Part shown: in pieces, positions 1 to 64,000 of the stretch
Layout: each line of letters starts with the position of its first letter
Numbering within the stretch: position 1 is the stretch's first letter
The notes under the pieces: model-generated
The model's input: only the letters and a program-made list of their open reading frames with translations
Databases searched by the model: none
What the model was told of the DNA's origin: nothing
NCBI GenBank assembly: GCA_016212635.1
Contig: JACRFR010000018.1
Location: 4,080 to 68,079 of the forward strand
Reading direction: 5' to 3'
Origin: Candidatus Liptonbacteria bacterium
GTDB taxonomy: Bacteria > Patescibacteriota > Minisyncoccia > UBA6257 > 2-01-FULL-56-20
DNA: 64,000 nt
Program-made: the position numbers and the translations under genes

Positions 1-3000
1 TTCTCCCCGGGAAAGATGACATCCGGGATGTCATGCGCTCGATTCAGGCGAAGGCGGAGCAGCTCAAGTGCGAAGGCAATGTCGAAGTTTTGTCTTGCCA
101 TGGGGAATCGACTCCCGAGGAGCAGGATCGTGTGCAGACACCACTCAAGCCCGGCACGCTGCGGTTTGTTTGCGGCACGGAAGTGCTTCGCTCGTCAGTG
201 ACGGTTCAAAATACCATTGGCATTATCGATTCGCTTCAGATCAAACGTCTGATAAGTGATGCAAAAGGCGTTGGCCACTTGGACAAGATTGCGGTTTCGA
301 AAGCCGAAGCCGATCAAGGAAAGGGACGCGCGGGCCGGACCCGCCCGGGATTCTATATGCCCGTGTCATTCGGATCGGAATATGAACGTCTGAACCCCTA
401 TCCGACTCCCGCTATATTACAGCAACCCATTACGAACGTAGTCCTTCAAGTTGCGGCCATTGACCGCTCGGCGCGGGATTTCGCATTCATTGATAAGCCA
501 CCGGCGGACAAACTTGAAACCGCGCTTACTCGCCTGAAGCGAATTGGTGCGCTGGACGCGGAAGAGAAAATAACCGAAGCCGGAGAAATGCTGGTGCAGT
601 TCCCGCTTGATCCGGAGCGGGCGAAGGTACTTCTCGTCGCGGAGAAACTCGGCGTGCTTTCCGAAGCGGTTATTGCGGCGGGAGTGCTCGAGGCAGAAAA
701 TGTTTTCTTCAGCCCAAACCGCGAACAGAAAACGTGCATGGTCGAAGAGACAGTGATGCGAAAAATTCTTTCGCATGTCGAAAAGGAGGAAAGGTATGGA
801 AGCGAATATTGGAAAAAGTTGTATGAACCACGCGATCCGGCAACTGTTGATATTGCCATCTTGCCAAAGTGGGCGAAGAAAAAAGGAGAGTATTGGGAAG
901 TCGACATTTCCGATTATGACTTTCCAATCGAAGATGGTGTCCGGGGAATTTCTAATGTGGTTCGCAAACAATGGGCAGGCAAAGATAAAAGCGACTTCGC
1001 AACCATTGTGCGGGCGTACCGTGCGTTTAAGGGCGAAGAGCGGCGGCTCCGCGATGCAGAACCTCCGCGCGAGCCTGGTCAGCAAAGAGAATCTCCCACA
1101 ACATGGAGGCGGAATATGCTTCAAGCGTGGTGCGAGCGCAATTTCATAAATCAGAAACGCATGCGCGAAGCCGAGCGAATCATGCATGAAATTCTTGATG
1201 AGCTTGATAACTCGCCGCTTCGTACGGAAAACCGCATTGCCTATAATCGCGACTTCAATGCCGAGTCATTAACCAAGGCGCTCGCTGCAGGACTTACGGA
1301 CAATGTCGCCCGAAAAAGCGGACGAGGTTTTACGGGCCCAATCGTCGAACGAGGACAGGATTTTCAGATCGGGCGGGAATCGGTGTGCCCAGATGGAAGC
1401 GAGCTTGTGATTGTGAGCGGCGTGCGTAAAATCCCGACACGGCGCCAAAGCTTCTTTTATCTCGCCGACCTCGCAGCGCCCATCAAGAAAGAATGGCTCA
1501 AGGAGGTCATGCCGCAACTTTGCACAAGCCGCCGAGAAGCAGATGCCGCGTACAGTCCCGACGCCGATGCAGTTCTTGAGACGGAAGCTTCGTTTTACGC
1601 CGATTTGGACCTTGGCCGCGAAAAAGTTCCCGCACCTTATACCGCCGAAAACGCACAGCGATTTGCCCGATGGCTCGCGGGATATAATGCAGCTCGGGAT
1701 ACAAAAAACGAGAAGCTTAAAGCTGTGCTTTTGGCCAACGATATGCAACAACAGCGTGCTACGAACCTGAACCTTCGTGTCGGAGAGGCGAAACTAAAAC
1801 AGTATTCAAACGAAGAAGTTTTTGCATTTTATTCTGAAAAATTGGCCGGTGCTTGGAAGCAGTCGGAGGTGGAAAACTCCGACGACTTACGCCTTCCGCC
1901 GCTCGAAGATGCTGAAGTCGAAAAGATACTTGCGCTTTACCCCGACAAGATATCCATTCTCGGGTCTGATGCTGAAGTTACGTACACTCAGCAGAGCAAA
2001 CGATCCGAAACTGGAGAATACGCGAATGTCATGGTTGCCCGAGTAAATCTCGGGGATCTTTCGGAGGGAAATAAATGGATGCAACTTCCGGAAGAAGGGG
2101 TAAAGCTGCCAAGCGGTTTCGTGGCAGAAATTCAGGTTTCTATAAAACGGGACGGATCCTATTGGAGCGAGAATTTCTCGAATACCGATATTGTCGCCTT
2201 GAAGGAAAAAATCACGGGGTACTTGAATCGTTCATTATGGGAGGAGTGGAAAGAACGTCCGGAAATTACAGCCCCTAATCCGGAAGATGATGATGCGGTT
2301 TTGCCCGCTATTACAACGGCTTCATATGGAACGTCTGTTGTGGATGGAACACCTCTAATGGCTTACGGCACGGTAGTCTTTAATTCCAATCGATACTATT
2401 CAACCGATCCTAGTTTCAAAACAGAATGGTTTTCGGTTCGTTTGGAGGCGGAAGAGTCCCACGCAAAAGCCGGAACGGAACTAGATAGCCTGAAAAAAGA
2501 GCGGCGCGATCAGAGAGAACTGAAAAGCGCGCAGGAAGCCGCGCAGCAATCCAAGGATCGGCTGAATAAGCTTTATGACCAGTACTACTACTCCGAAATA
2601 GATTCCGAGATGCGGAGTAAATTATACAACCGACGTTATGAATCGCTTCCATACCAAGCGTCGGAACTCAAGCAATGGAAAGCTGAGATCGACGCAACCA
2701 TCGCGGAGGTGGAAAGCGCGGTGGTCGAGGCGAATCGCAAAGGGGAGGAGGAAAACCAGCTACTTCTGAATTCTGCTCGTCCGATTGTCATGCCGGGAGA
2801 GACTACCAACGAGAACACCGTGTACGGGATGCCCTGCAACGAAGAAGGTCCCTGCGATGCGGATGTCGCCACCGAATGGCGGTTGTACTCTTACCAAGAC
2901 AGAAGATTACGGCCACACAAAGGATATCGTTCCAAATCATATGGCACCACCTTTGCGGAACTGATCCAAGATTATTTGCGCGACGATCCGAATTTGGATG

Positions 3001-4481
3001 CCGTACTGCGACAACTGACCCCGGAAGATTACCGGCGAGGCGAAAAGATCGGGGAAACATTGAAAGCGGTTCTGGACCAAGATTATGCCAGCTGCATAAT
3101 CTGCAAGGAATCTTGGCGCTGGGACGCGGAGGAGCTCAGTAATCCCCAGCGGGAGCCGCGCATTTCTTGTTCCTGTATGCACGAGGTGTCGAAATGGAGC
3201 CCGATTATCCAAGCGATCGAAAACGGCTTAGCGGGCGAAACCGTGGAGGTGGACGGGCGCACCGGCTCGGTCCTGCGGCGAACCACAGTGGACGGGAAGA
3301 CAGCCGTGGAAACCGCCGTGTATTTTAAGTACGGACACTGGAACTTGGCAGTGATCGTTAACCGCAGCGCGTTGGCCCACCCGGGAGTCCCGGAAACGCA
3401 AGACGTCTGGCACCAGCCGACCTCCGCGGAGATAGAGCTGGCCCATACCGAACGAGAAAAGGATGCTGTTTTGAGCAGGCTCCAGAGTGAATTGTCGAAC
3501 TACGAGTACGATCTGGAATCCGCTAACCGTTCTGCGGAAGAAGGATCAGTCCACAAAATTCAGTTTCGAAGAGGCAAGAACCCGAAAACCAACAAAGAGC
3601 AGTGGGAGGCCGATGTGAAAACGGCGGATGGTATAAGCTTGAAACTCATTTTGGACAGCAAGGATAAGACCGTCCCCAAGGACGGAGTAAATTATTTCTG
3701 TCGCGAATATCGCCGCCTTGTAGATAATCCCAAATTCAAGTTAATAATAGTTACTCCGTATTTGGAAGAGGGACGTAACATACAGGCAGAAATTGAAGAG
3801 ACGACCACAAAATTCGACTCGCAGATTGCCATGGCTAGGGTGCGGGTGGAAGAGGAGAAGAAACAAGCAACAGAAGCGAAGGCGGAAGCCGCAACCCCAG
3901 ATCTTGCAACTAAACTTCAGTCGGCCTTGGGATCACGGGTCGAACCAAAAAGGAATGGTACCGTTACCGGTCCTCCGCCTCTCCCGCCGAAAGAATCTTT
4001 CGAAAAAGCAAAATCAGTACCCGAGCCGGAGGTTATGACACCGGAACTCCAGAGAGAATTTATGGAGATGCTGGATGTTGCTGATGTATTGGTTAAAAGA
4101 ATGGTGGCAGAGGGACTCAAATTAAATGACCAACAGCGCGATTTGTTGCGAAGCACGCGCAAAGGACTGGAAGATCTGGTCGGCCGACCTGCGAGCATTC
4201 GTGGCCACATACGGACGGTTCTCGCGGCTATTGAATCGCAATACAAAAAGAAAGGCGTGGAAGCGGGATGGACAAAGAGAGTTTTGGAACTCTGGAATGC
4301 CGTGAATCAGGTAATTGCAGATAATCCCGACGCGCAAGAATATGTCCGTGAGGGTGTTGTAACCCAGGGGGCTCTCGCAGAAGAAGTGCGCAAGAAAATT
4401 CTTGCATCAACCCCGCTCATCCAGAGCGGAAGGGAAATAGATGTAAGCAATCTGCTTTTGGAGCAGATGCAGGAGTTATAA
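1..4481 (+). CDS. 5'-truncated giant protein. The N-terminal part matches the C-terminal region of a DEAH/HrpA-type RNA helicase (HA2 + OB-fold region), followed by a ~1000-aa coiled-coil/charged extension with a Cys cluster.
   Basis: The frame is open from the window edge. Motifs TNVVLQVAAID, LDAEEKITEAGEMLVQFPLDPERAKVLL (HA2) and WCERNFINQKRMREAERIMHEIL are typical of DEAH helicases downstream of the helicase core. The long C-terminal region includes CIICKESWRWD...SCSCMHE. Confidence 0.6.
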   Translation, partial: LPGKDDIRDVMRSIQAKAEQLKCEGNVEVLSCHGESTPEEQDRVQTPLKPGTLRFVCGTEVLRSSVTVQNTIGIIDSLQIKRLISDAKGVGHLDKIAVSKAEADQGKGRAGRTRPGFYMPVSFGSEYERLNPYPTPAILQQPITNVVLQVAAIDRSARDFAFIDKPPADKLETALTRLKRIGALDAEEKITEAGEMLVQFPLDPERAKVLLVAEKLGVLSEAVIAAGVLEAENVFFSPNREQKTCMVEETVMRKILSHVEKEERYGSEYWKKLYEPRDPATVDIAILPKWAKKKGEYWEVDISDYDFPIEDGVRGISNVVRKQWAGKDKSDFATIVRAYRAFKGEERRLRDAEPPREPGQQRESPTTWRRNMLQAWCERNFINQKRMREAERIMHEILDELDNSPLRTENRIAYNRDFNAESLTKALAAGLTDNVARKSGRGFTGPIVERGQDFQIGRESVCPDGSELVIVSGVRKIPTRRQSFFYLADLAAPIKKEWLKEVMPQLCTSRREADAAYSPDADAVLETEASFYADLDLGREKVPAPYTAENAQRFARWLAGYNAARDTKNEKLKAVLLANDMQQQRATNLNLRVGEAKLKQYSNEEVFAFYSEKLAGAWKQSEVENSDDLRLPPLEDAEVEKILALYPDKISILGSDAEVTYTQQSKRSETGEYANVMVARVNLGDLSEGNKWMQLPEEGVKLPSGFVAEIQVSIKRDGSYWSENFSNTDIVALKEKITGYLNRSLWEEWKERPEITAPNPEDDDAVLPAITTASYGTSVVDGTPLMAYGTVVFNSNRYYSTDPSFKTEWFSVRLEAEESHAKAGTELDSLKKERRDQRELKSAQEAAQQSKDRLNKLYDQYYYSEIDSEMRSKLYNRRYESLPYQASELKQWKAEIDATIAEVESAVVEANRKGEEENQLLLNSARPIVMPGETTNENTVYGMPCNEEGPCDADVATEWRLYSYQDRRLRPHKGYRSKSYGTTFAELIQDYLRDDPNLDAVLRQLTPEDYRRGEKIGETLKAVLDQDYASCIICKESWRWDAEELSNPQREPRISCSCMHEVSKWSPIIQAIENGLAGETVEVDGRTGSVLRRTTVDGKTAVETAVYFKYGHWNLAVIVNRSALAHPGVPETQDVWHQPTSAEIELAHTEREKDAVLSRLQSELSNYEYDLESANRSAEEGSVHKIQFRRGKNPKTNKEQWEADVKTADGISLKLILDSKDKTVPKDGVNYFCREYRRLVDNPKFKLIIVTPYLEEGRNIQAEIEETTTKFDSQIAMARVRVEEEKKQATEAKAEAATPDLATKLQSALGSRVEPKRNGTVTGPPPLPPKESFEKAKSVPEPEVMTPELQREFMEMLDVADVLVKRMVAEGLKLNDQQRDLLRSTRKGLEDLVGRPASIRGHIRTVLAAIESQYKKKGVEAGWTKRVLELWNAVNQVIADNPDAQEYVREGVVTQGALAEEVRKKILASTPLIQSGREIDVSNLLLEQMQEL

Positions 4482-4630
4482 TTTGTTTTATTTATTGGGC
4501 GTCTTGCCTTCTCCGGCTTTTAGTCGCCTTGTGGCTGTTCTCGGTTATCAACTACCCCGCCTGGACTCTCAAGAGGGTTGGCGTCATCCCTTGTGGTATG
4601 CCAAACCAAACACAAGCGCCAGTTGGGGCT

Positions 4631-5926
4631 ATGGCCAAAGAAATTCAAGCCCCCACAAAGGTCAGATACGTACTTTACGCAAGAAAAAGCATGGAATCGG
4701 AGGAGTAACAAATTTTGAGCATCGACAGCCAAATCAAAGAGATGCTCGCCATGGCGGAACGCGACCACCTTGAGATTGTGGAAATCAAAAAAGAGTCGCA
4801 CTCCGCCAAGGAGGCCGGACAGCGGCCGGTGTTCAATGAGATTGTAGAGGAAATAAAAAGTGGCAAGTTCAACGGCATCCTCACCTGGGCCGCTGATCGC
4901 ATCTCACGAAATGCTGGGGATCTCGGAAGGATTGTAGACCTCATGGATAGCGGGAAGCTCATCGAGATACGCGCCTACGGGCAGAAATTCACGAATAGTC
5001 CGAACGAGAAGTTTCTCCTCATGATCTTAGGCAGCCAGGCAAAGCTCGAGAACGACAACAAAGTAGTGAACGTGAAGCGAGGACTTAGAGCCAGATGCGA
5101 GATGGGATTATGGCCCTGCACCGCACCCACGGGATACCTAAACAGCACGAGTAAGGAGAAAAGCTGCGTGGTGGAGATTGATTCACACCGGGCATCCGTG
5201 GTTAAAAAGATGTTTGAAAAGGTGGCTTATGAAAATATGAGTGGCCGGCGTTTGCACGCATGGCTCAAGGATGAAGCTAAGTTCAGGGTAAGGAGTGGAA
5301 AGCCACTCACGATCGGTAATATCTACATCACCCTGCGGAATCCATTTTACTACGGATCATTTGAATATCCGAAAGGCGGAGGTCAGTGGTATACCGGCAA
5401 ACACACACCAATTATCACCAAGGAGCTTTTCGACATGGTGCAGGAAAAAATGGCGAACTATGCGGTACGGGGAGGAACAAAAGAATTCGCCTTCACGAAA
5501 CTCATGACCTGCGGATTATGCGGATCTGGTATCACGGCCGATGAAAAATTCAAGAAACAACAGAACGGCAACGTGCATCGGTATGTCTACTACGGCTGCT
5601 GCCGGTTCCAGGATAAGAATTGCAAATCAGGATACATGCGAGAGGAGGATTTGATCGAACAACTTGCAAACCTAATGGATGAAATCCATCTCGACGAGAT
5701 TGGTATGAAAGAACGAATCAAAACCGAAATCGAGCGGCACAAGAAATTCCAATCAGGACTACTTGGCATCAAAGAGAAAGCGGTCAAAGCCGGAGACATC
5801 GACGTGCGCAACTACGCCAAATACATCCTACGGGACGGAACAATGCTCGAAAAACGAGAGCTGCTATCCTGCCTGCGAAGTAAGATCACGATGGCGAAGA
5901 AAGAAGTGAAAATCGCGACTGCCTAA
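4631..5926 (+). pseudogene. Large serine recombinase (resolvase/invertase N-domain, recombinase domain and zinc ribbon) interrupted by an in-frame TAA at 4706-4708.
   Basis: ATG 4631 gives MAKEIQAPTKVRYVLYARKSMESEE*, which is the YARxS catalytic-serine motif. The same frame resumes as QILSIDSQ...DRISRNAGDLGRIVDLMDSGKL...CGLCGSGIT...YYGCCRF. The ORF track starts only at TTG 4715, after the stop. Confidence 0.7.
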
Positions 5927-5937
5927 ATAAAGCTGGG

Positions 5938-6492
5938 CTAGATGATTGACGGAGCAACTCGACTTGATTGAAAAGTCCAACCTCGCTCTGTAACTAATTC
6001 CCATAAGTTAAGACATTTAACGCCAAATAACGGATCATCGCAAACATTTGGCAGCTTATAGTTCTCAGGATCAGTGCTACCACTGTGAGTTTCTTCAGAA
6101 ATGATTTTAAGTTTGTGTAGTTTGGCCTGAGCAATAAGCCATGGATCCGCATAGACATCACTAGCTTTGTTTTTATTATTAACAAAAACTTTATACGTCA
6201 CGGACATGCTCCTGATAATCTTTCCCTCTATATCCTCATCGTGATTCTTGAAAATATGCTCATTGGCATGAGCCCAATTGTAGAGTTCCTCGCCCTTCTT
6301 CCCGTCTTTCTTTATTTCCGCCAATACCTCAGCGTGGGAGATGATCACTCCTTCGGCCATCAGTTCTTTGATCCTTTCCCAGAGGCCAGGATTAACACTC
6401 TTTGATATCCACGGCGTTTCGCTGAAAATTGACATCAAGGAGCAACTATCAATGGTATATTCTGCGGGTTTAGAAAAGAGATCACCTGGCAT
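5938..6492 (-). CDS. PIN-like (DUF4411-like) putative nuclease, co-operonic with the upstream XRE-ImmA gene.
   Basis: 184 aa with an 11-nt overlap with the upstream gene. N-terminal YTIDSCSLMSIF and later conserved acidic residues are consistent with a PIN-like fold. The DUF4411 assignment is from memory of that family's association with ImmA/IrrE genes. Confidence 0.4.
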   Translation of the reverse strand: MPGDLFSKPAEYTIDSCSLMSIFSETPWISKSVNPGLWERIKELMAEGVIISHAEVLAEIKKDGKKGEELYNWAHANEHIFKNHDEDIEGKIIRSMSVTYKVFVNNKNKASDVYADPWLIAQAKLHKLKIISEETHSGSTDPENYKLPNVCDDPLFGVKCLNLWELVTERGWTFQSSRVAPSII

Positions 6493-7675
6493 GAGAGTGT
6501 ATTAGTTTTTCCAACCCAGGCAAATGCTTCATCTTCAATCCAAGGTAATCTGAGATTCCCGAATACGGTATTTTTTTCTGCTTGTAAGCCTCAAAAACAA
6601 GAGAGCTAAAACCCACGCCATTTTTTGACAAGATAGTCTTCAGGGAAAATCTCCCACCCTTCTTCCCATTCGGCCGGGGTTCACCATCCCATTTTTTTGT
6701 TTTGGCTTCGTAAATTGCCGAAGTAACATAATTGAATGTTAGCAACCTCCTCAAAATTACCACTCGGCTCACTTTGAAATCAAAAGCTATCCGCTCAATT
6801 TTAGAATCGAGGTCCTCGGGGGATATTTTTGTCTTATCTTTCAAAGTTCTATGCTTTAAGAATTCCGCCTCCGGTACCAAGAAGCTGGCGGCGAACTGGT
6901 TGCAAAAAACCTCAAGCTTATTTATCCCATTCTTGTGACCGCTGAAAGATTTGAAGTTGTTGCAAATACCGGCTTCACGTAGAAGAACGTGCGCAAATTC
7001 ATGCGCCAAAGAAAAGTTCTTTGCTCCTTCAGTATCCTTATTGTTCACAAAAACCAGATATGGCTGTTGGTCAGCGAAAGAGAAAGCACGACAATCTGTT
7101 ATTGGAAAACTATCGTGAAGACCGCTTTTTAGGGTTATCACGCCCGCACTTTCGATTTTGTTCCGTAGGTACTCGAAGAAATCCTCGTACTTCTTGAAAC
7201 CAAATTGCTCATTTGCCGAAATCAAAAGGTCAGCTCTTATGTTTTCCGCTAATTCTGAAGCGTTCTCATCTAAGGAATGCCGTGCATATTTAAAAAAAGG
7301 TCTTTCGCCGAGTTCTTCATGGAGATCTGCGGATACCTCTTGAACTCTTCTCGCTTTTCTAATAGCCAAGAGTGCCGCCGGAGATAAGAGCTTATTATCT
7401 TCCGAGTTGATAGTTCTGAGATCTGGCGGATCCTTTTTTTCTTTCGGTGGACCATCGAGAAAGAATACGGCCAGGGGTCGTTTATATATTTCCGCGAGTT
7501 TTCTTACCTGTGCGAAGGTCGGCTGAGCAATTCCATTTTCCCACTCCTTAATGAGATCGGGGGTGACTTCTTTCCATGATTCAACCCAATTGGCCAGCAA
7601 AATTTCCATTTTTGGGCCAAATCTTTTTTCACGTGCCCATTTCAATACTACAGGTTCAAATCTCAAATCTGCCAT
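6482..7675 (-). CDS. Fusion of an XRE-family HTH domain and an ImmA/IrrE (COG2856, M78-like) zinc metallopeptidase.
   Basis: N-terminal HTH (QPTFAQVRKLAEIYKRPLAVFF) and an HEFAHVLL HExxH motif mid-protein. 397 aa. Confidence 0.8.
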   Translation of the reverse strand: MADLRFEPVVLKWAREKRFGPKMEILLANWVESWKEVTPDLIKEWENGIAQPTFAQVRKLAEIYKRPLAVFFLDGPPKEKKDPPDLRTINSEDNKLLSPAALLAIRKARRVQEVSADLHEELGERPFFKYARHSLDENASELAENIRADLLISANEQFGFKKYEDFFEYLRNKIESAGVITLKSGLHDSFPITDCRAFSFADQQPYLVFVNNKDTEGAKNFSLAHEFAHVLLREAGICNNFKSFSGHKNGINKLEVFCNQFAASFLVPEAEFLKHRTLKDKTKISPEDLDSKIERIAFDFKVSRVVILRRLLTFNYVTSAIYEAKTKKWDGEPRPNGKKGGRFSLKTILSKNGVGFSSLVFEAYKQKKIPYSGISDYLGLKMKHLPGLEKLIHSHAR

Positions 7676-7836
7676 AACTAAATTATAGCAATAAACAGCC
7701 CCGAAAAAACATCTGGTAAAAACTTATAACCGCCTTTCAAAGAGGTAATCTAGACAGCTTCTTAGCGGTTATTTACTCTTTCGTACTCGTTCTATTCGTC
7801 TTGACTGGTTAGAAGAAAGTCGGCATTTAAGCCTCA

Positions 7837-7880
7837 TGGTCGGTCTCACTGCGTTGTGCCCTCGAGAGGAATCGAACCCA
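7837..7880 (-). repeat. Degenerate copy of the 3' half of tRNA-Arg plus its 16-nt downstream flank (att-like direct repeat).
   Basis: GGTTCGATTCCTCTCGAGGGCACAA + CGCAGTGAGACCGACC aligns with the T-arm/acceptor/3' flank of the tRNA at 9084-9127. The flank is identical and the tRNA part has about 6 mismatches. The T-stem can no longer pair, so it is not a functional tRNA. Confidence 0.55.
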
Positions 7881-7956
7881 GTAAAACTCTCCCCTAGATG
7901 ACGGCGAATTGCCACGGGGCAGACACGTATTGTTGGTTACAGTACTGAAGTTTTAT

Positions 7957-9051
7957 TTAAAGAGTTGCAAACAACCCCAACTCTATACCGATGTCGTATG
8001 CCTCATCCACAGAACACGTCATGATTTTTCTATAGCTTTTCCGGCCAAACCTTTTTTCGACAGCTCTGGCCAGGGGCAATATTTTGCCATCAATCCTTGC
8101 CTGCTCTGCGAGATTTTGGAACTCCGGGATTTCTGCTCTTAGGCGTGAGACAAGAAGGAAAGCGGCGGCAGATTGGGAGCCAAAACTTACAGTACTACCG
8201 TCAAAATTAAATATCCTCCGAGATTCTTCCGGGAAGTTGTCTAGCCGCGGATCTTTTTCGGCCACATAGTTCAGTAACTTAGCGTACAAAGCTTTTCCTT
8301 TGGGAAATTGTGTTTGGAGTAAGTTGTCTGCGTCTTCTTCTGCGAGCATGGCTAGACCCTCTTCGACCGCCGGAGTTTGTAGACCTGCCTCGCATCTAAT
8401 ATATCCCAAACCTCTCCGCTCCAAAGGCTTTACGCTATCGAAAACATGTTCATTTTCTCCAGTCGCCTTGTTTCGCACGGTGCGAAACAGAAGAGAAAAC
8501 GGTGCGGCATCGTGGTATAGCTCATGTAGAACTTGGCGGGCCTCAATATATTCTCTTACTGCTTTTGCGGCACCCGGCCTAGTCATTCCGCCTAAACTTT
8601 TTTCATCTGTCATGGCAATTGGGTGAAAATGATCATCATCCCTTATTCTTTGATCGAGAGAACTGGGCACAAGTTTTTCTTTTGTTAAATTATGTAGGAC
8701 GATATATCCGAAGCTAGTGCCCGCCCGGAGGGCAGTTATGTTCCCCTCCTCCATAGAAGATGGGTTCCGCAATTTAAAGATGCGTTCTTGTTCTGTCCAT
8801 CGTATTGGACTCAACACACCAAATTTACAAAATCGCTTCTCGTGCCACCGTCTAGCCCGGGAACTGAAATTTCGCATCTCGACCGACAGTTCAATAGTTC
8901 CTTCTTTGGCCGTTCGTGCTACTTCGTTCATTGTCACTTTAACACCCATTCTAGTTCTGGAGATTCTTTGCCTCTCTTTCTTGTCTAGTAAGTCTGCAGA
9001 CCGTTCCTTGTTGAGAATAAAGTTTTCTCCTGGCCTGGTAAAGTTTCTCAT
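7957..9051 (-). CDS. Hypothetical protein (364 aa) lying between the tRNA-derived direct repeats.
   Basis: Long ORF with no motif I can assign. Bounded by the 7837-7880 and 9084-9127 repeats. Confidence 0.5.
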   Translation of the reverse strand: MRNFTRPGENFILNKERSADLLDKKERQRISRTRMGVKVTMNEVARTAKEGTIELSVEMRNFSSRARRWHEKRFCKFGVLSPIRWTEQERIFKLRNPSSMEEGNITALRAGTSFGYIVLHNLTKEKLVPSSLDQRIRDDDHFHPIAMTDEKSLGGMTRPGAAKAVREYIEARQVLHELYHDAAPFSLLFRTVRNKATGENEHVFDSVKPLERRGLGYIRCEAGLQTPAVEEGLAMLAEEDADNLLQTQFPKGKALYAKLLNYVAEKDPRLDNFPEESRRIFNFDGSTVSFGSQSAAAFLLVSRLRAEIPEFQNLAEQARIDGKILPLARAVEKRFGRKSYRKIMTCSVDEAYDIGIELGLFATL

Positions 9052-9100
9052 AATAATTGCTGCATGCTTGTATTATTGCGCCTCGGTCGGTCTCACTGCG

Positions 9101-9175
9101 TGGTGCCCCCGGCAGGAATCGAACCTGCATCACCTCCTTCGGAGGGAGATATCCTATCCGTTGAACGACGAGGGC
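9101..9175 (-). tRNA. tRNA-Arg (anticodon CCG), 75 nt with encoded CCA.
   Basis: Folded by hand. Acceptor GCCCTCG/CGGGGGC, D-arm, anticodon stem TCTCC/GGAGG with loop CTCCGAA (U33, A37), 4-nt variable loop, T-arm GCAGG-TTCGATT-CCTGC, discriminator A, CCA. Confidence 0.85.
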
Positions 9176-9180
9176 GGAAG

Positions 9181-9212
9181 ATGATCATTGATTATTAATC
9201 ATTGATTATTAA
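9181..9212. promoter_or_regulatory. Tandem palindromic motif (TGATTA-N-TAATCA x2) directly upstream of tRNA-Arg. The same motif recurs at 46088-46118.
   Basis: ATCATTGATTATTAATCATTGATTATTAA contains two overlapping 13-bp palindromes. A 20-nt core TATTAATCATTGATTATTAA is shared with the 46-kb locus. Confidence 0.45.
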
Positions 9213-9223
9213 GCGGCACGCTC

Positions 9224-10306
9224 TCACCCTAGCATGAAAAAGTAAAGTTCGCAAACTGCGGCTGCGGCGAAGGCGGCGGCGGCCAGGGTTAGCAGCCACG
9301 ACTTAAAGCCGCTGGGCCGCAGGACCGAGCGCACAACCAGAGCCAGTAAGACGTACTGGATGGCCAGGAACAGGCCGCCGACAAAACCGATGGTTCGGAT
9401 CACGTCCGCGGACCGGAATGCGATCGCGAGGAGAAGCGGCAGGAGCGCCACCGCGAGATCGGTCGCGAACTCCGGAATGCGCGCGCCCTCCCGCAGGGAA
9501 CGGAGCACTTCGCGGCCGACCGGCACATAAGAGGTCCAGATCGCCGTCAAGCCGCAAAACGCGATGGTCCGAACCAGCGAACTCGACTCGCTGCCGAAAC
9601 CCAGGATGGCGGCGGCAAAGATCGCATAGACTACGGCCACCACCGCGGCCGAGACGGCAAACATCCCCGGGGCGCCAAATGATGTTCTGGCATACTTCCG
9701 GCGCAGAACCGCCACCGGCTCCACCGCTGTCCAGCCGGTTAGGGCGAACAGGATGGCGCCGAACGGCAAAAAGGCCGCCGCGAGATTCACGCGCGGCTCG
9801 CCCCGAAAGGTCAGATCGGGCGCGAGCACCGCGAGGAGCAGCACGATGCCAACCAAAAGGAGGGTGCCCACGGCCTCGGCCCGGGCGAAGCGCCGGATCC
9901 CGATAAAAAGCGGTAGGGTGGAAACCACCCAAAGCAGCAGGAGCGCCGGCCAACCTAAGAGTCCCGGCAATAAAGTCTCCACGAAAGCGGAGCCGAGTTG
10001 CAAGTAAATGAAAAGGGTCAGGAGGTTGCCGCAGATGATCGCCAGAAGTCCGGCGGTTCCGGCCAGGGGTCCGAGTCGAGATCGGACCAGCTCCAGGAGG
10101 CCCATCTTGTTGCCGGTTCGCACGAGCGCCTGGTAGTAGGCGGCGTGAAGCGCGGCTAGCGCGATCGAGAGCCCGACTAACCACGCTAAGGCAATGAGCC
10201 AGCCGGACTGGTGGAAGGTAACCGGCAGGGCAAAAATACCGGCGCCGATGGTCGTGCCGCCGACGATACTGATCGACCACCAGAACAGTTTACGGGAGTC
10301 GGACAT
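9224..10306 (-). CDS. Polytopic membrane transporter, amino-acid permease-like (APC/Trp-Tyr permease-like).
   Basis: 360 aa with about 10 hydrophobic segments. N-terminal GAGIFALP motif. Confidence 0.55.
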   Translation of the reverse strand: MSDSRKLFWWSISIVGGTTIGAGIFALPVTFHQSGWLIALAWLVGLSIALAALHAAYYQALVRTGNKMGLLELVRSRLGPLAGTAGLLAIICGNLLTLFIYLQLGSAFVETLLPGLLGWPALLLLWVVSTLPLFIGIRRFARAEAVGTLLLVGIVLLLAVLAPDLTFRGEPRVNLAAAFLPFGAILFALTGWTAVEPVAVLRRKYARTSFGAPGMFAVSAAVVAVVYAIFAAAILGFGSESSSLVRTIAFCGLTAIWTSYVPVGREVLRSLREGARIPEFATDLAVALLPLLLAIAFRSADVIRTIGFVGGLFLAIQYVLLALVVRSVLRPSGFKSWLLTLAAAAFAAAAVCELYFFMLG

Positions 10307-10320
10307 GGGGAGTTAAGTGG

Positions 10321-10504
10321 AACCCATCTCCAAAGTAGGAAATTAATAAAGGTAGAGGAAGGGATTTTGCCCAAAATGGTTATTTTCGGCTGCAAAACCT
10401 GAAAACCTCCTAGAAATAGCTACGGCTATTCCTTCGTCAGTTTTCATGTTTTTCGCTCGAAAATTTCTCATTTTGGCCTAAAACCTACTTTGGAGATGGG
10501 TTCT
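10321..10504. repeat. 184-bp near-perfect long palindrome (foldback) with 20-bp perfect terminal arms GAACCCATCTCCAAAGTAGG / CCTACTTTGGAGATGGGTTC.
   Basis: The arms are at 10321-10340 and 10485-10504. The interior is itself largely self-complementary (TTTTGCCCAAAATGG...CATTTTGGCCTAAAA) with a central GAAATAGC-TACG-GCTATTCC stem. It overlaps the 3' end of the RNase gene. Confidence 0.6.
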
Positions 10505-11847
10505 AGCTCTATAGTTTCATTTTCCCGAGGCACACGGCTGGTCGCGCCCAGGTCGTGGTGAATTTTGCCGGCCAGGGTCTCGCTGGCTCCCGCCTCCCCC
10601 TGAACCACGAACACGCTTTGGAGCGCGGCGGCTCGGGGGCGGAGCCAAGACAAGAGGCGCGGCTGGTCGGCGTGCGCGGAATAAGCAGTGATCGAACGGC
10701 GCTCGCAGCGGATCGGCACTCGTTCCCCGAAGATGTGAACCTCCGGAGCGCCTTCCATTATTTGGCGGCCCAGGGAGGACACCGATTGATAACCCACAAA
10801 GAGAATCATACTTTGGGGATCGGGGAGGTAGCGCAGCTCGTGGTGGAGAATGCGGCCGCCTTGGGACATGCCGGAACCGGCAATAATGATCTTGGGCGGC
10901 GGCACATTATTGATGTCTTTGGACTGTTCCGTGGTCAGAGTCAGGCGCAACCCGGGAAAGTTTAAGATGTCGTCTCCGGAGCGAACCAGGCTGGAGGCTT
11001 CGCGATTGAAATAATTCTCGTATTTCTTGTAAACGGCGGTCATTTTGATCGCGAGCGGGCTGTCCAGAAACACCGGCACCCGAGGCACGCCGCGATGCTC
11101 AAAGGCCTCGTTCAAATGATACAAGATTTCTTGGGTCCGTTCGAGAGCGAAGGTGGGGATTAGGAGGGTGCCACGGCGAGCTATGGTGTCGCGCACGGCC
11201 TGCTCCAAGTCTTCTTGCCGGTTCGCTTCGCGCTCATGGACCCGGTCCCCATAGGCAGATTCAACCACGCAATGATCCGCCTCGGGCATGGGTTCGGTGG
11301 ATCGGACAATGGGCGCGGGACTGTTGCCCAGGTCGCCGGAGAAAACAATGGTGCGTTCGCGCGAGCGGATTTGGATAAAAGCAGAACCGAGAATGTGACC
11401 GGCATCGAAAAACTCCACATTGAACGGGCCGAGGGTAAGCGACTGGTGATACGGCAACGGCAACCACCGCTGCATAGTTCGATCCACGCTATCGATGGAG
11501 CATAAAGGGGAGCTGGCTTCGCGTTCCGCCTCTTTGCACAACACGTGCTCCGAGTCGATCAGGATAAGTTCCGCCAGGTCGCGGGTGGGCGGGGTGGAAT
11601 AGATCGAGCCGCGGAATCCCTCCCCGACCAGCTTGGGCAGGCGTCCCACATGATCCAGGTGCGCGTGAGTTACCAGCAGGGCGTTGATGTCCCGCGGCTG
11701 GAAGGCAAAAGGTTGGAAGTTTTCCCTCTCCGCAAAGTGACCGCCTTGGATCAGTCCGCAGTCGACCATCAGTCGAAAACCCCCCGATTCCAAGAGATAG
11801 TTGGCGCCGGTGACGCTCCCCGCTCCGCCGTAAAAAGTGATGCACAT
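10468..11847 (-). CDS. MBL-fold beta-CASP ribonuclease (RNase J / CPSF-like).
   Basis: HAHLDHVGRLP (HxHxDH) metallo-beta-lactamase motif and beta-CASP-like C-terminal region. 459 aa. Confidence 0.75.
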   Translation of the reverse strand: MCITFYGGAGSVTGANYLLESGGFRLMVDCGLIQGGHFAERENFQPFAFQPRDINALLVTHAHLDHVGRLPKLVGEGFRGSIYSTPPTRDLAELILIDSEHVLCKEAEREASSPLCSIDSVDRTMQRWLPLPYHQSLTLGPFNVEFFDAGHILGSAFIQIRSRERTIVFSGDLGNSPAPIVRSTEPMPEADHCVVESAYGDRVHEREANRQEDLEQAVRDTIARRGTLLIPTFALERTQEILYHLNEAFEHRGVPRVPVFLDSPLAIKMTAVYKKYENYFNREASSLVRSGDDILNFPGLRLTLTTEQSKDINNVPPPKIIIAGSGMSQGGRILHHELRYLPDPQSMILFVGYQSVSSLGRQIMEGAPEVHIFGERVPIRCERRSITAYSAHADQPRLLSWLRPRAAALQSVFVVQGEAGASETLAGKIHHDLGATSRVPRENETIELEPISKVGFRPK

Positions 11848-11857
11848 GAACGGTTAA

Positions 11858-11890
11858 CCCCACCTCACCTCCCCTAAGATAAGGGGAGGG
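11858..11890. repeat. Family-2 hairpin (CACCTCACCTCCCCT-AAGATA-AGGGGAGGG) between the co-directional Mur ligase and RNase genes.
   Basis: Read directly. Confidence 0.6.
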
Positions 11891-11928
11891 ACTAAGAACG
11901 GGTGTTTCTTAATTCAAGGTATTATAAG

Positions 11929-13281
11929 TCATGCTAACGGCTGGCGGAAGCCCATAGCTTTTAACGCCTCAGTCGCGACCGCGCGCTCATCCCAGCCAAC
12001 TTTGCGACCATTTATTTTCATCGCCGTTTCGCCGCCTTTGCCCGCCAGGAGCACCAGGTCTCCCGGCTCCGCCAGCGCCAGGGCTTTAGCTATCGCCTCC
12101 TTACGATCCACGATCTTAAAAATATTCTCGCCCAGTTTGCGCCGAGGATTTTGGAGCGCGCCTGCCGCCACCTGATCGATGATCAACGCCGGGTCTTCCT
12201 GGTAGGGATCGTCGGTGGTCACCACGATCACATCCGCGCCCCGGTCGGCGACCTCTCCCATGGCCGGCCGCTGCCAGCGGTCGCGGTGACCGGCGGCAAT
12301 ACCAGTCAAGACAATAGTCCGTCGGGGTTGGTAAATTCGGGTGGCGGCGAGCGCGGCCGCAAGACCGCTGGGATCGTAGGCGTAATCGATCAGGACCCGG
12401 AAGGGTTGCCCCAGCTTAAGTTCTTCCATGCGGCCCGCCACCGGCTCCGCCGCGGCCAGCGCCGCGCCGATCACGTTCCAAGACAAGCCGTGCGCCCGAG
12501 CGGCGGCCGCCGCGGCCAGCGAGTTTGCCGCGTTAAACTCCCCCACTAAACGAGTGGTTAGAACGATGCCATTTACAGAAAGACTGGTCCCGGCGGGGCC
12601 GAGTTCCAGGCGGTCGGCCAGTAATACCTCGGCCATTTGATCGCGGGCCGCGGCGCCTACGGCGGGGTTGCCGGTATCCAGGTAATAGCCGTACTTCGTG
12701 GCAACCGGAACCGCCAGAAAGTATTCGGCGTGGGCGTCGGCCAAGTTGTAAATTCCCACAGAACCCGGGCGGCGGGCGATAAGTTCGAACAGTTTGCGCT
12801 TGGCGGCGCGATAATTTTCCAGGCCGCCATGCTGATCCAGATGTTCCGGGTAAAGATTAGTGATCAGCGCGGCGTGATAGCGGATGAAACGGTGGCGATA
12901 CTGCCGGATGCCTTCCGAGGAGGTTTCGACTACGGCGTGGGTGCACCCGGCCCGGACCATGGCCCGGAGTAATTTCTGAAGCTGGAATCGTCCCAGCATG
13001 GTTTGGCGCGTGGTATTGCTCCACTCCCGATCTCGGATCCGGAAGTTGACCGTGGTTGCCAGACCGGTGGGCATCCCGGCCGCGTTTAAAATATGTGCGA
13101 TGAGATTGCAAGTGGTAGTCTTGCCTTTGGTGCCGGTCACCCCGATCACGGTCAAGCGGCGGGACGGAAAACCGTAAACCAGCGCGCCCAGAAAAGCCAG
13201 GGTCAGGTGATAAGCCGACAATAAAAACGGCAATCGGTACAGATACCGGACACCCGGAATTCGCTTTATTTTATCTAGCAT
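11929..13281 (-). CDS. Mur ligase family protein (MurE/MurF-like) with an N-terminal hydrophobic segment.
   Basis: VIGVTGTKGKTTT P-loop, DYAYDP (a DYAHNP-like motif). 450 aa. Confidence 0.7.
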   Translation of the reverse strand: MLDKIKRIPGVRYLYRLPFLLSAYHLTLAFLGALVYGFPSRRLTVIGVTGTKGKTTTCNLIAHILNAAGMPTGLATTVNFRIRDREWSNTTRQTMLGRFQLQKLLRAMVRAGCTHAVVETSSEGIRQYRHRFIRYHAALITNLYPEHLDQHGGLENYRAAKRKLFELIARRPGSVGIYNLADAHAEYFLAVPVATKYGYYLDTGNPAVGAAARDQMAEVLLADRLELGPAGTSLSVNGIVLTTRLVGEFNAANSLAAAAAARAHGLSWNVIGAALAAAEPVAGRMEELKLGQPFRVLIDYAYDPSGLAAALAATRIYQPRRTIVLTGIAAGHRDRWQRPAMGEVADRGADVIVVTTDDPYQEDPALIIDQVAAGALQNPRRKLGENIFKIVDRKEAIAKALALAEPGDLVLLAGKGGETAMKINGRKVGWDERAVATEALKAMGFRQPLA

Positions 13282-13397
13282 TTTTGGTTGATTGCGGCTG
13301 TGGATAACTTGGTGTATAATAGGTCTACCAACAGGTGAGTCCCTACTCGTGAGGTACCGGAGGGTTCCTCTATATAGCGGGTGGGGCTCTGTTGTTT

Positions 13398-14039
13398 TTA
13401 AGGAAATAGGGGATTTTCTTCCACGATTTTCTGGCGAATGAGATTGTAGTAAGTATCGTCTCCGTACTCATACTTACGAAAGATGGCCCAAGAAGCAAAA
13501 TCTACGATTTGCAGGCTTGCTTCTTCTCTGGTTGATTTTATCTCTGCGGTCAGGCGCAGGGCATGGTTGCGTTCGGTCTGTTGTGCGAGGTACCACTTAA
13601 AGTTCTCGTTTAAAAACTTATTTGTCTGCCGGCGCGACGCGACGAGTGTGATTGGCTCATTTACCGGTAAAAGTTTCTTTCGATATATTCGATCGAGAAG
13701 TATGTTGGTAACGTAGTTGTATAAGACATCTTGTTCCGCTTGCAGATTGGTATATACCCGACGCTTATTAAGATAAATGCAAAGTATGCTGACGTCTTTC
13801 TCGGCCAAAAGCGAGAGGGTTTGGGTGCGCACTTTGGGTGATTCGTAGTGTGCGTGCAGTACGCCGACGTGCCGCTTCCTCTCACGTCCCGCTAGTGCGC
13901 GCCTGACTTTGCGCACGATTTTCTCCACCGGACCCTTGTGCGCGACAAAAAGCGCAGTGATTAAAAAATACTTAGTGGTTCGCTTTTTGGCGAAGTTAAA
14001 GCCCGAATCCCCGCTTTCATCCAGAAAGATGTGGACCAT
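13398..14039 (-). CDS. DUF3800-family protein.
   Basis: N-terminal IFLDESGDSGF signature. Confidence 0.55.
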   Translation of the reverse strand: MVHIFLDESGDSGFNFAKKRTTKYFLITALFVAHKGPVEKIVRKVRRALAGRERKRHVGVLHAHYESPKVRTQTLSLLAEKDVSILCIYLNKRRVYTNLQAEQDVLYNYVTNILLDRIYRKKLLPVNEPITLVASRRQTNKFLNENFKWYLAQQTERNHALRLTAEIKSTREEASLQIVDFASWAIFRKYEYGDDTYYNLIRQKIVEENPLFP

Positions 14040-14212
14040 GTTTATCTTCCCGCAGATTGGTAGGCCGCGTCAATTTCTCTCTGCAATTCGAGAGTGCGCG
14101 TCAGGGCGGCGGCCGTGCGGCAGTAATGGGCGATATCTTCCGCCGTGAGCCCGCGCCCCGCCCGGCTTGGCGGTTTTGTAAACCTCGGCGCTGTAGTGGG
14201 ATAATGACATAT

Positions 14213-14797
14213 CTAACGCGGCGGGTTCAAAATTTTAAGCGCGGCGCGGAGACGATCTTCCAAGTTAACCAGGGATTGGTCCACCCGGCCCAGGGCGGAC
14301 TTGGCGTCCTCCCGACGATAACCCAATCCGGCCAAGGCCTCCACCAGGTCCGTATCCGTGCCCATGCGAGCGATAGTTTCCGCGCTTTCTGCCGCCGTCA
14401 CTTTGTTCCGCAGTTCCAGAATAATCCGCTCCGCGGTTTTACGGCCGACTCCCGCCGCGCGCGCCAGCGAGTCGGGACGATTCTCCTGGATCGCCGCCGC
14501 GAGTTCCTGCTGGGGCGCTACCTCTAAAATTGCCAGAGCGGACCGCGGGCCGACGCCGCTCACGGTGATCAGTAGCTCAAAAAAGGCGAGTTCCGGTTCC
14601 GATTCAAAACCGTATAAGGTAAAACCGTTGGCCTCGGTGAAGTGTTGATGGCACCAAACACGAAGCGAACCGCCCGGACTCGGAAACTTGAGAAGGTTGT
14701 GGGCCGGGGCGAAAACCTGGTAGCCCACTCCCTGGACGACAAGAACCAGGTAAGAGTCGGTTTTTTTGAGCACTTGGCCCTCTAGCGTGCAAATCAT
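14213..14797 (-). CDS. ruvA: Holliday junction DNA helicase RuvA.
   Basis: MICTLEGQVL...LITVSGVGPRSALAIL (HhH)...C-terminal domain III. The start was moved to the internal ATG at 14797, which matches the RuvA N-terminus. Confidence 0.9.
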   Translation of the reverse strand: MICTLEGQVLKKTDSYLVLVVQGVGYQVFAPAHNLLKFPSPGGSLRVWCHQHFTEANGFTLYGFESEPELAFFELLITVSGVGPRSALAILEVAPQQELAAAIQENRPDSLARAAGVGRKTAERIILELRNKVTAAESAETIARMGTDTDLVEALAGLGYRREDAKSALGRVDQSLVNLEDRLRAALKILNPPR

Positions 14798-14893
14798 GCG
14801 AGTAGCATAAAGTTCGGCGGGAGAATATGAAGCAGCGGGCAAGAAGTTAAAATTAAGAATAGGGGTGTAAATTAAATGTTTGGAGGGCGGGCC

Positions 14894-14926
14894 TCCACAA
14901 TCCGAGGCCCGACCTCGAAAATGTTG
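14894..14926. repeat. Family-1 palindromic repeat copy (GAGGGCGGGCCTCC...GAGGCCCGACCTC).
   Basis: Hairpin related to the GAGGTCGGGCC...GGCCCGACCTC family, sitting in the ruvA/rpsT divergent intergenic region. Confidence 0.5.
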
Positions 14927-15013
14927 CAAATTCTCGCTGGGCCGGTATACTGTTCTCGTCGTTTACCTCGGCCCCCTATATTCTATATCCTAACTTCTAA
15001 ATTCTCTATCGCC

Positions 15014-15301
15014 ATGCCCAACACTGCCTCCGCCCGTAAGGCTCTGCGACAAAGCGCCCGCCGGCACACGCGCAATACCGCCCGGCTGCGCACTTATCGG
15101 CAGCTGGCCAAAGACCTGCGGAAACTCACAACGGCTAAATCTTCCGAGGCGGCGGCCCTACTGCCTAAGGTATACCAAGCGATCGACAAGGCGGCCAAGG
15201 CACGGGCCATAAAAGCGAATAAGGCGAGTCGGCTCAAGTCTCGCTTGGCCCGTCTGGTCAACCCCGCCAGAAGTGAAACCTCTAGAGCCATCTCTAATTG
15301 A
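15014..15301 (+). CDS. rpsT: 30S ribosomal protein S20.
   Basis: MPNTASARKALRQSARRHTRNTARLRTYRQLAKDLRKL..., a basic 96-aa protein typical of S20. The start ATG was verified at 15014. Confidence 0.9.
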   Translation: MPNTASARKALRQSARRHTRNTARLRTYRQLAKDLRKLTTAKSSEAAALLPKVYQAIDKAAKARAIKANKASRLKSRLARLVNPARSETSRAISN

Positions 15302-15348
15302 CCGCTACTCGTGAATTAAAGCGAACGGGGAGCGCCACCCGAATTTCG

Positions 15349-15384
15349 GGAGGTCGGGCCTTGGGAATTCTTAAGGCCCGACCT
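15349..15384. repeat. Family-1 palindromic repeat (GAGGTCGGGCCTT-loop-AAGGCCCGACCTC) between the convergent rpsT and holA genes.
   Basis: Perfect 13-14-bp stems. The flanking GGATGCAATTC extends the palindrome. Confidence 0.7.
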
Positions 15385-15399
15385 CGGATGCAATTCCGT

Positions 15400-16188
15400 T
15401 CAACTCATTACTAGATCCACCAAGGCCTCCTCGTAGTCCAGCTTACCGGACTTGATGGCCAAGTCGTACGCCGCGAACCGCGGCGTTTTTTCGCCCCCCT
15501 TCGCCGAGGCGATATAAAACAAACGGGCGGCCGGTTCGTTCTGCGCGAACATTTGTTCCAGCGCGGCCAAGCGGACGCGGAGGGCGGGGGCGTGGAGGCC
15601 AGTTAGAAGCTGCCAGAAGTCCCCGGTTTCTTCCACGCCCATTTCTTGGAGATCCGCCACGGTTAAATTCTTACGTCCCAGGTTGGCTAATTTATCCAGC
15701 TCGGTTGCTAGACGCCAGGTATCGTTTTGATGGGTTCGCGCCAGGAGCTCCACCGCCGCGTCCGCCGGGTGCAGACCGCGAGCCAGAAGCTCGCTCCGCA
15801 CAAAGGCCCGCCAAGGTGAACCTTTCAAGAACTCGAAGTGATCGGATCGGACCGGCGGTTGGGACAAAAAGGCCCAAGGCTTGCCTTTGGGCAGGGCGGC
15901 TTCGGTTAGAACAATGTGGGTCTTGGTTTGCTCGGCCAGGATCTTAAGCTGGGCTGCGCCGCGCGCATCCAGGTCTGCCAAACAGTTCGCCGCGGCGGCG
16001 ATGCGCGGCGCAGCGAATAGCGATTGCCCCCGAATAAATCCGAGAAACTCTCCGGCTGCGACCGGATCCTCGCTGCCGTCGAAACTGACCGCGCTCGCGC
16101 TGGGGTGCCCGGCTTGCAAGTCGGTCAATATTCTATCTCGCGCCGCGGACCGGCGGTAAGCATCCGGTCCGGATAGAAAAATGATCAT
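15400..16188 (-). CDS. holA: DNA polymerase III delta subunit-like protein (HolA).
   Basis: 262 aa. N-terminal IIFLSGPDAYRRSAARDRIL is delta-like and the C-terminal region is helical. The assignment rests on weak similarity. Confidence 0.5.
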   Translation of the reverse strand: MIIFLSGPDAYRRSAARDRILTDLQAGHPSASAVSFDGSEDPVAAGEFLGFIRGQSLFAAPRIAAAANCLADLDARGAAQLKILAEQTKTHIVLTEAALPKGKPWAFLSQPPVRSDHFEFLKGSPWRAFVRSELLARGLHPADAAVELLARTHQNDTWRLATELDKLANLGRKNLTVADLQEMGVEETGDFWQLLTGLHAPALRVRLAALEQMFAQNEPAARLFYIASAKGGEKTPRFAAYDLAIKSGKLDYEEALVDLVMS

Positions 16189-16191
16189 GGA

Positions 16192-16380
16192 TTAATGGCC
16201 TTGGGCGTCGCCGGTTTCCGAGTCGTCATCAGTGTCGTCCCACCGCCCCCCCCGACTGCCCACCTCCAGCTGGAAAAGCATGCGTCGGAGACGATGAACC
16301 GCCCGGGAGAGTTGCGCGATCTTTAGAACTAGAGACAAAATCACCACCAAAAGGATCAAAACAACCCAAAAGAGAAACAT
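16192..16380 (-). CDS. Small hydrophobic protein (one transmembrane segment plus an acidic tail), possibly co-transcribed with holA.
   Basis: 62 aa: MFLFWVVLILLVVILSLVLKIA... It sits 3 nt from the holA start. Confidence 0.25.
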   Translation of the reverse strand: MFLFWVVLILLVVILSLVLKIAQLSRAVHRLRRMLFQLEVGSRGGRWDDTDDDSETGDAQGH

Positions 16381-16508
16381 GGTGATTAAAGCATACCGCC
16401 TCCCAGCAGGGCGGGCAACTGCGTTCGGGCCTTGTTTTACGGGCCTAGAATCACCCGGCGCAATTTGATGCCATTTCCAATTAGCCCGTACCCGGAAGAA
16501 TTGCAGCC

Positions 16509-16545
16509 GAGGTCGGGCCTTAAGGATTCCTCAAGGCCCGACCTC
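16509..16545. repeat. Family-1 palindromic repeat.
   Basis: GAGGTCGGGCCTTAAGGATTCCTCAAGGCCCGACCTC, preceded by the conserved CCCGGAAGAATTGCAGCC extension. Confidence 0.7.
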
Positions 16546-16565
16546 TTCCCGACCCCTCCCTAATT

Positions 16566-18263
16566 TCATCCGGCTCGCTTCTTGATACTGGCCTTAATAA
16601 ATTCCACAAACAGCGGGTGGGGCGATAAAGGCCGGCTCTTAAACTCCGGATGAAATTGAGTGCCGAGGAAGAAGGGATGTTTAGACCGGGGCAGTTCGAA
16701 GATTTCCATGAGTCGTCTGTCTGGCGAACGGCCGGAAAAAACGCCGCCGGCTTTTTCGATCTTCTCGATGTAGTCCGGATTCACCTCGTAGCGGTGACGG
16801 TGACGCTCGGAGATTAGCATGCCGCTTAGGGCAGATGGTTTATTGCCATGCTTTAGGGATTTAGACTGGGCGTCTTTCTTGTTCTTACTATACGCCATAT
16901 GCGCTATGCTCTTTGCTTGTAAGACCGCGGGGTAGGCGCCCAGGCGCATGGAGCCGCCATAGTCCTTGCGCGCCAGCTTCTCGCGCTGTTCCGGCAGGAT
17001 GTCGATCACGGGATGGGGTGTTTCAGAATCGATCTCGGTGGTATGGGCGGATTTCAACCCCGCCACGTGGCGCGCGAACTCCACCACCGCCAACTGCATG
17101 CCGTAGCACAGACCCAAATACGGAATTTTATGCTTGCGCGCGTATTCTACCACTCGGATTATGCCCTCTACTCCCCTACTACCAAATCCTCCGGGCACGA
17201 CTATGCCGCTATATCTCGCGAGCTCGCGAAGCTTCTTTGGGTCTTTTTCGAATTGCTCACTGTCAACCCAGCTAAATTTAGGAAGGGCTGCGTTGGCGTA
17301 ACACGCATGTTTGATCGCCTCCAAAACAGAGATGTATGAATCGGTCAAGACAAAATTTCCGGTCCCGAAGTATTTACCCACAATCGCGATATCCGCTGTT
17401 CGCGAGGCGGTTCGCACGGTTCGTTCCAACTTTCGCCACCCCGTAAGATCAGTGACGCGCGATCTTAGGCCCAGTTTCTTAAGTATTTTCGATCCCAATT
17501 CGTCTTTCTCAAAATTCAGGGGAATTTGATAGATGTTCTGGACGTCGGGCGCCGAGATCACAGAGCCTTTCTCGAGACCGCACATAAACTCCAGTTTTTC
17601 TTTCCGCTTCTCATCCAGGGGTACCGCCGCCCGACCAAAAACAAAATCGGGGCGCAGCCCCACGGAATTTAAACTTCGAACTGCGTGCTGAGTGGGCTTG
17701 GTTTTGAGCTCATTGCCTCCCGAACCGAGGGAGGGGATGTAGCTAACCAGGGCTAGGAGGACATCTTCGGGCTTCTTGAATTTTAATAAGCGGACTGCCT
17801 CCAGGAATAACACGTTTTGATAATCACCGATTGTGCCTCCAATTTCGATAATGACCACATCCGCCTGTTTTTTCTTTCCTGCCAAATTAATCTTTTTAAT
17901 AACTTCCAGGGGGATATCGGGTACCACGTGGACACATCGTCCTCCAAAACCCAGGTTGCGTTCCCGGGTAATGACTTCGAGGTAAACACTGCCGGTGGTC
18001 ATGTAGTTGGCGCGGCTAAAATCCAAATCCAAAAACCGCTCGTAATTACCCATATCCTGATCGCACTCCGTGCCATCATCCAAAACATAAACTTCCCCAT
18101 GTTCGGTGGGATTCATGGTACCCGCGTCCACGTTCACATAAGGGTCGATTTTTATTGCTGTCACCGCGAGGCCTCGCGCCTGCAACACCTTGCCGATGGA
18201 AGCCGCCGCAACTCCCTTGCCGACACTAGACATAACACCGCCGGCTACAAATATGTACTTCAT
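16566..18263 (-). CDS. pyrG: CTP synthase.
   Basis: MKYIFVAGGVMSSVGKGVAAASIG...GNYERFLD...glutamine amidotransferase C-terminal domain. 565 aa. Confidence 0.95.
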   Translation of the reverse strand: MKYIFVAGGVMSSVGKGVAAASIGKVLQARGLAVTAIKIDPYVNVDAGTMNPTEHGEVYVLDDGTECDQDMGNYERFLDLDFSRANYMTTGSVYLEVITRERNLGFGGRCVHVVPDIPLEVIKKINLAGKKKQADVVIIEIGGTIGDYQNVLFLEAVRLLKFKKPEDVLLALVSYIPSLGSGGNELKTKPTQHAVRSLNSVGLRPDFVFGRAAVPLDEKRKEKLEFMCGLEKGSVISAPDVQNIYQIPLNFEKDELGSKILKKLGLRSRVTDLTGWRKLERTVRTASRTADIAIVGKYFGTGNFVLTDSYISVLEAIKHACYANAALPKFSWVDSEQFEKDPKKLRELARYSGIVVPGGFGSRGVEGIIRVVEYARKHKIPYLGLCYGMQLAVVEFARHVAGLKSAHTTEIDSETPHPVIDILPEQREKLARKDYGGSMRLGAYPAVLQAKSIAHMAYSKNKKDAQSKSLKHGNKPSALSGMLISERHRHRYEVNPDYIEKIEKAGGVFSGRSPDRRLMEIFELPRSKHPFFLGTQFHPEFKSRPLSPHPLFVEFIKASIKKRAG

Positions 18264-18305
18264 GATGTAGATATGCTTGAAGAATAGCGCATGCGAACTA
18301 CCCCG

Positions 18306-18346
18306 CCTCGCCTCCCCTTAGCAAGGGGAGGAATCGAGGGGTCAAG
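18306..18346. repeat. Family-2 hairpin (CCTCGCCTCCCCT-TAGCA-AGGGGAGGAATCGAGGGGT) between the histidine kinase and pyrG genes.
   Basis: Read directly. Confidence 0.6.
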
Positions 18347-18385
18347 TTCGTATCATTAGTACCATTTGTATATTGGTATCGTTTC

Positions 18386-19711
18386 TCATAGATCCGCGGG
18401 GATCTCGTGGCTGGGCGCCAGCTTGGGATCGGTCGGCAGGGTAAAAGAGAAAATGCTGCCTCGGTTGACTTCGGATTGGATGCTAAACTCCCCGCCGTGC
18501 GCCTTGATGATACTCTGAACGATAAATAAACCCAAGCCCGAGCCTTTGGTTTCGTATTTCAGGGCGTTTTCCGCGCGGAAGAATTTTTGTCCGATCTTGT
18601 CCAGCTCCTGCGGCGGGATGCCGATCCCGGTGTCGCGCACGGACAGTTTTTGGTAGGGGCGATCGGGCAGCTGTTCCAGCTTAACGATGATTTCCCCGTC
18701 TTTGATGTTGTAACGCACCGCATTTTCCAGCAGATTATTGATCACAATGGAGAGTTTTTGGGAATCTGCGATTGCGGGCGGCAATGGATCTTTGGGCCGA
18801 TCGAAGTACAATTTGAGGCCGGCTTGTTGGACCAGGGGTAAAAGCTGGGTCATAAGCTTGTCCGCCAGGGCGGCGAGATCCAGCGGTTCTTTCTGGTAGC
18901 CAAAGTGGCCCTCTTCGATTTTGGCAATGGACAGCAGGTCTTCGGTAATTTTCGCCAATTCCCGGCTGGATCCCAGAGTGGCTTGAATAATGGTTTGCGC
19001 GCCGGGGTTCAGAGTAGAGTCGCTCGCGAGCGCCTCCAGGGCCCAAATAATTTCCGTGATGGGCGTACGCAGTTGATGCGAAGCTACGGTGATAAAGTCA
19101 TTTTTGGAGCGGATCGACGCCAATTCCCGAGTGCGGTCGTGGACGATCTTAACAAACCCAATCAGGTTGCCCGATTCGTCGCGGATCAGCGAGGTTGCCA
19201 CCCGGAGTTCCATCGCGGGCAACTCGAAAGACAGGTCGATTATCTCCGGATAGGTACCGGCCTCGGAGCGGGGCGCCATCACGGGCGCGAGCGCCGGGTA
19301 GATAACTTGGGTCAGGCGCTGCAGTTCCGGCTTTTGGGCATCCCGCGGTTCGATCTTTTGCCGCACAACTTGGTCCGCGGTCACGCGAAACAACTTCTCG
19401 GCCGCGGGATTAAAGAAAATGATCCGGAAACTTGGGTCATAAGCGATCAGGGCGTCGCTCAAGCCGAATATAATATGGCGCAATTCGTTTTGCTCCCGCG
19501 TCACCTCCGGGCCCAGCGCCGCGGCGCGGCCAGTCTGGATAAAAGCCAGTCCGCCCAAGACCAGGAGCACAATCATGCCCAAATATCGCCAGGGGGCGGG
19601 CAGCCAAGCCAGCCCAATTAGAACCATCGCCCAGAGCGGGAGGGAAAACCAAAACACCCGCATGGCAGGCAAACGGATCGCTTCTTGTATTTGTTGACGC
19701 AATTTATCCAT
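18386..19711 (-). CDS. Sensor histidine kinase (transmembrane N-terminus, PAS-like domain, HisKA, HATPase_c).
   Basis: HQLRTPITEI H-box, and a GSGLGL region in the ATPase domain. The start was set at ATG 19711 (MDKLRQQ) because the longer ORF extension runs into the inverted-repeat element. Confidence 0.8.
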   Translation of the reverse strand: MDKLRQQIQEAIRLPAMRVFWFSLPLWAMVLIGLAWLPAPWRYLGMIVLLVLGGLAFIQTGRAAALGPEVTREQNELRHIIFGLSDALIAYDPSFRIIFFNPAAEKLFRVTADQVVRQKIEPRDAQKPELQRLTQVIYPALAPVMAPRSEAGTYPEIIDLSFELPAMELRVATSLIRDESGNLIGFVKIVHDRTRELASIRSKNDFITVASHQLRTPITEIIWALEALASDSTLNPGAQTIIQATLGSSRELAKITEDLLSIAKIEEGHFGYQKEPLDLAALADKLMTQLLPLVQQAGLKLYFDRPKDPLPPAIADSQKLSIVINNLLENAVRYNIKDGEIIVKLEQLPDRPYQKLSVRDTGIGIPPQELDKIGQKFFRAENALKYETKGSGLGLFIVQSIIKAHGGEFSIQSEVNRGSIFSFTLPTDPKLAPSHEIPADL

Positions 19712-19765
19712 AACCAGATCAACCGTGCAGCTCGAGATGGCCCCAGTCCTTCCCGGTACAGACCT

Positions 19766-19897
19766 GGCGCTGTTCGAAAACCCCAGGTTTGTCATTCCGG
19801 CGAAAGCCGGAATCCAGGTTTTCTTAGTCACTGGATCCCGGGTCAAGCCCGGGATGACGCTCGGCAAGCGGGGGAATCAATGTTTTCGAACAGCGCC
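19766..19897. mobile_element. MITE-like element copy A: 132 bp with 16-bp perfect terminal inverted repeats GGCGCTGTTCGAAAAC and a 7-bp flanking duplication (CAGACCT). It is inserted in the 3' end of polA.
   Basis: It is identical (1 mismatch) to 60587-60718. The interior has two hairpin arms, GTCATTCCGGCGAAAGCCGGAATCCAG and CTGGATCCCGGGTCAAGCCCGGGATGAC. The original polA C-terminus (..VKVCTGKDWGHLELHG*) can be reconstructed across the insertion. Confidence 0.8.
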
Positions 19898-22367
19898 TGC
19901 AGACCTTGACTGATATCGGCACGCCAAGTTCTGGAGCGGCACGCTCCATCGCCTCGCGCAGCACGGGTATGGTTTCTTCTATCTTATCATCGCGTATCTG
20001 GAACAGCAATTCATCATGGATCGAGAGAAGCAGTTGGACCGTACCGTCCCAGGAGTTGCGGCGCACTAATTCCGCGCGCGCTCGAATCATGGCCAGTTTG
20101 ATCAGGTCGGCTCCGGAACCTTGCACGGGATGGTTGATCGCGGCCCGTCCCGCAGCCGCGACCAGGCGCGGGGAGTTGGAGATGAACTCCGGAAAGTAGC
20201 GCCGGCGGCCAGTCAAGGTTTGGGTATAACCCAGAGTACGGGCGGTTTGTTGGGTCGCTTCCTGCCAATCGCGGACGCCCCGAAAATGCTGGAAATACGC
20301 GGCGATAAACTGGCGGGCGGCGGCCCGGTCGATGCCTCCCGTCCGGGCAAAAGCGCTTTCACCCATGCCGTAGATCAAACCGAAGTTCAGGGTTTTGGCG
20401 ATCCGCCGATCCGCATCCGTTACGGCGGAGAGTGGTTTGCCCAAGATCTCGGCGGCAGTGGCACGATGCACGTCGCCACCCTGCCGAAAAACTTGGAGCA
20501 GCTGCGGGTCGCCGGAGAGCACTGCCAGGATGCGCAATTCCAATTGGGAATAGTCCAGAGTAACCAGGGTGTGCCCCGGGTCTGACTGGAAGACACTCCG
20601 CAGCGCCGGCGCCCAAGGCGAGTCGCGGGGAATGTTCTGTAAGTTTGGGTTTTGGGAACTTAAGCGTCCGGTGGCGGTGCCGGTCTGGATAAATTCGGTG
20701 TGAGCGCGGCCTATGGAACGAGCCAGTTCCAAAAGCGGCAGGATGTAGGTGGATCGAATCTTGAAGTGTTCTCGATAAGCCAAGATTGAGGATATGGCCG
20801 GATGTCGGTCCGAGAGTTCGGCCAAGCGCTCCGCGTCGGTGGAACGGCTGGCTCTGACCGCGCTGGGCGGCAGAAGTTTCAGCTCCTCGAAGAGCACGGT
20901 AGCCAGTTGCGCCGGGGAGTTCAGATTGAACTCGTGTCCTATTGATCTATAGATTTTTTGTTCCAGCTCTTGGATGGCCCGGCCTAGTTCGTGCTGGATG
21001 GTTACGAGTCGAGCCGCATCCAAACGAATGCCGCGTTGTTCCATCTCCGCCAAGATCCGGAGCACGGGCATTTCCACTTGTTCGAAAACAGCAAGTAGCT
21101 GATTGTGCTGCAGTTTAGTTCTTAGAGCGGCGTACAGCTCCGCCAAATCGCGCTCGTTTACCCTGTTAGAATCTTCGTTTCTAACGGGGTTTAGCCGGCC
21201 ATCGCGTCCCAAAATACGCGCCGCGACCGTGGCGGGTGCATAATCTTTAAGGTCGGGCTCGAGCAGCCAAAAGGCCACGCCTAAATCGGCGTAGGGCGGT
21301 ACCAAGTCTTGACCTTGTGCCCAGGCCCGTTTCAGGGCGGTTTTTAGATCAAAACCGATCTTGATCCGGCGAGGATCATTTTGCCCGGGCCAGGCCGCCG
21401 TTTGGCTGGAAATTACCCAGCAAGCCCGCGATTCGTCTCCGGCGTCCACGGGGGAAGAAGTTGGAGGGGCGAAAAGGCCGCCGAGAGTCCGGGGAGGCGG
21501 GGTGGGGGTGGTTGGTTTAGGAACCAGAGAATCGAAACCAAGCTGGCGGAAGGTGGCCGCGGGCTCGCCGGGCGCATGGTCTCGCACCCGGAGTTGTTCC
21601 AGGTTCTGGATCGGCAGTTCGGCATCGCGTTTTAAGGTGACTAGTTCGCGGGAAAGCAGTATTTGTTTCCGGAAAGGTTCCAGTTTAGCCCGCAGTTTGG
21701 CATCTTGGGACGATTGCTGAAGCAGCGCATCCAGGGTGTGATATTCGGCCAGCCAACCAGAGGCAGTTTTAGGCCCAACTCCGGGCACACCCGGAACATT
21801 GTCGGAGGCATCGCCCACTAACGCTTTATAATCCACCAGCTGATTCGGGGCCAGGCCATACCGTTCCCGAACGGCGGCGGAGTTGTACACAATGGTGTCG
21901 CTGATCCCTTTTTTAAACGTGCGGATGGCTATGTGGCCGTCGTCGACCAGCTGCAGAGAGTCTAGGTCGCCGGTCAGGACTATGATCTTTAAATCCTCTT
22001 CTCGCCGAAATTTTTCCGCCAGGGTCGCGATAATGTCATCCGCTTCCACGCCGGGACATTCCACGCTGGTGATGCCCAAGATTGCGAAGAGGTCCCGGGC
22101 GGCAATGATCTGGGTTACCAATTCTCCGGGAGTGGGTGGACGCTGGGCTTTATAGGCCGGAAATTGGAGTTTGCGGAAGGTAGGTTCGGGACGGTCGAAC
22201 GCGGCGGCGGCGAAATCCGGTTTGCCTTCGCGCCAAAGTTTCAAGAGGATGCGGGCCACGCCGTAGAGCGCTCCGGTGGGACGGCCATCCGGAGCCGAGA
22301 GCGGCGGCAGGGCGTGAAACATCCGGTGGATGAGCGAGTTGGCGTCTAAGAGGAGGAGGGTTTTCAT
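19824..22367 (-). CDS. polA: DNA polymerase I (5' nuclease + polymerase domains). The 3' end is remodeled by the MITE insertion.
   Basis: N-terminal 5'-3' exonuclease motifs, and polymerase motifs DYSQLELRILA, FGLIYGMG, LLSIHDELLF. The last 24 aa (CRRCSKTLIPPLAERHPGLDPGSSD) are encoded by the inserted element. Confidence 0.95.
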   Translation of the reverse strand: MKTLLLLDANSLIHRMFHALPPLSAPDGRPTGALYGVARILLKLWREGKPDFAAAAFDRPEPTFRKLQFPAYKAQRPPTPGELVTQIIAARDLFAILGITSVECPGVEADDIIATLAEKFRREEDLKIIVLTGDLDSLQLVDDGHIAIRTFKKGISDTIVYNSAAVRERYGLAPNQLVDYKALVGDASDNVPGVPGVGPKTASGWLAEYHTLDALLQQSSQDAKLRAKLEPFRKQILLSRELVTLKRDAELPIQNLEQLRVRDHAPGEPAATFRQLGFDSLVPKPTTPTPPPRTLGGLFAPPTSSPVDAGDESRACWVISSQTAAWPGQNDPRRIKIGFDLKTALKRAWAQGQDLVPPYADLGVAFWLLEPDLKDYAPATVAARILGRDGRLNPVRNEDSNRVNERDLAELYAALRTKLQHNQLLAVFEQVEMPVLRILAEMEQRGIRLDAARLVTIQHELGRAIQELEQKIYRSIGHEFNLNSPAQLATVLFEELKLLPPSAVRASRSTDAERLAELSDRHPAISSILAYREHFKIRSTYILPLLELARSIGRAHTEFIQTGTATGRLSSQNPNLQNIPRDSPWAPALRSVFQSDPGHTLVTLDYSQLELRILAVLSGDPQLLQVFRQGGDVHRATAAEILGKPLSAVTDADRRIAKTLNFGLIYGMGESAFARTGGIDRAAARQFIAAYFQHFRGVRDWQEATQQTARTLGYTQTLTGRRRYFPEFISNSPRLVAAAGRAAINHPVQGSGADLIKLAMIRARAELVRRNSWDGTVQLLLSIHDELLFQIRDDKIEETIPVLREAMERAAPELGVPISVKVCRRCSKTLIPPLAERHPGLDPGSSD

Positions 22368-22427
22368 AAGAGTAATCGCAAATAACGCTAATTGGAGAGG
22401 TAATAACGCGAATGAAACAAGGATTAA

Positions 22428-22919
22428 TTAATTACTAATTTCTAATTTAGATAGCCTCCGCCCGCCGATTTCGATGGCTCGCTCGTGTTCGCGCTGTCCG
22501 TGGTGGAAGCGTAGCCAAACTGTCTGGCGAGAGGGCAGTGCGCGGGGCAAACGATCCGCCCATTCTATTAATACTATATTTTGGGGATCGGCCAGGAGCG
22601 CCGCGAAGTCGAGCGGACCGAGTTGGGCGTGTTGTTGCAGACGGTAAAAATCCAAATGAAACGCCCGTTTCCAGTTTCGCTTTCGGAGGACATACTTTTT
22701 CATCAACACAAACGTGGGGCTGGTCAGGCGGCCGCGCACGCCCAGCGCGCGCAGGAACCCTTGAATAAAGGTGGTCTTGCCGCTGCCTAAATCCCCCGCC
22801 AGGGCGATCACCAGGGCGCGCTTGGGACCGTGATGGGACTTGTTATCCGAGAGGGTTTGCGCCCAGGCCGCTCCCAGTTTTACTGTCGCGCGGGAAGAAC
22901 AGGTTGTAAATTTGGTCAT
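22428..22919 (-). CDS. tsaE: tRNA t6A37 biosynthesis ATPase TsaE.
   Basis: ALAGDLGSGKTTFIQGFLRALGV P-loop. About 163 aa from ATG 22919. Confidence 0.7.
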   Translation of the reverse strand: MTKFTTCSSRATVKLGAAWAQTLSDNKSHHGPKRALVIALAGDLGSGKTTFIQGFLRALGVRGRLTSPTFVLMKKYVLRKRNWKRAFHLDFYRLQQHAQLGPLDFAALLADPQNIVLIEWADRLPRALPSRQTVWLRFHHGQREHERAIEIGGRRLSKLEISN

Positions 22920-23415
22920 ATTGCTTAAATAGGAACAGGCTAGCGCCAGCCAGCGCCAGGGCAACGCCCAGGGCCAACAGCATTATATCCCAAAAACTAC
23001 CCGCTGACCGAACCACTAGGCTGGAGGGATAGGTGTCTTGAGTTAGAACTGCCGCCAACTGGTTGGCTCGTCCCGGAGTCGGCTCCGAGAACCGGAAGTG
23101 GTTCCCAAATCGGCTGAAACTCCGCCCCTCCGACGCCGCACCCAGAAATGCCGCCTGGTCGGCCAACTGACCCCCGGCCGCATACAGACTGACTGCTCCG
23201 CCCTGATTCCCCAGGGTGAGTTTAGTTTCGGACCGAGCAAGCAGCGCATATCCATGGGGAGCGATAACTCCATCCAGGGCCACGCTTTTTTTATTCACCG
23301 CCAACTGCCAGTTTTGGAGATTGACCGGCGCGTCTCCGGTATTTACCAGCTCCACCCATTCGCCCCGGGCATCATTTCCTTTGGGGTTGGGCAGCCATTC
23401 GTTGATGAGAATCAT
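22843..23415 (-). CDS. Lamin-tail-domain (LTD) protein with a C-terminal transmembrane anchor.
   Basis: INEWLPNPKGNDARGEWVELVNTGDAPVNLQNWQL is the LTD signature. Confidence 0.6.
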   Translation of the reverse strand: MILINEWLPNPKGNDARGEWVELVNTGDAPVNLQNWQLAVNKKSVALDGVIAPHGYALLARSETKLTLGNQGGAVSLYAAGGQLADQAAFLGAASEGRSFSRFGNHFRFSEPTPGRANQLAAVLTQDTYPSSLVVRSAGSFWDIMLLALGVALALAGASLFLFKQYDQIYNLFFPRDSKTGSGLGANPLG

Positions 23416-23432
23416 ATTAAAGAGATTCGAAC

Positions 23433-25946
23433 TTACACTGAATTAAAAAGTGAATTAAATTTCCGCCTCCATTCGTTTTCGAAAATAACTTGGAAATTTA
23501 TATGGCTCTTTTGGAGTGCTAATCCCAAATCGCTCATTTTCTTTTCGTCCGCCATTTTATTGCACACTTCGAAAAGCGACTTTTTGTAATCGGTATCCTC
23601 GTTTTTTAGGTGCACCCCTTTTGTTTCGATTATAAACACCGACCCGCCGACCTTTCCGTTGGCTACGGAGAAAATAAAGTCGGGGTACACTTTTTGTTTT
23701 TTCCACCCTTGAATGGCATAATCGCTACGCGCGACATTCCGGAACCAGAAAAACAACTTGTCCTGGTCCTCTAGATACCATGCCACCGCTTTTTCTGTTT
23801 TGTTAAACTCGTCCTCTGCTACGAATTCAAACAAGCTTCTCTGAAGCGGCTGCCCATCATTTCGTAAGAGTGGGCGTGATAAAGTTTTTGCCTTGATTTG
23901 CTTAGGGAATTTGAAGCCGAGATCGTTTCCGATCACCAGAAACTTCAGTCGTCCCGCGTCAAGAAGTTTTTGAAACACTTGTTTCGAAAGGCGATTTTTC
24001 TCGCTTGAAAGAAGTTTGCGCAATTCCTCGATAACAAAAACAAAATTATTGGCCACCAATTTAATATTGTGCCGGGCAATTAATTCTTTAAGCACCAAGG
24101 CACCGATTTTATAGGAAAGCCATGGATTGGGTACAATATCGAGCAGGTGCCGAGCGAGAAAAACTTCATCTAACTTTAAAGCGCCGCTTCTCAAATGTTT
24201 TACACCCTGTTGTTCGATAAGTTTGTGCGGGTTGGTAGCTAGCGACACGATCTGCTCGATGTCTTTTTCTTCGATGAGGGAGAGGGGAAGCGAATACATC
24301 GGCTCGATATTTATTTCATTCCAGTCAATGCGGCTTGCAATGTCGCGCTCATAATTTACGACCCAAGATTCCCGCCCGTCTTGCATGACGAATACGGGCA
24401 GGATAATCTGGCTCACCGCTTTTTTGAATTTTTCCCGAATCAAAACGTTTTTTTCTCTAACCGCTTCTGATCCTTCAAGGCCTTCGTCCGTTACCACTTG
24501 CCCCGCAAGATCGCCAAGCCCCTCCTGTTCGAATCCTGATCGAATGTTCGACAAAAGAGCGCTGGCTCGTTGTTGGTAGCAAAACACATAACTTTCATCA
24601 AGCTCTTTCACTTTTGTTTTCCTTGCGAACGGCTGACGAAGAATGCGTCCAACGAGCTGGGTTAAAGCATTCTGGGATGTCGGATTTGAAAGAATGGTTA
24701 GCACATACGCAAACGGGCAGTCCCAGCCCTCCTGAAGCGCTTGCTTGGTTATGATGTACCTGATCTGACAATCCCGCGACAAAAGTCCGCCCACGTCATC
24801 GACCTCTTTAAGTTCGTCCTTCTCGCTTGTTTTAGTGGCGATCTGCTCGGCCGGAATGCCCATGGTTTTTATGAGAAACTCGCGCACGTCTTCGGCGTGG
24901 ATACGCCCGCTATCCCTTTGGTCTTTTCCGGTTCGTTCAACTTGAATCAAAACAATCGGGCGGATATAGGCTCCTTTATTCGCCTCGTACTCTTGTGCTT
25001 TTTCTTCTAAAAAACCGCGATGGTTTACCGCCGCCAAAAGTGTATCTTTCCAATCCGTGCTCGCCTTATTGATGATGTGCAGGTCAAGCTTAATCATTCC
25101 CTCCTGATTAAGTTCCGCGCCGCGAATATCAACCAAAATATTGCTTTCTTCCGGCGGTGTTGCGGAAAGTTCAAGAATCATCAAGGGGTTGAAACTGCGA
25201 AGCGTGCTCTGCGCCGTTTCACTGTATGCTTTGTGTCCCTCGTCAAGAATGATTAAAGGATTTAAAAGCCGGAGCGTGTTTCCCAGTGATGTTTTGATCT
25301 GATATTCCCAAAAGTTTCCCGCCTCGCCATAAGTATTGAGGTTGGGAATTTGTTTTAGTAATTCTTGATTGGCCTTGATGTTGTCCTCTGGCGGGAAGAA
25401 GTCCTGAAAACCGCCATTGTCTTTAAACATCCGGAGTGTCTCTTTGTTTTGACGCGAAGCCGACGGCAACATCAGTATAAGGACTACTAGATTTTCGTTT
25501 ATATCGAGCGGGACAAACCGATCCGTTTTCTCCAAAATCGTAGTCCGACCACCACTCGCAATATCAAGGTGTTGCCGATAGGGATGTTCTCGATCTCGTA
25601 AACTTCTTATCGTTTGATTATAAATTTGCGTGGTGGGCACTATCCAAAGAATAAGCCCTGTGCGCTTTTTGAGATAAGTTGTATTGATGAGATCGATCGC
25701 CTTTACGGCAAGCAGTGTTTTGCCGCCGCCGGTTGGGATCTTGAGGCAGAAGTTAGGCAATGGATTACCAATGCCGTTTTTATGCGAGTGATACTTCTTG
25801 CCGACTTCTGCCTTTTCCCACGCCTTCGCCGGAAAATCTATCTCCAGCTCCGGGTTTTGCGCGGCTTTCGTGCGCCAACCATTAAGTTGCTCGAGGTAAT
25901 GCTTGAGCTGTTCCAGGGTCTTTATTTGATAATCCTTGAGTTCCAT
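23433..25946 (-). CDS. res: Type III restriction enzyme Res subunit (SF2 helicase plus C-terminal PD-(D/E)xK nuclease).
   Basis: PTGGGKTL (motif I), LIILDEGHKA (DEAH-like motif II), and a C-terminal VYPDFIF...IIETKG nuclease motif. Confidence 0.85.
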   Translation of the reverse strand: MELKDYQIKTLEQLKHYLEQLNGWRTKAAQNPELEIDFPAKAWEKAEVGKKYHSHKNGIGNPLPNFCLKIPTGGGKTLLAVKAIDLINTTYLKKRTGLILWIVPTTQIYNQTIRSLRDREHPYRQHLDIASGGRTTILEKTDRFVPLDINENLVVLILMLPSASRQNKETLRMFKDNGGFQDFFPPEDNIKANQELLKQIPNLNTYGEAGNFWEYQIKTSLGNTLRLLNPLIILDEGHKAYSETAQSTLRSFNPLMILELSATPPEESNILVDIRGAELNQEGMIKLDLHIINKASTDWKDTLLAAVNHRGFLEEKAQEYEANKGAYIRPIVLIQVERTGKDQRDSGRIHAEDVREFLIKTMGIPAEQIATKTSEKDELKEVDDVGGLLSRDCQIRYIITKQALQEGWDCPFAYVLTILSNPTSQNALTQLVGRILRQPFARKTKVKELDESYVFCYQQRASALLSNIRSGFEQEGLGDLAGQVVTDEGLEGSEAVREKNVLIREKFKKAVSQIILPVFVMQDGRESWVVNYERDIASRIDWNEINIEPMYSLPLSLIEEKDIEQIVSLATNPHKLIEQQGVKHLRSGALKLDEVFLARHLLDIVPNPWLSYKIGALVLKELIARHNIKLVANNFVFVIEELRKLLSSEKNRLSKQVFQKLLDAGRLKFLVIGNDLGFKFPKQIKAKTLSRPLLRNDGQPLQRSLFEFVAEDEFNKTEKAVAWYLEDQDKLFFWFRNVARSDYAIQGWKKQKVYPDFIFSVANGKVGGSVFIIETKGVHLKNEDTDYKKSLFEVCNKMADEKKMSDLGLALQKSHINFQVIFENEWRRKFNSLFNSV

Positions 25947-25955
25947 GGGTCGCCT

Positions 25956-25973
25956 GTGGATAACTGTGGATAA
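25956..25973. promoter_or_regulatory. Two tandem perfect DnaA-box-like 9-mers (TGTGGATAA x2; TTATCCACAG x2 on the res strand), 10-30 nt upstream of the res start codon.
   Basis: CTGTGGATAACTGTGGATAACT. The same 12-mer CTGTGGATAACT occurs at 13299-13310, 17 nt upstream of the Mur ligase start. Confidence 0.5.
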
Positions 25974-25975
25974 CT

Positions 25976-26068
25976 TTGACTTTCTACATTAATCTCTGCT
26001 ATACTGCAGGCGTAGGAGAAATCCTACTACTCACGCGGTCCCGCCAAAAGCGGGATTTTCGCTTTTTA
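25976..26068 (+). ncRNA. Candidate ~55-nt plus-strand transcription unit between res and the NYN gene: a sigma70-like promoter (TTGACT-18-TATACT), a GTAGGA-GAAA-TCCTAC hairpin, then an intrinsic terminator (CCCGC-CAAAA-GCGGG + ATTTTCGCTTTTTAT).
   Basis: All elements were read directly from the sequence. It is oriented antisense to the res/NYN operon. Confidence 0.35.
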
Positions 26069-26737
26069 TACGTAAAATCTTTTGCCGGTATAAAATTTGC
26101 CAAAGTCAATATATTTATCTTTGATGCCATGTAATTCTCCTGCCACTTTCCCCCGCACGCCAGCAATGCCGATTTTTTTGCCTTTTACTTTCAGTCGTTC
26201 TATTGGTTTTAATAAATCCGAATCGCCAGAGAATAAAATGATTGCTGTCGCTTTTTCGGCATCATCCAGCATATCCATTGCTATTTCCACATCAAAATTA
26301 CACTTCGGCTCTTCAATTATCGTGCCGAATTTATTAAGCTCACTCATTAGCTCCTGAATCTTTTTCCTAACGCCTTCATCAAACAAAGTCAGCGTCCGGC
26401 GCTGGAAGAATAAGCCCTCGTCAATATTTTTTGGAATAAACTTCATCGGTTTTGTTCTTAAAATAGCGCCGGCCGTCCTAATGCGATTATGGAAAGCTTC
26501 GGAGTTTTTCTCGTCTCGCTCATTCAAGCCGTAATAAACCTTAACTTCTTTTATGTTGGGAAAGTTAAACAGTTGCTCCACTATGTCCTCTATGCGGAAT
26601 TTCCACCCTAGAACATCTTGCCAATGGAACATATTCGTTAAATCTAAATAAGCAAAGATTGATGTCTCTTTACTTATCCATTCCAAATAATCTTGTCTCA
26701 CAATAAACTTATTCAAAACGTCTCGTGGAATATCCAT
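26066..26737 (-). CDS. NYN-domain (LabA-like PIN-related) putative nuclease, encoded between the type III mod and res genes.
   Basis: ILFSGDSDLLKPIERLK and N-terminal acidic motifs. The start ATG 26737 lies 4 nt after the mod stop. Confidence 0.7.
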   Translation of the reverse strand: MDIPRDVLNKFIVRQDYLEWISKETSIFAYLDLTNMFHWQDVLGWKFRIEDIVEQLFNFPNIKEVKVYYGLNERDEKNSEAFHNRIRTAGAILRTKPMKFIPKNIDEGLFFQRRTLTLFDEGVRKKIQELMSELNKFGTIIEEPKCNFDVEIAMDMLDDAEKATAIILFSGDSDLLKPIERLKVKGKKIGIAGVRGKVAGELHGIKDKYIDFGKFYTGKRFYV

Positions 26738-26741
26738 AGCT

Positions 26742-28439
26742 TTATTTCGCCAGTTTATAAATCTCAAACGGCAATTGGGCAAAAACGATGCGGTATCCGT
26801 CCAGTTTTTCCTGGTCTAGATATTTTGTGGGCGCGAAAACCAAGCGCTTCTTTGTTTTCACTTTCCCAAGCTCTTTCGCTTTATCCAGAGTAAGAGCAGT
26901 ATTTTTTAGATAAGCGAGATCTGGCTTGTAGAAAAGATAAACCTCGTATTCTTTGCTTTCGCCGATAAAATTCTTCTTCTCGTTTATTTTCTTTTCGTTG
27001 AATTCCTCGCCGGTCGCGGTATAAAAAACATAGCGCGCGAGTTCGTTGTAGGAAGGCAGATTTTTGCCCGACAAAATGCTTTCCATTTCTATCGGTTTGC
27101 CGAGTTCAAAATAGCTAAATGTTCCACCTAGTCCTTTTTTGAGATTCTCGTCTTTGGCGGTTTTCACTCCCCTGATGACGCGCCGCACTCGCTCCGCGGT
27201 TATTGTGTCAGTGTAATCTTCCATCTCAACGAGGATAAATTTTCGATTGCCACCATCCTCTTTGTTGAGCGCCAAAACTGCGTGAGCAGTCGTGCCAGAA
27301 CCGGCAAAGGAGTCGAGAATTATGGAATCTTTATCTGTTGCAATTTCTACAATTCTTTTCAGTAAACCTAACGGCTTAGGATATTCAATTGTTTTTCTCT
27401 CGAGAATAAGTTTTAAAAGCTTGCCCCCTAATTCCGTATTGACCTCTGAATCCAACCACATTGAACGAGGTTTAGCGGTTTTTTGTTCGCCGTTTCGATT
27501 CAAATAATCTTTAATAAAAATGTCGAATTCATCTCGACCGCTTACTTTTCGGCCATATATTCGATTAATTTCATCCATCACTTTTTTCTTGCCCCACATC
27601 CATCTACCATCCCTTCCGTCAGATTTTCTTGGGAAAACTTCAACTGTGTGATCTTTAGTTTTCTCTAAACTTACAATCCCGTTTTTTGAATTAACATAAA
27701 TTGGAAAAAACATTTCTGGTCTTTCTTCGCGTAAAGAAGCGGCTCCGCGCTGGCGTAAACCAAGTTCTCTCCATTTCTTGCCGTCTTTATCTTGCTGATC
27801 GTATTCATCAATATTTTCTTGTGTCAGAGGCAAACCATTCAAAATTACTTCGTCTATGCCCCTGGTATAACAAAGACAATACTCATGCAACGTAGCAACG
27901 TTTTCATCAGATTGGCGACCGCGCGGATTAGCTTTGATCGAAAAGTTGGTAATGAAGTTTTCTTCGCCAAAAACTTCGTCCATTAAATCTCTTAGATGAT
28001 GTTGTTCATTGTCATCAATCGAAATAAAAATCGCGCCGTCGTCTCGCAATAATTCTCGTAATAACTTTAAGCGCGGTGTCATCATGCACAACCATTTATC
28101 GTGGCGGGTTAGATCGTCGCGATCCACCACCCTCCCCAGCCATTCCTGCATCATCGGAGAATTCACATTGTCGTTATACGCCCATCTTTCATTGCCGGTG
28201 TTGTATGGCGGATCGATGTAAATGCACTTTACCTTGCCCGCATAGGTAGGGAGTAGCGCTTTGAGGGCGACAAGGTTGTCGCCGTGGATAATAAGGCTAT
28301 CATCCAGCCGGACATTGCCTGCCCTTTTATCCTTCCCTTCGACCAAACTCAAGGCAGGTCGCGGAATAAGCTCGCGGTACTTCACCGCCAGATGATGATT
28401 CTGGACGAATTGCTTTCCTTTGAAATTCAGTTGGGCCAT
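26742..28439 (-). CDS. mod: Type III restriction-modification Mod subunit (N6-adenine/N4-cytosine DNA methyltransferase, beta class).
   Basis: IYIDPPYNTGNE (DPPY motif IV) before DSFAGSGTTAHAV (motif I). Confidence 0.85.
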   Translation of the reverse strand: MAQLNFKGKQFVQNHHLAVKYRELIPRPALSLVEGKDKRAGNVRLDDSLIIHGDNLVALKALLPTYAGKVKCIYIDPPYNTGNERWAYNDNVNSPMMQEWLGRVVDRDDLTRHDKWLCMMTPRLKLLRELLRDDGAIFISIDDNEQHHLRDLMDEVFGEENFITNFSIKANPRGRQSDENVATLHEYCLCYTRGIDEVILNGLPLTQENIDEYDQQDKDGKKWRELGLRQRGAASLREERPEMFFPIYVNSKNGIVSLEKTKDHTVEVFPRKSDGRDGRWMWGKKKVMDEINRIYGRKVSGRDEFDIFIKDYLNRNGEQKTAKPRSMWLDSEVNTELGGKLLKLILERKTIEYPKPLGLLKRIVEIATDKDSIILDSFAGSGTTAHAVLALNKEDGGNRKFILVEMEDYTDTITAERVRRVIRGVKTAKDENLKKGLGGTFSYFELGKPIEMESILSGKNLPSYNELARYVFYTATGEEFNEKKINEKKNFIGESKEYEVYLFYKPDLAYLKNTALTLDKAKELGKVKTKKRLVFAPTKYLDQEKLDGYRIVFAQLPFEIYKLAK

Positions 28440-28471
28440 TGTTTCGTGAATAAAATGTGTCTTGAATTAAC

Positions 28472-29533
28472 TTACAGCAGTGTTCCTGGCTGTTTTTTTC
28501 CCAAATGCTCATAGGCGGGCGCAAGCGCCACCCGGCCTCCCGGTTTGCGCTGGAGGAAGCCGAGGCTCATCAAAAAGGGCTCGTACACTTCGGCGATCAC
28601 ATCCTCGTCCTCATTCAGCGCCGCCGCCAGGGTGTTCAGGCCTACCGGTCCGCCGCCGAACTTGTCAATTATTGTTTCCAGCAGGCGGCGGTCGTGCGGC
28701 TCCAAGCCTCGCGCATCGATTTCTAGGAGTTCCAGCGCTTCCCGGGCGGCCGGCACGTCGATCGCGCCTTGTCGATGCACTTCGGCGTAGTCGCGCGCGC
28801 GGCGCAACAGCCGGTTAGCCACGCGCGGGGTGGCCCGGGCGGCGGCGGCCAGGATCGAGACCGCCTCCGCCGCGATTGCCGTACCCAAAATTTTCGCGGA
28901 GCGGGCTAGGATCTTTTCAATGTCATGGTCGTGATAGTAGGTTAGCCGGAACGTAGCCCCGAAGCGCGAGCGCAGGGGTTGGGATAAAAGATTCTCGCGA
29001 GTAGTTGCGGCGATCAGGGTGAAGGGGGGCAGGTCGATCATGAGCGCGCGAGCGCTGGGACCCTTACCCACCACTAGGTGGAGTTTGTAACTCTCCATGG
29101 CGGGATAGAGAACTTCCTCGATCATGCGGTTGATCCGGTGCGCCTCGTCGATGAAGAGCACGTCTCGGGGTTCTAGGTTGGTCAAAATGGCGGCCAGGTC
29201 TCCGGTTCGCTCCAGGGCCGGACCGGAAGTTACTTTAACCTGGCTGCCGAGTTCGCGCGCGGTCAGATAGGCCAGAGTGGTCTTGCCTAAGCCCGCCGGT
29301 CCGGAAAAAAGCAGGTGATCCGCCGCTTCCTTCCTTTGTTTGGCGGCCCGCAGTATGACCTGGAGGCTCTTCTTTATGTTCGCTTGACCCACAAAGTCAT
29401 CCCAGTTGGCGGGTCGCAGGGTTAGGTCCAGGGCCGCATCATCCGGTCCGGCATGCACGTTTAAATCCTTATTTTTACTGGCTTTTTTATCATTCATTAG
29501 AATAGGGGCGGGGTTGGCCAACTCTATTGACAA
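28472..29533 (-). CDS. ruvB: Holliday junction helicase RuvB.
   Basis: LFSGPAGLGKTTLA, VLFIDEAHRIN, sensor and arginine-finger regions. The start is either TTG 29533 or ATG 29497. Confidence 0.95.
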   Translation of the reverse strand: MSIELANPAPILMNDKKASKNKDLNVHAGPDDAALDLTLRPANWDDFVGQANIKKSLQVILRAAKQRKEAADHLLFSGPAGLGKTTLAYLTARELGSQVKVTSGPALERTGDLAAILTNLEPRDVLFIDEAHRINRMIEEVLYPAMESYKLHLVVGKGPSARALMIDLPPFTLIAATTRENLLSQPLRSRFGATFRLTYYHDHDIEKILARSAKILGTAIAAEAVSILAAAARATPRVANRLLRRARDYAEVHRQGAIDVPAAREALELLEIDARGLEPHDRRLLETIIDKFGGGPVGLNTLAAALNEDEDVIAEVYEPFLMSLGFLQRKPGGRVALAPAYEHLGKKQPGTLL

Positions 29534-29561
29534 CGAAAATGTTTTGTGCTAGTATCTGTGT

Positions 29562-29808
29562 CATTGAAAGCTGGTTGTTATTTGAGATCTGGGGGCTTTG
29601 CCCCTGCACTCAAGAGGACGGTTTTCAGTCTTTCTTCTTGAGTGTGGGGGCCGGAAACATCCTTAGCCTAGGACGGTTTGGCTCCGGCGAAACCCATCCT
29701 CGGGATTCTTCCAATCTCTTTTATTTTAAAGAGTTTAACCCTTTGGGGACACGCCCCTAGATCTCAGATAATCACTTTTTACTGCCGCCCGCAAGGCAGG
29801 TTATTTAT
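29562..29808 (+). ncRNA. Candidate ~245-nt structured small RNA (rod-like, 6S-RNA-like architecture) driven by a consensus promoter (TTGACA 29527-32, 17-nt spacer, TAGTAT 29550-55) and ended by a terminator hairpin (29782-29799) plus a T-tract.
   Basis: There is no plausible ORF. The 5' segment 29574-29596 (GTTGTTATTTGAGATCTGGGGGC) is complementary to the 3' segment 29753-29775 (GCCCCTAGATCTCAGATAATCAC), with internal hairpins. Confidence 0.35.
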
Positions 29809-29876
29809 CAGCGAATAACGAATTGGTTACGAATTTTCGAATTCGTAGATTCGAGACATATTCGTAATTCGTTGAC

Positions 29877-31559
29877 TTACCACTCGATCGGTCCGGTCAC
29901 GCTTTCCACTTCCGCCAGAGTAGTCAGGCCGGCTAAAAATTTCAGGATCCCGTCGGCTTGCATGCTGGTCATTTTTTGTTCTTGCGCCAACTTGCGCAGC
30001 GCCACGTGGGACGCAGACTGAAGGACCGCTTCCTGAAACTCCGGCTGGTCGGTTTCCAGGAATTCGAATATGCCGATCCGCCCCCGAAAACCAAATTGAT
30101 TGCAGGCCTCGCAACCCGTTTGGGTATTGACCGTGGCGGGACCATCGGCCAGAAAGGCCGCGTAGGGAGCTTGGTCTACTTGGGGCGGCAGGTGTTCCAG
30201 AAAGGCGCGGACCTTGGGACGAAGTTCGGCTGGTACCTCTTGGGGCTTGCGACACTTAGCGCATAGCCGCCGCACCAGACGCTGGGCGATAACCAAAGAA
30301 AGCGCCGGTCCGACCGTGGCTGTTTTGACCCCCAGGTCGACCAAACGGGGAATGGCTCCCACGGCGTCGTTGGTATGGAGGGTGGAAAAAACCAGGTGGC
30401 CGGTCAGTGCCGCTTGGAGGGCAATGTCCGCGGTTTCCTGGTCTCGAACCTCACCCACCAGAATAACATCCGGGTCTTGCCGTAAGATGGCTCGGAGGCC
30501 GCTCGCAAAAGTGTAGCCGGCCTCCGGGTCGATCTGGGTTTGCTCGATACCGGCGATGCGGTACTCGATCGGGTCTTCTACGGTGATGATCTTTATCTCG
30601 GGCGTGAGCACGTGGCGCAGAAATGCATACAAAGTGGTGGTTTTGCCCGAACCGGTGGGCCCGGTATTTAAGATTAAACCGTTGGGCTTGGCTAGTTGTT
30701 GCTCCACCAGTTTTAAGAGGTCGCTCCGGAGGCCCAGTTCGGGCAGGGTTACGGATATCCCGGCGGGGTCCAGGATGCGCATGACCACCGTCTCGCCGAA
30801 CTCGGAAGGGATGATCGAGACGCGGACCTCGATCTCTTTGCCCGCCACGGTGATCGTGAACCGGCCGTCTTGGGCCTCGTCTTTGACGTTCAGTTTCATC
30901 TCGGAAACCAGTTTGATCCGCGAGAGCAGGTGCTCATAGGGTTTTGGGGGGACGTCCCCCGCGGAGTGGAGCAGGCCGTCGATCCGGAGACGTATCTCCG
31001 CGCCGCCCTGGGTCGCCTCGAAGTGAATGTCGGAGGCTTTGTTCTGCAGCGCCCCAACTATGATTCGGCGGTACAGCTCCGCGGTACCCACCCGGCTGTA
31101 GTCCAAGGAGTCCAACTCGACTTTGAGCGCTTGAAAGGAATTTATTTTGGCGCCCAGCTCCGCGAGCTCCTCGGCGGTCACTCCCAGGGTGCCGGTGATG
31201 TCCGCTGTGGGTAGGGAGATGAAGCGGTAAAAGGCCCAGGCTTGGTCCAAGCTGGACTGAGAGCCCACGTAAATTTTGACTTTCAATTTTTTCTGGATCA
31301 AACCCGCGACTAATTTTTTGGCCGGCTCCAGGTGGGGGTCGAACATGACCAGCGCCAGTTCGTGCGCTCGAATTTGGATGGCGGCGGTTTGAGTCGCTTT
31401 GGCATCGGCTTCGGGCAGGAACTTCATGGCCTCGAGCGATATTGGTGTTTTACGCAGGTCCACATAGGGGAACCCCAGGGTCTTGGCCCGCCGCTCCGCG
31501 TCGCGTTCTTCCGCGTCGCGCTGGAGCGCCGCAAGCTGATGTTGGAGGTTGGAGGGCAT
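29877..31559 (-). CDS. pilB: Type IV pilus / type II secretion assembly ATPase (PilB/GspE family).
   Basis: LNTGPTGSGKTTTLYA Walker A, GEVRDQETADIALQAALTGHLVFSTLHTNDA. Confidence 0.9.
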   Translation of the reverse strand: MPSNLQHQLAALQRDAEERDAERRAKTLGFPYVDLRKTPISLEAMKFLPEADAKATQTAAIQIRAHELALVMFDPHLEPAKKLVAGLIQKKLKVKIYVGSQSSLDQAWAFYRFISLPTADITGTLGVTAEELAELGAKINSFQALKVELDSLDYSRVGTAELYRRIIVGALQNKASDIHFEATQGGAEIRLRIDGLLHSAGDVPPKPYEHLLSRIKLVSEMKLNVKDEAQDGRFTITVAGKEIEVRVSIIPSEFGETVVMRILDPAGISVTLPELGLRSDLLKLVEQQLAKPNGLILNTGPTGSGKTTTLYAFLRHVLTPEIKIITVEDPIEYRIAGIEQTQIDPEAGYTFASGLRAILRQDPDVILVGEVRDQETADIALQAALTGHLVFSTLHTNDAVGAIPRLVDLGVKTATVGPALSLVIAQRLVRRLCAKCRKPQEVPAELRPKVRAFLEHLPPQVDQAPYAAFLADGPATVNTQTGCEACNQFGFRGRIGIFEFLETDQPEFQEAVLQSASHVALRKLAQEQKMTSMQADGILKFLAGLTTLAEVESVTGPIEW

Positions 31560-31801
31560 GGAAGCGAGTTGTCGAGTTTATAAAATTTATAAAGTTCGTA
31601 AAGTTATAAAGTGGAGGGGCTGGAGGGAAGGAAACTTCTACGCCCCCGGACTCACACGGCGTAGAAGTTGCTTCTTCTCCGCCCTGGGGACGTGGTTAAT
31701 TGCTACGTGCTACATGATTCATGATCTATGCCATAAGTGTAAGGAAATTAAGACGAAGTCGCAAAGAAAGTTTCTGGTTTTGACCAACTAGGGCCCTTGT
31801 G

Positions 31802-31840
31802 TTGTAATTTTAGAGGTGGTGTGCTATAATCCCATCTATG
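31802..31840 (+). promoter_or_regulatory. Sigma70-like promoter (TTGTAA-17-TGcTATAAT) whose predicted start site coincides with the ATG at 31838, i.e. a leaderless mRNA.
   Basis: The -10 is at 31825-31830 and the ATG at 31838, with no room for an SD. Confidence 0.45.
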
Positions 31841-32557
31841 AAATCACCAGAGGGAACTCCAAGTCAGGGGCAGGATGGGCCGGAAAATCCAAAGCGGCGG
31901 AGGTTGCTGAAAGGTGTCCTTGGTTTGGTTGGATTTGGGGCCCTAACCGAGCGAAAGGCGGAGGCTTCAACTAAAATAGGATTTAGTAATCAAACTGGCG
32001 AAACTATCGTGATTATTGAGAATGGGCATGGGAAAATAGGCAGGACTACTTTGAGGCCCGGCCAGGTTTCAAGTAAAAGAATTTTTGCAACTCAACCACA
32101 GGGGAGATTTAACCGGATGGACTTTTTTGTTTTAGAACCAACGGGACGAAAACCAATCGAAAATCCTCCGCCCGAATTTACGGAATGGCTCCTAAAAAAT
32201 GACATACGTTTTGCTGGGAGATCAGAAAGAGAGATGCCAGAGATAATTAGAGGTATTATCAACATCTCTAAAGACGAGGAGGCAGCTCTTAGGGCGCTTG
32301 TGGAGCCATATAAAAAATCTTTAAAGGGGCGGAAGGTGTTGGGCCGCGATAGCGAGCGTAGCTCCGAGGGATTACTAGACCAAATTGATGGCTGGCAGAA
32401 AATTGTGAAGCGAGTCGGGGATCGGGAGGGCGCGCGCGAGATTCCTATTGGGAACTTGCAGGAATGGGTGCCAGGGGCAGGCCAGGAAAGCAGTATTAGT
32501 ATAGATTTCGTCCAGGAACCAGATGGCAGAATTAAGGTTGTTAGAAAGTGGAATTAG
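31838..32557 (+). CDS. Secreted hypothetical protein with a twin-arginine (Tat) signal peptide.
   Basis: KRRRLLKGVLGLVGFGALT near the N-terminus. Confidence 0.5.
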   Translation: MKSPEGTPSQGQDGPENPKRRRLLKGVLGLVGFGALTERKAEASTKIGFSNQTGETIVIIENGHGKIGRTTLRPGQVSSKRIFATQPQGRFNRMDFFVLEPTGRKPIENPPPEFTEWLLKNDIRFAGRSEREMPEIIRGIINISKDEEAALRALVEPYKKSLKGRKVLGRDSERSSEGLLDQIDGWQKIVKRVGDREGAREIPIGNLQEWVPGAGQESSISIDFVQEPDGRIKVVRKWN

Positions 32558-32676
32558 TTGGTGCGGTTAACGTGTGGGGTTGGTGAATATTTCTGCGCCT
32601 TCCCAAAGCTGCGCGGCTTTCTTATTTTTGTTCTATAATCTAGTAGATACGCTTAATATGTAGTGTATGTGAATTA

Positions 32677-32720
32677 CCCCACCTAACCTCCCCTTTCTAA
32701 GGGGAGGAGGGGAGGGGTCA
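32677..32720. repeat. Family-2 hairpin (CCCCACCTAACCTCCCCT-TTCTA-AGGGGAGGAGGGGAGGGGTCA) upstream of yebC.
   Basis: Read directly. Confidence 0.6.
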
Positions 32721-32860
32721 GATATTAGATGTGGGTACGCTTCCGCCGAAGACAGATCCTCCAGAGGAAACGACTCATGGCGAGTGAAGTCGAACCAATA
32801 GTGCATGTGAATAATTCGCGTCGTTTCGCGTAGATATTCGCGTAAATTCGCTTCTACCAC

Positions 32861-33406
32861 ATGTCTGGTCATTCTCATTGGGCTGGCATTAAACACAAAA
32901 AGGGCGTTACCGATCAAAAACGCGGGGTTTTGTTTTCCAAGCTTTTAGCCGCGGTTACTATCGCCGCCAAGGGCGAGCCCGACCCGGAGTTCAACCCTCG
33001 GCTTCGGACCGCGGTAGAAACGGCGCGCGAAGCCCAGGTGCCCAACGACAATATCACGCGAGCCATTAGGCGCGCCGCTGACACCTCTGCTGTTTTAGAA
33101 GAATTAATGTTCGAGGCCTACGGTCCCGGCGGGACGGCGATCTTGATCGAGGCGATCACCGACAGCCGCAACCGGACCGTTGCGGAGGTGAAGCATATTC
33201 TCTCTGAACGGGGAGGGAAGTGGGCGGATTCAGGCAGCGTCCAGTGGGCCTTTGAGCGTGTTTCTGGTTCGGATGGTTTGAAGTGGCAGGCAAAATTTCC
33301 CATGGAGTTATCCGCCGCCGATATGGAACAGTTAAAAAATCTCCTGGGGGCCATAGATGAGCATAACGATGTACAGGAGGTTTATACTAACGCTAAATTA
33401 GAATAA
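32861..33406 (+). CDS. yebC: YebC/PmpR-family transcriptional regulator (short form).
   Basis: MSGHSHWAGIKHKKGVTDQKRGVLFSKLL. 181 aa. Confidence 0.85.
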   Translation: MSGHSHWAGIKHKKGVTDQKRGVLFSKLLAAVTIAAKGEPDPEFNPRLRTAVETAREAQVPNDNITRAIRRAADTSAVLEELMFEAYGPGGTAILIEAITDSRNRTVAEVKHILSERGGKWADSGSVQWAFERVSGSDGLKWQAKFPMELSAADMEQLKNLLGAIDEHNDVQEVYTNAKLE

Positions 33407-33489
33407 AGAATGGAGAATTAAGAATTAGGGGGGGTTATGCTCTCGTTATTTTTGCTTAATTCTATATTCTAACTTCTAAATTCTACCCC

Positions 33490-34005
33490 ATGATTATCCT
33501 CGGCATCGACCCGGGCTCGCGGCGAATGGGATATGGTGTGGTGGAACAATCCGGCCCGCAACCGGTGTTTGTAGCCGCCGGCGTTTTACCGGTCACCGCC
33601 CGAACCGAGCCGGAGGCGCTCCAGGAGATCAAAACCGGTTTGGATGCGCTGCTGCGCAAGTATCGGCCGTCCGCGGTCGCGTTGGAGAAGCTGTTCTTCG
33701 TGCGCAATCAGAAAACAGGCATTGCCGTAGCCCAGGCGCGGGGAATCGCGCTACTCGCGGCCGCGCAAAAGGGTTTGCCGGTTTATGAATTCGCCCCCAA
33801 TGAGATCAAGGCGGGTATTACCGGCAATGGCGCGGCGGATAAGCGGGCGGTGCTTAAAATGGTCCGAATTATTCTAAACCAGCCAGCCCTAGTGGTGATT
33901 GATGACGCTTCCGACGCCCTGGCTTCCGCCCTGTTGGCCGCTCAAAAATTTAGAAATAATTTCAACATTAAACCGAAAAATTCTGGGAATAGCGGAGGGG
34001 GTTGA
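33490..34005 (+). CDS. ruvC: Crossover junction endodeoxyribonuclease RuvC.
   Basis: MIILGIDPGSRRMGYGVV... (RNase H-like). Confidence 0.9.
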   Translation: MIILGIDPGSRRMGYGVVEQSGPQPVFVAAGVLPVTARTEPEALQEIKTGLDALLRKYRPSAVALEKLFFVRNQKTGIAVAQARGIALLAAAQKGLPVYEFAPNEIKAGITGNGAADKRAVLKMVRIILNQPALVVIDDASDALASALLAAQKFRNNFNIKPKNSGNSGGG

Positions 34006-34593
34006 CAAACAACCTCCACAATCTATTCTGTATCCCAAGCTAGCGATTAATATTTTTAAAGGTTATTTTTTATCAAAGGTCGGCGGCTACCATTTTTGTG
34101 GAATGTCCACCGAGTTACTAAATATCCGAATGGCATTTCGAGGCTTGAGTGATGAAGACACTGGCGGTGAAGAGGAGGTGGGAGGTGGTTTTGGTGTCCC
34201 TAGTAAAGGCAATGGTGACGATGATGATGGCGTGGAAGAACCAAAGGAAGAACTAGAGGAGGGCGCGGAAGCAGATGAAGATGACGATGATTTGGAGGGA
34301 GGGGATTCTGAAATCTAGGCTGGTTGGTTCGATGTAGTTCTGGGGCGGCGGAGTAGGCAAGGCGGGAATCCAGAATTTCCGGGCCTAGATTCCCTGCCGG
34401 CCGTCAGGCGGGCGGATATGGCCTGCTGACCATTCCGGAATGACAGACAAATACATAGTTTCGTAATTCAAGGTCAGATGGCGCGGCCTGGCGCTATTCG
34501 GAAACGTCAAAAAGTTATTCCCTGAGCCCGTCGAAGGGTAGCTTTTGGGCGGGTACATGGCATGGCCCTCGACAAGCTCGGGCAATAAAATCG

Positions 34594-37182
34594 GTGGTTT
34601 CCGAACAGCGCCACGCGGCCTCGACAGTTGAGGTGGTTTTTCCGATAATGCATGATATGCGGTTGACCAGAGAACGTTCCCCCGAAGGGATAAGGCACAA
34701 GTTGCGTTTGTTTGGGCATCGTCTATCTACCCCACCAGAGAATACAAGTTCTCTAGTGGGGTCTGCCGCTCCCAAAAGAGAACGTCCCAGGAAACCCGGA
34801 CGGCGGGCCCGCCGAATTTGGTTGTGGTTGGTTTTGGTGGTGGGGGTGATTGCGGTGCTCGCCCTTATTTGGGTGGCCTTATTGCTCCAAGACCTGCCGT
34901 CTACGGAACAAATTTTGAGCCGCCGGGTAAGTCAGTCGACCAAGATCTACGACCGCACCGGACAGGTGGTTTTATATGAGATTGGGGGGGATCAAAAACG
35001 AACCGTTATTTCCGGGGAGGAAATACCCCAGTCGCTCAAAAACGCGACTATCGCTGCAGAGGATGAGCGGTTCTACTCTGATTCCGCCATCGACTACCGC
35101 GGTTTGTTGCGCGCGCTATGGACAAACTTGAGGAGTGGCCGGGTGGTTCAGGGCGGGTCCACCATCACCCAGCAGTTGGCCAAAAACGCCTTCTTGACTT
35201 CGGATCAGACCCTAACCCGGAAGATCCGGGAGGTTTTCCTGGCGATCCGTTTGGCGCGCAACTACACCAAAGACCAGATCTTGGCCATGTACTTAAATGA
35301 GATACCTTACGGACCAACGATCTATGGAGTGGAGGGTGCGGGTCAGTTGTACTTTGGCAAACCCGCTCGTGATTTGAGTCTGGCCGAGAGCGCGGTTCTA
35401 GCCGCCCTGCCTAAGGCCCCGAGCCGTTTAGCGCCCGGCGGCAGCCACCAGGACGAACTTATTGCCAGACAGCGGACTATTTTGCGGAAAATGAACAGAT
35501 TGGGAATGATCTCGGCCGAGGAACTGGAGGTGGCGTTGAATGCCAAGCTTAGTTTTGTTCCGCCTACTCATGGGATCAAGGCGCCCCATTTTGTTTTCTG
35601 GGTGCAAGATTATTTGATCGAACGTTACGGGGAGGAGTTGGTTAGAAGCGGCGGCTTGCGAGTGATCACCACCCTGGACTGGGAGATGCAGCAGGCGGCG
35701 GAAAAGGCGGTGCGAGAGGGCGCGGAACGCAATCAAAAGTTGTACCAGGGACGGAATGCGGCCTTGGTCGCGGAAGATCCCCGCACCGGGCAGGTCTTAG
35801 CCCTGGTCGGCTCCCGAGATTACTTTGACCTGGAACATAACGGCAACTTTAATGTGGCCGCTCAAGGACTGCGCCAGCCCGGATCGACCCTTAAACCATT
35901 CGTCTACTTGACCGCTTTCCAAAAAGGCTATTCTCCAGACTCGGTGGTTTTCGATGTCCCGACTGAATTTGTGGCGCGCGACCCAGACTGTCCGCCGGAA
36001 CCGGTTTTTGAGATAGAGAGTCCCACTTGTTTCCATCCCCAAAATTTTGATGATTCTTTTCTGGGTCCGGTTCCCTTCCGCCGCGCCTTGGCCCAATCCC
36101 GTAATATTCCAGCGGTGAAGGTTTTGTACTTGGTGGGATTCAAGGACGCCCTAACCAACGCCACTCGTTTTGGATTGACCACCCTAACTAACCCGGCCGA
36201 GTATGGCTTGTCTTTGGTCTTGGGCGGTGGCGCGGTCCGTTTAGTAAATTTAGTGGAGGCCTATTCAGTTTTAGCGGGAGACGGCGTGCGTCATGCCCAA
36301 GGATCTATTTTGGAAGTTAAGGATAGTTCGGGCGCAATCTTAGAGACTTATCGCGACAGCGCGGAGCGAGTGGCAGAAGCGCAACCGGTGCGGCTGGTGA
36401 ATAACATATTAACCGACCTGGACGCGCGATCTGGCTTGTTCCACAGCAGTCTGGCGCTCACTACTATACCCGGACATGATATTGCCATTAAAACCGGAAC
36501 TTCCAATGACTACCGCGACGCTTGGGTGGTTGGTTACTCTTCCGCCTTGGTGGTGGGGGTTTGGGCGGGTAATAATAACAATCAGCCCATGCAGCGCCAG
36601 GGCTCCAGCCTTTTGGCGGCGGTTCCGATCTGGCACAGCTTCGCAGTCGAGGCCTTCCCTCGGGTCCCACCGGAAAAATTTCCCGCGCCGGAACCGGTCG
36701 CGCGCTCCGACAAACCGATGTTCAGTGGTCAAGTGGTCAGTAATAATCAGATCCATTCGCTTTTGTATTACGTCAACCGAACCGATCCCACCGGGCCGGC
36801 CCCGGAGCGCCCGGAGCGTGATCCCCAGTTCTATAATTGGGAAATGGGTGTTTTGCTTTGGGCCCAAAAGAATGTTCCGGCTTTAGTAGCCGGCAATAAT
36901 GCCACCTCGTCCCCGCAAATTAGTTTCGCTTCTCCCGCCAATGGCAGTTCTTTTGTTGATTCCATCAACTTAACCGCGTCGGTGGCTTCCGCCACGCCCT
37001 TGAAGCGAATCAGTATTTCTTTTAACGGGGTCTTGATTCAAGAGGTGGCTCCGGAGTCACCCGGACCATACCAGATCAACTGGTCTTTTGTTCCCGCCAA
37101 CCCCCAGCCTCAAAACATTTTAGAAATTGAGGCGCGAAACGCGAGTAGCACCAGTCGGGAGGGAATAATTTTATACCACTAG
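34594..37182 (+). CDS. Class A penicillin-binding protein (glycosyltransferase + transpeptidase) with a C-terminal Ig-like extension.
   Basis: IAAEDERFY, GGSTITQQLAKN (GT51 motifs), transmembrane anchor, transpeptidase region. The start may be at internal ATGs 34651/34657. Confidence 0.88.
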   Translation: MVSEQRHAASTVEVVFPIMHDMRLTRERSPEGIRHKLRLFGHRLSTPPENTSSLVGSAAPKRERPRKPGRRARRIWLWLVLVVGVIAVLALIWVALLLQDLPSTEQILSRRVSQSTKIYDRTGQVVLYEIGGDQKRTVISGEEIPQSLKNATIAAEDERFYSDSAIDYRGLLRALWTNLRSGRVVQGGSTITQQLAKNAFLTSDQTLTRKIREVFLAIRLARNYTKDQILAMYLNEIPYGPTIYGVEGAGQLYFGKPARDLSLAESAVLAALPKAPSRLAPGGSHQDELIARQRTILRKMNRLGMISAEELEVALNAKLSFVPPTHGIKAPHFVFWVQDYLIERYGEELVRSGGLRVITTLDWEMQQAAEKAVREGAERNQKLYQGRNAALVAEDPRTGQVLALVGSRDYFDLEHNGNFNVAAQGLRQPGSTLKPFVYLTAFQKGYSPDSVVFDVPTEFVARDPDCPPEPVFEIESPTCFHPQNFDDSFLGPVPFRRALAQSRNIPAVKVLYLVGFKDALTNATRFGLTTLTNPAEYGLSLVLGGGAVRLVNLVEAYSVLAGDGVRHAQGSILEVKDSSGAILETYRDSAERVAEAQPVRLVNNILTDLDARSGLFHSSLALTTIPGHDIAIKTGTSNDYRDAWVVGYSSALVVGVWAGNNNNQPMQRQGSSLLAAVPIWHSFAVEAFPRVPPEKFPAPEPVARSDKPMFSGQVVSNNQIHSLLYYVNRTDPTGPAPERPERDPQFYNWEMGVLLWAQKNVPALVAGNNATSSPQISFASPANGSSFVDSINLTASVASATPLKRISISFNGVLIQEVAPESPGPYQINWSFVPANPQPQNILEIEARNASSTSREGIILYH

Positions 37183-37191
37183 TCAGGTATA

Positions 37192-38301
37192 TCAGGAAGT
37201 CAGGATGGGGGCGATAATGTAGAAAAAGGAGGGGTCTTTGGGGTTTTTAAGCAGGGCGGGTTTGTCTTCGTTAATTCCCCAAAAAACATCTTCCCCGATT
37301 AAAGACCTAAGTCCATCCAAAAGGTAGCGGGCGTTGAAGGTTACGCGGTTGAACCCATTGGTGAGTTTTACCGGGAGGAGATACTGGTTCTCTCCGGCCA
37401 CCGTGTCGCCGGAAGAAAGTTTTATGCCGTTTAGTGTTTTTTCCGGCTCGACGCGAACTTCGTTGTTGCGCCCGCCCAAAACACTGACTAGCTTCAGGGC
37501 GTCAATCAACTCTTGTTTTTTTAAAGTAACTTCAGCGGTAAAAGCGGAGGGGATAATGGTTTGGTAGTCGGGGAAAACTCCTTCCACAAACCGGGTAATG
37601 CACTCGAAGTTTTTTGTTCGCACTAAAAGTTGGGATTGGTCGGGTAGGAGCTCAACTTCGTCGGTGTCTTTAATGGTTCGTAACAGCTCTTGAATGGTGC
37701 GCAGGGGGATCAGTTTTCGTAGGGGTTGCGGGTAGCCGCCTTGGTATTGTCCGCCGGTGACGGTTTTTTCCGCCAAGCGATAAGTGTCGGTCGCAACCAA
37801 CCGTATATTATCGATGGAATAGTCCCACAGAACAGAGGATAGTTCCGGTCGCAGGTCGGTAATTTGCGCCGCGCCGGCCACCGGACCCAGCGCTCCCCGG
37901 AAAACGCTTCCGGTCATAGAAATTTTTTCGGTTTGGTTGCTTATTTTGGGAATAATTGGAAAGTCCTCCGCGGGCATCCCGTTGATACTGCCTTCGTAAT
38001 TCTCGGTTTTAATCAGTAGGGCTTGTTGTTTCTGTTCGAGATTAATCCGCTCGCTGGTTAGATTGCCGACAATATTAGAAAGTAGTCCCAGTGGTGTCGT
38101 TAGGCTGCCGCCTTCCAGAACTTTGCCCGGAACTGAATATCGGAGGGCGATCTCCAGGTTGGTGGCGGTTAGGGTTATGTCCTCGCCCCTAGCTTCCAGA
38201 AGAACGTTTTTTAGAATCGGCAAACTTGCACCCTCGCCTAGCGCGCGCTCCACCACCACCAACCCTTCTTTAAGATGAGCCCGAAGCACTATAATCTTCA
38301 T
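37192..38301 (-). CDS. dnaN: DNA polymerase III beta sliding clamp.
   Basis: Three-domain beta clamp. N-terminus MKIIVLRAHLKEGLVVVERAL. Confidence 0.9.
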   Translation of the reverse strand: MKIIVLRAHLKEGLVVVERALGEGASLPILKNVLLEARGEDITLTATNLEIALRYSVPGKVLEGGSLTTPLGLLSNIVGNLTSERINLEQKQQALLIKTENYEGSINGMPAEDFPIIPKISNQTEKISMTGSVFRGALGPVAGAAQITDLRPELSSVLWDYSIDNIRLVATDTYRLAEKTVTGGQYQGGYPQPLRKLIPLRTIQELLRTIKDTDEVELLPDQSQLLVRTKNFECITRFVEGVFPDYQTIIPSAFTAEVTLKKQELIDALKLVSVLGGRNNEVRVEPEKTLNGIKLSSGDTVAGENQYLLPVKLTNGFNRVTFNARYLLDGLRSLIGEDVFWGINEDKPALLKNPKDPSFFYIIAPILTS

Positions 38302-38412
38302 TTTTATAAATAATAATACTAGTAGTAGTTAATAGTGGCTGGGGATGTGGGGATAAGAGGGATAAACCAAAGTAAATAATACCAAAAAAAAGGAAAGAAA
38401 TCCCCACAAATT
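38302..38412. promoter_or_regulatory. Candidate oriC/DUE region (AT-rich with imperfect DnaA boxes) between dnaA and dnaN.
   Basis: TGTGGGGATAAG and TCCCCACAAA are box-like sequences, and there are long A/T runs. Confidence 0.4.
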
Positions 38413-39783
38413 TCAGCTCTTGTTGATAAGTTCTCGGATTTGGAACATTTTTTGGTTTAAATTGGAGTTTTTAGTCAACTCTACGGTTATTTTTTCGAAA
38501 GAATGGATGGCGGTGGTGTGGTCCCTACCCATCTTTTCCCCAATATATGGATAAGATAGTCCCAAAATATCCCGAAGCAGGAACATGGTTACTTGGCGCG
38601 GCTCCACAATTTCTTTGCGGCGGCACCGCCCGATCAAATCAGTGGTGGGGATATTATAGAAGTCAGCTACTGCGCCAATAACCTGCGCGTCACTGACCGG
38701 CCGGGAGAAGGCTTGAATGGACTTATCAATGATCTCCTCCGCCACCTTACGGCTGATATCAGTTTGTTTTTTATCCTGATAAAAAACAATCTTATTCAAA
38801 ATTCCTTCCAGCTCGCGGATATTCTTTTTAACTCGGCGGGCGATCAAATCCACCACCTCATCCGAAAGCAAACGCCCGCCCTGTTGCAGTTTGCTTTTAA
38901 TAATCGCCACCCGGGTCTCATACTCCGGATAACTAATATCCACAATTAAACCACCCTCAAAACGCGAGCGCAGACGTTCTTCTAAGGTTGGAATAGATTG
39001 CGGAGGCCGATCGGAAGAAATGATTATTTGTTTATTGTGTTCATATAAAGCATTGAATGTGTGGAAAAACTCCTCCTCGGTTTTTTCCTTACCCCCAATA
39101 AACTGAATATCGTCGATGATCAACACATCCACATCCCGATACTTCTTTTTAATGTCCTCCATGCGTTTATTGCGGATCGCCCAAACCACATCGTTAGTGA
39201 ACCTTTCCGAAGTTACATATTTAGGCCTAACTGTGCCATGATAACGCAGTAAGATCTCATTACCCACAGCCTGGATTAAATGGGTCTTGCCTAAACCCAC
39301 TCCCCCGTATACAAAAAACGGGTTGTACTTGGTGCCGACATCCTGCACAACCGCGCTGGCCGCGGCGTGAGCCAGCTCATTAGAGGAACCTACGACAAAA
39401 CTGTTAAGGGTGTATCGGGAGTTAAGGTTGGTTTCGGGATCAACCCTAAACTCCAAACTAATTTGACTCTGGTTGGGGCTGGTTCGCTCCCCGGCCGCCG
39501 CCGCCCGTTTATGGGCTTCCTCGGCGGCTTCGCTGATAACCACAAACTCCAGTTTTTTTACCGAGTCGTCAAAGATCCGAATGATCCCCAAAAGATCTTT
39601 GTGATATTTGTTTTGCACCCACTCTTTGGCGAAATTGTTTGGCAGGCCGACACAACCAACCCCATCCCGCCGATCCAAAAAACAACTGCCTTTTAACCAA
39701 GTAGCGAAATTAGCCCGAGAAGTTTTTTGCTCCATCTCACCCAAAACCAATCTCCACAAATTTTCCAAATCCATAAAAGCCAA
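38413..39783 (-). CDS. dnaA: Chromosomal replication initiator DnaA.
   Basis: GGVGLGKTHL, the AAA+ domain, and a C-terminal DNA-binding domain. Confidence 0.95.
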   Translation of the reverse strand: MAFMDLENLWRLVLGEMEQKTSRANFATWLKGSCFLDRRDGVGCVGLPNNFAKEWVQNKYHKDLLGIIRIFDDSVKKLEFVVISEAAEEAHKRAAAAGERTSPNQSQISLEFRVDPETNLNSRYTLNSFVVGSSNELAHAAASAVVQDVGTKYNPFFVYGGVGLGKTHLIQAVGNEILLRYHGTVRPKYVTSERFTNDVVWAIRNKRMEDIKKKYRDVDVLIIDDIQFIGGKEKTEEEFFHTFNALYEHNKQIIISSDRPPQSIPTLEERLRSRFEGGLIVDISYPEYETRVAIIKSKLQQGGRLLSDEVVDLIARRVKKNIRELEGILNKIVFYQDKKQTDISRKVAEEIIDKSIQAFSRPVSDAQVIGAVADFYNIPTTDLIGRCRRKEIVEPRQVTMFLLRDILGLSYPYIGEKMGRDHTTAIHSFEKITVELTKNSNLNQKMFQIRELINKS

Positions 39784-39934
39784 AAGTTAGAGGGTATTTT
39801 TCAGGTGCAATCATTCTACTCCCACCCAAACACAAGTCAAAACCAATTCCGAAGATATGGGGATTACTTGTTAAGAAGTGCCTACCCCCCAACCCCCTTA
39901 AATTTTGTATCAGTCTATGCTAGAGTAGCCTTAC

Positions 39935-40069
39935 ATGTCCACCACCTATCAACCCAAAAAGCGGAAAAGGGCCAAAACCCACGGGTTCCGGGCCAGGCGA
40001 CTTACCCCAACCGGACGACGGGTACTTACCCGCCGGCGCCAAAAGGGCCGCCGGAAGCTTAGTGTTTAA
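39935..40069 (+). CDS. rpmH: 50S ribosomal protein L34.
   Basis: [44 protein letters not shown]. Found by eye (44 aa, below the ORF-track cutoff). Confidence 0.85.
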
Positions 40070-40085
40070 AACACAGCTGGATTCT

Positions 40086-40409
40086 ATGTTGCCCCGGAAA
40101 CAGCGGCTTAGTCGTCTGGAAATCGCCCGGTTTTTCCCCCTGCGCACCCCCCCGCGCTTTACCTGCGCCTGGTTTGATCTTTGGGCGCAACCCAATTCCA
40201 CCAACCACAACCGATACGCCATTGTTATCCCCAATAAAACCCTAACCCGGGCAGTTGACCGGGCTTATTCCCGTCGGCGAATATACGCCCTGGTGAGAAA
40301 CTGGCCGAATTACAGAGAAGACAGACTGATCCGGCTCAAGCCACACATCCGAAGCCGCCAGCAAGTCAAGAACTTTCTAACCGGCTTTGTCGCTGCCCCA
40401 AAACTATAA
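40086..40409 (+). CDS. rnpA: RNase P protein component.
   Basis: It sits immediately after rpmH. Basic, 107 aa, with LPRKQRLSRLEIARFF. Confidence 0.7.
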   Translation: MLPRKQRLSRLEIARFFPLRTPPRFTCAWFDLWAQPNSTNHNRYAIVIPNKTLTRAVDRAYSRRRIYALVRNWPNYREDRLIRLKPHIRSRQQVKNFLTGFVAAPKL

Positions 40410-40418
40410 TATCCCAAT

Positions 40419-41162
40419 ATGGCCAATTTATACCACCTCGTCTTATATCAACCCCTACTAAATCTATTAGTGATCCTCTACCAAACTACGGCCGGGGGCG
40501 ATTTGGGGGTGGCCATTATAGAACTTACGGTGCTGATTCAGCTAATCCTTTTCCCCATTGTCCGGCGCAACCTCCGAACCCAAATGGTTATGCAAAAAAT
40601 TCAGCCGGAACTGCGCCGCACCCAAGAACTTTATAAAAAAGATCCGGCCAAACAGTACCAGGCCATGATGGCCACCTACCGCGAACACCACATATCGCCT
40701 TTCGGGGGTTTTGCCCTGACTTTTGTGCAACTGCTCCTGATCATTCCTCTGTACCAAATATTCCTGCACATTTTTGCCGCCGAGACCTTAACCCAACTAT
40801 ACTCCTTCGTGTCCCAGCCCGCCGCCCTAGCCAACATCTCTTTGGGCTTGATAAATCTGCCGCAGCCCAGTATTCTCTTGGTAGTTCTTACCGCTGCCAT
40901 GCAGCTACTTCAAGGCTGGCTAATGTTCCAACCACTGGCGGGATCTGGTCCTGGTCCAGCCTCCTCAAAAATGATGATCTTGATGGGGCCGGTGATCACG
41001 GTGGTAATTTTTTCGCGCTTGCCCGCCGCCGTTGGTCTATATTGGTTAGCCTCCACTATCGCTTCCATTGGTCAAACCGTTATCATTCGCCGGCAGTTAA
41101 CAACCAGCCATGATCAACCTCGAAGCCTTTGTTCAAAAACTGATAGCCCTGATGGGGTTTGA
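40419..41162 (+). CDS. yidC: Membrane protein insertase YidC (short form).
   Basis: Multi-transmembrane protein with YidC/Oxa1 conserved helices. Confidence 0.85.
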   Translation: MANLYHLVLYQPLLNLLVILYQTTAGGDLGVAIIELTVLIQLILFPIVRRNLRTQMVMQKIQPELRRTQELYKKDPAKQYQAMMATYREHHISPFGGFALTFVQLLLIIPLYQIFLHIFAAETLTQLYSFVSQPAALANISLGLINLPQPSILLVVLTAAMQLLQGWLMFQPLAGSGPGPASSKMMILMGPVITVVIFSRLPAAVGLYWLASTIASIGQTVIIRRQLTTSHDQPRSLCSKTDSPDGV

Positions 41163-41583
41163 GGACTGCAAAATAGAAGTCGACGCCGAGCACCGGCACG
41201 GCTCGATCTTTATTTACAGCCACGAGAACCTGATCCAAGAGAACCTGCCCGACTTAGTGGAAAGCATCAACCATTTGGTGCAAATGGCGGCCAAACAACA
41301 AAATGCCGAGACCATCTTCTTCGATCTAAATAATTACCGCCGCGAGCGCGAGCGGCTGATCGCCGAACTGGCTCGAACCGCGGCCCGCAAGGTGCTCGCG
41401 ACCCAACAAGAACTAACCTTGCCCAGCATGAACTCTTACGAGCGGCGGCTGGTCCACGTGGAGCTCGCCACCCATCCGGGAGTAGTTACCGAGAGCAACG
41501 GAGTGGGACGAGAACGCTGCGTGGTGATCAAACCCCTCACGGATGAACCGAAAGGGTCCCTAGTCCAAAGTCAGACCGTATAA
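41155..41583 (+). CDS. jag: Jag/KhpB-like R3H RNA-binding protein.
   Basis: NSYERRLVHVELATHPGVVTESNGVGRERCVVIKP (R3H). Confidence 0.8.
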   Translation, partial: GFEDCKIEVDAEHRHGSIFIYSHENLIQENLPDLVESINHLVQMAAKQQNAETIFFDLNNYRRERERLIAELARTAARKVLATQQELTLPSMNSYERRLVHVELATHPGVVTESNGVGRERCVVIKPLTDEPKGSLVQSQTV

Positions 41584-42786
41584 CCGCCGGTCGTATCGGT
41601 TGATGAAGAACAGCCGGTTTTGGTACACCCGAAGTTCATCTGCGTCCAGGCTCAACCCCTCTAAATTAAGCAAGCTGGACACGTCGCCGGTGGTTAAGTT
41701 GATCGAGAGAAAATCATCCACCGTGTAAAGACGGCGCTTGAAGTAATCATCCGGCAGCTCCGCCGCCGCGAAAGCCCGGGCGTCCCGAGGCACGGCGCAG
41801 ATCAAACCAGCCCCCTCCGTAGAAGTGGCCTGACCCGAGCTCGTCGAATGAGCCTGCCCCAACTCTTCGCTCTTCGCGCTTCGCTCTTCGCTTATCAAGG
41901 TGCATTTATTGGGCAGGGTGAGAAAGTTCAGATCGTGCAGGACGGTGCCGCCTCGCCCCAAAAGGGACAAGGTGCCGCCCCGGCGGTTCTTGTTGGCCGC
42001 AAAAGCGACCCCATAACCCGCCGCCCCGTTCCAATTAATAACTAATCCCACCCGACCCGCCAGGGCGGGCTGGGATGTTTGTTTGGCCAAATCAACCCAC
42101 CACGCCGCCCCTTCGGTTTCCGCAGAACTCCGAGCGACCAAAAGGATCTTCTCCGGACTGGAAGCGATAATATCCACATCGCTAACGTTCACGCCTAAAA
42201 GCGGCCGGGGTGGAGCTTGGGGGCGGGCTGGGTCCAGTTCGGCTAAAACGTTAGTCTTATCACCCCGAGCCAAAAACAAAACAACTCGGCTGTCGGCGGA
42301 CCAAGCGGCGTCGGTTACCGCGACCGGCAGGCCTTGCCAAGTACTGGAGGCGGTCGAAAAAAGAGAAGCGCCCGACTTACCCTCGGCTAGGACGAAACGG
42401 CCATTGGGCGAAAAACGGGCACGGGTGAGGTTGGGCAAGGTGCTGGCGCTGGCCGTGCCGGTGCGCCCTCCCGCCACCCGAACCACTTGCCCGTCGGGAC
42501 GGATCAACCAAACGACACTTTGTTTGTCCACGAAATAATCCAACACCGGATCGGGGGCGACCACGCCGAACTTCTGACTCATTGCAGTGACGCCGGGACT
42601 GGAACTGGTGGCGCCCGGAACAACCACCGTGCCCGGTCGAGAAACTATGCCGGGAGATATGACGCCGCCGACGCCGCTCGGATTGGGGTGGCTGGGGGCT
42701 GGAACGGATCGAAAAACTTGCCACAAACCATAGCCCGCCAGTGCGCCGACAACCAACACTATTAAAACCAGGATCAATTTACGCAT
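41560..42786 (-). CDS. Signal-anchored hypothetical protein (408 aa) carrying an SEER-repeat insertion.
   Basis: N-terminal transmembrane segment, Ser/Gly-rich region, and SEERSAKSEEL encoded by a 14-mer x2 tandem repeat. Confidence 0.5.
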   Translation of the reverse strand: MRKLILVLIVLVVGALAGYGLWQVFRSVPAPSHPNPSGVGGVISPGIVSRPGTVVVPGATSSSPGVTAMSQKFGVVAPDPVLDYFVDKQSVVWLIRPDGQVVRVAGGRTGTASASTLPNLTRARFSPNGRFVLAEGKSGASLFSTASSTWQGLPVAVTDAAWSADSRVVLFLARGDKTNVLAELDPARPQAPPRPLLGVNVSDVDIIASSPEKILLVARSSAETEGAAWWVDLAKQTSQPALAGRVGLVINWNGAAGYGVAFAANKNRRGGTLSLLGRGGTVLHDLNFLTLPNKCTLISEERSAKSEELGQAHSTSSGQATSTEGAGLICAVPRDARAFAAAELPDDYFKRRLYTVDDFLSINLTTGDVSSLLNLEGLSLDADELRVYQNRLFFINRYDRRLYGLTLD

Positions 42787-42788
42787 GC

Positions 42789-43469
42789 TTATTTTTGAAA
42801 AATCAACCGCGCGGCGCTTTGGGCGGATTCGAATAAACCGCGCGGATTTTGCGCGGCGAGGGAAATATCAACCGCGGTTCCGTCGGGAGTGTTGGGATCA
42901 ATTTCCATTCGGAGTGATTCCGGGTGCTCCGCGTTTTGGACCAACTCGCCATTGACCCGCCAAGTCAAACCCAAATCACCCAACCTGGCGATCTTAAAGA
43001 AGAACGGCCGAGCCCACACCTCCGCCGCCGTAGTTCCGAAACGGTTGCTGGGATAAGGAGCGTCGATAACTATGTCCGGGGCGGCTACGGGCAGCCGCAG
43101 GGTTTGGATCGCATCCCCGTTTTTCAACCCCCCCACCCGCGCGCGCAACTTGAGATTACGACTGGCGTCCTCGGGCACCAAGAAAACAATCTTCTGCTTG
43201 CCGTTGCCGCCCTCCAAAAGACGATCGTTTAGGTACCAGTAGATCGGCAGTTTGGATAGATCCACCAGCTGGCCGGTAGTTTCAGTGACAAACACCGTGG
43301 CTTCCATGAACGACCCCGCCACGGGCAACACCTTGCCCGCGTAACCCGACGGCGCATAAGTATCCGCCCGCCAATCCACCCAAATCCAGTAATTTGTTTC
43401 TTGCGCGCCGGCAGTCAGTCCTATAGCTGCCGCGAGGGCCACGCCGAATATCAACAAAACTTTAGGCAT
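42789..43469 (-). CDS. Secreted hypothetical protein (signal peptide).
   Basis: MPKVLLIFGVALAAAIGLTAGAQE. Confidence 0.5.
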   Translation of the reverse strand: MPKVLLIFGVALAAAIGLTAGAQETNYWIWVDWRADTYAPSGYAGKVLPVAGSFMEATVFVTETTGQLVDLSKLPIYWYLNDRLLEGGNGKQKIVFLVPEDASRNLKLRARVGGLKNGDAIQTLRLPVAAPDIVIDAPYPSNRFGTTAAEVWARPFFFKIARLGDLGLTWRVNGELVQNAEHPESLRMEIDPNTPDGTAVDISLAAQNPRGLFESAQSAARLIFQK

Positions 43470-44304
43470 AAGATTCTTGGAATTTCTTGGATCTGCCGGC
43501 TGGCCGTCTCTGATTCCAAGCGCGTTCCGCCCGGAGGCGTTTCGCGGCTGCGGGGTCGCTCAAATCAACCACCGAGCCGTCGATCCGAACCCGACCCCCA
43601 CCCAGAAGTTCCCAACCGACGTCTTCCGGCGCAACCCCCGTCTCCATACTTTCTTTAAGTGTATCAAGTGAGGTTCGAGAAAGGTAGTCGGCGGATAAGA
43701 CACCTCGGTCGCTAATCATCGGCGCCACCCCTAAGCCTTCTGGTCTTTGAGAGGGTAAGTACTGTCCCGCCGCGAGCGCGGGTTGTTCTCCAAAGGCCGT
43801 GGTGGTAGTTGCGCCGGCTGCTTGGCCCGATCTAGCTTCGGCCATCGACTCCTGCACGGTTCCATAGAATTGGCGTCCTTCCCGGCTGACATTCTTGACC
43901 CGTTCCCAAGCAGCCCCATCCTTGCTCCGCGCGGCCGCCCCTAGGCTTCTCGCCGAGGCTTGAACTTTTGGGTCGAACCCAACCTTGAGCGCGGTGGCGG
44001 CCAGAGCGGACTTAGGGTGACGATCCACGTAAATCGTGACCAAGAAGGCAGCTGTTCGAAGCGGCAAGACGTCGCCCACGACCGGGATCAATTCTAAAAG
44101 ATTGCCAATCAGCGCATAATTGCCCTTGACCCCTTTCGTACGCATATAAATTTGTTCCGACGGGAAGGCGATGGCGTCGGTGACGCCCAGGCCCACGCCC
44201 GGGATGTAGTCCAAAATATCCGCCAACAAAATCAAGGCGCCGACAAGCAAGGCCTCGGCGGAAGGTATCTTTGGACCCGAGCTGCTCCTTTGATCATCGC
44301 CCAT
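43462..44304 (-). CDS. Hypothetical membrane-associated protein.
   Basis: Co-directional with its neighbours, with tight spacing. Confidence 0.45.
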   Translation of the reverse strand: MGDDQRSSSGPKIPSAEALLVGALILLADILDYIPGVGLGVTDAIAFPSEQIYMRTKGVKGNYALIGNLLELIPVVGDVLPLRTAAFLVTIYVDRHPKSALAATALKVGFDPKVQASARSLGAAARSKDGAAWERVKNVSREGRQFYGTVQESMAEARSGQAAGATTTTAFGEQPALAAGQYLPSQRPEGLGVAPMISDRGVLSADYLSRTSLDTLKESMETGVAPEDVGWELLGGGRVRIDGSVVDLSDPAAAKRLRAERAWNQRRPAGRSKKFQESYA

Positions 44305-44311
44305 GGTTGTG

Positions 44312-46084
44312 TTACTTGCCCTCCCCGGCCTCTTCTAAGAGTTGTTTGGGGTCAGTGGTAATAATCTTACCTTCAAAGTAGGAAGGAATGATCTGGATTG
44401 CCACATGCCGCTGGCCGGCGATGAACAAACCAGTGCCCACCTCCGCGGTCAACAACAGATCTTTTTCCGCTTGGGTTAGATTAAAGGCCTTACCTACCAC
44501 ATCAATGGTGGCCGGGGCTTGTTTCAGGAGTAATTGAACTGAAGAGTTGGTGATGACCGGCCGGCCATATGGGGAGCGCAGGAAATCCTCCACGTCCTGG
44601 GTGATGGTAGTGGTACCCAAGTAGTACTTGCGGCAGCGTTTGACCAGGCCGAACAAGAAGGCGGCACTGGTTTCATCTTTCATCATCCACCAAGCCTCAT
44701 CCACGATCAAGATCCGCCGCTTAAGATGGGCGCGGATCAGATTCCAAATAAAGTTTAAAATAAGATACATGGCGATCGGGCGCAGTCCGTCTTCCAGGTC
44801 CCGGATCGAAAAGACAATCAATCGATTCTTAAGATCAATGTTGCTGGCTTGATTCAGGAAGCCGGAGAAGCTGCCCTTGGTGAACTTATAAAGCCGCTCG
44901 GCCATGCCCCGGCCGCCCTCTAGGTTGCGCAACACCGTTTCCAGATCCTCCAATAGGGGCGGCTGGGCCTCCGAGAAGTCTTCCCCGATCACGATCTCGC
45001 GCGAGGCGTATGTTTCCGTGATGGCTCGGTCCAGAATGGCATCTTCCTCGGTAGAAACTTCGCCCAAGAGAAGCTTGATCAAACCGGCAATATTTACAAT
45101 ATGCGAACGCAAAACATCCGAGGCAGTCTCTCCGTCGGGGATAATAGGCAGATCGAAAGGGTTAATGTGCTCTTCGGAGGATAGGGAAATGTTGAAGAAG
45201 CTCCCGCCGAACGCCTCGGCTAAGCGTTGGTACTCGTTCTCTGGGTCGATGACAATAACCTCCGTGCCCAACATTAAAGAACGGATAATTTCCAACTTAG
45301 TGGCGTAGGATTTGCCGCTGCCCGCCTTAGCGAAGACCACCTGATTCGCGTTTTCCATGGAGAACCGGTCGAAGATGACCAAACTGTTATTGTGACGATT
45401 GATGCCGTACATCACCCCATCTTCGGAGGTTATATCTTCGGAAACAAAAGGAAAAAAGGACGACACCGGACCCGAATTCATGGGGGTCATGACCAGGAGA
45501 TGATCCTGCCGCAAAGGCAGAACCGACTGATAGCCTTGCAGTTGCTGGAACAGAGCGGGCTTGGCGAAGACCAATTTAGCTTCCAAGATCGAGGTCAGCC
45601 GACTTTCGATCCGAGTCAGTGCGTCCAAGTTATCCGCGTAAATAGTCAGGTACACCGCCACACTAAACAATCTTTCCTGGCCCTGCATCAGCCCGTCGCG
45701 CAGATTCTCAATGTCTTGCATCGCGGTCTCCAGCATGGGATCGCGGACCAACCCTTTTTCTTCCCGATCCGCGATTTGGGACTGTACTTGGGTGACTTTC
45801 TTGCGCAAATTTTTCAAGGCGTTACCGGTGTCCAAGGGCTCGGTGTAGATCGCGATATCCATCAATTCCGGCAGGTTGATAATCGGCTCGAACCAACCCG
45901 TGGACAGGAAGCGCGGGTAGGAAAAGAAGAAGAAGGACTTGGCGAGCTTATCCCCGATCTTGAGGTAGTTAGATTGCACCTCCAGGCCCGGTGGAGCGAT
46001 AACCTTTTTAACTTGTTGGAAATTGTCGGGCATGTTAGGAGTGTGAGACGCGGCGCCGTCTAAGCTAGAATTCGATGGTGCCAT
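44312..46084 (-). CDS. VirB4/TrbE/TraC-family type IV secretion ATPase (C-terminal AAA_10-like domain).
   Basis: VFAKAGSGKSY Walker A and ILIVDEAWWMMKD (the DEAW Walker B diagnostic of VirB4), then the conserved RK...TQ...D region. Confidence 0.8.
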   Translation of the reverse strand: MAPSNSSLDGAASHTPNMPDNFQQVKKVIAPPGLEVQSNYLKIGDKLAKSFFFFSYPRFLSTGWFEPIINLPELMDIAIYTEPLDTGNALKNLRKKVTQVQSQIADREEKGLVRDPMLETAMQDIENLRDGLMQGQERLFSVAVYLTIYADNLDALTRIESRLTSILEAKLVFAKPALFQQLQGYQSVLPLRQDHLLVMTPMNSGPVSSFFPFVSEDITSEDGVMYGINRHNNSLVIFDRFSMENANQVVFAKAGSGKSYATKLEIIRSLMLGTEVIVIDPENEYQRLAEAFGGSFFNISLSSEEHINPFDLPIIPDGETASDVLRSHIVNIAGLIKLLLGEVSTEEDAILDRAITETYASREIVIGEDFSEAQPPLLEDLETVLRNLEGGRGMAERLYKFTKGSFSGFLNQASNIDLKNRLIVFSIRDLEDGLRPIAMYLILNFIWNLIRAHLKRRILIVDEAWWMMKDETSAAFLFGLVKRCRKYYLGTTTITQDVEDFLRSPYGRPVITNSSVQLLLKQAPATIDVVGKAFNLTQAEKDLLLTAEVGTGLFIAGQRHVAIQIIPSYFEGKIITTDPKQLLEEAGEGK

Positions 46085-46087
46085 GGC

Positions 46088-46118
46088 GAGTTATTAATCA
46101 TTGATTATTAATCATTGA
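46088..46118. promoter_or_regulatory. Second copy of the TGATTA-N-TAATCA tandem palindrome, in the 34-nt gap directly upstream of the VirB4-like start.
   Basis: TTATTAATCATTGATTATTAATCATTGAT shares the 20-nt core with 9181-9212. Confidence 0.45.
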
Positions 46119-46802
46119 TCATTTCTGACCGGCCGCCTCCAAAGTTTCCACGCCCGGAACTCGTACCCCTTCCTTCTCGATAGTTTCGGGGTTATAGAAG
46201 TTATAAAACAATTCCACCAATTGTTCGTTGCCTAGCAGTTTAACTTCCAGCCCGACCGCCCGCAGGCCTTCCATTACTTGTTCTACTCGCTGTCCCAGCT
46301 GGGTCAGGTTTTTTTGGAACTCGGCTTCGTCCGCCGCGCTAGTTTGGGCCGCGGCCGCGCTCGTATCTTTGGACTTGAGAAAAGGTAAAAATTTACCCGC
46401 ACTCTCGCGGCTGGGCAGGGTTACGGTGTCGTAGGGAACAACCACCAAAAAAAGCTTCCGCATAATCGGGTTGTCGTGGACAAAACCCCGGATGAACGAC
46501 TGGTACTCCAGCATTTGGTTCTGCAGTAAACTGGATGGCTCGTCCACCCGGCGCTTCTCTAGTTTGGTCAGATACTTCTCGATATTGATCTTGCGCGAAT
46601 GGATCACGGTTTGAACGGTAAAATCCAATCCATTTAGAAATTCCTGGTAGCTCTGGGTAATTACGTTCTGTTCCACCTCGGATTTCAGGGCGAAATTCAT
46701 TCCCCCCACCAGCAAAATTTGCCGCAGGCCGCCGGACAAGATAATGGTGTTATCCCGGATCTCCTCGATCATTACTAGGTTTTGAGTGTTGGCTTCGGCC
46801 AT
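46119..46802 (-). CDS. Hypothetical protein (227 aa), possibly the detached N-terminal domain of the VirB4-like ATPase.
   Basis: It sits immediately upstream of, and co-directional with, the 590-aa VirB4-like gene. The combined length is about 817 aa, close to a full-length VirB4. Confidence 0.4.
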   Translation of the reverse strand: MAEANTQNLVMIEEIRDNTIILSGGLRQILLVGGMNFALKSEVEQNVITQSYQEFLNGLDFTVQTVIHSRKINIEKYLTKLEKRRVDEPSSLLQNQMLEYQSFIRGFVHDNPIMRKLFLVVVPYDTVTLPSRESAGKFLPFLKSKDTSAAAAQTSAADEAEFQKNLTQLGQRVEQVMEGLRAVGLEVKLLGNEQLVELFYNFYNPETIEKEGVRVPGVETLEAAGQK

Positions 46803-46867
46803 TGTTTTAAGTATACCTTGAATTACGAAATTCTGTACTTACACCCTTTGGGTTATTCACGTCCCCA

Positions 46868-46946
46868 TCTGTCATTCCCGCGCAGGCGGGAATCCAGGCC
46901 CCAGGGCAAGTTGCATACTGGATCCCCGCATTCGCGAGGATGACAG
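46868..46946. repeat. Imperfect 29-bp-arm inverted repeat related to the MITE interior (CTGTCATTCCCGCGCAGGCGGGAATCCAG ... CTGGATCCCCGCATTCGCGAGGATGACAG).
   Basis: It shares the GTCATTCC-G/CGC-GGGAATCCAGG core with the 19.8-kb and 60.6-kb elements but lacks their terminal inverted repeats. Confidence 0.5.
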
Positions 46947-46994
46947 AAAGAAGGCGAATATGTAAGTCCTAAACATAAACAAAATAAAATAAGG

Positions 46995-47516
46995 CTAGCG
47001 ATAATCGATTCGCCGGGCGGCGCGATGTTCCCCAGTGGGACGCTTAATGATCTGGAAACGCTCCCGAACCTCGGGGGTAGTATCGGTGGGGGTTTGGGGT
47101 GACTCCGGGGGCGCGCTGGGCCGGCCGGTTTGGACCTCCTGCCATATGGTCTTGAGCGCCAAACCAGCCAAGACTCGCTCCAAATCAAATCCCGGCGTCA
47201 CCGGCTTGGGCGGTTGCGAACCCTGGGGGAGCGCCTTTTCGGTGGATTGCCAGATATATCTTTGCGGCTCCCAAAAAAAACTGAAGGCCGCGGCGATGAT
47301 CTTGGGCAACGACTGGCCGTTGATGGTGATAAAACCCAAGCCCAAGCTTATTCCCACCACAGCTATCGAGCACAGCGCCCAGAGCCAAGTTTGAACCGTA
47401 AAGTAAAAAACAAAACTAACTACGCCGCTCCCGGCCAGGTATAAAAATTGGCGGATGGTGAAGGGTCCCGCTATCTTATCCTCAACCTCGATGAATTGGG
47501 GAACTTGGTATTGCAT
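46995..47516 (-). CDS. Small membrane protein (two transmembrane helices), possibly a VirB3/PrgI-like component.
   Basis: FIEVEDKIAGPFTIRQFLYLAGSGVVSFVFYF. The call is from position and topology only. Confidence 0.35.
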   Translation of the reverse strand: MQYQVPQFIEVEDKIAGPFTIRQFLYLAGSGVVSFVFYFTVQTWLWALCSIAVVGISLGLGFITINGQSLPKIIAAAFSFFWEPQRYIWQSTEKALPQGSQPPKPVTPGFDLERVLAGLALKTIWQEVQTGRPSAPPESPQTPTDTTPEVRERFQIIKRPTGEHRAARRIDYR

Positions 47517-47602
47517 AAAAACCTATATGTCCTATCTGACCTATCGGGCCCGTGAGTCTTGTATCGGTTCCAATTAACGTACACCCGGAAGAGTTGCATC
47601 CG

Positions 47603-47637
47603 AGGTCGGGCCTTAGGGAGCCCCAAGGCCCGACCTC
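47603..47637. repeat. Family-1 palindromic repeat.
   Basis: GAGGTCGGGCCTTAGGGAGCCCCAAGGCCCGACCTC with the conserved upstream CCCGGAAGAGTTGCATCC. Confidence 0.7.
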
Positions 47638-47757
47638 AATGAATCCGCCAAGTCATCCGACCTGGCGTCCGGTCGAATAACCGGACGGGGCGTACCCTAT
47701 TCGCATCGATTCGCGAGTGGTGATTAATTGGAGACAGTACAACATAACCCGCGCGAC

Positions 47758-49137
47758 CTAAACCTTCGGCGCGGGCGGCTCTTCGGAATAATTAACAACC
47801 TTGGGCGGGGGCGCGAGTTTCTTTTCTAAAGACGAGGGGGTCGGGGCAGGCTTTGACAACTTCTGCCACCAGCCGGACTTGTCGGGCGCCGCGGGAATAG
47901 TGGAAGGCAAGATGGAGCCGAACTTAACCGTCGGCTGGGACAGGTCTATGGTGGCCGGGGTAGGGGCGGACACAAACTCCTCTTTCTTGAAAGGCGCAGT
48001 GGCGGGCGTTGGCGCCGGAACCGAGGCGGCAGGCCTCTCCAGAGAACTCGCCGGGGGCGTTAAGCCCCGTGTTCGCATAGGGGTATTCTCTAACGGGGTA
48101 AATAACTCGCCCTTGTCTTTGCCGAGCGGTGGTAGGGGCGGCACTGGCGGCGCCCCGGGCTTCGTGGGCGCGGGCACACCGATCTCGATACGAGCAGTGG
48201 AGGGCGGCGCCTTAGGTGTGCTAGCGGGGCCTCGAAGCAGGTCGGTTTCACCAGAAGGAGAAAGGCCGGGGGTAGTAGTGCTCGAGGTTTGCTTCGGCAT
48301 CTGGACGGGGCGCATCTTTTCCTCCTGCCGGAGTACGATTGGTTGAGGTGTGATGGTTTCTGGTTTTTTTGGTTCGACTCGGCTTCCGCCGGAGGCGCCT
48401 GCCCGCCCGAAGCCGGGTGCAGGCGGGGATCCTCCTTCGGAGGACACCACGGGCGGTTTGATCGGATCCATCATGGGCGGTGCCGATATTGGTTGTTTGG
48501 GAACTATCGGGGTGGGAACGGCGGGGGGCAAGACTGCGCCTCGAGTAATATCAGGTCGTATCGGCGGGGGTAGAGGCGCGGGCACTCCGGGGAATTTCCC
48601 AGCCTGCAGATTTACGGCTGGTAAATCCCCCGGACTTCCCGATGTTTCCGGGCGATGCCGAGTCGTACCCATGGGCGTAACCGGCGGCAGAGCCGCCGGC
48701 GCGGGTCGGGTTATTTCCTCAATCCGAGCGAGCGGGGTGGTGGCGGGAGCGGACAGGGTTACCACTGGCTGGGCGGGGGCTGTAGCGGGTGTTTCTACCG
48801 ACGGGAGCTGGTATATTTTTTCCAGATCCGCCCGGTACTTGGAAAAAATCTCCCGGTCCAAATCGGTCGCCATCTTTGCCACTTCTAGAGATCCCAGGGT
48901 TAATAAAACATCCAGCTGTTCGCTCAACTCGGCCGGCTTAAGGAATCCCAGCAAAACCAAACCGGACAACTGCTGAACCAGTAGTACGTCATTGCCGTCG
49001 GCCAAGCCCTGCCGCAAGCAAATTTGGGCAACAGCTTGCAAAAGTTCTGTCGAACTGGCGGCATCCTGGATCGATTTCGGCAGGGAGTCGAACCGTTCCG
49101 CAACTTGTTGAGGAGTAATTTGATCAATATCAGTCAT
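47758..49137 (-). CDS. Proline-rich hypothetical protein.
   Basis: 459 aa with long low-complexity Pro/Ala/Thr tracts. Confidence 0.45.
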   Translation of the reverse strand: MTDIDQITPQQVAERFDSLPKSIQDAASSTELLQAVAQICLRQGLADGNDVLLVQQLSGLVLLGFLKPAELSEQLDVLLTLGSLEVAKMATDLDREIFSKYRADLEKIYQLPSVETPATAPAQPVVTLSAPATTPLARIEEITRPAPAALPPVTPMGTTRHRPETSGSPGDLPAVNLQAGKFPGVPAPLPPPIRPDITRGAVLPPAVPTPIVPKQPISAPPMMDPIKPPVVSSEGGSPPAPGFGRAGASGGSRVEPKKPETITPQPIVLRQEEKMRPVQMPKQTSSTTTPGLSPSGETDLLRGPASTPKAPPSTARIEIGVPAPTKPGAPPVPPLPPLGKDKGELFTPLENTPMRTRGLTPPASSLERPAASVPAPTPATAPFKKEEFVSAPTPATIDLSQPTVKFGSILPSTIPAAPDKSGWWQKLSKPAPTPSSLEKKLAPPPKVVNYSEEPPAPKV

Positions 49138-49148
49138 AGTGGTTTATT

Positions 49149-51815
49149 TTATGCGGTTGCGGCTAGCTCCTGTGGGCTTAGCGTGCCAGTAGTATAGAAG
49201 TTATCCTTCCGGCGCTCTTTCCACGCCGCGAACTCCGCCTGGTTTGGTCTAGGCGCCCGAGCCCGACCAAATTCACAGCTCCGGTTGGCACAGTAGACGG
49301 GTCGCTTGGGGCTGTAGGTTTCTTGGGGGCATTTCTGACAGCGCCAGATCTTCGGGGTGGTGGAATACTGTTGGTAACTTAACGCTCCCGTGACCGCCGC
49401 CCCCACAATGCCCTTGGTCAAGCCCCAGGCGGTTCTGGCCGCGCCCTTGGCTAGAACACCGCCGGCCGCCGCCGCACCGGCAGCCACTCCCGCTACGCCG
49501 GCAGTCAAACGAGCGGCTCTTTGCTTGGATTTACTCTCACTATTGTACCATCCCTCTGTCCAGCCAGCTACCCGATCGCGGGCCGCCCGATGGGCTTCCA
49601 CCGGATGAGAGCCAAGGTAGGCCACTCGACCGAGACCACTCCCGACCGCGACTGCTCGACCGCGACCACTTACCGCCGCCAGTTCTTCTCTGGTTTTGGC
49701 CAAACGAGCGGCCGCCAGCGCGTCCGCCGCGCGTTGCTCCTGGCGTTGTTTCACTTCCGCCTTTTCGCGAAGCAGCCGCGCTTCGGCCGCGGCGAGTGTC
49801 GCTTGGACACGCGCCACCTCTGCCTCGGCTCTCTGTAGGCGCCCCGCTTTCTGTTCCGCGCCGCCGAATCCAATACTCTTCTCTCCTCTTATCCGATCAC
49901 GCTTCGCGGCCGCCGCCTCCAGAGCGCTTTTCGCCGCACGCGCGCCCTTCATGGCTTCTTGGATCTCGGGGCTAATTGCCGCTTCTTCGGGTTCGGCAAC
50001 TGCCGGCGGTGTCCCGGCCGGAACCCCTTCCGCAAATCCGCGCTGGAATGGAGACGCTGATGTCTCCCCTCCCAGTCCCACCGGGGCCGTGCCCATTACC
50101 TGGGGCTGGCTGGCGGGGGCGTGTGCGGCTGGCTGTAGCTGCGGCAGGGATTCGGCGGCGATCCGAACGGGCTGGGCCGGGGCAATGGGAATCACTTTGG
50201 GTCGGGCGGCCGCTCCCGCCGGAGAAGCAGAAGGCGGCGGTGGGGAAGATGGTTGGGCGGCGGCCGCGGCGGGAGGCGGTTGGTCCTCTGGTTTTGGTCC
50301 GGCGGCAGGCACGGCTTCCACCCGGGCCTTTTGAGCCGCCATCGCCGCCTCGGTTTTGGTCCCGCCGCGAGCAGCAGTTTGAACTGCGGTGACTGCGGGC
50401 AAAGTAGTTAACCGTTGTTTAACTCTGGCGGCTTGAGCCGTGGCCTTGCCCCAATACTCCTTACCCTTGTCCGCCACTCCTTTTTTGGCCCAACTCTGCA
50501 CTCCGCGCCGCGCTCCTTGCACTGCCGCCACTGCACCCTGGGAGCCGTAAACACCCACTTTTTGGGCCGCGAATATCCCGGCGGCTATGATTGCCAGCGA
50601 AACTATCATTTGGAGGAAAAAGGAAGCGGTTGTAGCCAGCGCGCCCAGTGCTCCGGCCAACCCCGCCGCCGCCCCGGCCGGAGCCCAAATATTAGTGGTC
50701 GCGAGAGCCTCGATGACCTTAATGCCGAGCCAAAGGAAGAAGACGCACAGCGGCGCGAAGAAAGAGTACTTTAAGAACTTACTCCACCACTCCCCCCACT
50801 GGCTCCGGAACATGGGCAAAATGAAGCCGATCATGGCCAGCGGGAACAAGACCAGCAAGATGCCCAGGGCAACGTAACGGATTAAGAACAAGCAGTTGAT
50901 CGTGGCCAAAATGACGATAATAAGCAGGGAGCCAAGTATCGAGAAAACCAGCGATCCGGTGGATTGCAAGAGGCCAGCCACGGCGGATCCCCCTCCAGAA
51001 TCGTTTAACTCTGCGCCAACTGCGGTCGCGTTAGTAGTTCCCATCTGCTCGTCCGACAGGCTGGTAAGGTTCGCTTTCTGCGGCTGGAAAGATCCCGAGA
51101 GAGCCATCGCGAAGTTGTGAAAACTATTGCCCCCGGCCGGACTGATCTGATTTATAAAGTAAGACGCCAGAGTATCGTTGAACTTGATGATCTGTCCGGT
51201 CAAGGGCAGGCCGAAATTAACCAAGAGTATCGCCGCGAGAAACTTGGGCAGGAGCGCCTTGGCGCCATAGGGCGTGTACCGGACAATGGTCGCGATCGCG
51301 ATCATCACTAAAGCGATCAAAGAGAAGACATTGAACAGGGCGGAGGACATCTTGTAACCAAGCTGGACCACTGGTCCGTTAACTATGTCCGTGTTAAGTT
51401 CCAGAACAATGCCCAAAAGCCACGCCTGGAGGGAGACGATTATCCCGGCAATGAAACTAATGAAGTAGGCGGCCAAAAAGAAGATCTTGCCGATCACCCC
51501 GAAGGCCAGGTTGAACATATTGCCGAAAGTTTTATCCCAAGCCCAAGAAAAAATATTATTGGCAGTTTTGGCATTCTTTTCCACAATTGCTTTTTCGCAG
51601 TTTGCCCGCTGTTCCGGCGTGGTGGTGGCGCCCTGCGCCGGTATGCAACGTAAACTGGCGAAGGTCTCTACGCTCCCGTAGGCCAGGGCGATATTACCGC
51701 CGAAGTTCTTTTGCGCCGCCCCGAAAGGAACGGGCGACAAAACCACCCACAGCCCTACGGTTGTCGCGACAGCTATCAAAACTGATCGGGGAATATCTAA
51801 TCGCTTCATATTCAT
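49149..51815 (-). CDS. Polytopic membrane protein, VirB6/TrbL-like, with a long Ala/Pro-rich coiled-coil C-terminal extension.
   Basis: At least 8 hydrophobic helices in the first ~450 aa, then QPPPAAAAAQPSSPPPP and a charged coiled coil. It lies next to the VirB4-like gene. Confidence 0.5.
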   Translation of the reverse strand: MNMKRLDIPRSVLIAVATTVGLWVVLSPVPFGAAQKNFGGNIALAYGSVETFASLRCIPAQGATTTPEQRANCEKAIVEKNAKTANNIFSWAWDKTFGNMFNLAFGVIGKIFFLAAYFISFIAGIIVSLQAWLLGIVLELNTDIVNGPVVQLGYKMSSALFNVFSLIALVMIAIATIVRYTPYGAKALLPKFLAAILLVNFGLPLTGQIIKFNDTLASYFINQISPAGGNSFHNFAMALSGSFQPQKANLTSLSDEQMGTTNATAVGAELNDSGGGSAVAGLLQSTGSLVFSILGSLLIIVILATINCLFLIRYVALGILLVLFPLAMIGFILPMFRSQWGEWWSKFLKYSFFAPLCVFFLWLGIKVIEALATTNIWAPAGAAAGLAGALGALATTASFFLQMIVSLAIIAAGIFAAQKVGVYGSQGAVAAVQGARRGVQSWAKKGVADKGKEYWGKATAQAARVKQRLTTLPAVTAVQTAARGGTKTEAAMAAQKARVEAVPAAGPKPEDQPPPAAAAAQPSSPPPPSASPAGAAARPKVIPIAPAQPVRIAAESLPQLQPAAHAPASQPQVMGTAPVGLGGETSASPFQRGFAEGVPAGTPPAVAEPEEAAISPEIQEAMKGARAAKSALEAAAAKRDRIRGEKSIGFGGAEQKAGRLQRAEAEVARVQATLAAAEARLLREKAEVKQRQEQRAADALAAARLAKTREELAAVSGRGRAVAVGSGLGRVAYLGSHPVEAHRAARDRVAGWTEGWYNSESKSKQRAARLTAGVAGVAAGAAAAGGVLAKGAARTAWGLTKGIVGAAVTGALSYQQYSTTPKIWRCQKCPQETYSPKRPVYCANRSCEFGRARAPRPNQAEFAAWKERRKDNFYTTGTLSPQELAATA

Positions 51816-54355
51816 TACGGCGCGGGCAGGGTTTGGTTGCAGCTCGGCGGGCCGCTGGTGACAATAGGCGCTCCGGTCAAAGGATCGGTCTGGGTGATCG
51901 GGGCGGGCGCTAGGTTGGCGGCGATGGCCGCGTTCAGGTTTCGGAGGCGCTCCAAGCGGTTTTTGGATTCTGTCTCCAGGCCGGCGATGTACTCCGCGCT
52001 CCGTTCGCGGGCGGCGTTCATCCAGTCCACTACTGCCTGGATCTGGGTTGTGCTGGCGGCTTGATTCAACTCGTCGCGCTTGGCGCTGAACTCGGTGGAG
52101 TTGCGCAAGACGTTATCCAGCTCCACCTGCACGTTCCCGCCCAAACTTTGCAGCATCTGGATCTTGCCCTCACTGCCGGTGATCGCGCCGTTCGCGTCTT
52201 GGTTGGGGCACTTGTTCTTAAGATCGTTCAAGGCGGCCACCGCGGAGCTCGCGGAATCCAGCCAGTCATTATCGTTTCTGGCGGTGTCGGATAGTTTAGT
52301 GAGCAACTCGTTCATACTCTGCACTATTGCTTCCTTACCGCTGGGAATGGGGGGCGGATTGCTGGCGCGATCCACATTACTGTTCATCTGGCGGCAATCC
52401 TCTAACTCTTGGGGATCGACGATGCCGTCGCACGCATTAGGTGTCGGCCCGCCACCCCCAGGAGAAGCGCCCACCCGGTCCGCCGCGGTCGCGCCCTGGA
52501 ACATTCCGCGCATACCCTTGACGCCTGCCGCCATGAGCTTATTTAATCCCGAGTTGACCAAGGCGGAAACGAGCGCGGTAAAATCTTCCGCGTTCACGAT
52601 GCGGTGCACGGGCGAGCCGATGGCGCTATCCATCGCTCCGGCGATGGTTTTGCCCGGAGTGGTGGCTTCGTAACCATTCGGGTCGCAGTAGGTGAACCAG
52701 CACTGGTAATCTTCTTCTCCGGGCGTTCCTTCGCACTTATCCATTCGGACAAACCCCTCCTTTTGCTTGTTCGCATTGACTAGAATCTGGGCCCGGGCAG
52801 GGGTAGTGCCGCCGGCTTCGTAGATATTTACCGGCTCGGTAGTTGAGTCCACACACTCCTTGGTCGACAAGAATCCTTGGCCGGCGCTCGCATCCTTGGA
52901 AGCCGAGTCTTTACCTTGATCCACTTGAGCCTGAACCCGGTCGCTGACCTCGATCATCGCTCCGAAGATATTATTGGACGGCTTCAGGGATTCCCCGTAA
53001 GCGACAAAACCGCCGCTCTCGAAGCTGTCATAAAATTGGTCTACGTTCTGAACGACTCGGTCCAGGGTGCAACCGGGCGGGGTATCGTAAGCGGCTTGCT
53101 GTTCGATTTTGGCGATCTGCAGCAGGGGCACCAAGCCGGTACAAAAATTAGGCATGATCTCTTCGATCGCTTGGCCCACCTGGCGGTTCGCCTCGTCTTT
53201 CAAAAAGCCGGTGAAGTTGGTGACAAACTTAGGCTTGCCTTCCCCTTGGACCCACTTGATGGTTTGCATGACTAAGCGGTGAACCAGCTGGTCTTTGAGC
53301 GTCTCGGTGGCCAAGGTCTTGATGTAAGTCTTGATGTCTTTGAGCAAGTCGTGGATAAATTTTTTGATGTCCGTCACGATCCACTGCGCGTGTGCGGTCG
53401 GCAGGCCGAAGAGCCGCGCGGACATCGTGCGGAGGGTCGAGTGGTCGGAGCGCGACGCGGCGCGTTCAATCGCGGCCGCCCGGTCCAACTCGCGGCGGTA
53501 CTCTTCCAGGGCCAGCGTAACGGTCGGGTCGTTGGCTTGCATCACCAAGTTCATCCGCAAAGGGTCGTTCACCTCATCGGTCAAAGCAACCATGTCGCGC
53601 GCGTAGACCAGGAGCGCGATCAAGCTCCGGTGATAGTTCGCGAGCGGCTCCGGCACCTCCGATCGAAGGGTTTGCTGGAGAGCCCGGTCTAAATAGGGCG
53701 CCGCAAAACCGATCGGTTGCTTGGCTTGGGTTAGGCTCGCCAGCTCATTCAAATTGGTTTGGACGAGGTTTTTGTCCAAAATTCGCTCGATGGCAGCGGA
53801 GTAGATGCGGACATCCCCCGGGCCGTATGTTTTTTTTGTTTTAATTTGGGCGACCAAAGTTTTGGCTTCGACCGACCAGTCGGGCAGAGTGATATTTTGG
53901 CTTAGGGCGCGAGCCGCCACCCCAGTAGCCGCGTTATCGAAATCCGGAGGCACCAGGCCCACTTGGCCATCCGGCTGGGTAACCAGTCCACCGGGGTTGG
54001 CCACCGCTATTTCCTGAACCAGATTTGCGGCGAGCGCGTCGGTTAAGTTAGTAGAGGTGGCCGGGAGAAGGGAGTCCGCGATGGAAGCGGCGGTAGAAGT
54101 GGCAGGCAAGGAGAAAAGCAGCGGGTCCGGGATCGGCTCCACGAACGCATTCCGGGGCGTGTCAGTTGGAACCGAAGACGCGGGCAGGACGGCCGCGGGT
54201 TTAGCGGGCGCGGGGCGCTGGTAGATGGCGGCCATAAGGTAAGTGGACCCTCCCACCAGCGTGGCGAGCACCAAAAACCCGACGACCAGAGTTTTGAAAT
54301 CGCGGGGAGCCATTTGCTCCTTTATTATAGAGAATACTTGCGGCCAAAGGAACAA
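51815..54355 (-). CDS. Large secreted/signal-anchored hypothetical protein (846 aa).
   Basis: N-terminal transmembrane/signal segment. It is the first gene of the co-directional cluster. Confidence 0.5.
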   Translation of the reverse strand: MFLWPQVFSIIKEQMAPRDFKTLVVGFLVLATLVGGSTYLMAAIYQRPAPAKPAAVLPASSVPTDTPRNAFVEPIPDPLLFSLPATSTAASIADSLLPATSTNLTDALAANLVQEIAVANPGGLVTQPDGQVGLVPPDFDNAATGVAARALSQNITLPDWSVEAKTLVAQIKTKKTYGPGDVRIYSAAIERILDKNLVQTNLNELASLTQAKQPIGFAAPYLDRALQQTLRSEVPEPLANYHRSLIALLVYARDMVALTDEVNDPLRMNLVMQANDPTVTLALEEYRRELDRAAAIERAASRSDHSTLRTMSARLFGLPTAHAQWIVTDIKKFIHDLLKDIKTYIKTLATETLKDQLVHRLVMQTIKWVQGEGKPKFVTNFTGFLKDEANRQVGQAIEEIMPNFCTGLVPLLQIAKIEQQAAYDTPPGCTLDRVVQNVDQFYDSFESGGFVAYGESLKPSNNIFGAMIEVSDRVQAQVDQGKDSASKDASAGQGFLSTKECVDSTTEPVNIYEAGGTTPARAQILVNANKQKEGFVRMDKCEGTPGEEDYQCWFTYCDPNGYEATTPGKTIAGAMDSAIGSPVHRIVNAEDFTALVSALVNSGLNKLMAAGVKGMRGMFQGATAADRVGASPGGGGPTPNACDGIVDPQELEDCRQMNSNVDRASNPPPIPSGKEAIVQSMNELLTKLSDTARNDNDWLDSASSAVAALNDLKNKCPNQDANGAITGSEGKIQMLQSLGGNVQVELDNVLRNSTEFSAKRDELNQAASTTQIQAVVDWMNAARERSAEYIAGLETESKNRLERLRNLNAAIAANLAPAPITQTDPLTGAPIVTSGPPSCNQTLPAP

Positions 54356-54403
54356 GGGTTAGGCCCAAGCCCCATACCAGAGCAAAGCACGGTACGGGGT
54401 TTG

Positions 54404-54445
54404 CCTCCCCTATCCCCTCCTTAGAAAAGGAGGGGATAGGGGAGG
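54404..54445. repeat. Family-2 GC-rich hairpin (CCTCCCCTATCCCCTCC-TTAGAAA-AGGAGGGGATAGGGGAGG).
   Basis: Read directly from the sequence. It lies between rsmA and the cluster start. Confidence 0.6.
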
Positions 54446-54462
54446 TTCCGGGTTCTCATATC

Positions 54463-54499
54463 GAGGTCGGGCCTTAAGATTTCCCCAAGGCCCGACCTC
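54463..54499. repeat. Family-1 palindromic repeat.
   Basis: GAGGTCGGGCCTTAAGATTTCCCCAAGGCCCGACCTC + AGATGCAATTC. Confidence 0.7.
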
Positions 54500-54518
54500 A
54501 GATGCAATTCTTAAAAAA

Positions 54519-55319
54519 TTACTCAACCTCCTCAAGCACATGCGTCAATCGCTCCAAGTCATCAAGAGACAAGTTGCCCGGCCGAACTTGAGGGTCGAAA
54601 CCCAACTCTTGGAGCCAGAGCTTTGGTTCCAAGCGCCCCCCCGCTAATCCCGCAGCGGTTAGGTTATTAAGTAAGGTTTTACGCGGCTGTCGAAACAACA
54701 AGTTCACCAATTGAAAATACTGATCCCGGCGAGTAACACTAGGTGGTTGCCGGCGGCGCAGGACTACCAACACACCGTCCACCTGGGGCGGCGGCGAGAA
54801 TTCTTGGCGGGGTATCTTTAAAACCAGTTCCGGTTCCCAGTCCAGCTGGACGCTGGCCGAGAGTTTGTTCATGCCGGGCGGCTTGGCCGCGAGGCGTTCG
54901 CCCACCTCCTGCTGCATCAAAAAAACACAAGCATCCGGGAGGCGGGGTAAGTTGCTGATCAAGCGCAAGAGATAACCGGTCAGGTAGTAGGGCAGGTTGC
55001 CGACCAGGAGATAAGAACGGAGAGGGAGTAGGGGGTAGGGAGTAGAGAGTAGAGTACGGATGTCGCCGGGAATGATTTCCACCCGCGGATCGTTCTTGTA
55101 CTTCTCTTGAAGCGCCTCGGCCAGTGCCGCATCCTTCTCGACCGCAATTATTCTCCTCGCTCCTCGCTCCTCGCTCCTCGCGAGTATCCCAGTCAACTCT
55201 CCATGCCCGGGGCCGATCTCTACGATCGCTTCTCCGGGCAGGGATGTGATCACTTCGGCGATGCGTTCCAGGATCGCCGAGTTCTTTAGAAAATGTTGGC
55301 CTAATTTTTGCCGCGGCAT
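54519..55319 (-). CDS. rsmA: 16S rRNA dimethyladenosine transferase RsmA/KsgA, with an SEER-repeat insertion.
   Basis: MPRQKLGQHFLKNSAILERI...VEIGPGHGELT. CTCCTCG x4 (55149-55176) encodes ARSEERGARR. Confidence 0.9.
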   Translation of the reverse strand: MPRQKLGQHFLKNSAILERIAEVITSLPGEAIVEIGPGHGELTGILARSEERGARRIIAVEKDAALAEALQEKYKNDPRVEIIPGDIRTLLSTPYPLLPLRSYLLVGNLPYYLTGYLLRLISNLPRLPDACVFLMQQEVGERLAAKPPGMNKLSASVQLDWEPELVLKIPRQEFSPPPQVDGVLVVLRRRQPPSVTRRDQYFQLVNLLFRQPRKTLLNNLTAAGLAGGRLEPKLWLQELGFDPQVRPGNLSLDDLERLTHVLEEVE

Positions 55320-55438
55320 GTTTTGTTTCGTGTCATTCCCGCTCGCCTCGCTGAAGCCTCCGGCGAAGCGGGCGAAGGCGGGAATCTAGTGCCCCCTTGG
55401 CTATTATAAGTCAAAAGTTAATAGTCAATCGTCAACAA

Positions 55439-58366
55439 TCAATCGTCAATAGTTATGTAGTCCTCTTCCTCCGCGCGGGACTCAAAATTCAGCAGCTCGG
55501 GCGGCAGCTCGCCTAAAAACCGGGAGGGAATGTCGAAATAAGACAGGGTTAGAGAATGCCTGGCCCGGGTCATGCCGACATACAACAAACGGCGCTCCTC
55601 TTCCAGCTCCGCGTCACTGCCCAAAGACCAGACATGAGGCACTAGTTCTTCCTTGCAGCCCACGATAAAAACCCGGTCGAATTCCAAACCCTTGGCCGCA
55701 TGCAGGGTCATCAGTGCCACTGGCGCGACCCGATCTTCTTGCTTGTCGCTTGTCGCTTGTCGCTTGTCGCTATCTGCGTCCGTGTCCTGAACCAATGCTA
55801 CTTTTTCTAGGAAGTCGCTGATGGTCGGAAAGGATCGCGCAAAAGCGAGCAACTCCGCGATGTTCTCGCGGCGCTCCCGATGATCCGGGAAAGAATGTTC
55901 TAAATATGTCAGGTAGCGGGTGTGGCTCAAGAAATATCGGAACACTTGGCTGGGCGACTGGCTAGCCAACCCTTCTGAACCGGCTAGAAAGTTTTTGAAA
56001 CCCTGCTTGGTCAAAACCTTTTCCAATCGTTCAGTGCTCAATAGGTCTTTGGGGTTGGCAATAACTTTAAGCGCGGCCAGAATATCCTTAACCTCTCGGC
56101 GTTCATAAAACTTCAACCCTCCGAAGATCTGGTACGGTACATCCCGCTCCAAAAGCGCCTGTTCCAAAGCCCGCGACTGGGCATTGGTCCGGTAAAGTAT
56201 GGCCGTGGTTTGTCCGGTTCTCCTCGCTCTTCCCTCCTCGCTCTTCGCTATGTTTTCTGCCACCCATTTCGCCTCTTGGTCTTCATCTGTAAATTCCGCC
56301 AACCGGATCAATTCCCCTTGGGGATTTTCGGTCCACAAAGATTTGGCTTTCTGGCGGCGATTGTGCGCGATCAGGGCCGAGGCGGCCCGGATAATGTTGG
56401 CGGAGGAGCGGTAGCATTTTTCCAGGAGAACCACCTGCGCCTCCGGCCAGTCCTGTTCAAAATTGAGGAATATTTCGAAGTTAGATCCTCGCCAGCGGTA
56501 AATAGAATTGTGCACAACCAGCCGATTGGCCGTGTAATTATGAACCCCGGCCACTTCCAGGTCATAGACCCATCCGCGATACGATTCCCATTCCACCTTT
56601 TTTATCTCATCCTCGACCACGCGCCCGCCAATTTTTACCGCGACTTGCATGGAGGGACGAGCGTGAGCGGCCGGTTGCAGCAACATTCGCGGGCCGGCAG
56701 TTAATCGCGCCGTCCGGACCGTTTCTAGGCCGGGATCAAGGGGTTTTATCTTCCGCACCCAATTTTCCAAGACCGCACTGTCCATATTAGTCAGCTCCGT
56801 CCGCCAATCGGAATATTTGCCCCGCCTGGTAGTTAGGCCCAAGGCGGCCACTTTTTCCTTTAGCCGCTGATCGCGGGTATTGATGCTCAATCGGCTTAGG
56901 CCCCAAGGATGGAGTTTACTTTTGCGCTTGTCGTCGAACATGGTTAGGCGCAAGCGCAATCGGTGGCTAGCGAAACGAATTCCGCCCTGGGGCAGGTAGT
57001 GGGGCCAATTAAAATAAAGGTGGTGATCCGCCATCAGTTTTTTCACTCGCGCAACAGTGTCTATATTTTGGAACAATCGGTCAACTTGGTCTTGAGATAT
57101 AAGCATGGACCTGTTACCGGTGTCGAAAACCGTGGTGGGTATGCCGTACTGAAACGATAAATACGCCTCCCAATATTGGGCTTCCCCACGGCTAGCGCAT
57201 ACCCGCACGATCCACATCTTGTCTCCCCTTTCCTGGTTGCTCCTGACCCGTAGTCCTATTTGCGATACGCCTCCTTGGACCTTTCTTGCGCCTTTGGCCA
57301 AGCCGAGCCGGAAACCGCGATCGGAGCGGTACATAAGATATACATAATATATTTCTTCGCATAGTTTGAGGCGCAAGAAAATAATATGGTTGGGTGTCAG
57401 GCGTAGCGTTTGCCCGCGGGCGGTAGTGATTTTTACCAAAGAGCCGCGATAGAAAAACTTTTTAACTTTTTTCACTACACCCGAGCAAACGCCGCCGTTG
57501 CCGGAAGCTGACCAGATCCGGTTTCCCTGCCTTATCTCCCTTATCGGCCGCGGGCCGGCGGAGGTTAGAATTTCGGTGTCCGGCGGGACGCACTGATGAT
57601 CATCCCCCACGGCAGTTACCGAGCCAGTCGCCCCGGCCATAAGTCGCACCATCTCATACTGCATGTTATTCAGATCCTGATACTCATCGATCAACAAGTA
57701 GCGGGTTCTTTTTTGAACGCGCTGGCAGACCATTTTATCCGAGCTACATAGCTGGACAACTTGATAAACCAAGTCGTCCAAGTCAAAAGCGTTGTTTTCT
57801 TGCAGCGCCTGTTCGTAAGCCGCCCAAATTTGAGCTAACACTTGGTCCTTGGGATCTGCCGAGTCCGGGTCGGGCAGTATCGCGGTCCCTTCCTTGATCC
57901 GGCTCACGGCTTGGAGCAGGCCGGCGGGTGAAAAGCGCGTCGGGTTGATCTCCAGCCGCTTGAACAGTTTTTTCATGAGCTGCATCGCGTCGCCGTGATC
58001 GAAGATCGCGAAGTCGGCCGTTCGACCCAAGAGCCGCGCCTCGAATCGCAGCAGGCGAGCGCCGAACGCGTGAAAAGTTCCAATAAACGGAGTCCCCCGC
58101 TCTTCGCTGTTCGCTCTTCGCTCTTCGCTTCCCACTACGCGTTCGATCATCACCCGCGCGGCCTTATTGGTCAAAGTTAGCGCGCAGATCTGGTCTCCCG
58201 GAATGCCGCGCCGGAGCAAGTTCTGGAGCCGGCTCATTAAGGTGTGGGTTTTGCCCGTGCCCGCCCCCGCCACAATTAATAGAGGCCGATCCGAAGCCTC
58301 CACGGCTTGTTTCTGCTGGGGGTTTAGACCGGAAAAACGGCTGGGAGAATTTTCGGGGATGTCCAT
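55439..58366 (-). CDS. UvrD/PcrA/Rep-family SF1 helicase containing an intein in motif III and three heptamer-repeat insertions.
   Basis: AGAGTGKT (motif I), LIDEYQD (motif II), VGDDHQ|[intein]|SIYRWRGSNFE (motif III), then motifs IV-VI. Confidence 0.9.
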   Translation of the reverse strand: MDIPENSPSRFSGLNPQQKQAVEASDRPLLIVAGAGTGKTHTLMSRLQNLLRRGIPGDQICALTLTNKAARVMIERVVGSEERRANSEERGTPFIGTFHAFGARLLRFEARLLGRTADFAIFDHGDAMQLMKKLFKRLEINPTRFSPAGLLQAVSRIKEGTAILPDPDSADPKDQVLAQIWAAYEQALQENNAFDLDDLVYQVVQLCSSDKMVCQRVQKRTRYLLIDEYQDLNNMQYEMVRLMAGATGSVTAVGDDHQCVPPDTEILTSAGPRPIREIRQGNRIWSASGNGGVCSGVVKKVKKFFYRGSLVKITTARGQTLRLTPNHIIFLRLKLCEEIYYVYLMYRSDRGFRLGLAKGARKVQGGVSQIGLRVRSNQERGDKMWIVRVCASRGEAQYWEAYLSFQYGIPTTVFDTGNRSMLISQDQVDRLFQNIDTVARVKKLMADHHLYFNWPHYLPQGGIRFASHRLRLRLTMFDDKRKSKLHPWGLSRLSINTRDQRLKEKVAALGLTTRRGKYSDWRTELTNMDSAVLENWVRKIKPLDPGLETVRTARLTAGPRMLLQPAAHARPSMQVAVKIGGRVVEDEIKKVEWESYRGWVYDLEVAGVHNYTANRLVVHNSIYRWRGSNFEIFLNFEQDWPEAQVVLLEKCYRSSANIIRAASALIAHNRRQKAKSLWTENPQGELIRLAEFTDEDQEAKWVAENIAKSEEGRARRTGQTTAILYRTNAQSRALEQALLERDVPYQIFGGLKFYERREVKDILAALKVIANPKDLLSTERLEKVLTKQGFKNFLAGSEGLASQSPSQVFRYFLSHTRYLTYLEHSFPDHRERRENIAELLAFARSFPTISDFLEKVALVQDTDADSDKRQATSDKQEDRVAPVALMTLHAAKGLEFDRVFIVGCKEELVPHVWSLGSDAELEEERRLLYVGMTRARHSLTLSYFDIPSRFLGELPPELLNFESRAEEEDYITIDD
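56507..57592 (-). other. Intein, 362 codons (residues 259-620 of the helicase), inserted between Q and S of helicase motif III.
   Basis: It starts CVPPDTEIL (Cys1) and ends ...YDLEVAGVHNYTANRLVVHN, followed by Ser+1. Block B TPNHIIF is present. Boundary codons were verified on the nucleotide sequence: TGC at 57590-57592, AAT at 56507-56509, TCT at 56504-56506. Confidence 0.8.
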
Positions 58367-58481
58367 TTTTGTCCTGCAAAAACAAGGGTTTTTGGCAATT
58401 GCCTCGCCAGCGGTTGTGTGCTAGCCTGTATCTATTCCAAGGTTAGTCAGAAAATTATATCGGTTAGTATCGCCATCAGGA

Positions 58482-59477
58482 ATGGCGGTTTTTTTCGCGG
58501 TAGCCGCACTAGGGTTAGTGGCGGCCGGCGGTGCGGCCCAGAAGAATACAACTCCGCCCCCGCGCGGAATTTTAGGTGGTCCGGCCGGCGGCCACAACCC
58601 CTCTCTGCAAATAGCCCTGGCAGCCGTTGTGGCGGAGAATAGCGCCGCGCCCACCAATACCGAGGTTCATCCTTTGAGCCAGCTCGACGCCAGTTCCTTA
58701 AGCTCGAGTGCCGCGCTCATCACCGCGCCCGCCGGCCTGCGGCAGTTGTCTGATGCCGCAGCCGAATTAGCGATCTATCCGGCGCGTTCGGGCGACACCC
58801 TGCTTAACCTCGCGGATCGTTTTAGTCTGTCATTTCGCGAGCTTTCGGTTCTGAACCCCGAACTGCGCCGCCGCCCGCCCCAACCCGGAGCCGAAGTTAT
58901 TTTGCCGGTGGGCGGTTTAGTTTACCGCGCGCGCGCCGAAGATACCATTCCCAACATTGCCGCCGCCGCGCGGCTTTCATCCGCGGAACTGGCGGACCTG
59001 AATCAAATGTCCGAAGACGAAGCGGTGCGGGCCGGGACACCGATCATTGTTCCTCGTCTGGCCGCCGCCGGTACCGGCGAGACCGTGCCCAGTAAGCAGC
59101 CGCGCATCCGAACGTCCATGTTCCTACCGGCGGACGGTTTGAATTGGGGCCGCCTGCATGGTCATAACGCGGTGGACATTGCCGCCGCTTGCGGCACGCC
59201 GGTTTCCGCGGTGCTGGATGGTACGGTGGTGAGCGACCCCGAATACGGCAATAATACGGCGGATGAGTGGCATGGCGGCTATGGCCGATTTGTGATGATC
59301 GAGCACGCGAACGGGATTCGAACGCGCTACGCGCATCTCGAAAAAGCCATTGTATCCACTGGTGATTTCCTCAATCGCGGCCAGCCGATCGGCACGGTGG
59401 GCCGTTCCGGCGAGGCGACGGGCTGCCATGTCCATTTCGAAGTTTACGGTGCCGCCAATCCCTTTGTGAAAAGCTAG
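58482..59477 (+). CDS. Secreted M23-family peptidase with two LysM domains.
   Basis: Signal peptide, LysM repeats (YPARSGDTLLNLADRF...; YRARAEDTIPNIAAAA...), HNAVDIAA...HVHFEVY. Confidence 0.85.
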   Translation: MAVFFAVAALGLVAAGGAAQKNTTPPPRGILGGPAGGHNPSLQIALAAVVAENSAAPTNTEVHPLSQLDASSLSSSAALITAPAGLRQLSDAAAELAIYPARSGDTLLNLADRFSLSFRELSVLNPELRRRPPQPGAEVILPVGGLVYRARAEDTIPNIAAAARLSSAELADLNQMSEDEAVRAGTPIIVPRLAAAGTGETVPSKQPRIRTSMFLPADGLNWGRLHGHNAVDIAAACGTPVSAVLDGTVVSDPEYGNNTADEWHGGYGRFVMIEHANGIRTRYAHLEKAIVSTGDFLNRGQPIGTVGRSGEATGCHVHFEVYGAANPFVKS

Positions 59478-59489
59478 GTCGGGTTTATT

Positions 59490-59567
59490 CCCCTCCTCGT
59501 CGAGGAGGGGCCAGGGAAGGTTCGGATCCCCAATTTCCCCTCCTCATTAAGGAGGGGCAAGGGGAGG
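59490..59567. repeat. Two tandem family-2-like GC-rich hairpins (CCCCTCCTCGTCGAGGAGGGG; TTCCCCTCCTCATTAAGGAGGGGCAAGGGGAGG) between convergent genes.
   Basis: Read directly. Neither is followed by a T-tract. Confidence 0.55.
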
Positions 59568-59585
59568 TCGTTCCCTCGGTAGTTT

Positions 59586-60437
59586 TTAAGTCAAGGGCAA
59601 ACTACCCTCTGGCCTGGAAAAAGGAGAACTAGCCTGCCCGCGCGTCCGAATGTTTTCATCCAATCGTTTCGCCTCCGCCCAAGCCAACTCATAGATCTTC
59701 TTCATCGCGTCCGCGATCTCCGCGCTCTCAATAATAATGCCTAATTTTTCCCGCCAGGAAGCGATCATCACTTTATTGTCGTAGATGTCGATCTCCGGAG
59801 AAAAGTAATACTTATCCGGGGGCACGAACGCGACCTCCCGTTTTTCTTCTGCGTTGTGTGCGGTGCGTTCCAGAGCGATTGGGGTCTTGGGCACGATGCC
59901 CCGGATACTGATTCCCTTGGCCGCGCGCCGGGCGTAGTATTTAGGAAAATAATTTGGCAGGGCGCGGTGCATGTCGTCGATTGTGGCATAGGCCCGGATT
60001 GGTTCGTGCGAGGTCAGCGTGTCTTCGTAAACTTCGATTAAGCCCTCGCGGCCCTCGTAGAAACGCACCCGCGGTCTTTCTCCGGCGAGCTGCAGTGGTT
60101 TAAGTTGGGGGATTAATTGCTTGGCCAGTTTGGTTTGCTCCTGGGCCGCGTGCAGGCGCCGCTCTAAGACCTCGGTAATCTTATCCGGCGATTCGGTTAC
60201 GTACTCCTGCTTTGGTTCCCGGCCGGAGATGCGCACCATGCCGTATGCGACCAGGGTATCCAGTATGTCGTATCCAGTGGTCCGGTTTATACCCGCGGCG
60301 CGGGAGATCTGGGAAACCGTTCCCCGGCCCAGGGTCAGGAGGGCCAAGTAAGCCCCCGCCTCTTTCTCCGAGAACCCCAAACCCTCCAGGCCCCGCTGAA
60401 TTTCTGACTTTTCCTTTGCGATCTGTTTATTGGACAT
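59586..60437 (-). CDS. TrmB-family transcriptional regulator.
   Basis: LGFSEKEAGAYLALLTLGRGTVSQISRAAGINRTTGYDILDTLVAYGMV (winged HTH) plus a C-terminal effector-like domain. Confidence 0.7.
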   Translation of the reverse strand: MSNKQIAKEKSEIQRGLEGLGFSEKEAGAYLALLTLGRGTVSQISRAAGINRTTGYDILDTLVAYGMVRISGREPKQEYVTESPDKITEVLERRLHAAQEQTKLAKQLIPQLKPLQLAGERPRVRFYEGREGLIEVYEDTLTSHEPIRAYATIDDMHRALPNYFPKYYARRAAKGISIRGIVPKTPIALERTAHNAEEKREVAFVPPDKYYFSPEIDIYDNKVMIASWREKLGIIIESAEIADAMKKIYELAWAEAKRLDENIRTRGQASSPFSRPEGSLPLT

Positions 60438-60575
60438 GTGCCCAGATTATACCCACCCCCTAATTGTGTCAATAGTCATCCACAAAACACAAAATATCCT
60501 TATAAAGTAAGTATAAAACAGACACATGCTATTGACAATGTACTTATATATGATATAATCCCAGTAGGAGGTAGT

Positions 60576-61028
60576 ATGACCTACAGGGCGCTGTTCGAAA
60601 ACCCCAGGTTTGTCATTCCGGCGAAAGCCGGAATCCAGGTTTTCTTAGTCACTGGATCCCGGGTCAAGCCCGGGATGACACTCGGCAAGCGGGGGAATCA
60701 ATGTTTTCGAACAGCGCCGACCTACAAAGTTATCGATCGGTTGCCGCCGCGCGGTGGTGCATTTGACCCCGATGTCGCAAAGGCCGTGGCGGCCGGCTAC
60801 GATTTGACAATTCACTACACGTTTCAGGAGGGAGAAGGCTGGTCTTGTTTCGTTGCGGTTCGGGACCGACATGATAATCCGCCGAACTATACCAAGATTT
60901 TAGCGGACCCTCGCTTCGTGAACGCCCTGGAAGTTGCAGGGTTGGCCAACTTTCGGTACACAGGCGGCGCGGAAAGCGACGAGGAATTGATCAAGGCGCT
61001 GAAAGAGATATTCCCGACCCTGTACTGA
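60576..61028 (+). CDS. Small hypothetical protein whose codons 4-50 are supplied by an in-frame MITE insertion. It is preceded by consensus TTGACA-16-TATAAT and an AGGAGG SD.
   Basis: MTY[RALFENPRFVIPAKAGIQVFLVTGSRVKPGMTLGKRGNQCFRTAPTY]KVIDRLPPRGG... The bracketed 47 aa are the element plus its 8-bp TSD. Confidence 0.5.
   Translation: MTYRALFENPRFVIPAKAGIQVFLVTGSRVKPGMTLGKRGNQCFRTAPTYKVIDRLPPRGGAFDPDVAKAVAAGYDLTIHYTFQEGEGWSCFVAVRDRHDNPPNYTKILADPRFVNALEVAGLANFRYTGGAESDEELIKALKEIFPTLY
60587..60718. mobile_element. MITE-like element copy B (132 bp, 16-bp TIRs) with an 8-bp target-site duplication GACCTACA at 60578-60585 and 60719-60726.
   Basis: Near-identical to 19766-19897. The TSD was verified on both flanks. 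Confidence 0.85.
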
Positions 61029-61362
61029 CCCTCCTTTCGGTTTTATCAAGGGGAAGACCGCCGTTTCCCCGCTTGTCCCGCACCGTGTTTTACTCTGGTG
61101 CGGGACCTACCCGGCACCCCGATGCATACGGGCGCCAGGTAGAATTTTTCATCGGATGACCCCGGTCTTACGATGACCAAATATTATCGGTTCTGTGGTC
61201 ATCGTAAGACACAGAATTTAGTTTTGGTTTCTTGGCCGGATAAAATCAATATCTGGTTATCTGATGACCAGACACGCAGACAATATTGGGTCATCAGATA
61301 ACGAAGACGTCGGATAACAGGACGGTTAGTCGTCGGACGGCAAATGGCGTAGCATTAAACTT

Positions 61363-63219
61363 ATGAACTCCGAGGCTAAACAGTGTCAGAGTTGTAAGCA
61401 AGATTTCTCAATCGAGCCCGCCGATTTCGATTTCTACCGTAAGATCGACGTACCCCCTCCGACATTTTATTGGAAGTGCCGCCTGGCCCGACGCCTAGTT
61501 TGGCGGAACGAACGTTCTCTATATAAGAGAGCGTGCGATCTGTGCCACAAAAACGTCATCTCCATGTATCCGGCGGAGGCGCCCTTCCCGGTATACTGCC
61601 ATGATTGCTGGTGGGGTGACAGCTGGTCCCCTGTCGATTATGGCCGCGAGTACGATTTTCAAAAACCATTCTTTGAGCAGTTCGCGGACCTGCAGAAAGT
61701 TGTGCCCAAGCCCGCCGCTTATGCTACAGGCAACGTGAATAGCGACTACTGCAACTACACCGCCCACATGAAGGAAGGCTATCTGATGTTCGGTAGTTGG
61801 TTCTCGGAAAATTGTGGTTACGGGCAGACAGTTTTAGAGAGTAAGGATTGCTGGGATTGCATGTTCGTCAAAAACTGCGAGCTATGCCTATCCTCTGTGG
61901 ATTGCACTAAGTGCAACCAGACACACTTCAGTCAAAAATGTTCGGACTGCTTCGCCTCGGCGTTCCTGTATGATTGCAAGAACTGCCAGAACTGCTTGTT
62001 CTGCTTCAATCTGCGGGGCAAGAGCTACCACATTTTTAACCAGCCGGTGTCCCGGGAAGAGTTTGAAAAGACCAAGAAAGAAATAATGGGTTCGTTTACT
62101 GCGCTTCAAAAAGCCAGGGCTGATTTCCAAGAAATGGCGCGGGCCAAGGCGATACATAAATCCATGACCGGAGATCGCAACAATAACGCCTCGGGAGAGT
62201 TCATTTATAATTCCAAGAACGTCCAGCGCTCGTACTATATTCACGACGGGGAGAATGAAAAATATGCGGTGCGCGGGGGCAAGGGACAGAAGGACGCCAT
62301 GGATGTCTTCGGCGTGCATGCAGGTGAACTGGCCTACGAATGCAACAACATCGATTTTTCCTCGCGCTGCCTCTTCAGTATCAACGGCGAGAACAATATC
62401 AACTCGGATTACCTGGCAGACTCATTCAATGTTAAGAACTCTTTTGGGTGCATCTCCTTGCGCCAGAAGGAGTATTGCATCTTGAACAAGCAATATGACG
62501 AGAAAACAGTTAAAGAACTCCGGGAAAAGATAATCACCCACATGTCGGCGCAACCCTACGTGGATCAAAAAGGCAGAACTTATGCCTACGGTGAGCTTTT
62601 TCCGATCGAGATAGCCCCCTCTGCCTATAACGAAACCCTGGCCCAGGAATACCTTCCTCTCACTGCGGAGCGGGCAGTGGAACTGGGATATGCCTGGCAT
62701 GCGATAGAGGATAAAAGCTATACCGCGTCTAAGAATTGGAAAGACCTACCCGACACCATCGGCGAAGTCGACGATGCCATTCTCTCCGAAGTTGTCTTGT
62801 GCCAAGCCTGGGACAGCGATAAGAAGTTGGCCCAGGAACATAAGTGCAGTAAGGCTTTTAAGATTACGCCCAACGAACTGGCCATGTACCGAAAATGGAA
62901 CACTCCCCTGCCGCGCCAATGCCCCAACACCAGAAATTTCGAATTATTCCAACTGCGCAACCCGGTGGACTTCTGGCCCCGTCATTGCCAGTGCTCTGGC
63001 AATGCGCAGATCAACGCTGAACCGACGCGGATTAACGCGGAAACAGACAACCTCACCCAACCTCTCCTTTCTAAGGAGAGGAGCGGAGAGGTGTATCGGA
63101 ATACCGTGCAGCATTTCCACGGCGCCGAACCGTGCCCGAATGAGTTCGAAACATCTTACGCGCCAGAACGGCCAGAGATCATATATTGTGAATCATGCTA
63201 CAATGCGGAAGTAGTATGA
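61363..63219 (+). CDS. Cysteine-rich hypothetical protein (618 aa) with many CxxC/CxC pairs, containing an in-frame family-2 hairpin repeat.
   Basis: DCWDCMFVKNCELCLSSVDCTKCNQTHFSQKCSDCF..YDCKNCQNCLFCFN and C-terminal ..HCQCSG..EPCPNEF..IYCESCYNAEVV. Confidence 0.55.
   Translation: MNSEAKQCQSCKQDFSIEPADFDFYRKIDVPPPTFYWKCRLARRLVWRNERSLYKRACDLCHKNVISMYPAEAPFPVYCHDCWWGDSWSPVDYGREYDFQKPFFEQFADLQKVVPKPAAYATGNVNSDYCNYTAHMKEGYLMFGSWFSENCGYGQTVLESKDCWDCMFVKNCELCLSSVDCTKCNQTHFSQKCSDCFASAFLYDCKNCQNCLFCFNLRGKSYHIFNQPVSREEFEKTKKEIMGSFTALQKARADFQEMARAKAIHKSMTGDRNNNASGEFIYNSKNVQRSYYIHDGENEKYAVRGGKGQKDAMDVFGVHAGELAYECNNIDFSSRCLFSINGENNINSDYLADSFNVKNSFGCISLRQKEYCILNKQYDEKTVKELREKIITHMSAQPYVDQKGRTYAYGELFPIEIAPSAYNETLAQEYLPLTAERAVELGYAWHAIEDKSYTASKNWKDLPDTIGEVDDAILSEVVLCQAWDSDKKLAQEHKCSKAFKITPNELAMYRKWNTPLPRQCPNTRNFELFQLRNPVDFWPRHCQCSGNAQINAEPTRINAETDNLTQPLLSKERSGEVYRNTVQHFHGAEPCPNEFETSYAPERPEIIYCESCYNAEVV
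63051..63093. repeat. Family-2 hairpin copy inside the Cys-rich CDS (CCTCACCCAACCTCTCCTTTCTAAGGAGAGGAGCGGAGAGGTG), encoding NLTQPLLSKERSGEV in frame.
   Basis: It aligns with the intergenic copy at 32677-32720, with compensatory C-to-T / G-to-A changes that preserve the stem. Confidence 0.55.
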
Positions 63220-63754
63220 TTCTCTTTTTGTATAAGCCGACGCCCTGGTCGGCTCCCCGACAGAATCGTCGGGGTTGCGAACAGTGTTACCAGCAAGAAG
63301 TTGCGTAGCAATCCTCATTCTACTCGCCATTCTACTCGCCCCCTTCACGCATCGCCTCCCCACCCAAATCACACGATTGTCCGATCGTCCAATCGTGTGA
63401 TTTGGCAAACGGTTACAACTAATTTGCAACGAAAACGAATCCGTAACGAATATGTTTGGATAACTTACTCCATGCCCCGATACATATCGGATCTACGGGG
63501 TGTTACCAAGCGGAAGTGGTCCAATCTAAAATAATTCAGCCGCTGTCCTCCAGCGCCTTCCTAATCTGAAGATAGTGCTGGCCACAGTGGCTCCTGTCTC
63601 CCTGCAATGTGTCGATGGTTTCTGTTACGCACACGGTTGGACGATCATCCAACCGTGTGCGTAAGGAATAGCGGTGCAAACTAACACGAAGCGCTTGTCG
63701 CCGCTTGCCCGCTTCGAGTATTGTTTTCACCGTGAAAATGTATAAAATGAAAAT

Positions 63755-64000
63755 ATGACCCTAGAAGAAGTCAAACAAAAAGCAGGTCCGATCTTGGAGC
63801 GACACGGGGTTACTTATGCCGCTATTTTCGGCAGCTTGGCGCGCGGGGAGGATAGTCCCCAAAGCGACGTGGATATCCTCGTGCGCCTCGGTCGCCCCAC
63901 GGGCATGATCGGCTACATGCGGCTCATCGAGAACCTCGAGACAACTCTTCAGAAAAAAATTGATTTAGTCACGGAACAAGGTCTCAATAAGCGCGTGCGC
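63755..64000 (+). CDS. Nucleotidyltransferase (MNT/Pol-beta superfamily) protein, 3'-truncated at the window end.
   Basis: GSLARGEDSPQSDVDILV signature. Confidence 0.6.
   Translation, partial: MTLEEVKQKAGPILERHGVTYAAIFGSLARGEDSPQSDVDILVRLGRPTGMIGYMRLIENLETTLQKKIDLVTEQGLNKRVR

Follow-up and report, generated by a model that had tools for sequence, protein, structure and literature searches.

Among the long simple-sequence repeats (SSRs) of prokaryotes, those with a heptanucleotide unit are described as the most abundant class in most genomes, and polymerase slippage has been proposed as their origin (Mrazek et al. 2007, as summarized in PMC4679880 and PMC4692102). According to the same summaries, SSRs with a unit length divisible by three are the likeliest to occur in coding regions (Mrazek, Guo & Shah 2007), and repeats with long units were reported mostly from large, high-GC genomes (PMC4692102). 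In Xanthomonas and Nostoc, the heptamers GGGNATC and GGGGA(C/T)T form genome-specific families with a preference for four units, some of them lying over stop codons (Rehm et al. 2015, PMC4692102). These G-rich repeats form quadruplexes (G4), and G4 formation was the explanation offered for the preference for four units (PMC4692102). The TAACTGA direct repeats of marine Beggiatoaceae, cyanobacteria, and Bacteroidetes are intergenic and located upstream of start codons (MacGregor 2015, PMC4679880). Intragenic SSRs with a unit that is not a multiple of three occur in the phase-variable contingency loci of Haemophilus and Neisseria. The cyanobacterial STRR1-3 repeats have the units CCCCAGT, TTGGTCA, and CAACAGT. 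The small dispersed repeats (SDR) of Nostoc punctiforme are reportedly 21 to 27 nt long, hairpin-forming, and associated with tandem heptamers.

The window analyzed here is a stretch of 64,000 nt (contig JACRFR010000018.1) from an uncultured Liptonbacteria bacterium, a member of the CPR with a small genome of 53% GC that is available as a MAG. Tandem tracts were detected with Tandem Repeats Finder (TRF) and a lag-7 scan, and coordinates are given on the plus strand. Three minus-strand genes carried intragenic tracts: the gene of a PcrA/UvrD-like helicase of 975 aa (55439 to 58366; Pfam PF00580, PF13361, and PF14890), which contains an intein of 362 aa (56507 to 57592, minus strand); rsmA, encoding a 16S rRNA dimethyltransferase of 266 aa (54519 to 55319; PF00398); and the gene of a 408-aa protein (41560 to 42786) that is conserved in CPR and has no assigned function. 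Judged by eye, a hydrophobic N-terminal stretch of the 408-aa protein resembles a membrane anchor. The 100% match of RsmA was a protein of a Candidatus Liptonbacteria MAG at NCBI, and the window genome shared only about 50% protein identity with its nearest relative.

The period-7 tandem tracts in the helicase gene, rsmA, and the gene of the 408-aa protein were confirmed as real. The helicase gene contained three tracts of about 30 nt and another one across its stop codon, rsmA contained two, and the gene of the 408-aa protein contained one, all on the minus strand. The first helicase tract (58098 to 58129) consists of 4.6 copies of CGCTCTT (AGCGAAG in the sense direction), leaves the ORF intact, and encodes GSEERRANSEERG (residues 80 to 90, SEERRANSEER) in the loop that connects motif Ia (TLTNKAA) to motif Ib (GTFH). 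A preliminary description of this DNA had detected the tract but set its limits about 12 nt too far to the left (58086 to 58128). The second (56220 to 56249), which TRF reported as a 14-mer repeated 1.9 times at 56220 to 56246, is composed of four 7-mers of two alternating types (AGCGAAG, AGCGAGG, AGGGAAG, AGCGAGG, and a final AG) and encodes AKSEEGRARR (residues 707 to 716) in the loop preceding motif IV (ILYRTNAQS). The third (55741 to 55771), with 4.4 copies of GCTTGTC (sense AGCGACA), encodes DSDKRQATSDKQ (residues 866 to 876, with SDKRQATSDK) in the linker preceding motif V (LMTLHAAKGLEF). A degenerate array of 6.4 ATTGACN units (55408 to 55453) covers the last helicase codons and the stop codon and continues into the spacer before rsmA. 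In rsmA, 4.1 copies of CTCCTCG (55153 to 55181; perfect GCGAGGA units in the sense direction) encode ARSEERGARR at residues 47 to 56, between the GPGHGELT SAM-binding motif and the strand IIAVEKD, and a degenerate tract of five CTACTCC units (55019 to 55054) encodes LLSTPYPLLPLRS at residues 89 to 101. In the 408-aa protein, 4.3 copies of CTCTTCG (41863 to 41892; sense AGCGAAG, exactly 30 nt) are read as SEERSAKSEE at residues 299 to 308, within a hypervariable linker rich in S, T, and A between the conserved segments TLPSKC and CAVPRD. All five tracts listed in the preliminary description, including that at 55153 to 55181, were recovered inside intact minus-strand ORFs with the stated peptides as encoded, but it had overlooked the second rsmA tract, the stop-codon array, and about eight intergenic arrays. 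Its remark that all tracts lie in minus-strand genes is true and uninformative, because almost every gene there is on the minus strand.

In the window, enrichment is confined to period 7 and its multiple 14. At a score of at least 13, there were five tracts of period 7, seven of period 14, and zero or one at each other period from 2 to 21; 20 dinucleotide shuffles contained no period-7 tract. Lenient scoring yielded 15 tracts at period 7 and at most three at other periods except 14, where the 11 tracts were largely the same arrays. The lag-7 scores were bimodal, with the background at 7 to 9, the tracts at 13 to 24, and a gap between them, and no precursor tract of two or three units rose above background in the window. 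The period-7 tracts were 29 to 32 nt long, in conflict with the earlier claim that every tract length is a multiple of three; the accompanying argument that changes in unit number cause frameshifts holds, as simple arithmetic, for one or two units. Each of the five AGCGA-type tracts fits a reading of four units plus AG (30 nt), and all have the same start phase. Two of 30 positions distinguish the tract at 41863 from that at 58098, and the coding tracts were too uniform for a comparison of variant order. When read directly, the coding tracts showed no terminal inverted repeats and no hairpin; they consist purely of direct repeats, with one purine-rich strand. Density was higher in noncoding DNA, with about eight weaker AT-rich arrays in the approximately 11% of the window outside long ORFs and six or seven tracts in the 89% inside. 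The helicase gene and rsmA hosted 11 of the 15 tracts on 11.6% of the bases. A replication origin or terminus was considered as the cause of this hot spot, and the GC-skew profile showed no switch near 54 to 58 kb.

The tracts resemble the prokaryotic long SSRs of Mrazek et al., as far as the two summaries describe them, in that head-to-tail 7-nt units occur above chance, period 7 is favored, and density is higher in noncoding DNA. They differ from the SSRs in those summaries in that perfect in-frame tracts lie within conserved housekeeping genes, reappear in the same loops in other members of the lineage, and are accompanied by a lag-7 signature in the loops. In other words, a heptamer SSR bias is already known in prokaryotes, and the recurrence in coding loops across the Parcubacteria lineage is different. 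The host, a small-genome CPR bacterium with 53% GC, is also unlike the genomes from which long-unit repeats were reported. As in Xanthomonas and Nostoc, there is a genome-specific family with about four units, and some arrays lie over stop codons. However, AGCGAAG, AGCGACA, and the AT-rich units cannot form G4, yet they also occur in about four units; thus, the G4 explanation offered for those two genera cannot apply generally. Read in the forward sense, TAACTGA includes stop codons, in contrast to the window units, whose sense strands lack stops and are poor in T. The units found in the window (AGCGAAG, AGCGAGG, AGCGACA, CTACTCC, ATTGACN, and AT-rich units) match none of TAACTGA, GGGNATC, and the STRR1-3 units.

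All six intragenic tracts were located in hypervariable, indel-rich loops in alignments of orthologues, which comprised 35 sequences for RsmA, 83 for the helicase (82 orthologues), and 59 for the 408-aa protein. In AlphaFold2 models of RsmA and the helicase, the tract-bearing loops were low-confidence, nonregular segments, and the helicase loops aligned with linkers in the solved PcrA structure. The loop of the first helicase tract was hypervariable among the 82 orthologues, showed a pLDDT below 50 at residues 82 to 86, and aligned with the QSLLGG-AAE linker of PcrA (1PJR). The second helicase tract corresponded to model loop 351 to 358 (block pLDDT of 69), and the third had a pLDDT below 50 at spliced residues 499 to 515. 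In the RsmA model, the tract at 55153 to 55181 formed the end of helix 41 to 48 followed by loop 49 to 55, and that at 55019 to 55054 formed loop 93 to 102, with the lowest internal pLDDT (70). The alignments, models, and PcrA linkers confirmed the surface-loop location that had been expected from the preliminary description. Its view of the tracts as inserts fared less well, as the loops were about as long as in orthologues (41 residues versus a median of 40.5, 49 versus 48, 55 versus 51, and 68 versus 63.5), and RsmA loop 1 without 10 codons would retain about 4 residues, when every orthologue has at least 9. With loop lengths near the median in the alignments of all three proteins, a simple insert relative to orthologues was not supported, and a plain 30-nt insertion is unlikely.

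The same loops were compared among Parcubacteria relatives, including L120, L121, L122, L124, L126, L203, L204, and L205, the last being another Liptonbacteria MAG; the protein clusters of the tract-bearing relatives had one member each. Tracts with different units were found in helicase loop 1 of L121 and L205, in helicase loop 2 of L124 and L204, in helicase loop 3 of L120, L121, L122, L126, and L204, and in RsmA loop 1 of L121, L203, and L204. RsmA loop 2 had its own heptamer tracts in L121, L122, L204, and L124. As these loops contain differing heptamer runs in the relatives, a DNA-level repeat process seems to keep rewriting them. Intein homing was rejected as the cause of the cluster, since L122, L204, L205, and L203 lack the intein and carry tracts in the same genes. 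Lag-7 identity was 0.426 in 36 Parcubacteria helicase loops, compared with 0.25 in the rest of the genes, and was still 0.353 in the 26 helicase loops without a visible tract. This signature was specific to the lineage: the same loops in 73 other bacterial helicases, a negative control of mostly distant PcrA/UvrD genes among the matches listed in a metagenome scan, had a lag-7 identity of 0.261 and normal 3-nt codon periodicity. Heptad periodicity at the protein level was also rejected, as a 7-nt lag cannot stem from residue periodicity.

Two relatives that are 87% identical in nucleotide sequence, L204 and L124, differ by a 51-nt heptamer array in helicase loop 3, a direct observation of turnover, and their tract in helicase loop 2 has 4.9 units in both, variant unit included, despite 13% nucleotide divergence. 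In L124, a 21-nt palindrome is inserted within an AAATTAG heptamer tract, and a palindrome of about 30 nt lies within the ACTACTC tract of RsmA. Both recall the SDR reported for N. punctiforme, unlike the tracts of the window itself, which have no interrupting palindrome. In RsmA loop 2 of L204, the final unit AGC TAT AAG coincides with conserved S-Y-K codons, which fits seeding from native sequence. Helicase loop 1 of L205 (10209 to 10238) contains (AGCGACA)4AG, identical to the 30-nt block in loop 3 of the window helicase. Orthologues encoding the same peptides by nonrepetitive DNA, which would have refuted the preliminary interpretation, were not found among those aligned; two similar peptides, NSEARSAKRK in L121 and QRQATSDKRQ in L205, are both heptamer-coded.

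Unit families were genome-specific, and five of the seven GC-rich tracts share the core AGCGA. At the loci seeded with (CGARGAG)3, 23 of 71 further tracts were within one mismatch of the seed family, compared with 2.7 expected, and these 118 loci contained 187 period-7 tracts versus at most nine at other periods. The 118 (CGARGAG)n tracts, from many phyla, were 21 to 104 nt long, and 48% started at (A)GCGA; their start and end phases were skewed and not fixed, which makes a fixed 30-nt cassette doubtful. The tract units ranked at the 39th to 89th percentile among coding-sequence 7-mers; as they are not frequent coding 7-mers, seed abundance does not account for the choice of unit. On the sense strand, 22 coding tracts contained 40% A and 14% T, compared with 24% A and 21.5% T on average in coding DNA of the window. 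A exceeded T in 19 of the 22 (P = 9e-4), and nine were T-free. The tract peptides were uniformly hydrophilic. The T-free unit AGCGAAG yields S-E-E-R-R-A-K on translation, which is the reason for the SEER-like peptides noticed in unrelated proteins in the preliminary description. The heptamers exist at the DNA level; peptides of the SEERRAK type do not constitute a protein motif but are a by-product of one DNA unit family, the three-frame reading of T-free units.

In the intergenic spacers, an inverted pair of AT-rich arrays, (AGAATNN)4 and (ATTCTNN)4 (33400 to 33485), forms a long hairpin (predicted fold of -25.4 kcal/mol, z of -3.0), the only place with hairpins among the heptamer arrays; the pair is the same repeat phenomenon outside genes. 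The array at 14976 to 15005 is a dispersed copy, because it shares the order of unit variants with the array at 33459 to 33485, and the arrays at 9184 and 46091 are also dispersed copies with the same variant order. The genome additionally has a 132-nt MITE-like element and REP-like hairpins. The mechanism of a diversity-generating retroelement does not fit, as the units are direct and tandem and do not reflect A-specific mutagenesis of a variable repeat from its template; a 13-mer self-comparison revealed no long repeats paired as template and variable copy.

We consider it probable that the tracts are heptanucleotide SSRs of about four units (about 30 nt) that arise by slippage or template switching and are filtered into loops by selection. 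A repeat-forming process favoring a 7-nt period would act both in spacers and inside genes of the lineage. Its generating step would be replication slippage or local template switching, and the resulting tracts would presumably be functionless. Selection would purge intragenic tracts unless they lie in structurally unconstrained surface loops. The survivors would keep the downstream frame intact, with sense strands that are stop-free and T-poor in all three frames cycled by the 7-nt unit. Point mutation and indels would cause later decay, so that the loops of this lineage would largely be heptamer arrays at different stages of decay. Stepwise slippage should leave many precursors of two or three units, however, and the window has none above background. 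Moreover, single-unit steps frameshift the genes, and births would therefore need jumps of three units or a compensating deletion. Nor does this reading explain the clustering of tracts in the helicase gene and rsmA.

Alternatively, instead of growing locally, ready-made blocks of about 30 nt may be copied and pasted by ectopic template switching, gene-conversion-like patching, or a miniature mobile element, with selection keeping in-frame copies in permissive loops, an idea that generalizes the short insertion element of the preliminary description. Such copying would agree with the discrete length class lacking intermediates of two or three units, the common phase and length of the five AGCGA-type tracts, and units that are not common 7-mers of the genome. 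The resemblance among AGCGA tracts, the block shared with a different helicase loop of L205, the genome-specific families, and the variant order shared by the intergenic pairs 14976/33459 and 9184/46091 fit copying better than independent local births. The small mobile-looking repeats of the genome and the 21-nt palindrome inside an L124 tract point the same way. Nevertheless, we regard copying as rather unlikely, in view of loop lengths equal to orthologue medians and the short remnant of RsmA loop 1, the variable phases and lengths of the 118 (CGARGAG)n tracts, the absence of terminal inverted repeats and hairpins from the coding tracts, and the conserved flanking codons incorporated in some of them. 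On a similarly tentative footing, the arrays of about 30 nt in Liptonbacteria and related Parcubacteria might propagate themselves between loci, possibly between genomes, and constitute, with the small palindromes inserted into them, the main source of variation in sequence and length in surface loops of proteins that are otherwise conserved. Template switching or an unknown miniature element would then do the copying, and protein loops would evolve through an engine at the DNA level that is specific to the lineage, not by ordinary codon-wise drift.

It is very unlikely that the tracts have a selected function, either as contingency loci that switch genes by unit number or as charged SEERRAK-like linkers under selection. 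Coding SSRs are the classical basis of phase variation (PMC4692102), and the window tracts share with contingency loci the intragenic position and a unit that is not a multiple of three; clustering in two genes and uniformly hydrophilic peptides would also agree with a function. However, they differ from contingency loci in gene class, position in the gene, array length, and stability between relatives. The hosts are housekeeping genes and do not belong to the surface, restriction-modification, or virulence classes, the tracts are spread over residues 47 to 876 with no 5' concentration, and four units make a short, relatively stable array, as illustrated by the 4.9 units kept in L204 and L124. 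The units and peptides of orthologous loops are unrelated to each other, which means that these loops have no conserved peptide sequence, and noncoding spacers contain AT-rich arrays with the same 7-nt period. No evidence for phase variation was found. An assembly or sequencing error carries a negligible probability. The source is a MAG and repeats are prone to misassembly, but the tracts of about 30 nt are far below read length, the long ORFs are kept with full-length homology on both sides, and equivalent tracts occur in independent NCBI, JGI, ENA, and Logan assemblies.

These observations indicate that, in at least one CPR lineage, hypervariable loops of conserved enzymes are overwritten time and again by 7-nt arrays read in three frames instead of evolving codon by codon. 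Such overwriting accounts for odd low-complexity peptides common to unrelated proteins, cautions against calling them motifs or domains, and affects the alignment and phylogeny of CPR marker proteins. It also bears on why long SSRs in prokaryotes prefer 7-nt units and about four copies, and the orthologous loops, with their independent births and decays, constitute a data set for measuring how arrays arise.

The window is part of a metagenome-assembled genome of Candidatus Liptonbacteria (Parcubacteria, CPR). The RsmA and helicase encoded in it were 100% identical to NCBI MAG proteins from a contig of 78,060 bp, and their next-nearest homologues were only ~50% identical. Tandem Repeats Finder and a lag-score test confirmed that the heptamer repeats reported in a preliminary description of the sequence are real and were largely described correctly. 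Period-7 arrays were located at 41863-41892 in a conserved 408-aa protein of unknown function (41560-42786, minus strand), at 55741-55771 and 58098-58129 in a PcrA/UvrD-like helicase of 975 aa (55439-58366, minus strand), and at 55153-55181 in rsmA (54519-55319, minus strand), which directly follows the helicase. The helicase also contained a 14-mer repeated 1.9 times at 56220-46. Two arrays had been missed: one, at 55409-55453, spans the stop codon of the helicase, and the other, a degenerate array, is internal to rsmA (55019-55052). Read along the sense strand, the sequences of the five GC-rich tracts were (AGCGAAG)4.3, (AGCGAAG)4.6, (AGCGAGG)4.1, AGCGAAG-AGCGAGG-AGGGAAG-AGCGAGG-AG, and (AGCGACA)4.4. 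The lag-score test detected five tracts at period 7 and seven at period 14 in the window, with none or one at each of the other periods from 2 to 21, and no tracts in twenty dinucleotide shuffles of the window. Scores for lag-7 were bimodal, with a background of 7-9, an empty gap, and then values of 13-24, thereby indicating that the tracts are a discrete class of ~30 nt and not the tail of a continuum. Lenient scoring gave 15 period-7 arrays versus at most three at any other period except 14, a multiple of 7 at which 11 arrays, mostly identical to the period-7 ones, were found. The additional arrays were AT-rich and located in intergenic spacers.

A 7-nt unit does not fill a whole number of codons, so the reading frame shifts from each unit to the next and cycles through all three, and three units (21 nt) produce a peptide period of 7 residues. 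AGCGAAG is read as S-E-E-R-R-A-K and AGCGACA as S-D-K-R-Q-A-T. Each base of a unit is the second codon position in one frame; thus, a unit free of T encodes neither a hydrophobic residue nor a stop. The presence of SEER-like peptides in unrelated proteins, pointed out previously, is explained by this three-frame reading, and the motif is an artefact of the DNA and not a sign of homology between the proteins. In 22 coding tracts, taken from both the window and its relatives, the sense strand contained 40% A and 14% T, the coding average of the window being 24% A and 21.5% T. A exceeded T in 19 of the 22 (P = 9e-4), and nine had no T.

Next, we examined where the tracts sit in the proteins. The RsmA tracts corresponded to residues 47-56 and 89-101, the two regions where an alignment of 35 sequences varied most, and in the AlphaFold2 model (mean pLDDT, 89.7) these stretches included loops 49-55 and 93-102, which had the lowest internal confidence. 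Among 83 helicase sequences, tracts occurred at three places: between motifs Ia and Ib (loop 1), before motif IV (ILYRTNAQS; loop 2), and before motif V (LMT.H.AKGLEF; loop 3). In the helicase model, tract residues 82-86 and 499-515 had pLDDT values of <50 and the tract before motif IV corresponded to loop 351-358; the tract loops aligned to linkers in the solved PcrA structure 1PJR. The tract of the 408-aa protein fell between the conserved TLPSKC and CAVPRD, in an S/T/A-rich linker whose length varied widely. The expected location in surface loops was thus borne out, the loops being variable and of low confidence. Lengths of the query loops were close to the orthologue medians (41 versus 40.5, 49 versus 48, 55 versus 51, and 68 versus 63.5 residues), indicating that the tracts are not plain insertions, and RsmA loop 1 without ten codons would be shorter than the loop of any orthologue. 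As to whether orthologues lack the inserts, the peptides of the window were indeed absent from them, but their loops were of similar length and often carried heptamer-coded peptides of their own.

The same loops were then compared in regions around the helicase orthologues of other Parcubacteria (loci with L-numbers), in which the order M23 peptidase, helicase, rsmA, and then a type IV secretion-like cluster was kept. The orthologous loops contained period-7 tracts built from other units. Helicase loop 1 had AGCGAAG in the window, GCGAAGC in L121, and (AGCGACA)4AG in L205; loop 2 had the AGCGAAG/AGCGAGG 14-mer in the window and AAATTAG in L204 and L124; and loop 3 had AGCGACA in the window, GCAAAGC in L121, AAAGCTA in L122, GAGTCAG in L126, AGTCATC in L120, and a degenerate array in L204. 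RsmA loop 1 had GCGAGGA in the window, AATCAAA in L121, AGCTAAT in L204, and GAATAAT in L203. RsmA loop 2 had CTACTCC in the window, CTCAAAG (30 nt) in L122, AACCTAC in L121, AGCTATA in L204, and ACTACTC in L124, and RsmA loop 3 had none in the window and GTATCAG in L126. The pooled lag-7 identity was 0.426 in 36 helicase loops from 13 genomes versus 0.25 in the remaining gene sequence, and it was still 0.353 in the 26 loops without a detectable tract (n = 1255 comparisons). As a control, the three equivalent loops in 73 PcrA/UvrD genes of other bacteria, among the matches listed, showed a lag-7 identity of 0.261 and the usual 3-6-9 codon periodicity; in ~594 kb of these control loci, period-7 tracts numbered four, and the few Parcubacteria included accounted for three. 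This difference indicates that the loops of the Parcubacteria lineage are largely made of heptamer arrays in varied states of decay.

Across the window and the loci of six relatives (L122, L203, L204, and L205 among these), which were chosen around the helicase, 11 of the 15 period-7 tracts were in the helicase and rsmA, representing 11.6% of the bases (P = 4e-8). The other genes of those loci, conserved or not, were nearly tract-free. GC skew was flat at the helicase and rsmA, with no sign of a replication origin or terminus there. The helicase of the window carries a 362-aa intein (56507-57592, minus strand) at a conserved GDDHQ/C...VVHN/SIYRWRG site, with Pfam Intein_splicing/Hint on the database copy. 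An intein was also present in another Liptonbacteria helicase (P0220, L120) and absent from most relatives. Intein homing was rejected as the cause of the clustering, since intein-free relatives showed the same pattern.

Turnover was examined between L204 and L124, which shared 87% identity across 3.5 kb and differed by three large indels: a 51-nt degenerate heptamer array in helicase loop 3 of L204 only; a 21-nt palindrome, CCTGCCTGGCCGGTAGGCAGG (CCTGCCT GGCCGGT AGGCAGG), inside the loop 2 AAATTAG tract of L124 (about 2805-2825), absent from L204 with the frame kept; and a 43-nt intergenic palindrome. The loop 2 tract itself was unchanged at 4.9 units, the variant unit included; therefore, four-unit tracts are not hypermutable on this time scale. 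In L124 rsmA loop 2 (within 3632-4532), a palindrome of ~30 nt was inside the ACTACTC tract of the coding sequence, again with the frame kept. The palindromes inside L124 tracts resemble the small dispersed repeats of Nostoc.

Other repeats were also observed. A 132-nt element, which looks like a MITE and has 16-nt terminal inverted repeats, GGCGCTGTTCGAAAAC ... GTTTTCGAACAGCGCC, occurred at both 19766-19897 and 60587-60718, the copies being almost identical (exact over 93 + 38 nt); one copy was at the junction between two minus-strand genes. A REP-like palindrome, GAGGTCGGGCCTT(N~9)AAGGCCCGACCTC, which could act as a common terminator hairpin or represent a miniature mobile element, was repeated at about five sites between genes, in most cases shortly after a gene end (14905-14918, 15350-15393, 16507-16545, 47594-47638, and 54461-54500). 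The 14-mer ATCATTGATTATTA, containing the palindrome TAATCAtTGATTA, formed two tandem copies at each of two intergenic sites, 9184-9212 and 46091-46123, upstream of tRNA-Arg(CCG) in one case and of the gene that starts at 46084 in the other; this 14-mer may serve as an operator or promoter. Inverted AT-rich heptamer arrays, (AGAATNN)4 and (ATTCTNN)4, were located between two plus-strand genes at 33400-33485 and formed a long hairpin (-25.4 kcal/mol; z, -3.0), and the array at 14976-15005 was a dispersed copy of its right arm with an identical order of unit variants. Heptamer arrays also formed inverted pairs with only a few bases between the arms, with (AGGAGCG)n and (AGAAGTT)n each facing its reverse complement, in some cases within long ORFs; the "IRIRKF"-type inserts of some helicase loops were inverted pairs of (ACGAATN)n. 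The loci concerned were 5018-5085 and 6044-6127 of L046, a locus from a reference-genome scan, and helicase loop 1 of L203 and L126. In the scan of reference-genome contigs, (CGARGAG)3 was present in at least 118 genomes, with ~2 expected by chance. Among the matches listed, these included Planctomycetota, Acidobacteriota, Gemmatimonadota, Calditrichia, Bacteroidota, Patescibacteria, and others, tract length peaked at 25-33 nt, and the adjoining DNA had more period-7 tracts.

Taken together, the arrays are probably made by slippage or local template switching and then filtered by selection. Slippage or template switching would produce heptamer arrays everywhere, selection would spare an array only where it lies in frame in a permissive loop and has a stop-free, T-poor sense strand, and the survivors would later be eroded by point mutation and indels. 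Some tracts take in conserved flanking codons, such as the L204 RsmA loop 2 array ending in AGC TAT AAG (conserved S-Y-K), which would fit local seeding. However, slippage accommodates several points awkwardly: lag-7 scores in the window revealed no precursors of two or three units, a new array would have to arise in steps of 21 nt or with a compensating deletion, and the tract units are not among the frequent 7-mers of the genome. In addition, five tracts share AGCGA and one start phase, the 30-nt (AGCGACA)4AG recurs in another genome at a different loop, and the window has two pairs of dispersed intergenic arrays whose copies share the order of their variants. Of 71 further period-7 tracts at (CGARGAG)3-seeded loci, among the matches listed, 23 differed from the seed family at one position at most, versus 2.7 expected. 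These points leave room for a copy-and-paste origin, a less likely alternative, but do not prove it. Phases and lengths of the 118 (CGARGAG)n tracts listed were skewed but not fixed, and the loop lengths oppose plain insertion.

The preference for ~4 units extends to units unable to form G4, which argues against G4 as a general cause. The class of gene, the position within genes, the stability between relatives, and the lack of peptide conservation make a switching or peptide function unlikely, and the tracts are probably no switch. An assembly artefact is very unlikely, as equivalent tracts are present in independent assemblies.

Heptanucleotide repeats themselves are of a known kind. As cited in passages of PMC4679880 and PMC4692102, Mrazek and co-workers (2007) found that no other class of long SSR is as abundant in the majority of prokaryotic genomes, proposed polymerase slippage as the cause, and noted that SSRs in coding regions usually have units in multiples of three. 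Genome-specific heptamers also occur in Beggiatoaceae (TAACTGA) and cyanobacteria, and our literature search found no paper tying heptanucleotide repeats to CPR. What seems to be new is the in-frame intragenic tracts in housekeeping genes, their recurrence at orthologous loops, and the lineage-specific lag-7 signature of those loops. A less likely reading would make self-propagating heptamer arrays the engine of loop evolution in the Liptonbacteria/Parcubacteria lineage. The tracts themselves are heptanucleotide SSRs that are restricted to permissive loops, and they do not represent a protein motif.

Follow-up and report, generated by a model that had tools for sequence, protein, structure and literature searches.

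A probable non-autonomous transposon with a hairpin-pair core at the start of a small gene in Candidatus Liptonbacteria

A 132-bp sequence that lies in frame at the very start of the small gene HY978_01460 is very likely a non-autonomous DNA transposon (MITE) that was inserted recently. The gene belongs to a Candidatus Liptonbacteria MAG and lies on a 78,060-bp contig; a stretch of 64 kb, hereafter called the window, was analyzed. The MITE reading, proposed in an initial annotation of the same DNA, is supported by the inverted ends of the sequence, the duplications that flank it, its multiple copies, the polA tail that is restored when one copy is removed, and sites that are empty in a relative. 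The in-frame insertion itself is unsurprising and is an ordinary kind of event. Modest additional interest comes from the CPR host, from the damaged end of polA, and from an Ssn-type hairpin pair in the element that is shared unchanged with a distant bacterium.

The element and the small gene that carries it

The features around the insertion, designated copy C, are as follows.

60532-60559, plus strand: sigma-70-type promoter, TTGACA-16-TATAAT (12 of 12 positions, TG before the -10 hexamer)
60566-60571, plus strand: Shine-Dalgarno sequence AGGAGG, 4 nt ahead of the ATG (60576)
60576-61028, plus strand: small gene HY978_01460 (NCBI), 150 aa
60578-60585, plus strand: left target-site duplication GACCTACA, in codons 1-4 of the small gene
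60587-60718, plus strand: MITE copy C, 132 bp, with inverted ends at 60587-60602 and 60703-60718
60719-60726, plus strand: right target-site duplication GACCTACA, directly 3' of copy C

The small ORF starts with ATG ACC TAC A, followed by one G and then by the 132-bp block. The ends of the block, GGCGCTGTTCGAAAAC on the left and GTTTTCGAACAGCGCC on the right, are complementary at 16/16 positions, and the same ends are found in copy A, which lies in polA. The sequence GACCTACA is present exactly twice in the 64-kb window, both times abutting copy C, with the additional G at 60586 between the left duplication and the element. It had been claimed from the sequence that a 132-bp element one nucleotide off the polA copy, bounded by a perfect 8-bp duplication, is inserted near codons 2-4 of a small gene with a consensus promoter and AGGAGG. 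All of these points were borne out; alignment of 60587-60718 to 19766-19897 gives 99% identity, and only position 94 of the element differs (G versus A). The element and the duplication together add 141 nt (47 codons) and, as also claimed, introduce no stop, so that the ORF is open from 60576 to 61028. The element has no coding capacity, its longest open frame being 44 codons. It has no match in Pfam or NCBIfam, and no Rfam family lies across it. With a length of 132 bp and no transposase gene, it is of the kind called MITEs, which are well under 600 bp.

The product of the small gene reads MTY-RALFENPRFVIPAKAGIQVFLVTGSRVKPGMTLGKRGNQCFRTAPTY-KVIDR..., with the insertion after codon 3/4, and the reconstructed product before insertion would have 103 aa. 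No homologue of the small protein was found in 15 billion proteins, and a word-indexed search of 5.8 billion clusters found nothing but the protein itself. Exhaustive HMMER comparison with 1.84 billion representatives gave two matches only, both in repeat proteins (HNH_repeat; fn3/MBG repeats), which were judged spurious as homologues. The pre-insertion protein has no Pfam or NCBIfam match, Pfam also finds none in the 150-aa product, and an AlphaFold single-sequence model of the 102-aa protein is unusable (pLDDT 44.8). The codon usage of the gene scores 0.376, compared with 0.296 +/- 0.20 for the known genes of the window; the two remaining frames give -0.40 and -0.32, and a value as high as 0.376 is seen in only 1.5% of the off-frame segments. 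Because this gene-like codon usage is found together with a promoter and a ribosome-binding site, HY978_01460 is probably a real orphan gene. Being an orphan, it offers no relative for comparison, and the empty site of copy C is thus reconstructed rather than observed.

Further copies, empty sites and duplicated targets

Three copies of the MITE lie within the 64 kb. The features of the two others are listed below.

19719-19765, minus strand: native polA end (…C TGKDWGHLELHG stop), displaced by copy A but still intact downstream of it
19759-19765 and 19900-19906: duplication CAGACCT around copy A, 7 bp, exact
19766-19897, plus strand: MITE copy A, in the 3' end of minus-strand polA (19824-22367)
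34482-34489 and 34614-34621: duplication CGCGGCCT around copy B, 8 bp, exact
34490-34612, plus strand: MITE copy B, 123 bp, diverged, intergenic, 5' of the PBP1 gene

Copies A and C are 41 kb apart in the window. The unit that was copied is the whole 132 bp, and beyond the GGCGCT ends, where the duplications lie, A and C are no longer identical. Since at least two almost identical copies are present in the genome, the element moved recently. Copy B was found by a mismatch-tolerant search of the window for the end sequence; it has the same inverted ends, with 1-2 mismatches, around a different core that is also an inverted repeat. The earlier remark that both copies are inside genes holds for A and C, but the third, diverged copy is intergenic.

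The insertion of copy A in polA can be undone in silico. The element replaces the last 12 residues of the polymerase and supplies its own stop, so that polA gains 24 foreign residues, RRCSKTLIPPLAERHPGLDPGSSD, before the stop at 19824-19826. After deletion of the 141 nt from 19766 to 19906, polA encodes 835 aa ending in VKVCTGKDWGHLELHG; the Pfam DNA_pol_A match then ends at profile position 380 of 381 (373 with the element) and gains 10.5 bits. The restored C-terminus is the GKDWGHL tail, which is conserved in relatives and aligns to the extreme C-termini of solved family A polymerases, e.g., SAGRSWGHL in Pol nu. Among the 119 polA relatives compared, which are from CPR and at most 51% identical, G..W is found near the C-terminus in 105, mostly in a GKDWGHL-like form, and the tail encoded by the element is absent from all 119. 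The insertion is recent, because the displaced tail at 19719-19765 is still intact. Only 7 nt separate the native polA stop (19719-19721) from the start codon (19709-19711) of the PAS/histidine-kinase gene that follows, and copy A shifts the stop 105 nt upstream; translational or transcriptional coupling with the kinase gene may change.

Empty sites were observed in L135 (GCA_016190325.1), a syntenic Liptonbacteria MAG whose gene order matches the window for TsaE-polA-histidine kinase and for YebC-RuvC-acidic ORF-PBP1. Its polA ends ...VKVAAGKDWGHLTPVNG. No element is present at the polA/kinase junction or in the RuvC-PBP1 spacer, and L135 has no match to the MITE end sequence. Thus, the sites of copies A and B are empty in a relative. 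The RuvC-PBP1 spacer of the window contains ~250 nt of apparently repeat-derived DNA, with no such element in the spacer of L135, and decayed SRM-like hairpin halves (GCGGGAATCCAG ... CATTCCGGAATGACAG) lie at 34360-34445, immediately 5' of copy B.

Members of the family were also sought outside this genome. A two-end pattern scan of metagenomes gave 3 contigs (L121, L122 and L123), and no viral contig matched. The copy on L123, an unrelated contig, has identical ends and the same core with unrelated linkers; it is intergenic, beside a promoter-like TTGACA, and is flanked by a 7-bp duplication, GGAGACC. In L121 and L122, these ends enclose another hairpin pair, and the element lies 5' of a gene. 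One and the same element is present on both contigs; its right flank is identical between them and its left flank differs, which suggests either that copies recombined or that a join was made at the repeat during assembly. When genome contigs were scanned for just one 16-nt end, 120 loci were obtained; every one had a single match and lacked a second end, and these look like chance matches. In total, only five family members were seen.

These copies bear on two other explanations of the 132 bp. In the first, the sequence would simply be a conserved part of the coding region in some gene family, as its stop-free translation in the small gene might suggest; the initial annotation expected neither further copies nor empty sites in relatives in that case, and both were found. 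The same DNA is on the opposite strand in polA and intergenic in L123, the same ends enclose a different core upstream of PBP1, 0/119 polA relatives have the element, and protein matches to the peptide are limited to ORFs of 44-52 aa that were called over hairpin repeats. With opposite-strand, intergenic and changed-core copies refuting it, we give this explanation practically no credence. In the second, the repeat was wrongly joined into two genes during assembly. The source is indeed a MAG, and repeats are known to cause chimeric joins. However, each copy is flanked by its own duplicated target, which a chimeric join would not create, and the gene sequence picks up exactly after the element at both sites, which makes an artefact extremely unlikely.

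Under the MITE reading, the duplications can be tabulated. Their exact lengths are 8 bp for copies C and B and 7 bp for copy A and L123, in agreement with the range of 7-9 bp expected beforehand. If the duplication of copy A is read as 9 bp, TACAGACCT/TGCAGACCT, 8 of 9 positions match, and the mismatch is a synonymous TGT/TGC change in the polA frame. A uniform 9-bp duplication was rejected, since one mismatch per copy arises in that reading, and longer inverted ends including CCT were rejected because the right ends do not fit. Between end and duplication there are 0-2 odd bases, at one junction; A, B and C have one or two of them, which is unusual for very recent insertions. At A, B and L123, i.e., 3/4 clear sites, G(A/G)CC(T/C) adjoins the left end and YGAC(A/T)G (YGACWG) follows the element. 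GACCT is present in the target of copy C as well, although the register is not the same. The suggested target preference for GACCT-like sites is plausible, but the support is limited to 4-5 sites.

The hairpin core and the mobilization of the element

The core of copy C is occupied by two hairpins, and a similar pair is found elsewhere in the window.

46870-46945, plus strand: further NTS/SRM hairpin pair, intergenic, without GGCGCT ends
60611-60638, plus strand: left NTS/SRM-type hairpin TGTCATTCCGGCGAAAGCCGGAATCCAG, core of copy C
60652-60680, minus strand: right NTS/SRM-type hairpin TGTCATCCCGGGCTTGACCCGGGATCCAG, core of copy C

The Neisseria Transformation Sequence (NTS), CGTCATTCCCGCGMAVGCGGGAATCYRG, contains the dRS3 repeat, and its hairpin is bound and cut, only as ssDNA, by the GIY-YIG protein SsnA, which modulates transformation (Chenal et al., 2025; PMC11893778). 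The same paper defines the degenerate Ssn-related motif (SRM) and describes ssn genes as typically flanked by SRM hairpins on both sides, with NTS-ssnA-NTS resembling an insertion sequence; its text makes no mention of CPR or Patescibacteria (PMC11893778). In copy C, the two hairpins form an inverted pair 13 nt apart; the top strand carries tGTCATTCCGGCGAAAGCCGGAATCCAG, the bottom strand tGTCATCCCGGGCTTGACCCGGGATCCAG. As in NTS/SRM and the Neisseria dRS3/NIME repeats, the core arms match the SRM pattern, and they nearly match the NTS consensus, from which their stem differences are compensated. The SRM pattern, HGTCWYN(0-2)YYVSBRHN(0-5)WNVSBRGN(0-2)RNCYNB, oriented by the GTCAT...ATCCAG flank, has 6 matches in the window vs 0.41 expected. 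The six are three inverted pairs, in copy A, in copy C and at 46870-46945; copy B is without SRM hairpins. About 7 weak matches were found in ~0.9 Mb of unrelated bacterial loci. In 11 arms taken from the window, L123, L131, Neisseria and Sphingomonas, stem pairing is kept at 98.7% of positions and 3 of 7 pairs have compensatory changes (both sides), values reached by 0/500 shuffles. The DNA folds of the core hairpin arms have energies of -9.0 and -9.3 kcal/mol. The core of copy C thus matches the motif that Ssn nucleases cut, and is a candidate substrate of these enzymes.

The arms are also found in distant bacteria. By blastn against plasmid records, the left arm hits N. gonorrhoeae and the right arm Sphingomonadaceae (26/26), and both Neisseria and Sphingomonadaceae are SRM-rich taxa. 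Upstream of groES in another bacterium there is the same hairpin pair, in a different inverted-repeat shell, and neither arm has changed (27/27 and 28/28); this host carries fadB-like, ada and groESL genes, which is not a CPR-like gene set. A search with the element peptide gave five ORFs of 44-52 aa on hairpin repeats in the other bacterium, a count that is not a census, as the query itself was not returned. As for the pair at 46870-46945, its left arm contains an exact Neisseria dRS3 (ATTCCC-N8-GGGAAT), and its shell is different, with short ACTTACA-like inverted ends and no clear duplication. On a Sphingomonas hankookensis plasmid (L133, 2945-3027), an SRM pair is placed exactly between convergent TonB-dependent receptor and TerC genes; SRM pairs may double as bidirectional terminators.

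SRMs flank ssn genes on both sides in that work (PMC11893778); here and in related loci they are inverted pairs. There are also differences from the described loci. Unlike SRM-ssn loci, the window has no visible ssn gene: a search for the GIY...YIG motif in all frames found no GIY-YIG ORF and no ssn candidate. Unlike NTS, the pair is placed in a shell with inverted ends and a duplication, and inside coding sequence; NTS are rarely intragenic, with 2% in N. meningitidis (PMC11893778).

The occurrence of identical arms in a different shell of a non-CPR-like bacterium, and of a third shell at 46870-46945, raises the question of whether the hairpin pair itself is mobile. It would then be a gene-less derivative of SRM-ssn-SRM, moved via ssDNA by a GIY-YIG Ssn nuclease, with GGCGCT ends that are incidental. 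This would parallel REP sequences and their IS200/IS605-like transposases, and would suit the published likening of NTS-ssnA-NTS to an insertion sequence. However, A and C are alike over the entire 132 bp, with similarity ending at GGCGCT next to the duplications, and copy B has the same ends without SRM hairpins. Hairpin-guided single-strand transposition of the IS200/IS605 kind makes no target duplication, but duplications are present here, and the motif search of the window gave no GIY-YIG ORF. Independent mobility of the pair is very unlikely on these grounds. The element is a mosaic, in which the same ends enclose different cores in different copies and L123 shares ends and core, but not linkers; in copies A and C, the linker right of the core resembles the right arm of the copy B core. 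Most simply, hairpin modules would be inserted in a transposable shell or brought into it by recombination.

How would this shell be moved? Probably, a DDE-type transposase encoded elsewhere would recognize the inverted ends, act in trans, and make staggered cuts ~8 bp apart (7-9 bp). Judged by end consensus sequences and by one cited statement on 8-9-bp duplications, enzymes of the IS1595 or ISL3 family would fit the GGCGCTG end and the 8-bp duplication best. IS1595-family elements usually make 8-bp duplications, as does the ISL3 family, and the IS1016/Merlin group has 5'-GG ends and 8-9-bp duplications. The end consensus is GGCnnTG for ISPna2 and GGGgctg for IS1016 (7-9 bp), both of which we take to fit the (G)GGCGCTG ends. 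The 7-9-bp duplication and the GG... ends are compatible with IS1595 (ISPna2/IS1016 groups) or ISL3. In contrast to those insertion sequences, a transposase gene bounded by such ends was seen neither in the window nor in the 120 single-end loci, nor in the collections covered by the two-end pattern.

A further proposal is that the MITEs are vehicles that spread Ssn-recognition hairpins (NTS/SRM pairs) through genomes and between phyla, with the hairpins as selected cargo. We consider this rather unlikely, with some small chance of being right. If true, the identical arms in CPR and in an unrelated bacterium would be no coincidence, and the core of the element would be functional rather than palindromic filler. 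The hairpins could then mark DNA for single-strand cleavage during DNA uptake, on which CPR bacteria are thought to depend heavily.

Effects on genes and comparison with known elements

The element is stop-free in 2 of its 6 frames, both forward, and all three reverse frames have stops, which agrees with the claim that at least one frame and orientation is open. By our estimate, ~1.2 open frames of 44 codons are expected by chance at this base composition. Because the two observed open frames are about what chance predicts, the open frame is not a designed property, and the in-frame survival of the small gene is a one-in-three accident. Copy C and its gene are both in forward orientation, the frame that is used is an open one, and 47 N-terminal residues are added. 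Copy A is read by polA on the reverse strand, where every frame has a stop, and the in-frame outcome is thus seen in 1 of 2 intragenic copies. Both intragenic copies are at most ~12 codons from a gene end. Insertions at such positions would be the most likely to be tolerated, and selection would remove more disruptive ones in a gene-dense genome.

The transcript of the small gene may also be affected. The RNA of the element is predicted to fold with -76.1 kcal/mol (z = -7.3), into a stem that begins 11 nt downstream of the A of AUG; when a longer stretch is folded, the duplicated CCUAC is the predicted pairing partner of the ribosome-binding site. A comparable case is the Correia elements of Neisseria, whose transcripts form long hairpins that RNase III cuts at the inverted ends, with changes in host-gene expression. 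They are likewise MITEs of ~100-150 bp with inverted ends, but the ends are different, they carry IHF sites and promoters, and they duplicate TA. Since Correia elements are cleaved by RNase III at their inverted ends, reduced expression of the small gene is suggested. The predicted hairpin may well lower expression by hindering translation or attracting RNase III, a processing known for Correia and only predicted for the present element. The effect of copy C on the predicted small protein may be negative.

Alternatively, the 47 residues or the mRNA hairpin may have been co-opted, and now be an N-terminal module or a switch of translation or stability of the small gene. The frame is open, the original promoter, ribosome-binding site and ATG are intact, and in-frame MITE fusions are documented in other bacteria. 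Co-option would resemble what has been proposed for the Rickettsia palindromic elements (RPEs), reportedly treated by Ogata et al. in 2000. RPEs are ~100-150 bp long, lie in frame in protein-coding genes and add a peptide to the product (reviewed in PMC10969869). They are overwhelmingly in frame and encode conserved peptides, whereas here 1/2 intragenic copies is open, which is at chance level; clear inverted ends and duplications also distinguish the present element. Systematic in-frame insertion with a peptide conserved across many genes was not observed. Moreover, the near-identity to the polA copy and the intact duplication place the insertion so recently that there was no time for adaptation, 1/3 of random insertions would remain open, the element segment has neutral codon usage in the small-gene frame (score 0.03), and the same element damages a conserved motif of polA. 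Co-option is decidedly unlikely in view of these points.

With the sequence taken as a MITE, the closest described architecture is that of QMITE2 in Coxiella burnetii. QMITE2 is 150-190 bp long, with inverted ends and unique 7-9-bp direct repeats, and its core is a palindromic repeat that also exists alone, without the ends; its copies overlap gene 3' ends (Wachter et al., 2018; PMC5896051). The present element is likewise small (132 bp), with inverted ends, 7-9-bp repeats, a palindromic core that stands alone elsewhere, and overlap with a gene 3' end. [quoted passage not shown] That work describes no case of QMITE2 placed directly behind a start codon.

Other repeats and insertions were observed in the window. 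A 184-bp element at 10320-10503 has perfect 20-bp inverted ends, GAACCCATCTCCAAAGTAGG. On the minus strand, a beta-CASP/RMMBL nuclease gene (10468-11847) takes its final ~11 codons and its stop from the right arm of this element, which may represent a second MITE family that rewrites a gene 3' end. A 38-nt perfect hairpin, GAGGTCGGGCCTTAAGGA/TCCTCAAGGCCCGACCTC, is present in four copies, at 15348, 16508, 47600 and 54462, two of which share a 52-nt upstream extension; these could be REP-like or terminator-like repeats. Another gene of DNA metabolism, for a UvrD-type helicase of 975 aa (55439-58366, minus strand), likewise harbors a selfish insertion, an intein with Intein_splicing and Hint matches. 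An ORF at 7957-9051 is bracketed by a 41-nt direct repeat (7838 and 9085) that overlaps the tRNA gene at 9104-9175; close by are an M78 peptidase/DUF4411 pair and, at 4715-5926, a large serine recombinase; the region 4715-9175 looks like an integrated element or a remnant at a tRNA gene. Downstream of a cysteine-rich gene of 618 aa, two related perfect palindromes of ~40 nt (CACACGATTGTCCGA...) at 63364-63405 and 63625-63664, 260 nt apart, look like operator sites.

A full-text literature search found no paper describing MITEs in the Liptonbacteria/CPR group, and a literature search for the repeat peptides found nothing. The present copies document recently active MITEs in a CPR (Liptonbacteria) genome. 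In a group with very small genomes, these MITEs rewrite gene ends, including the conserved C-terminus of polA, which encodes DNA polymerase I. The short ORFs called across hairpin repeats, with peptides such as VIPAKAGIQ and WIPAFAGMT, are tied here to the NTS/SRM hairpin, which helps to clean up annotation. The finding also raises the question of whether SRM hairpins are spreading by riding on transposons.
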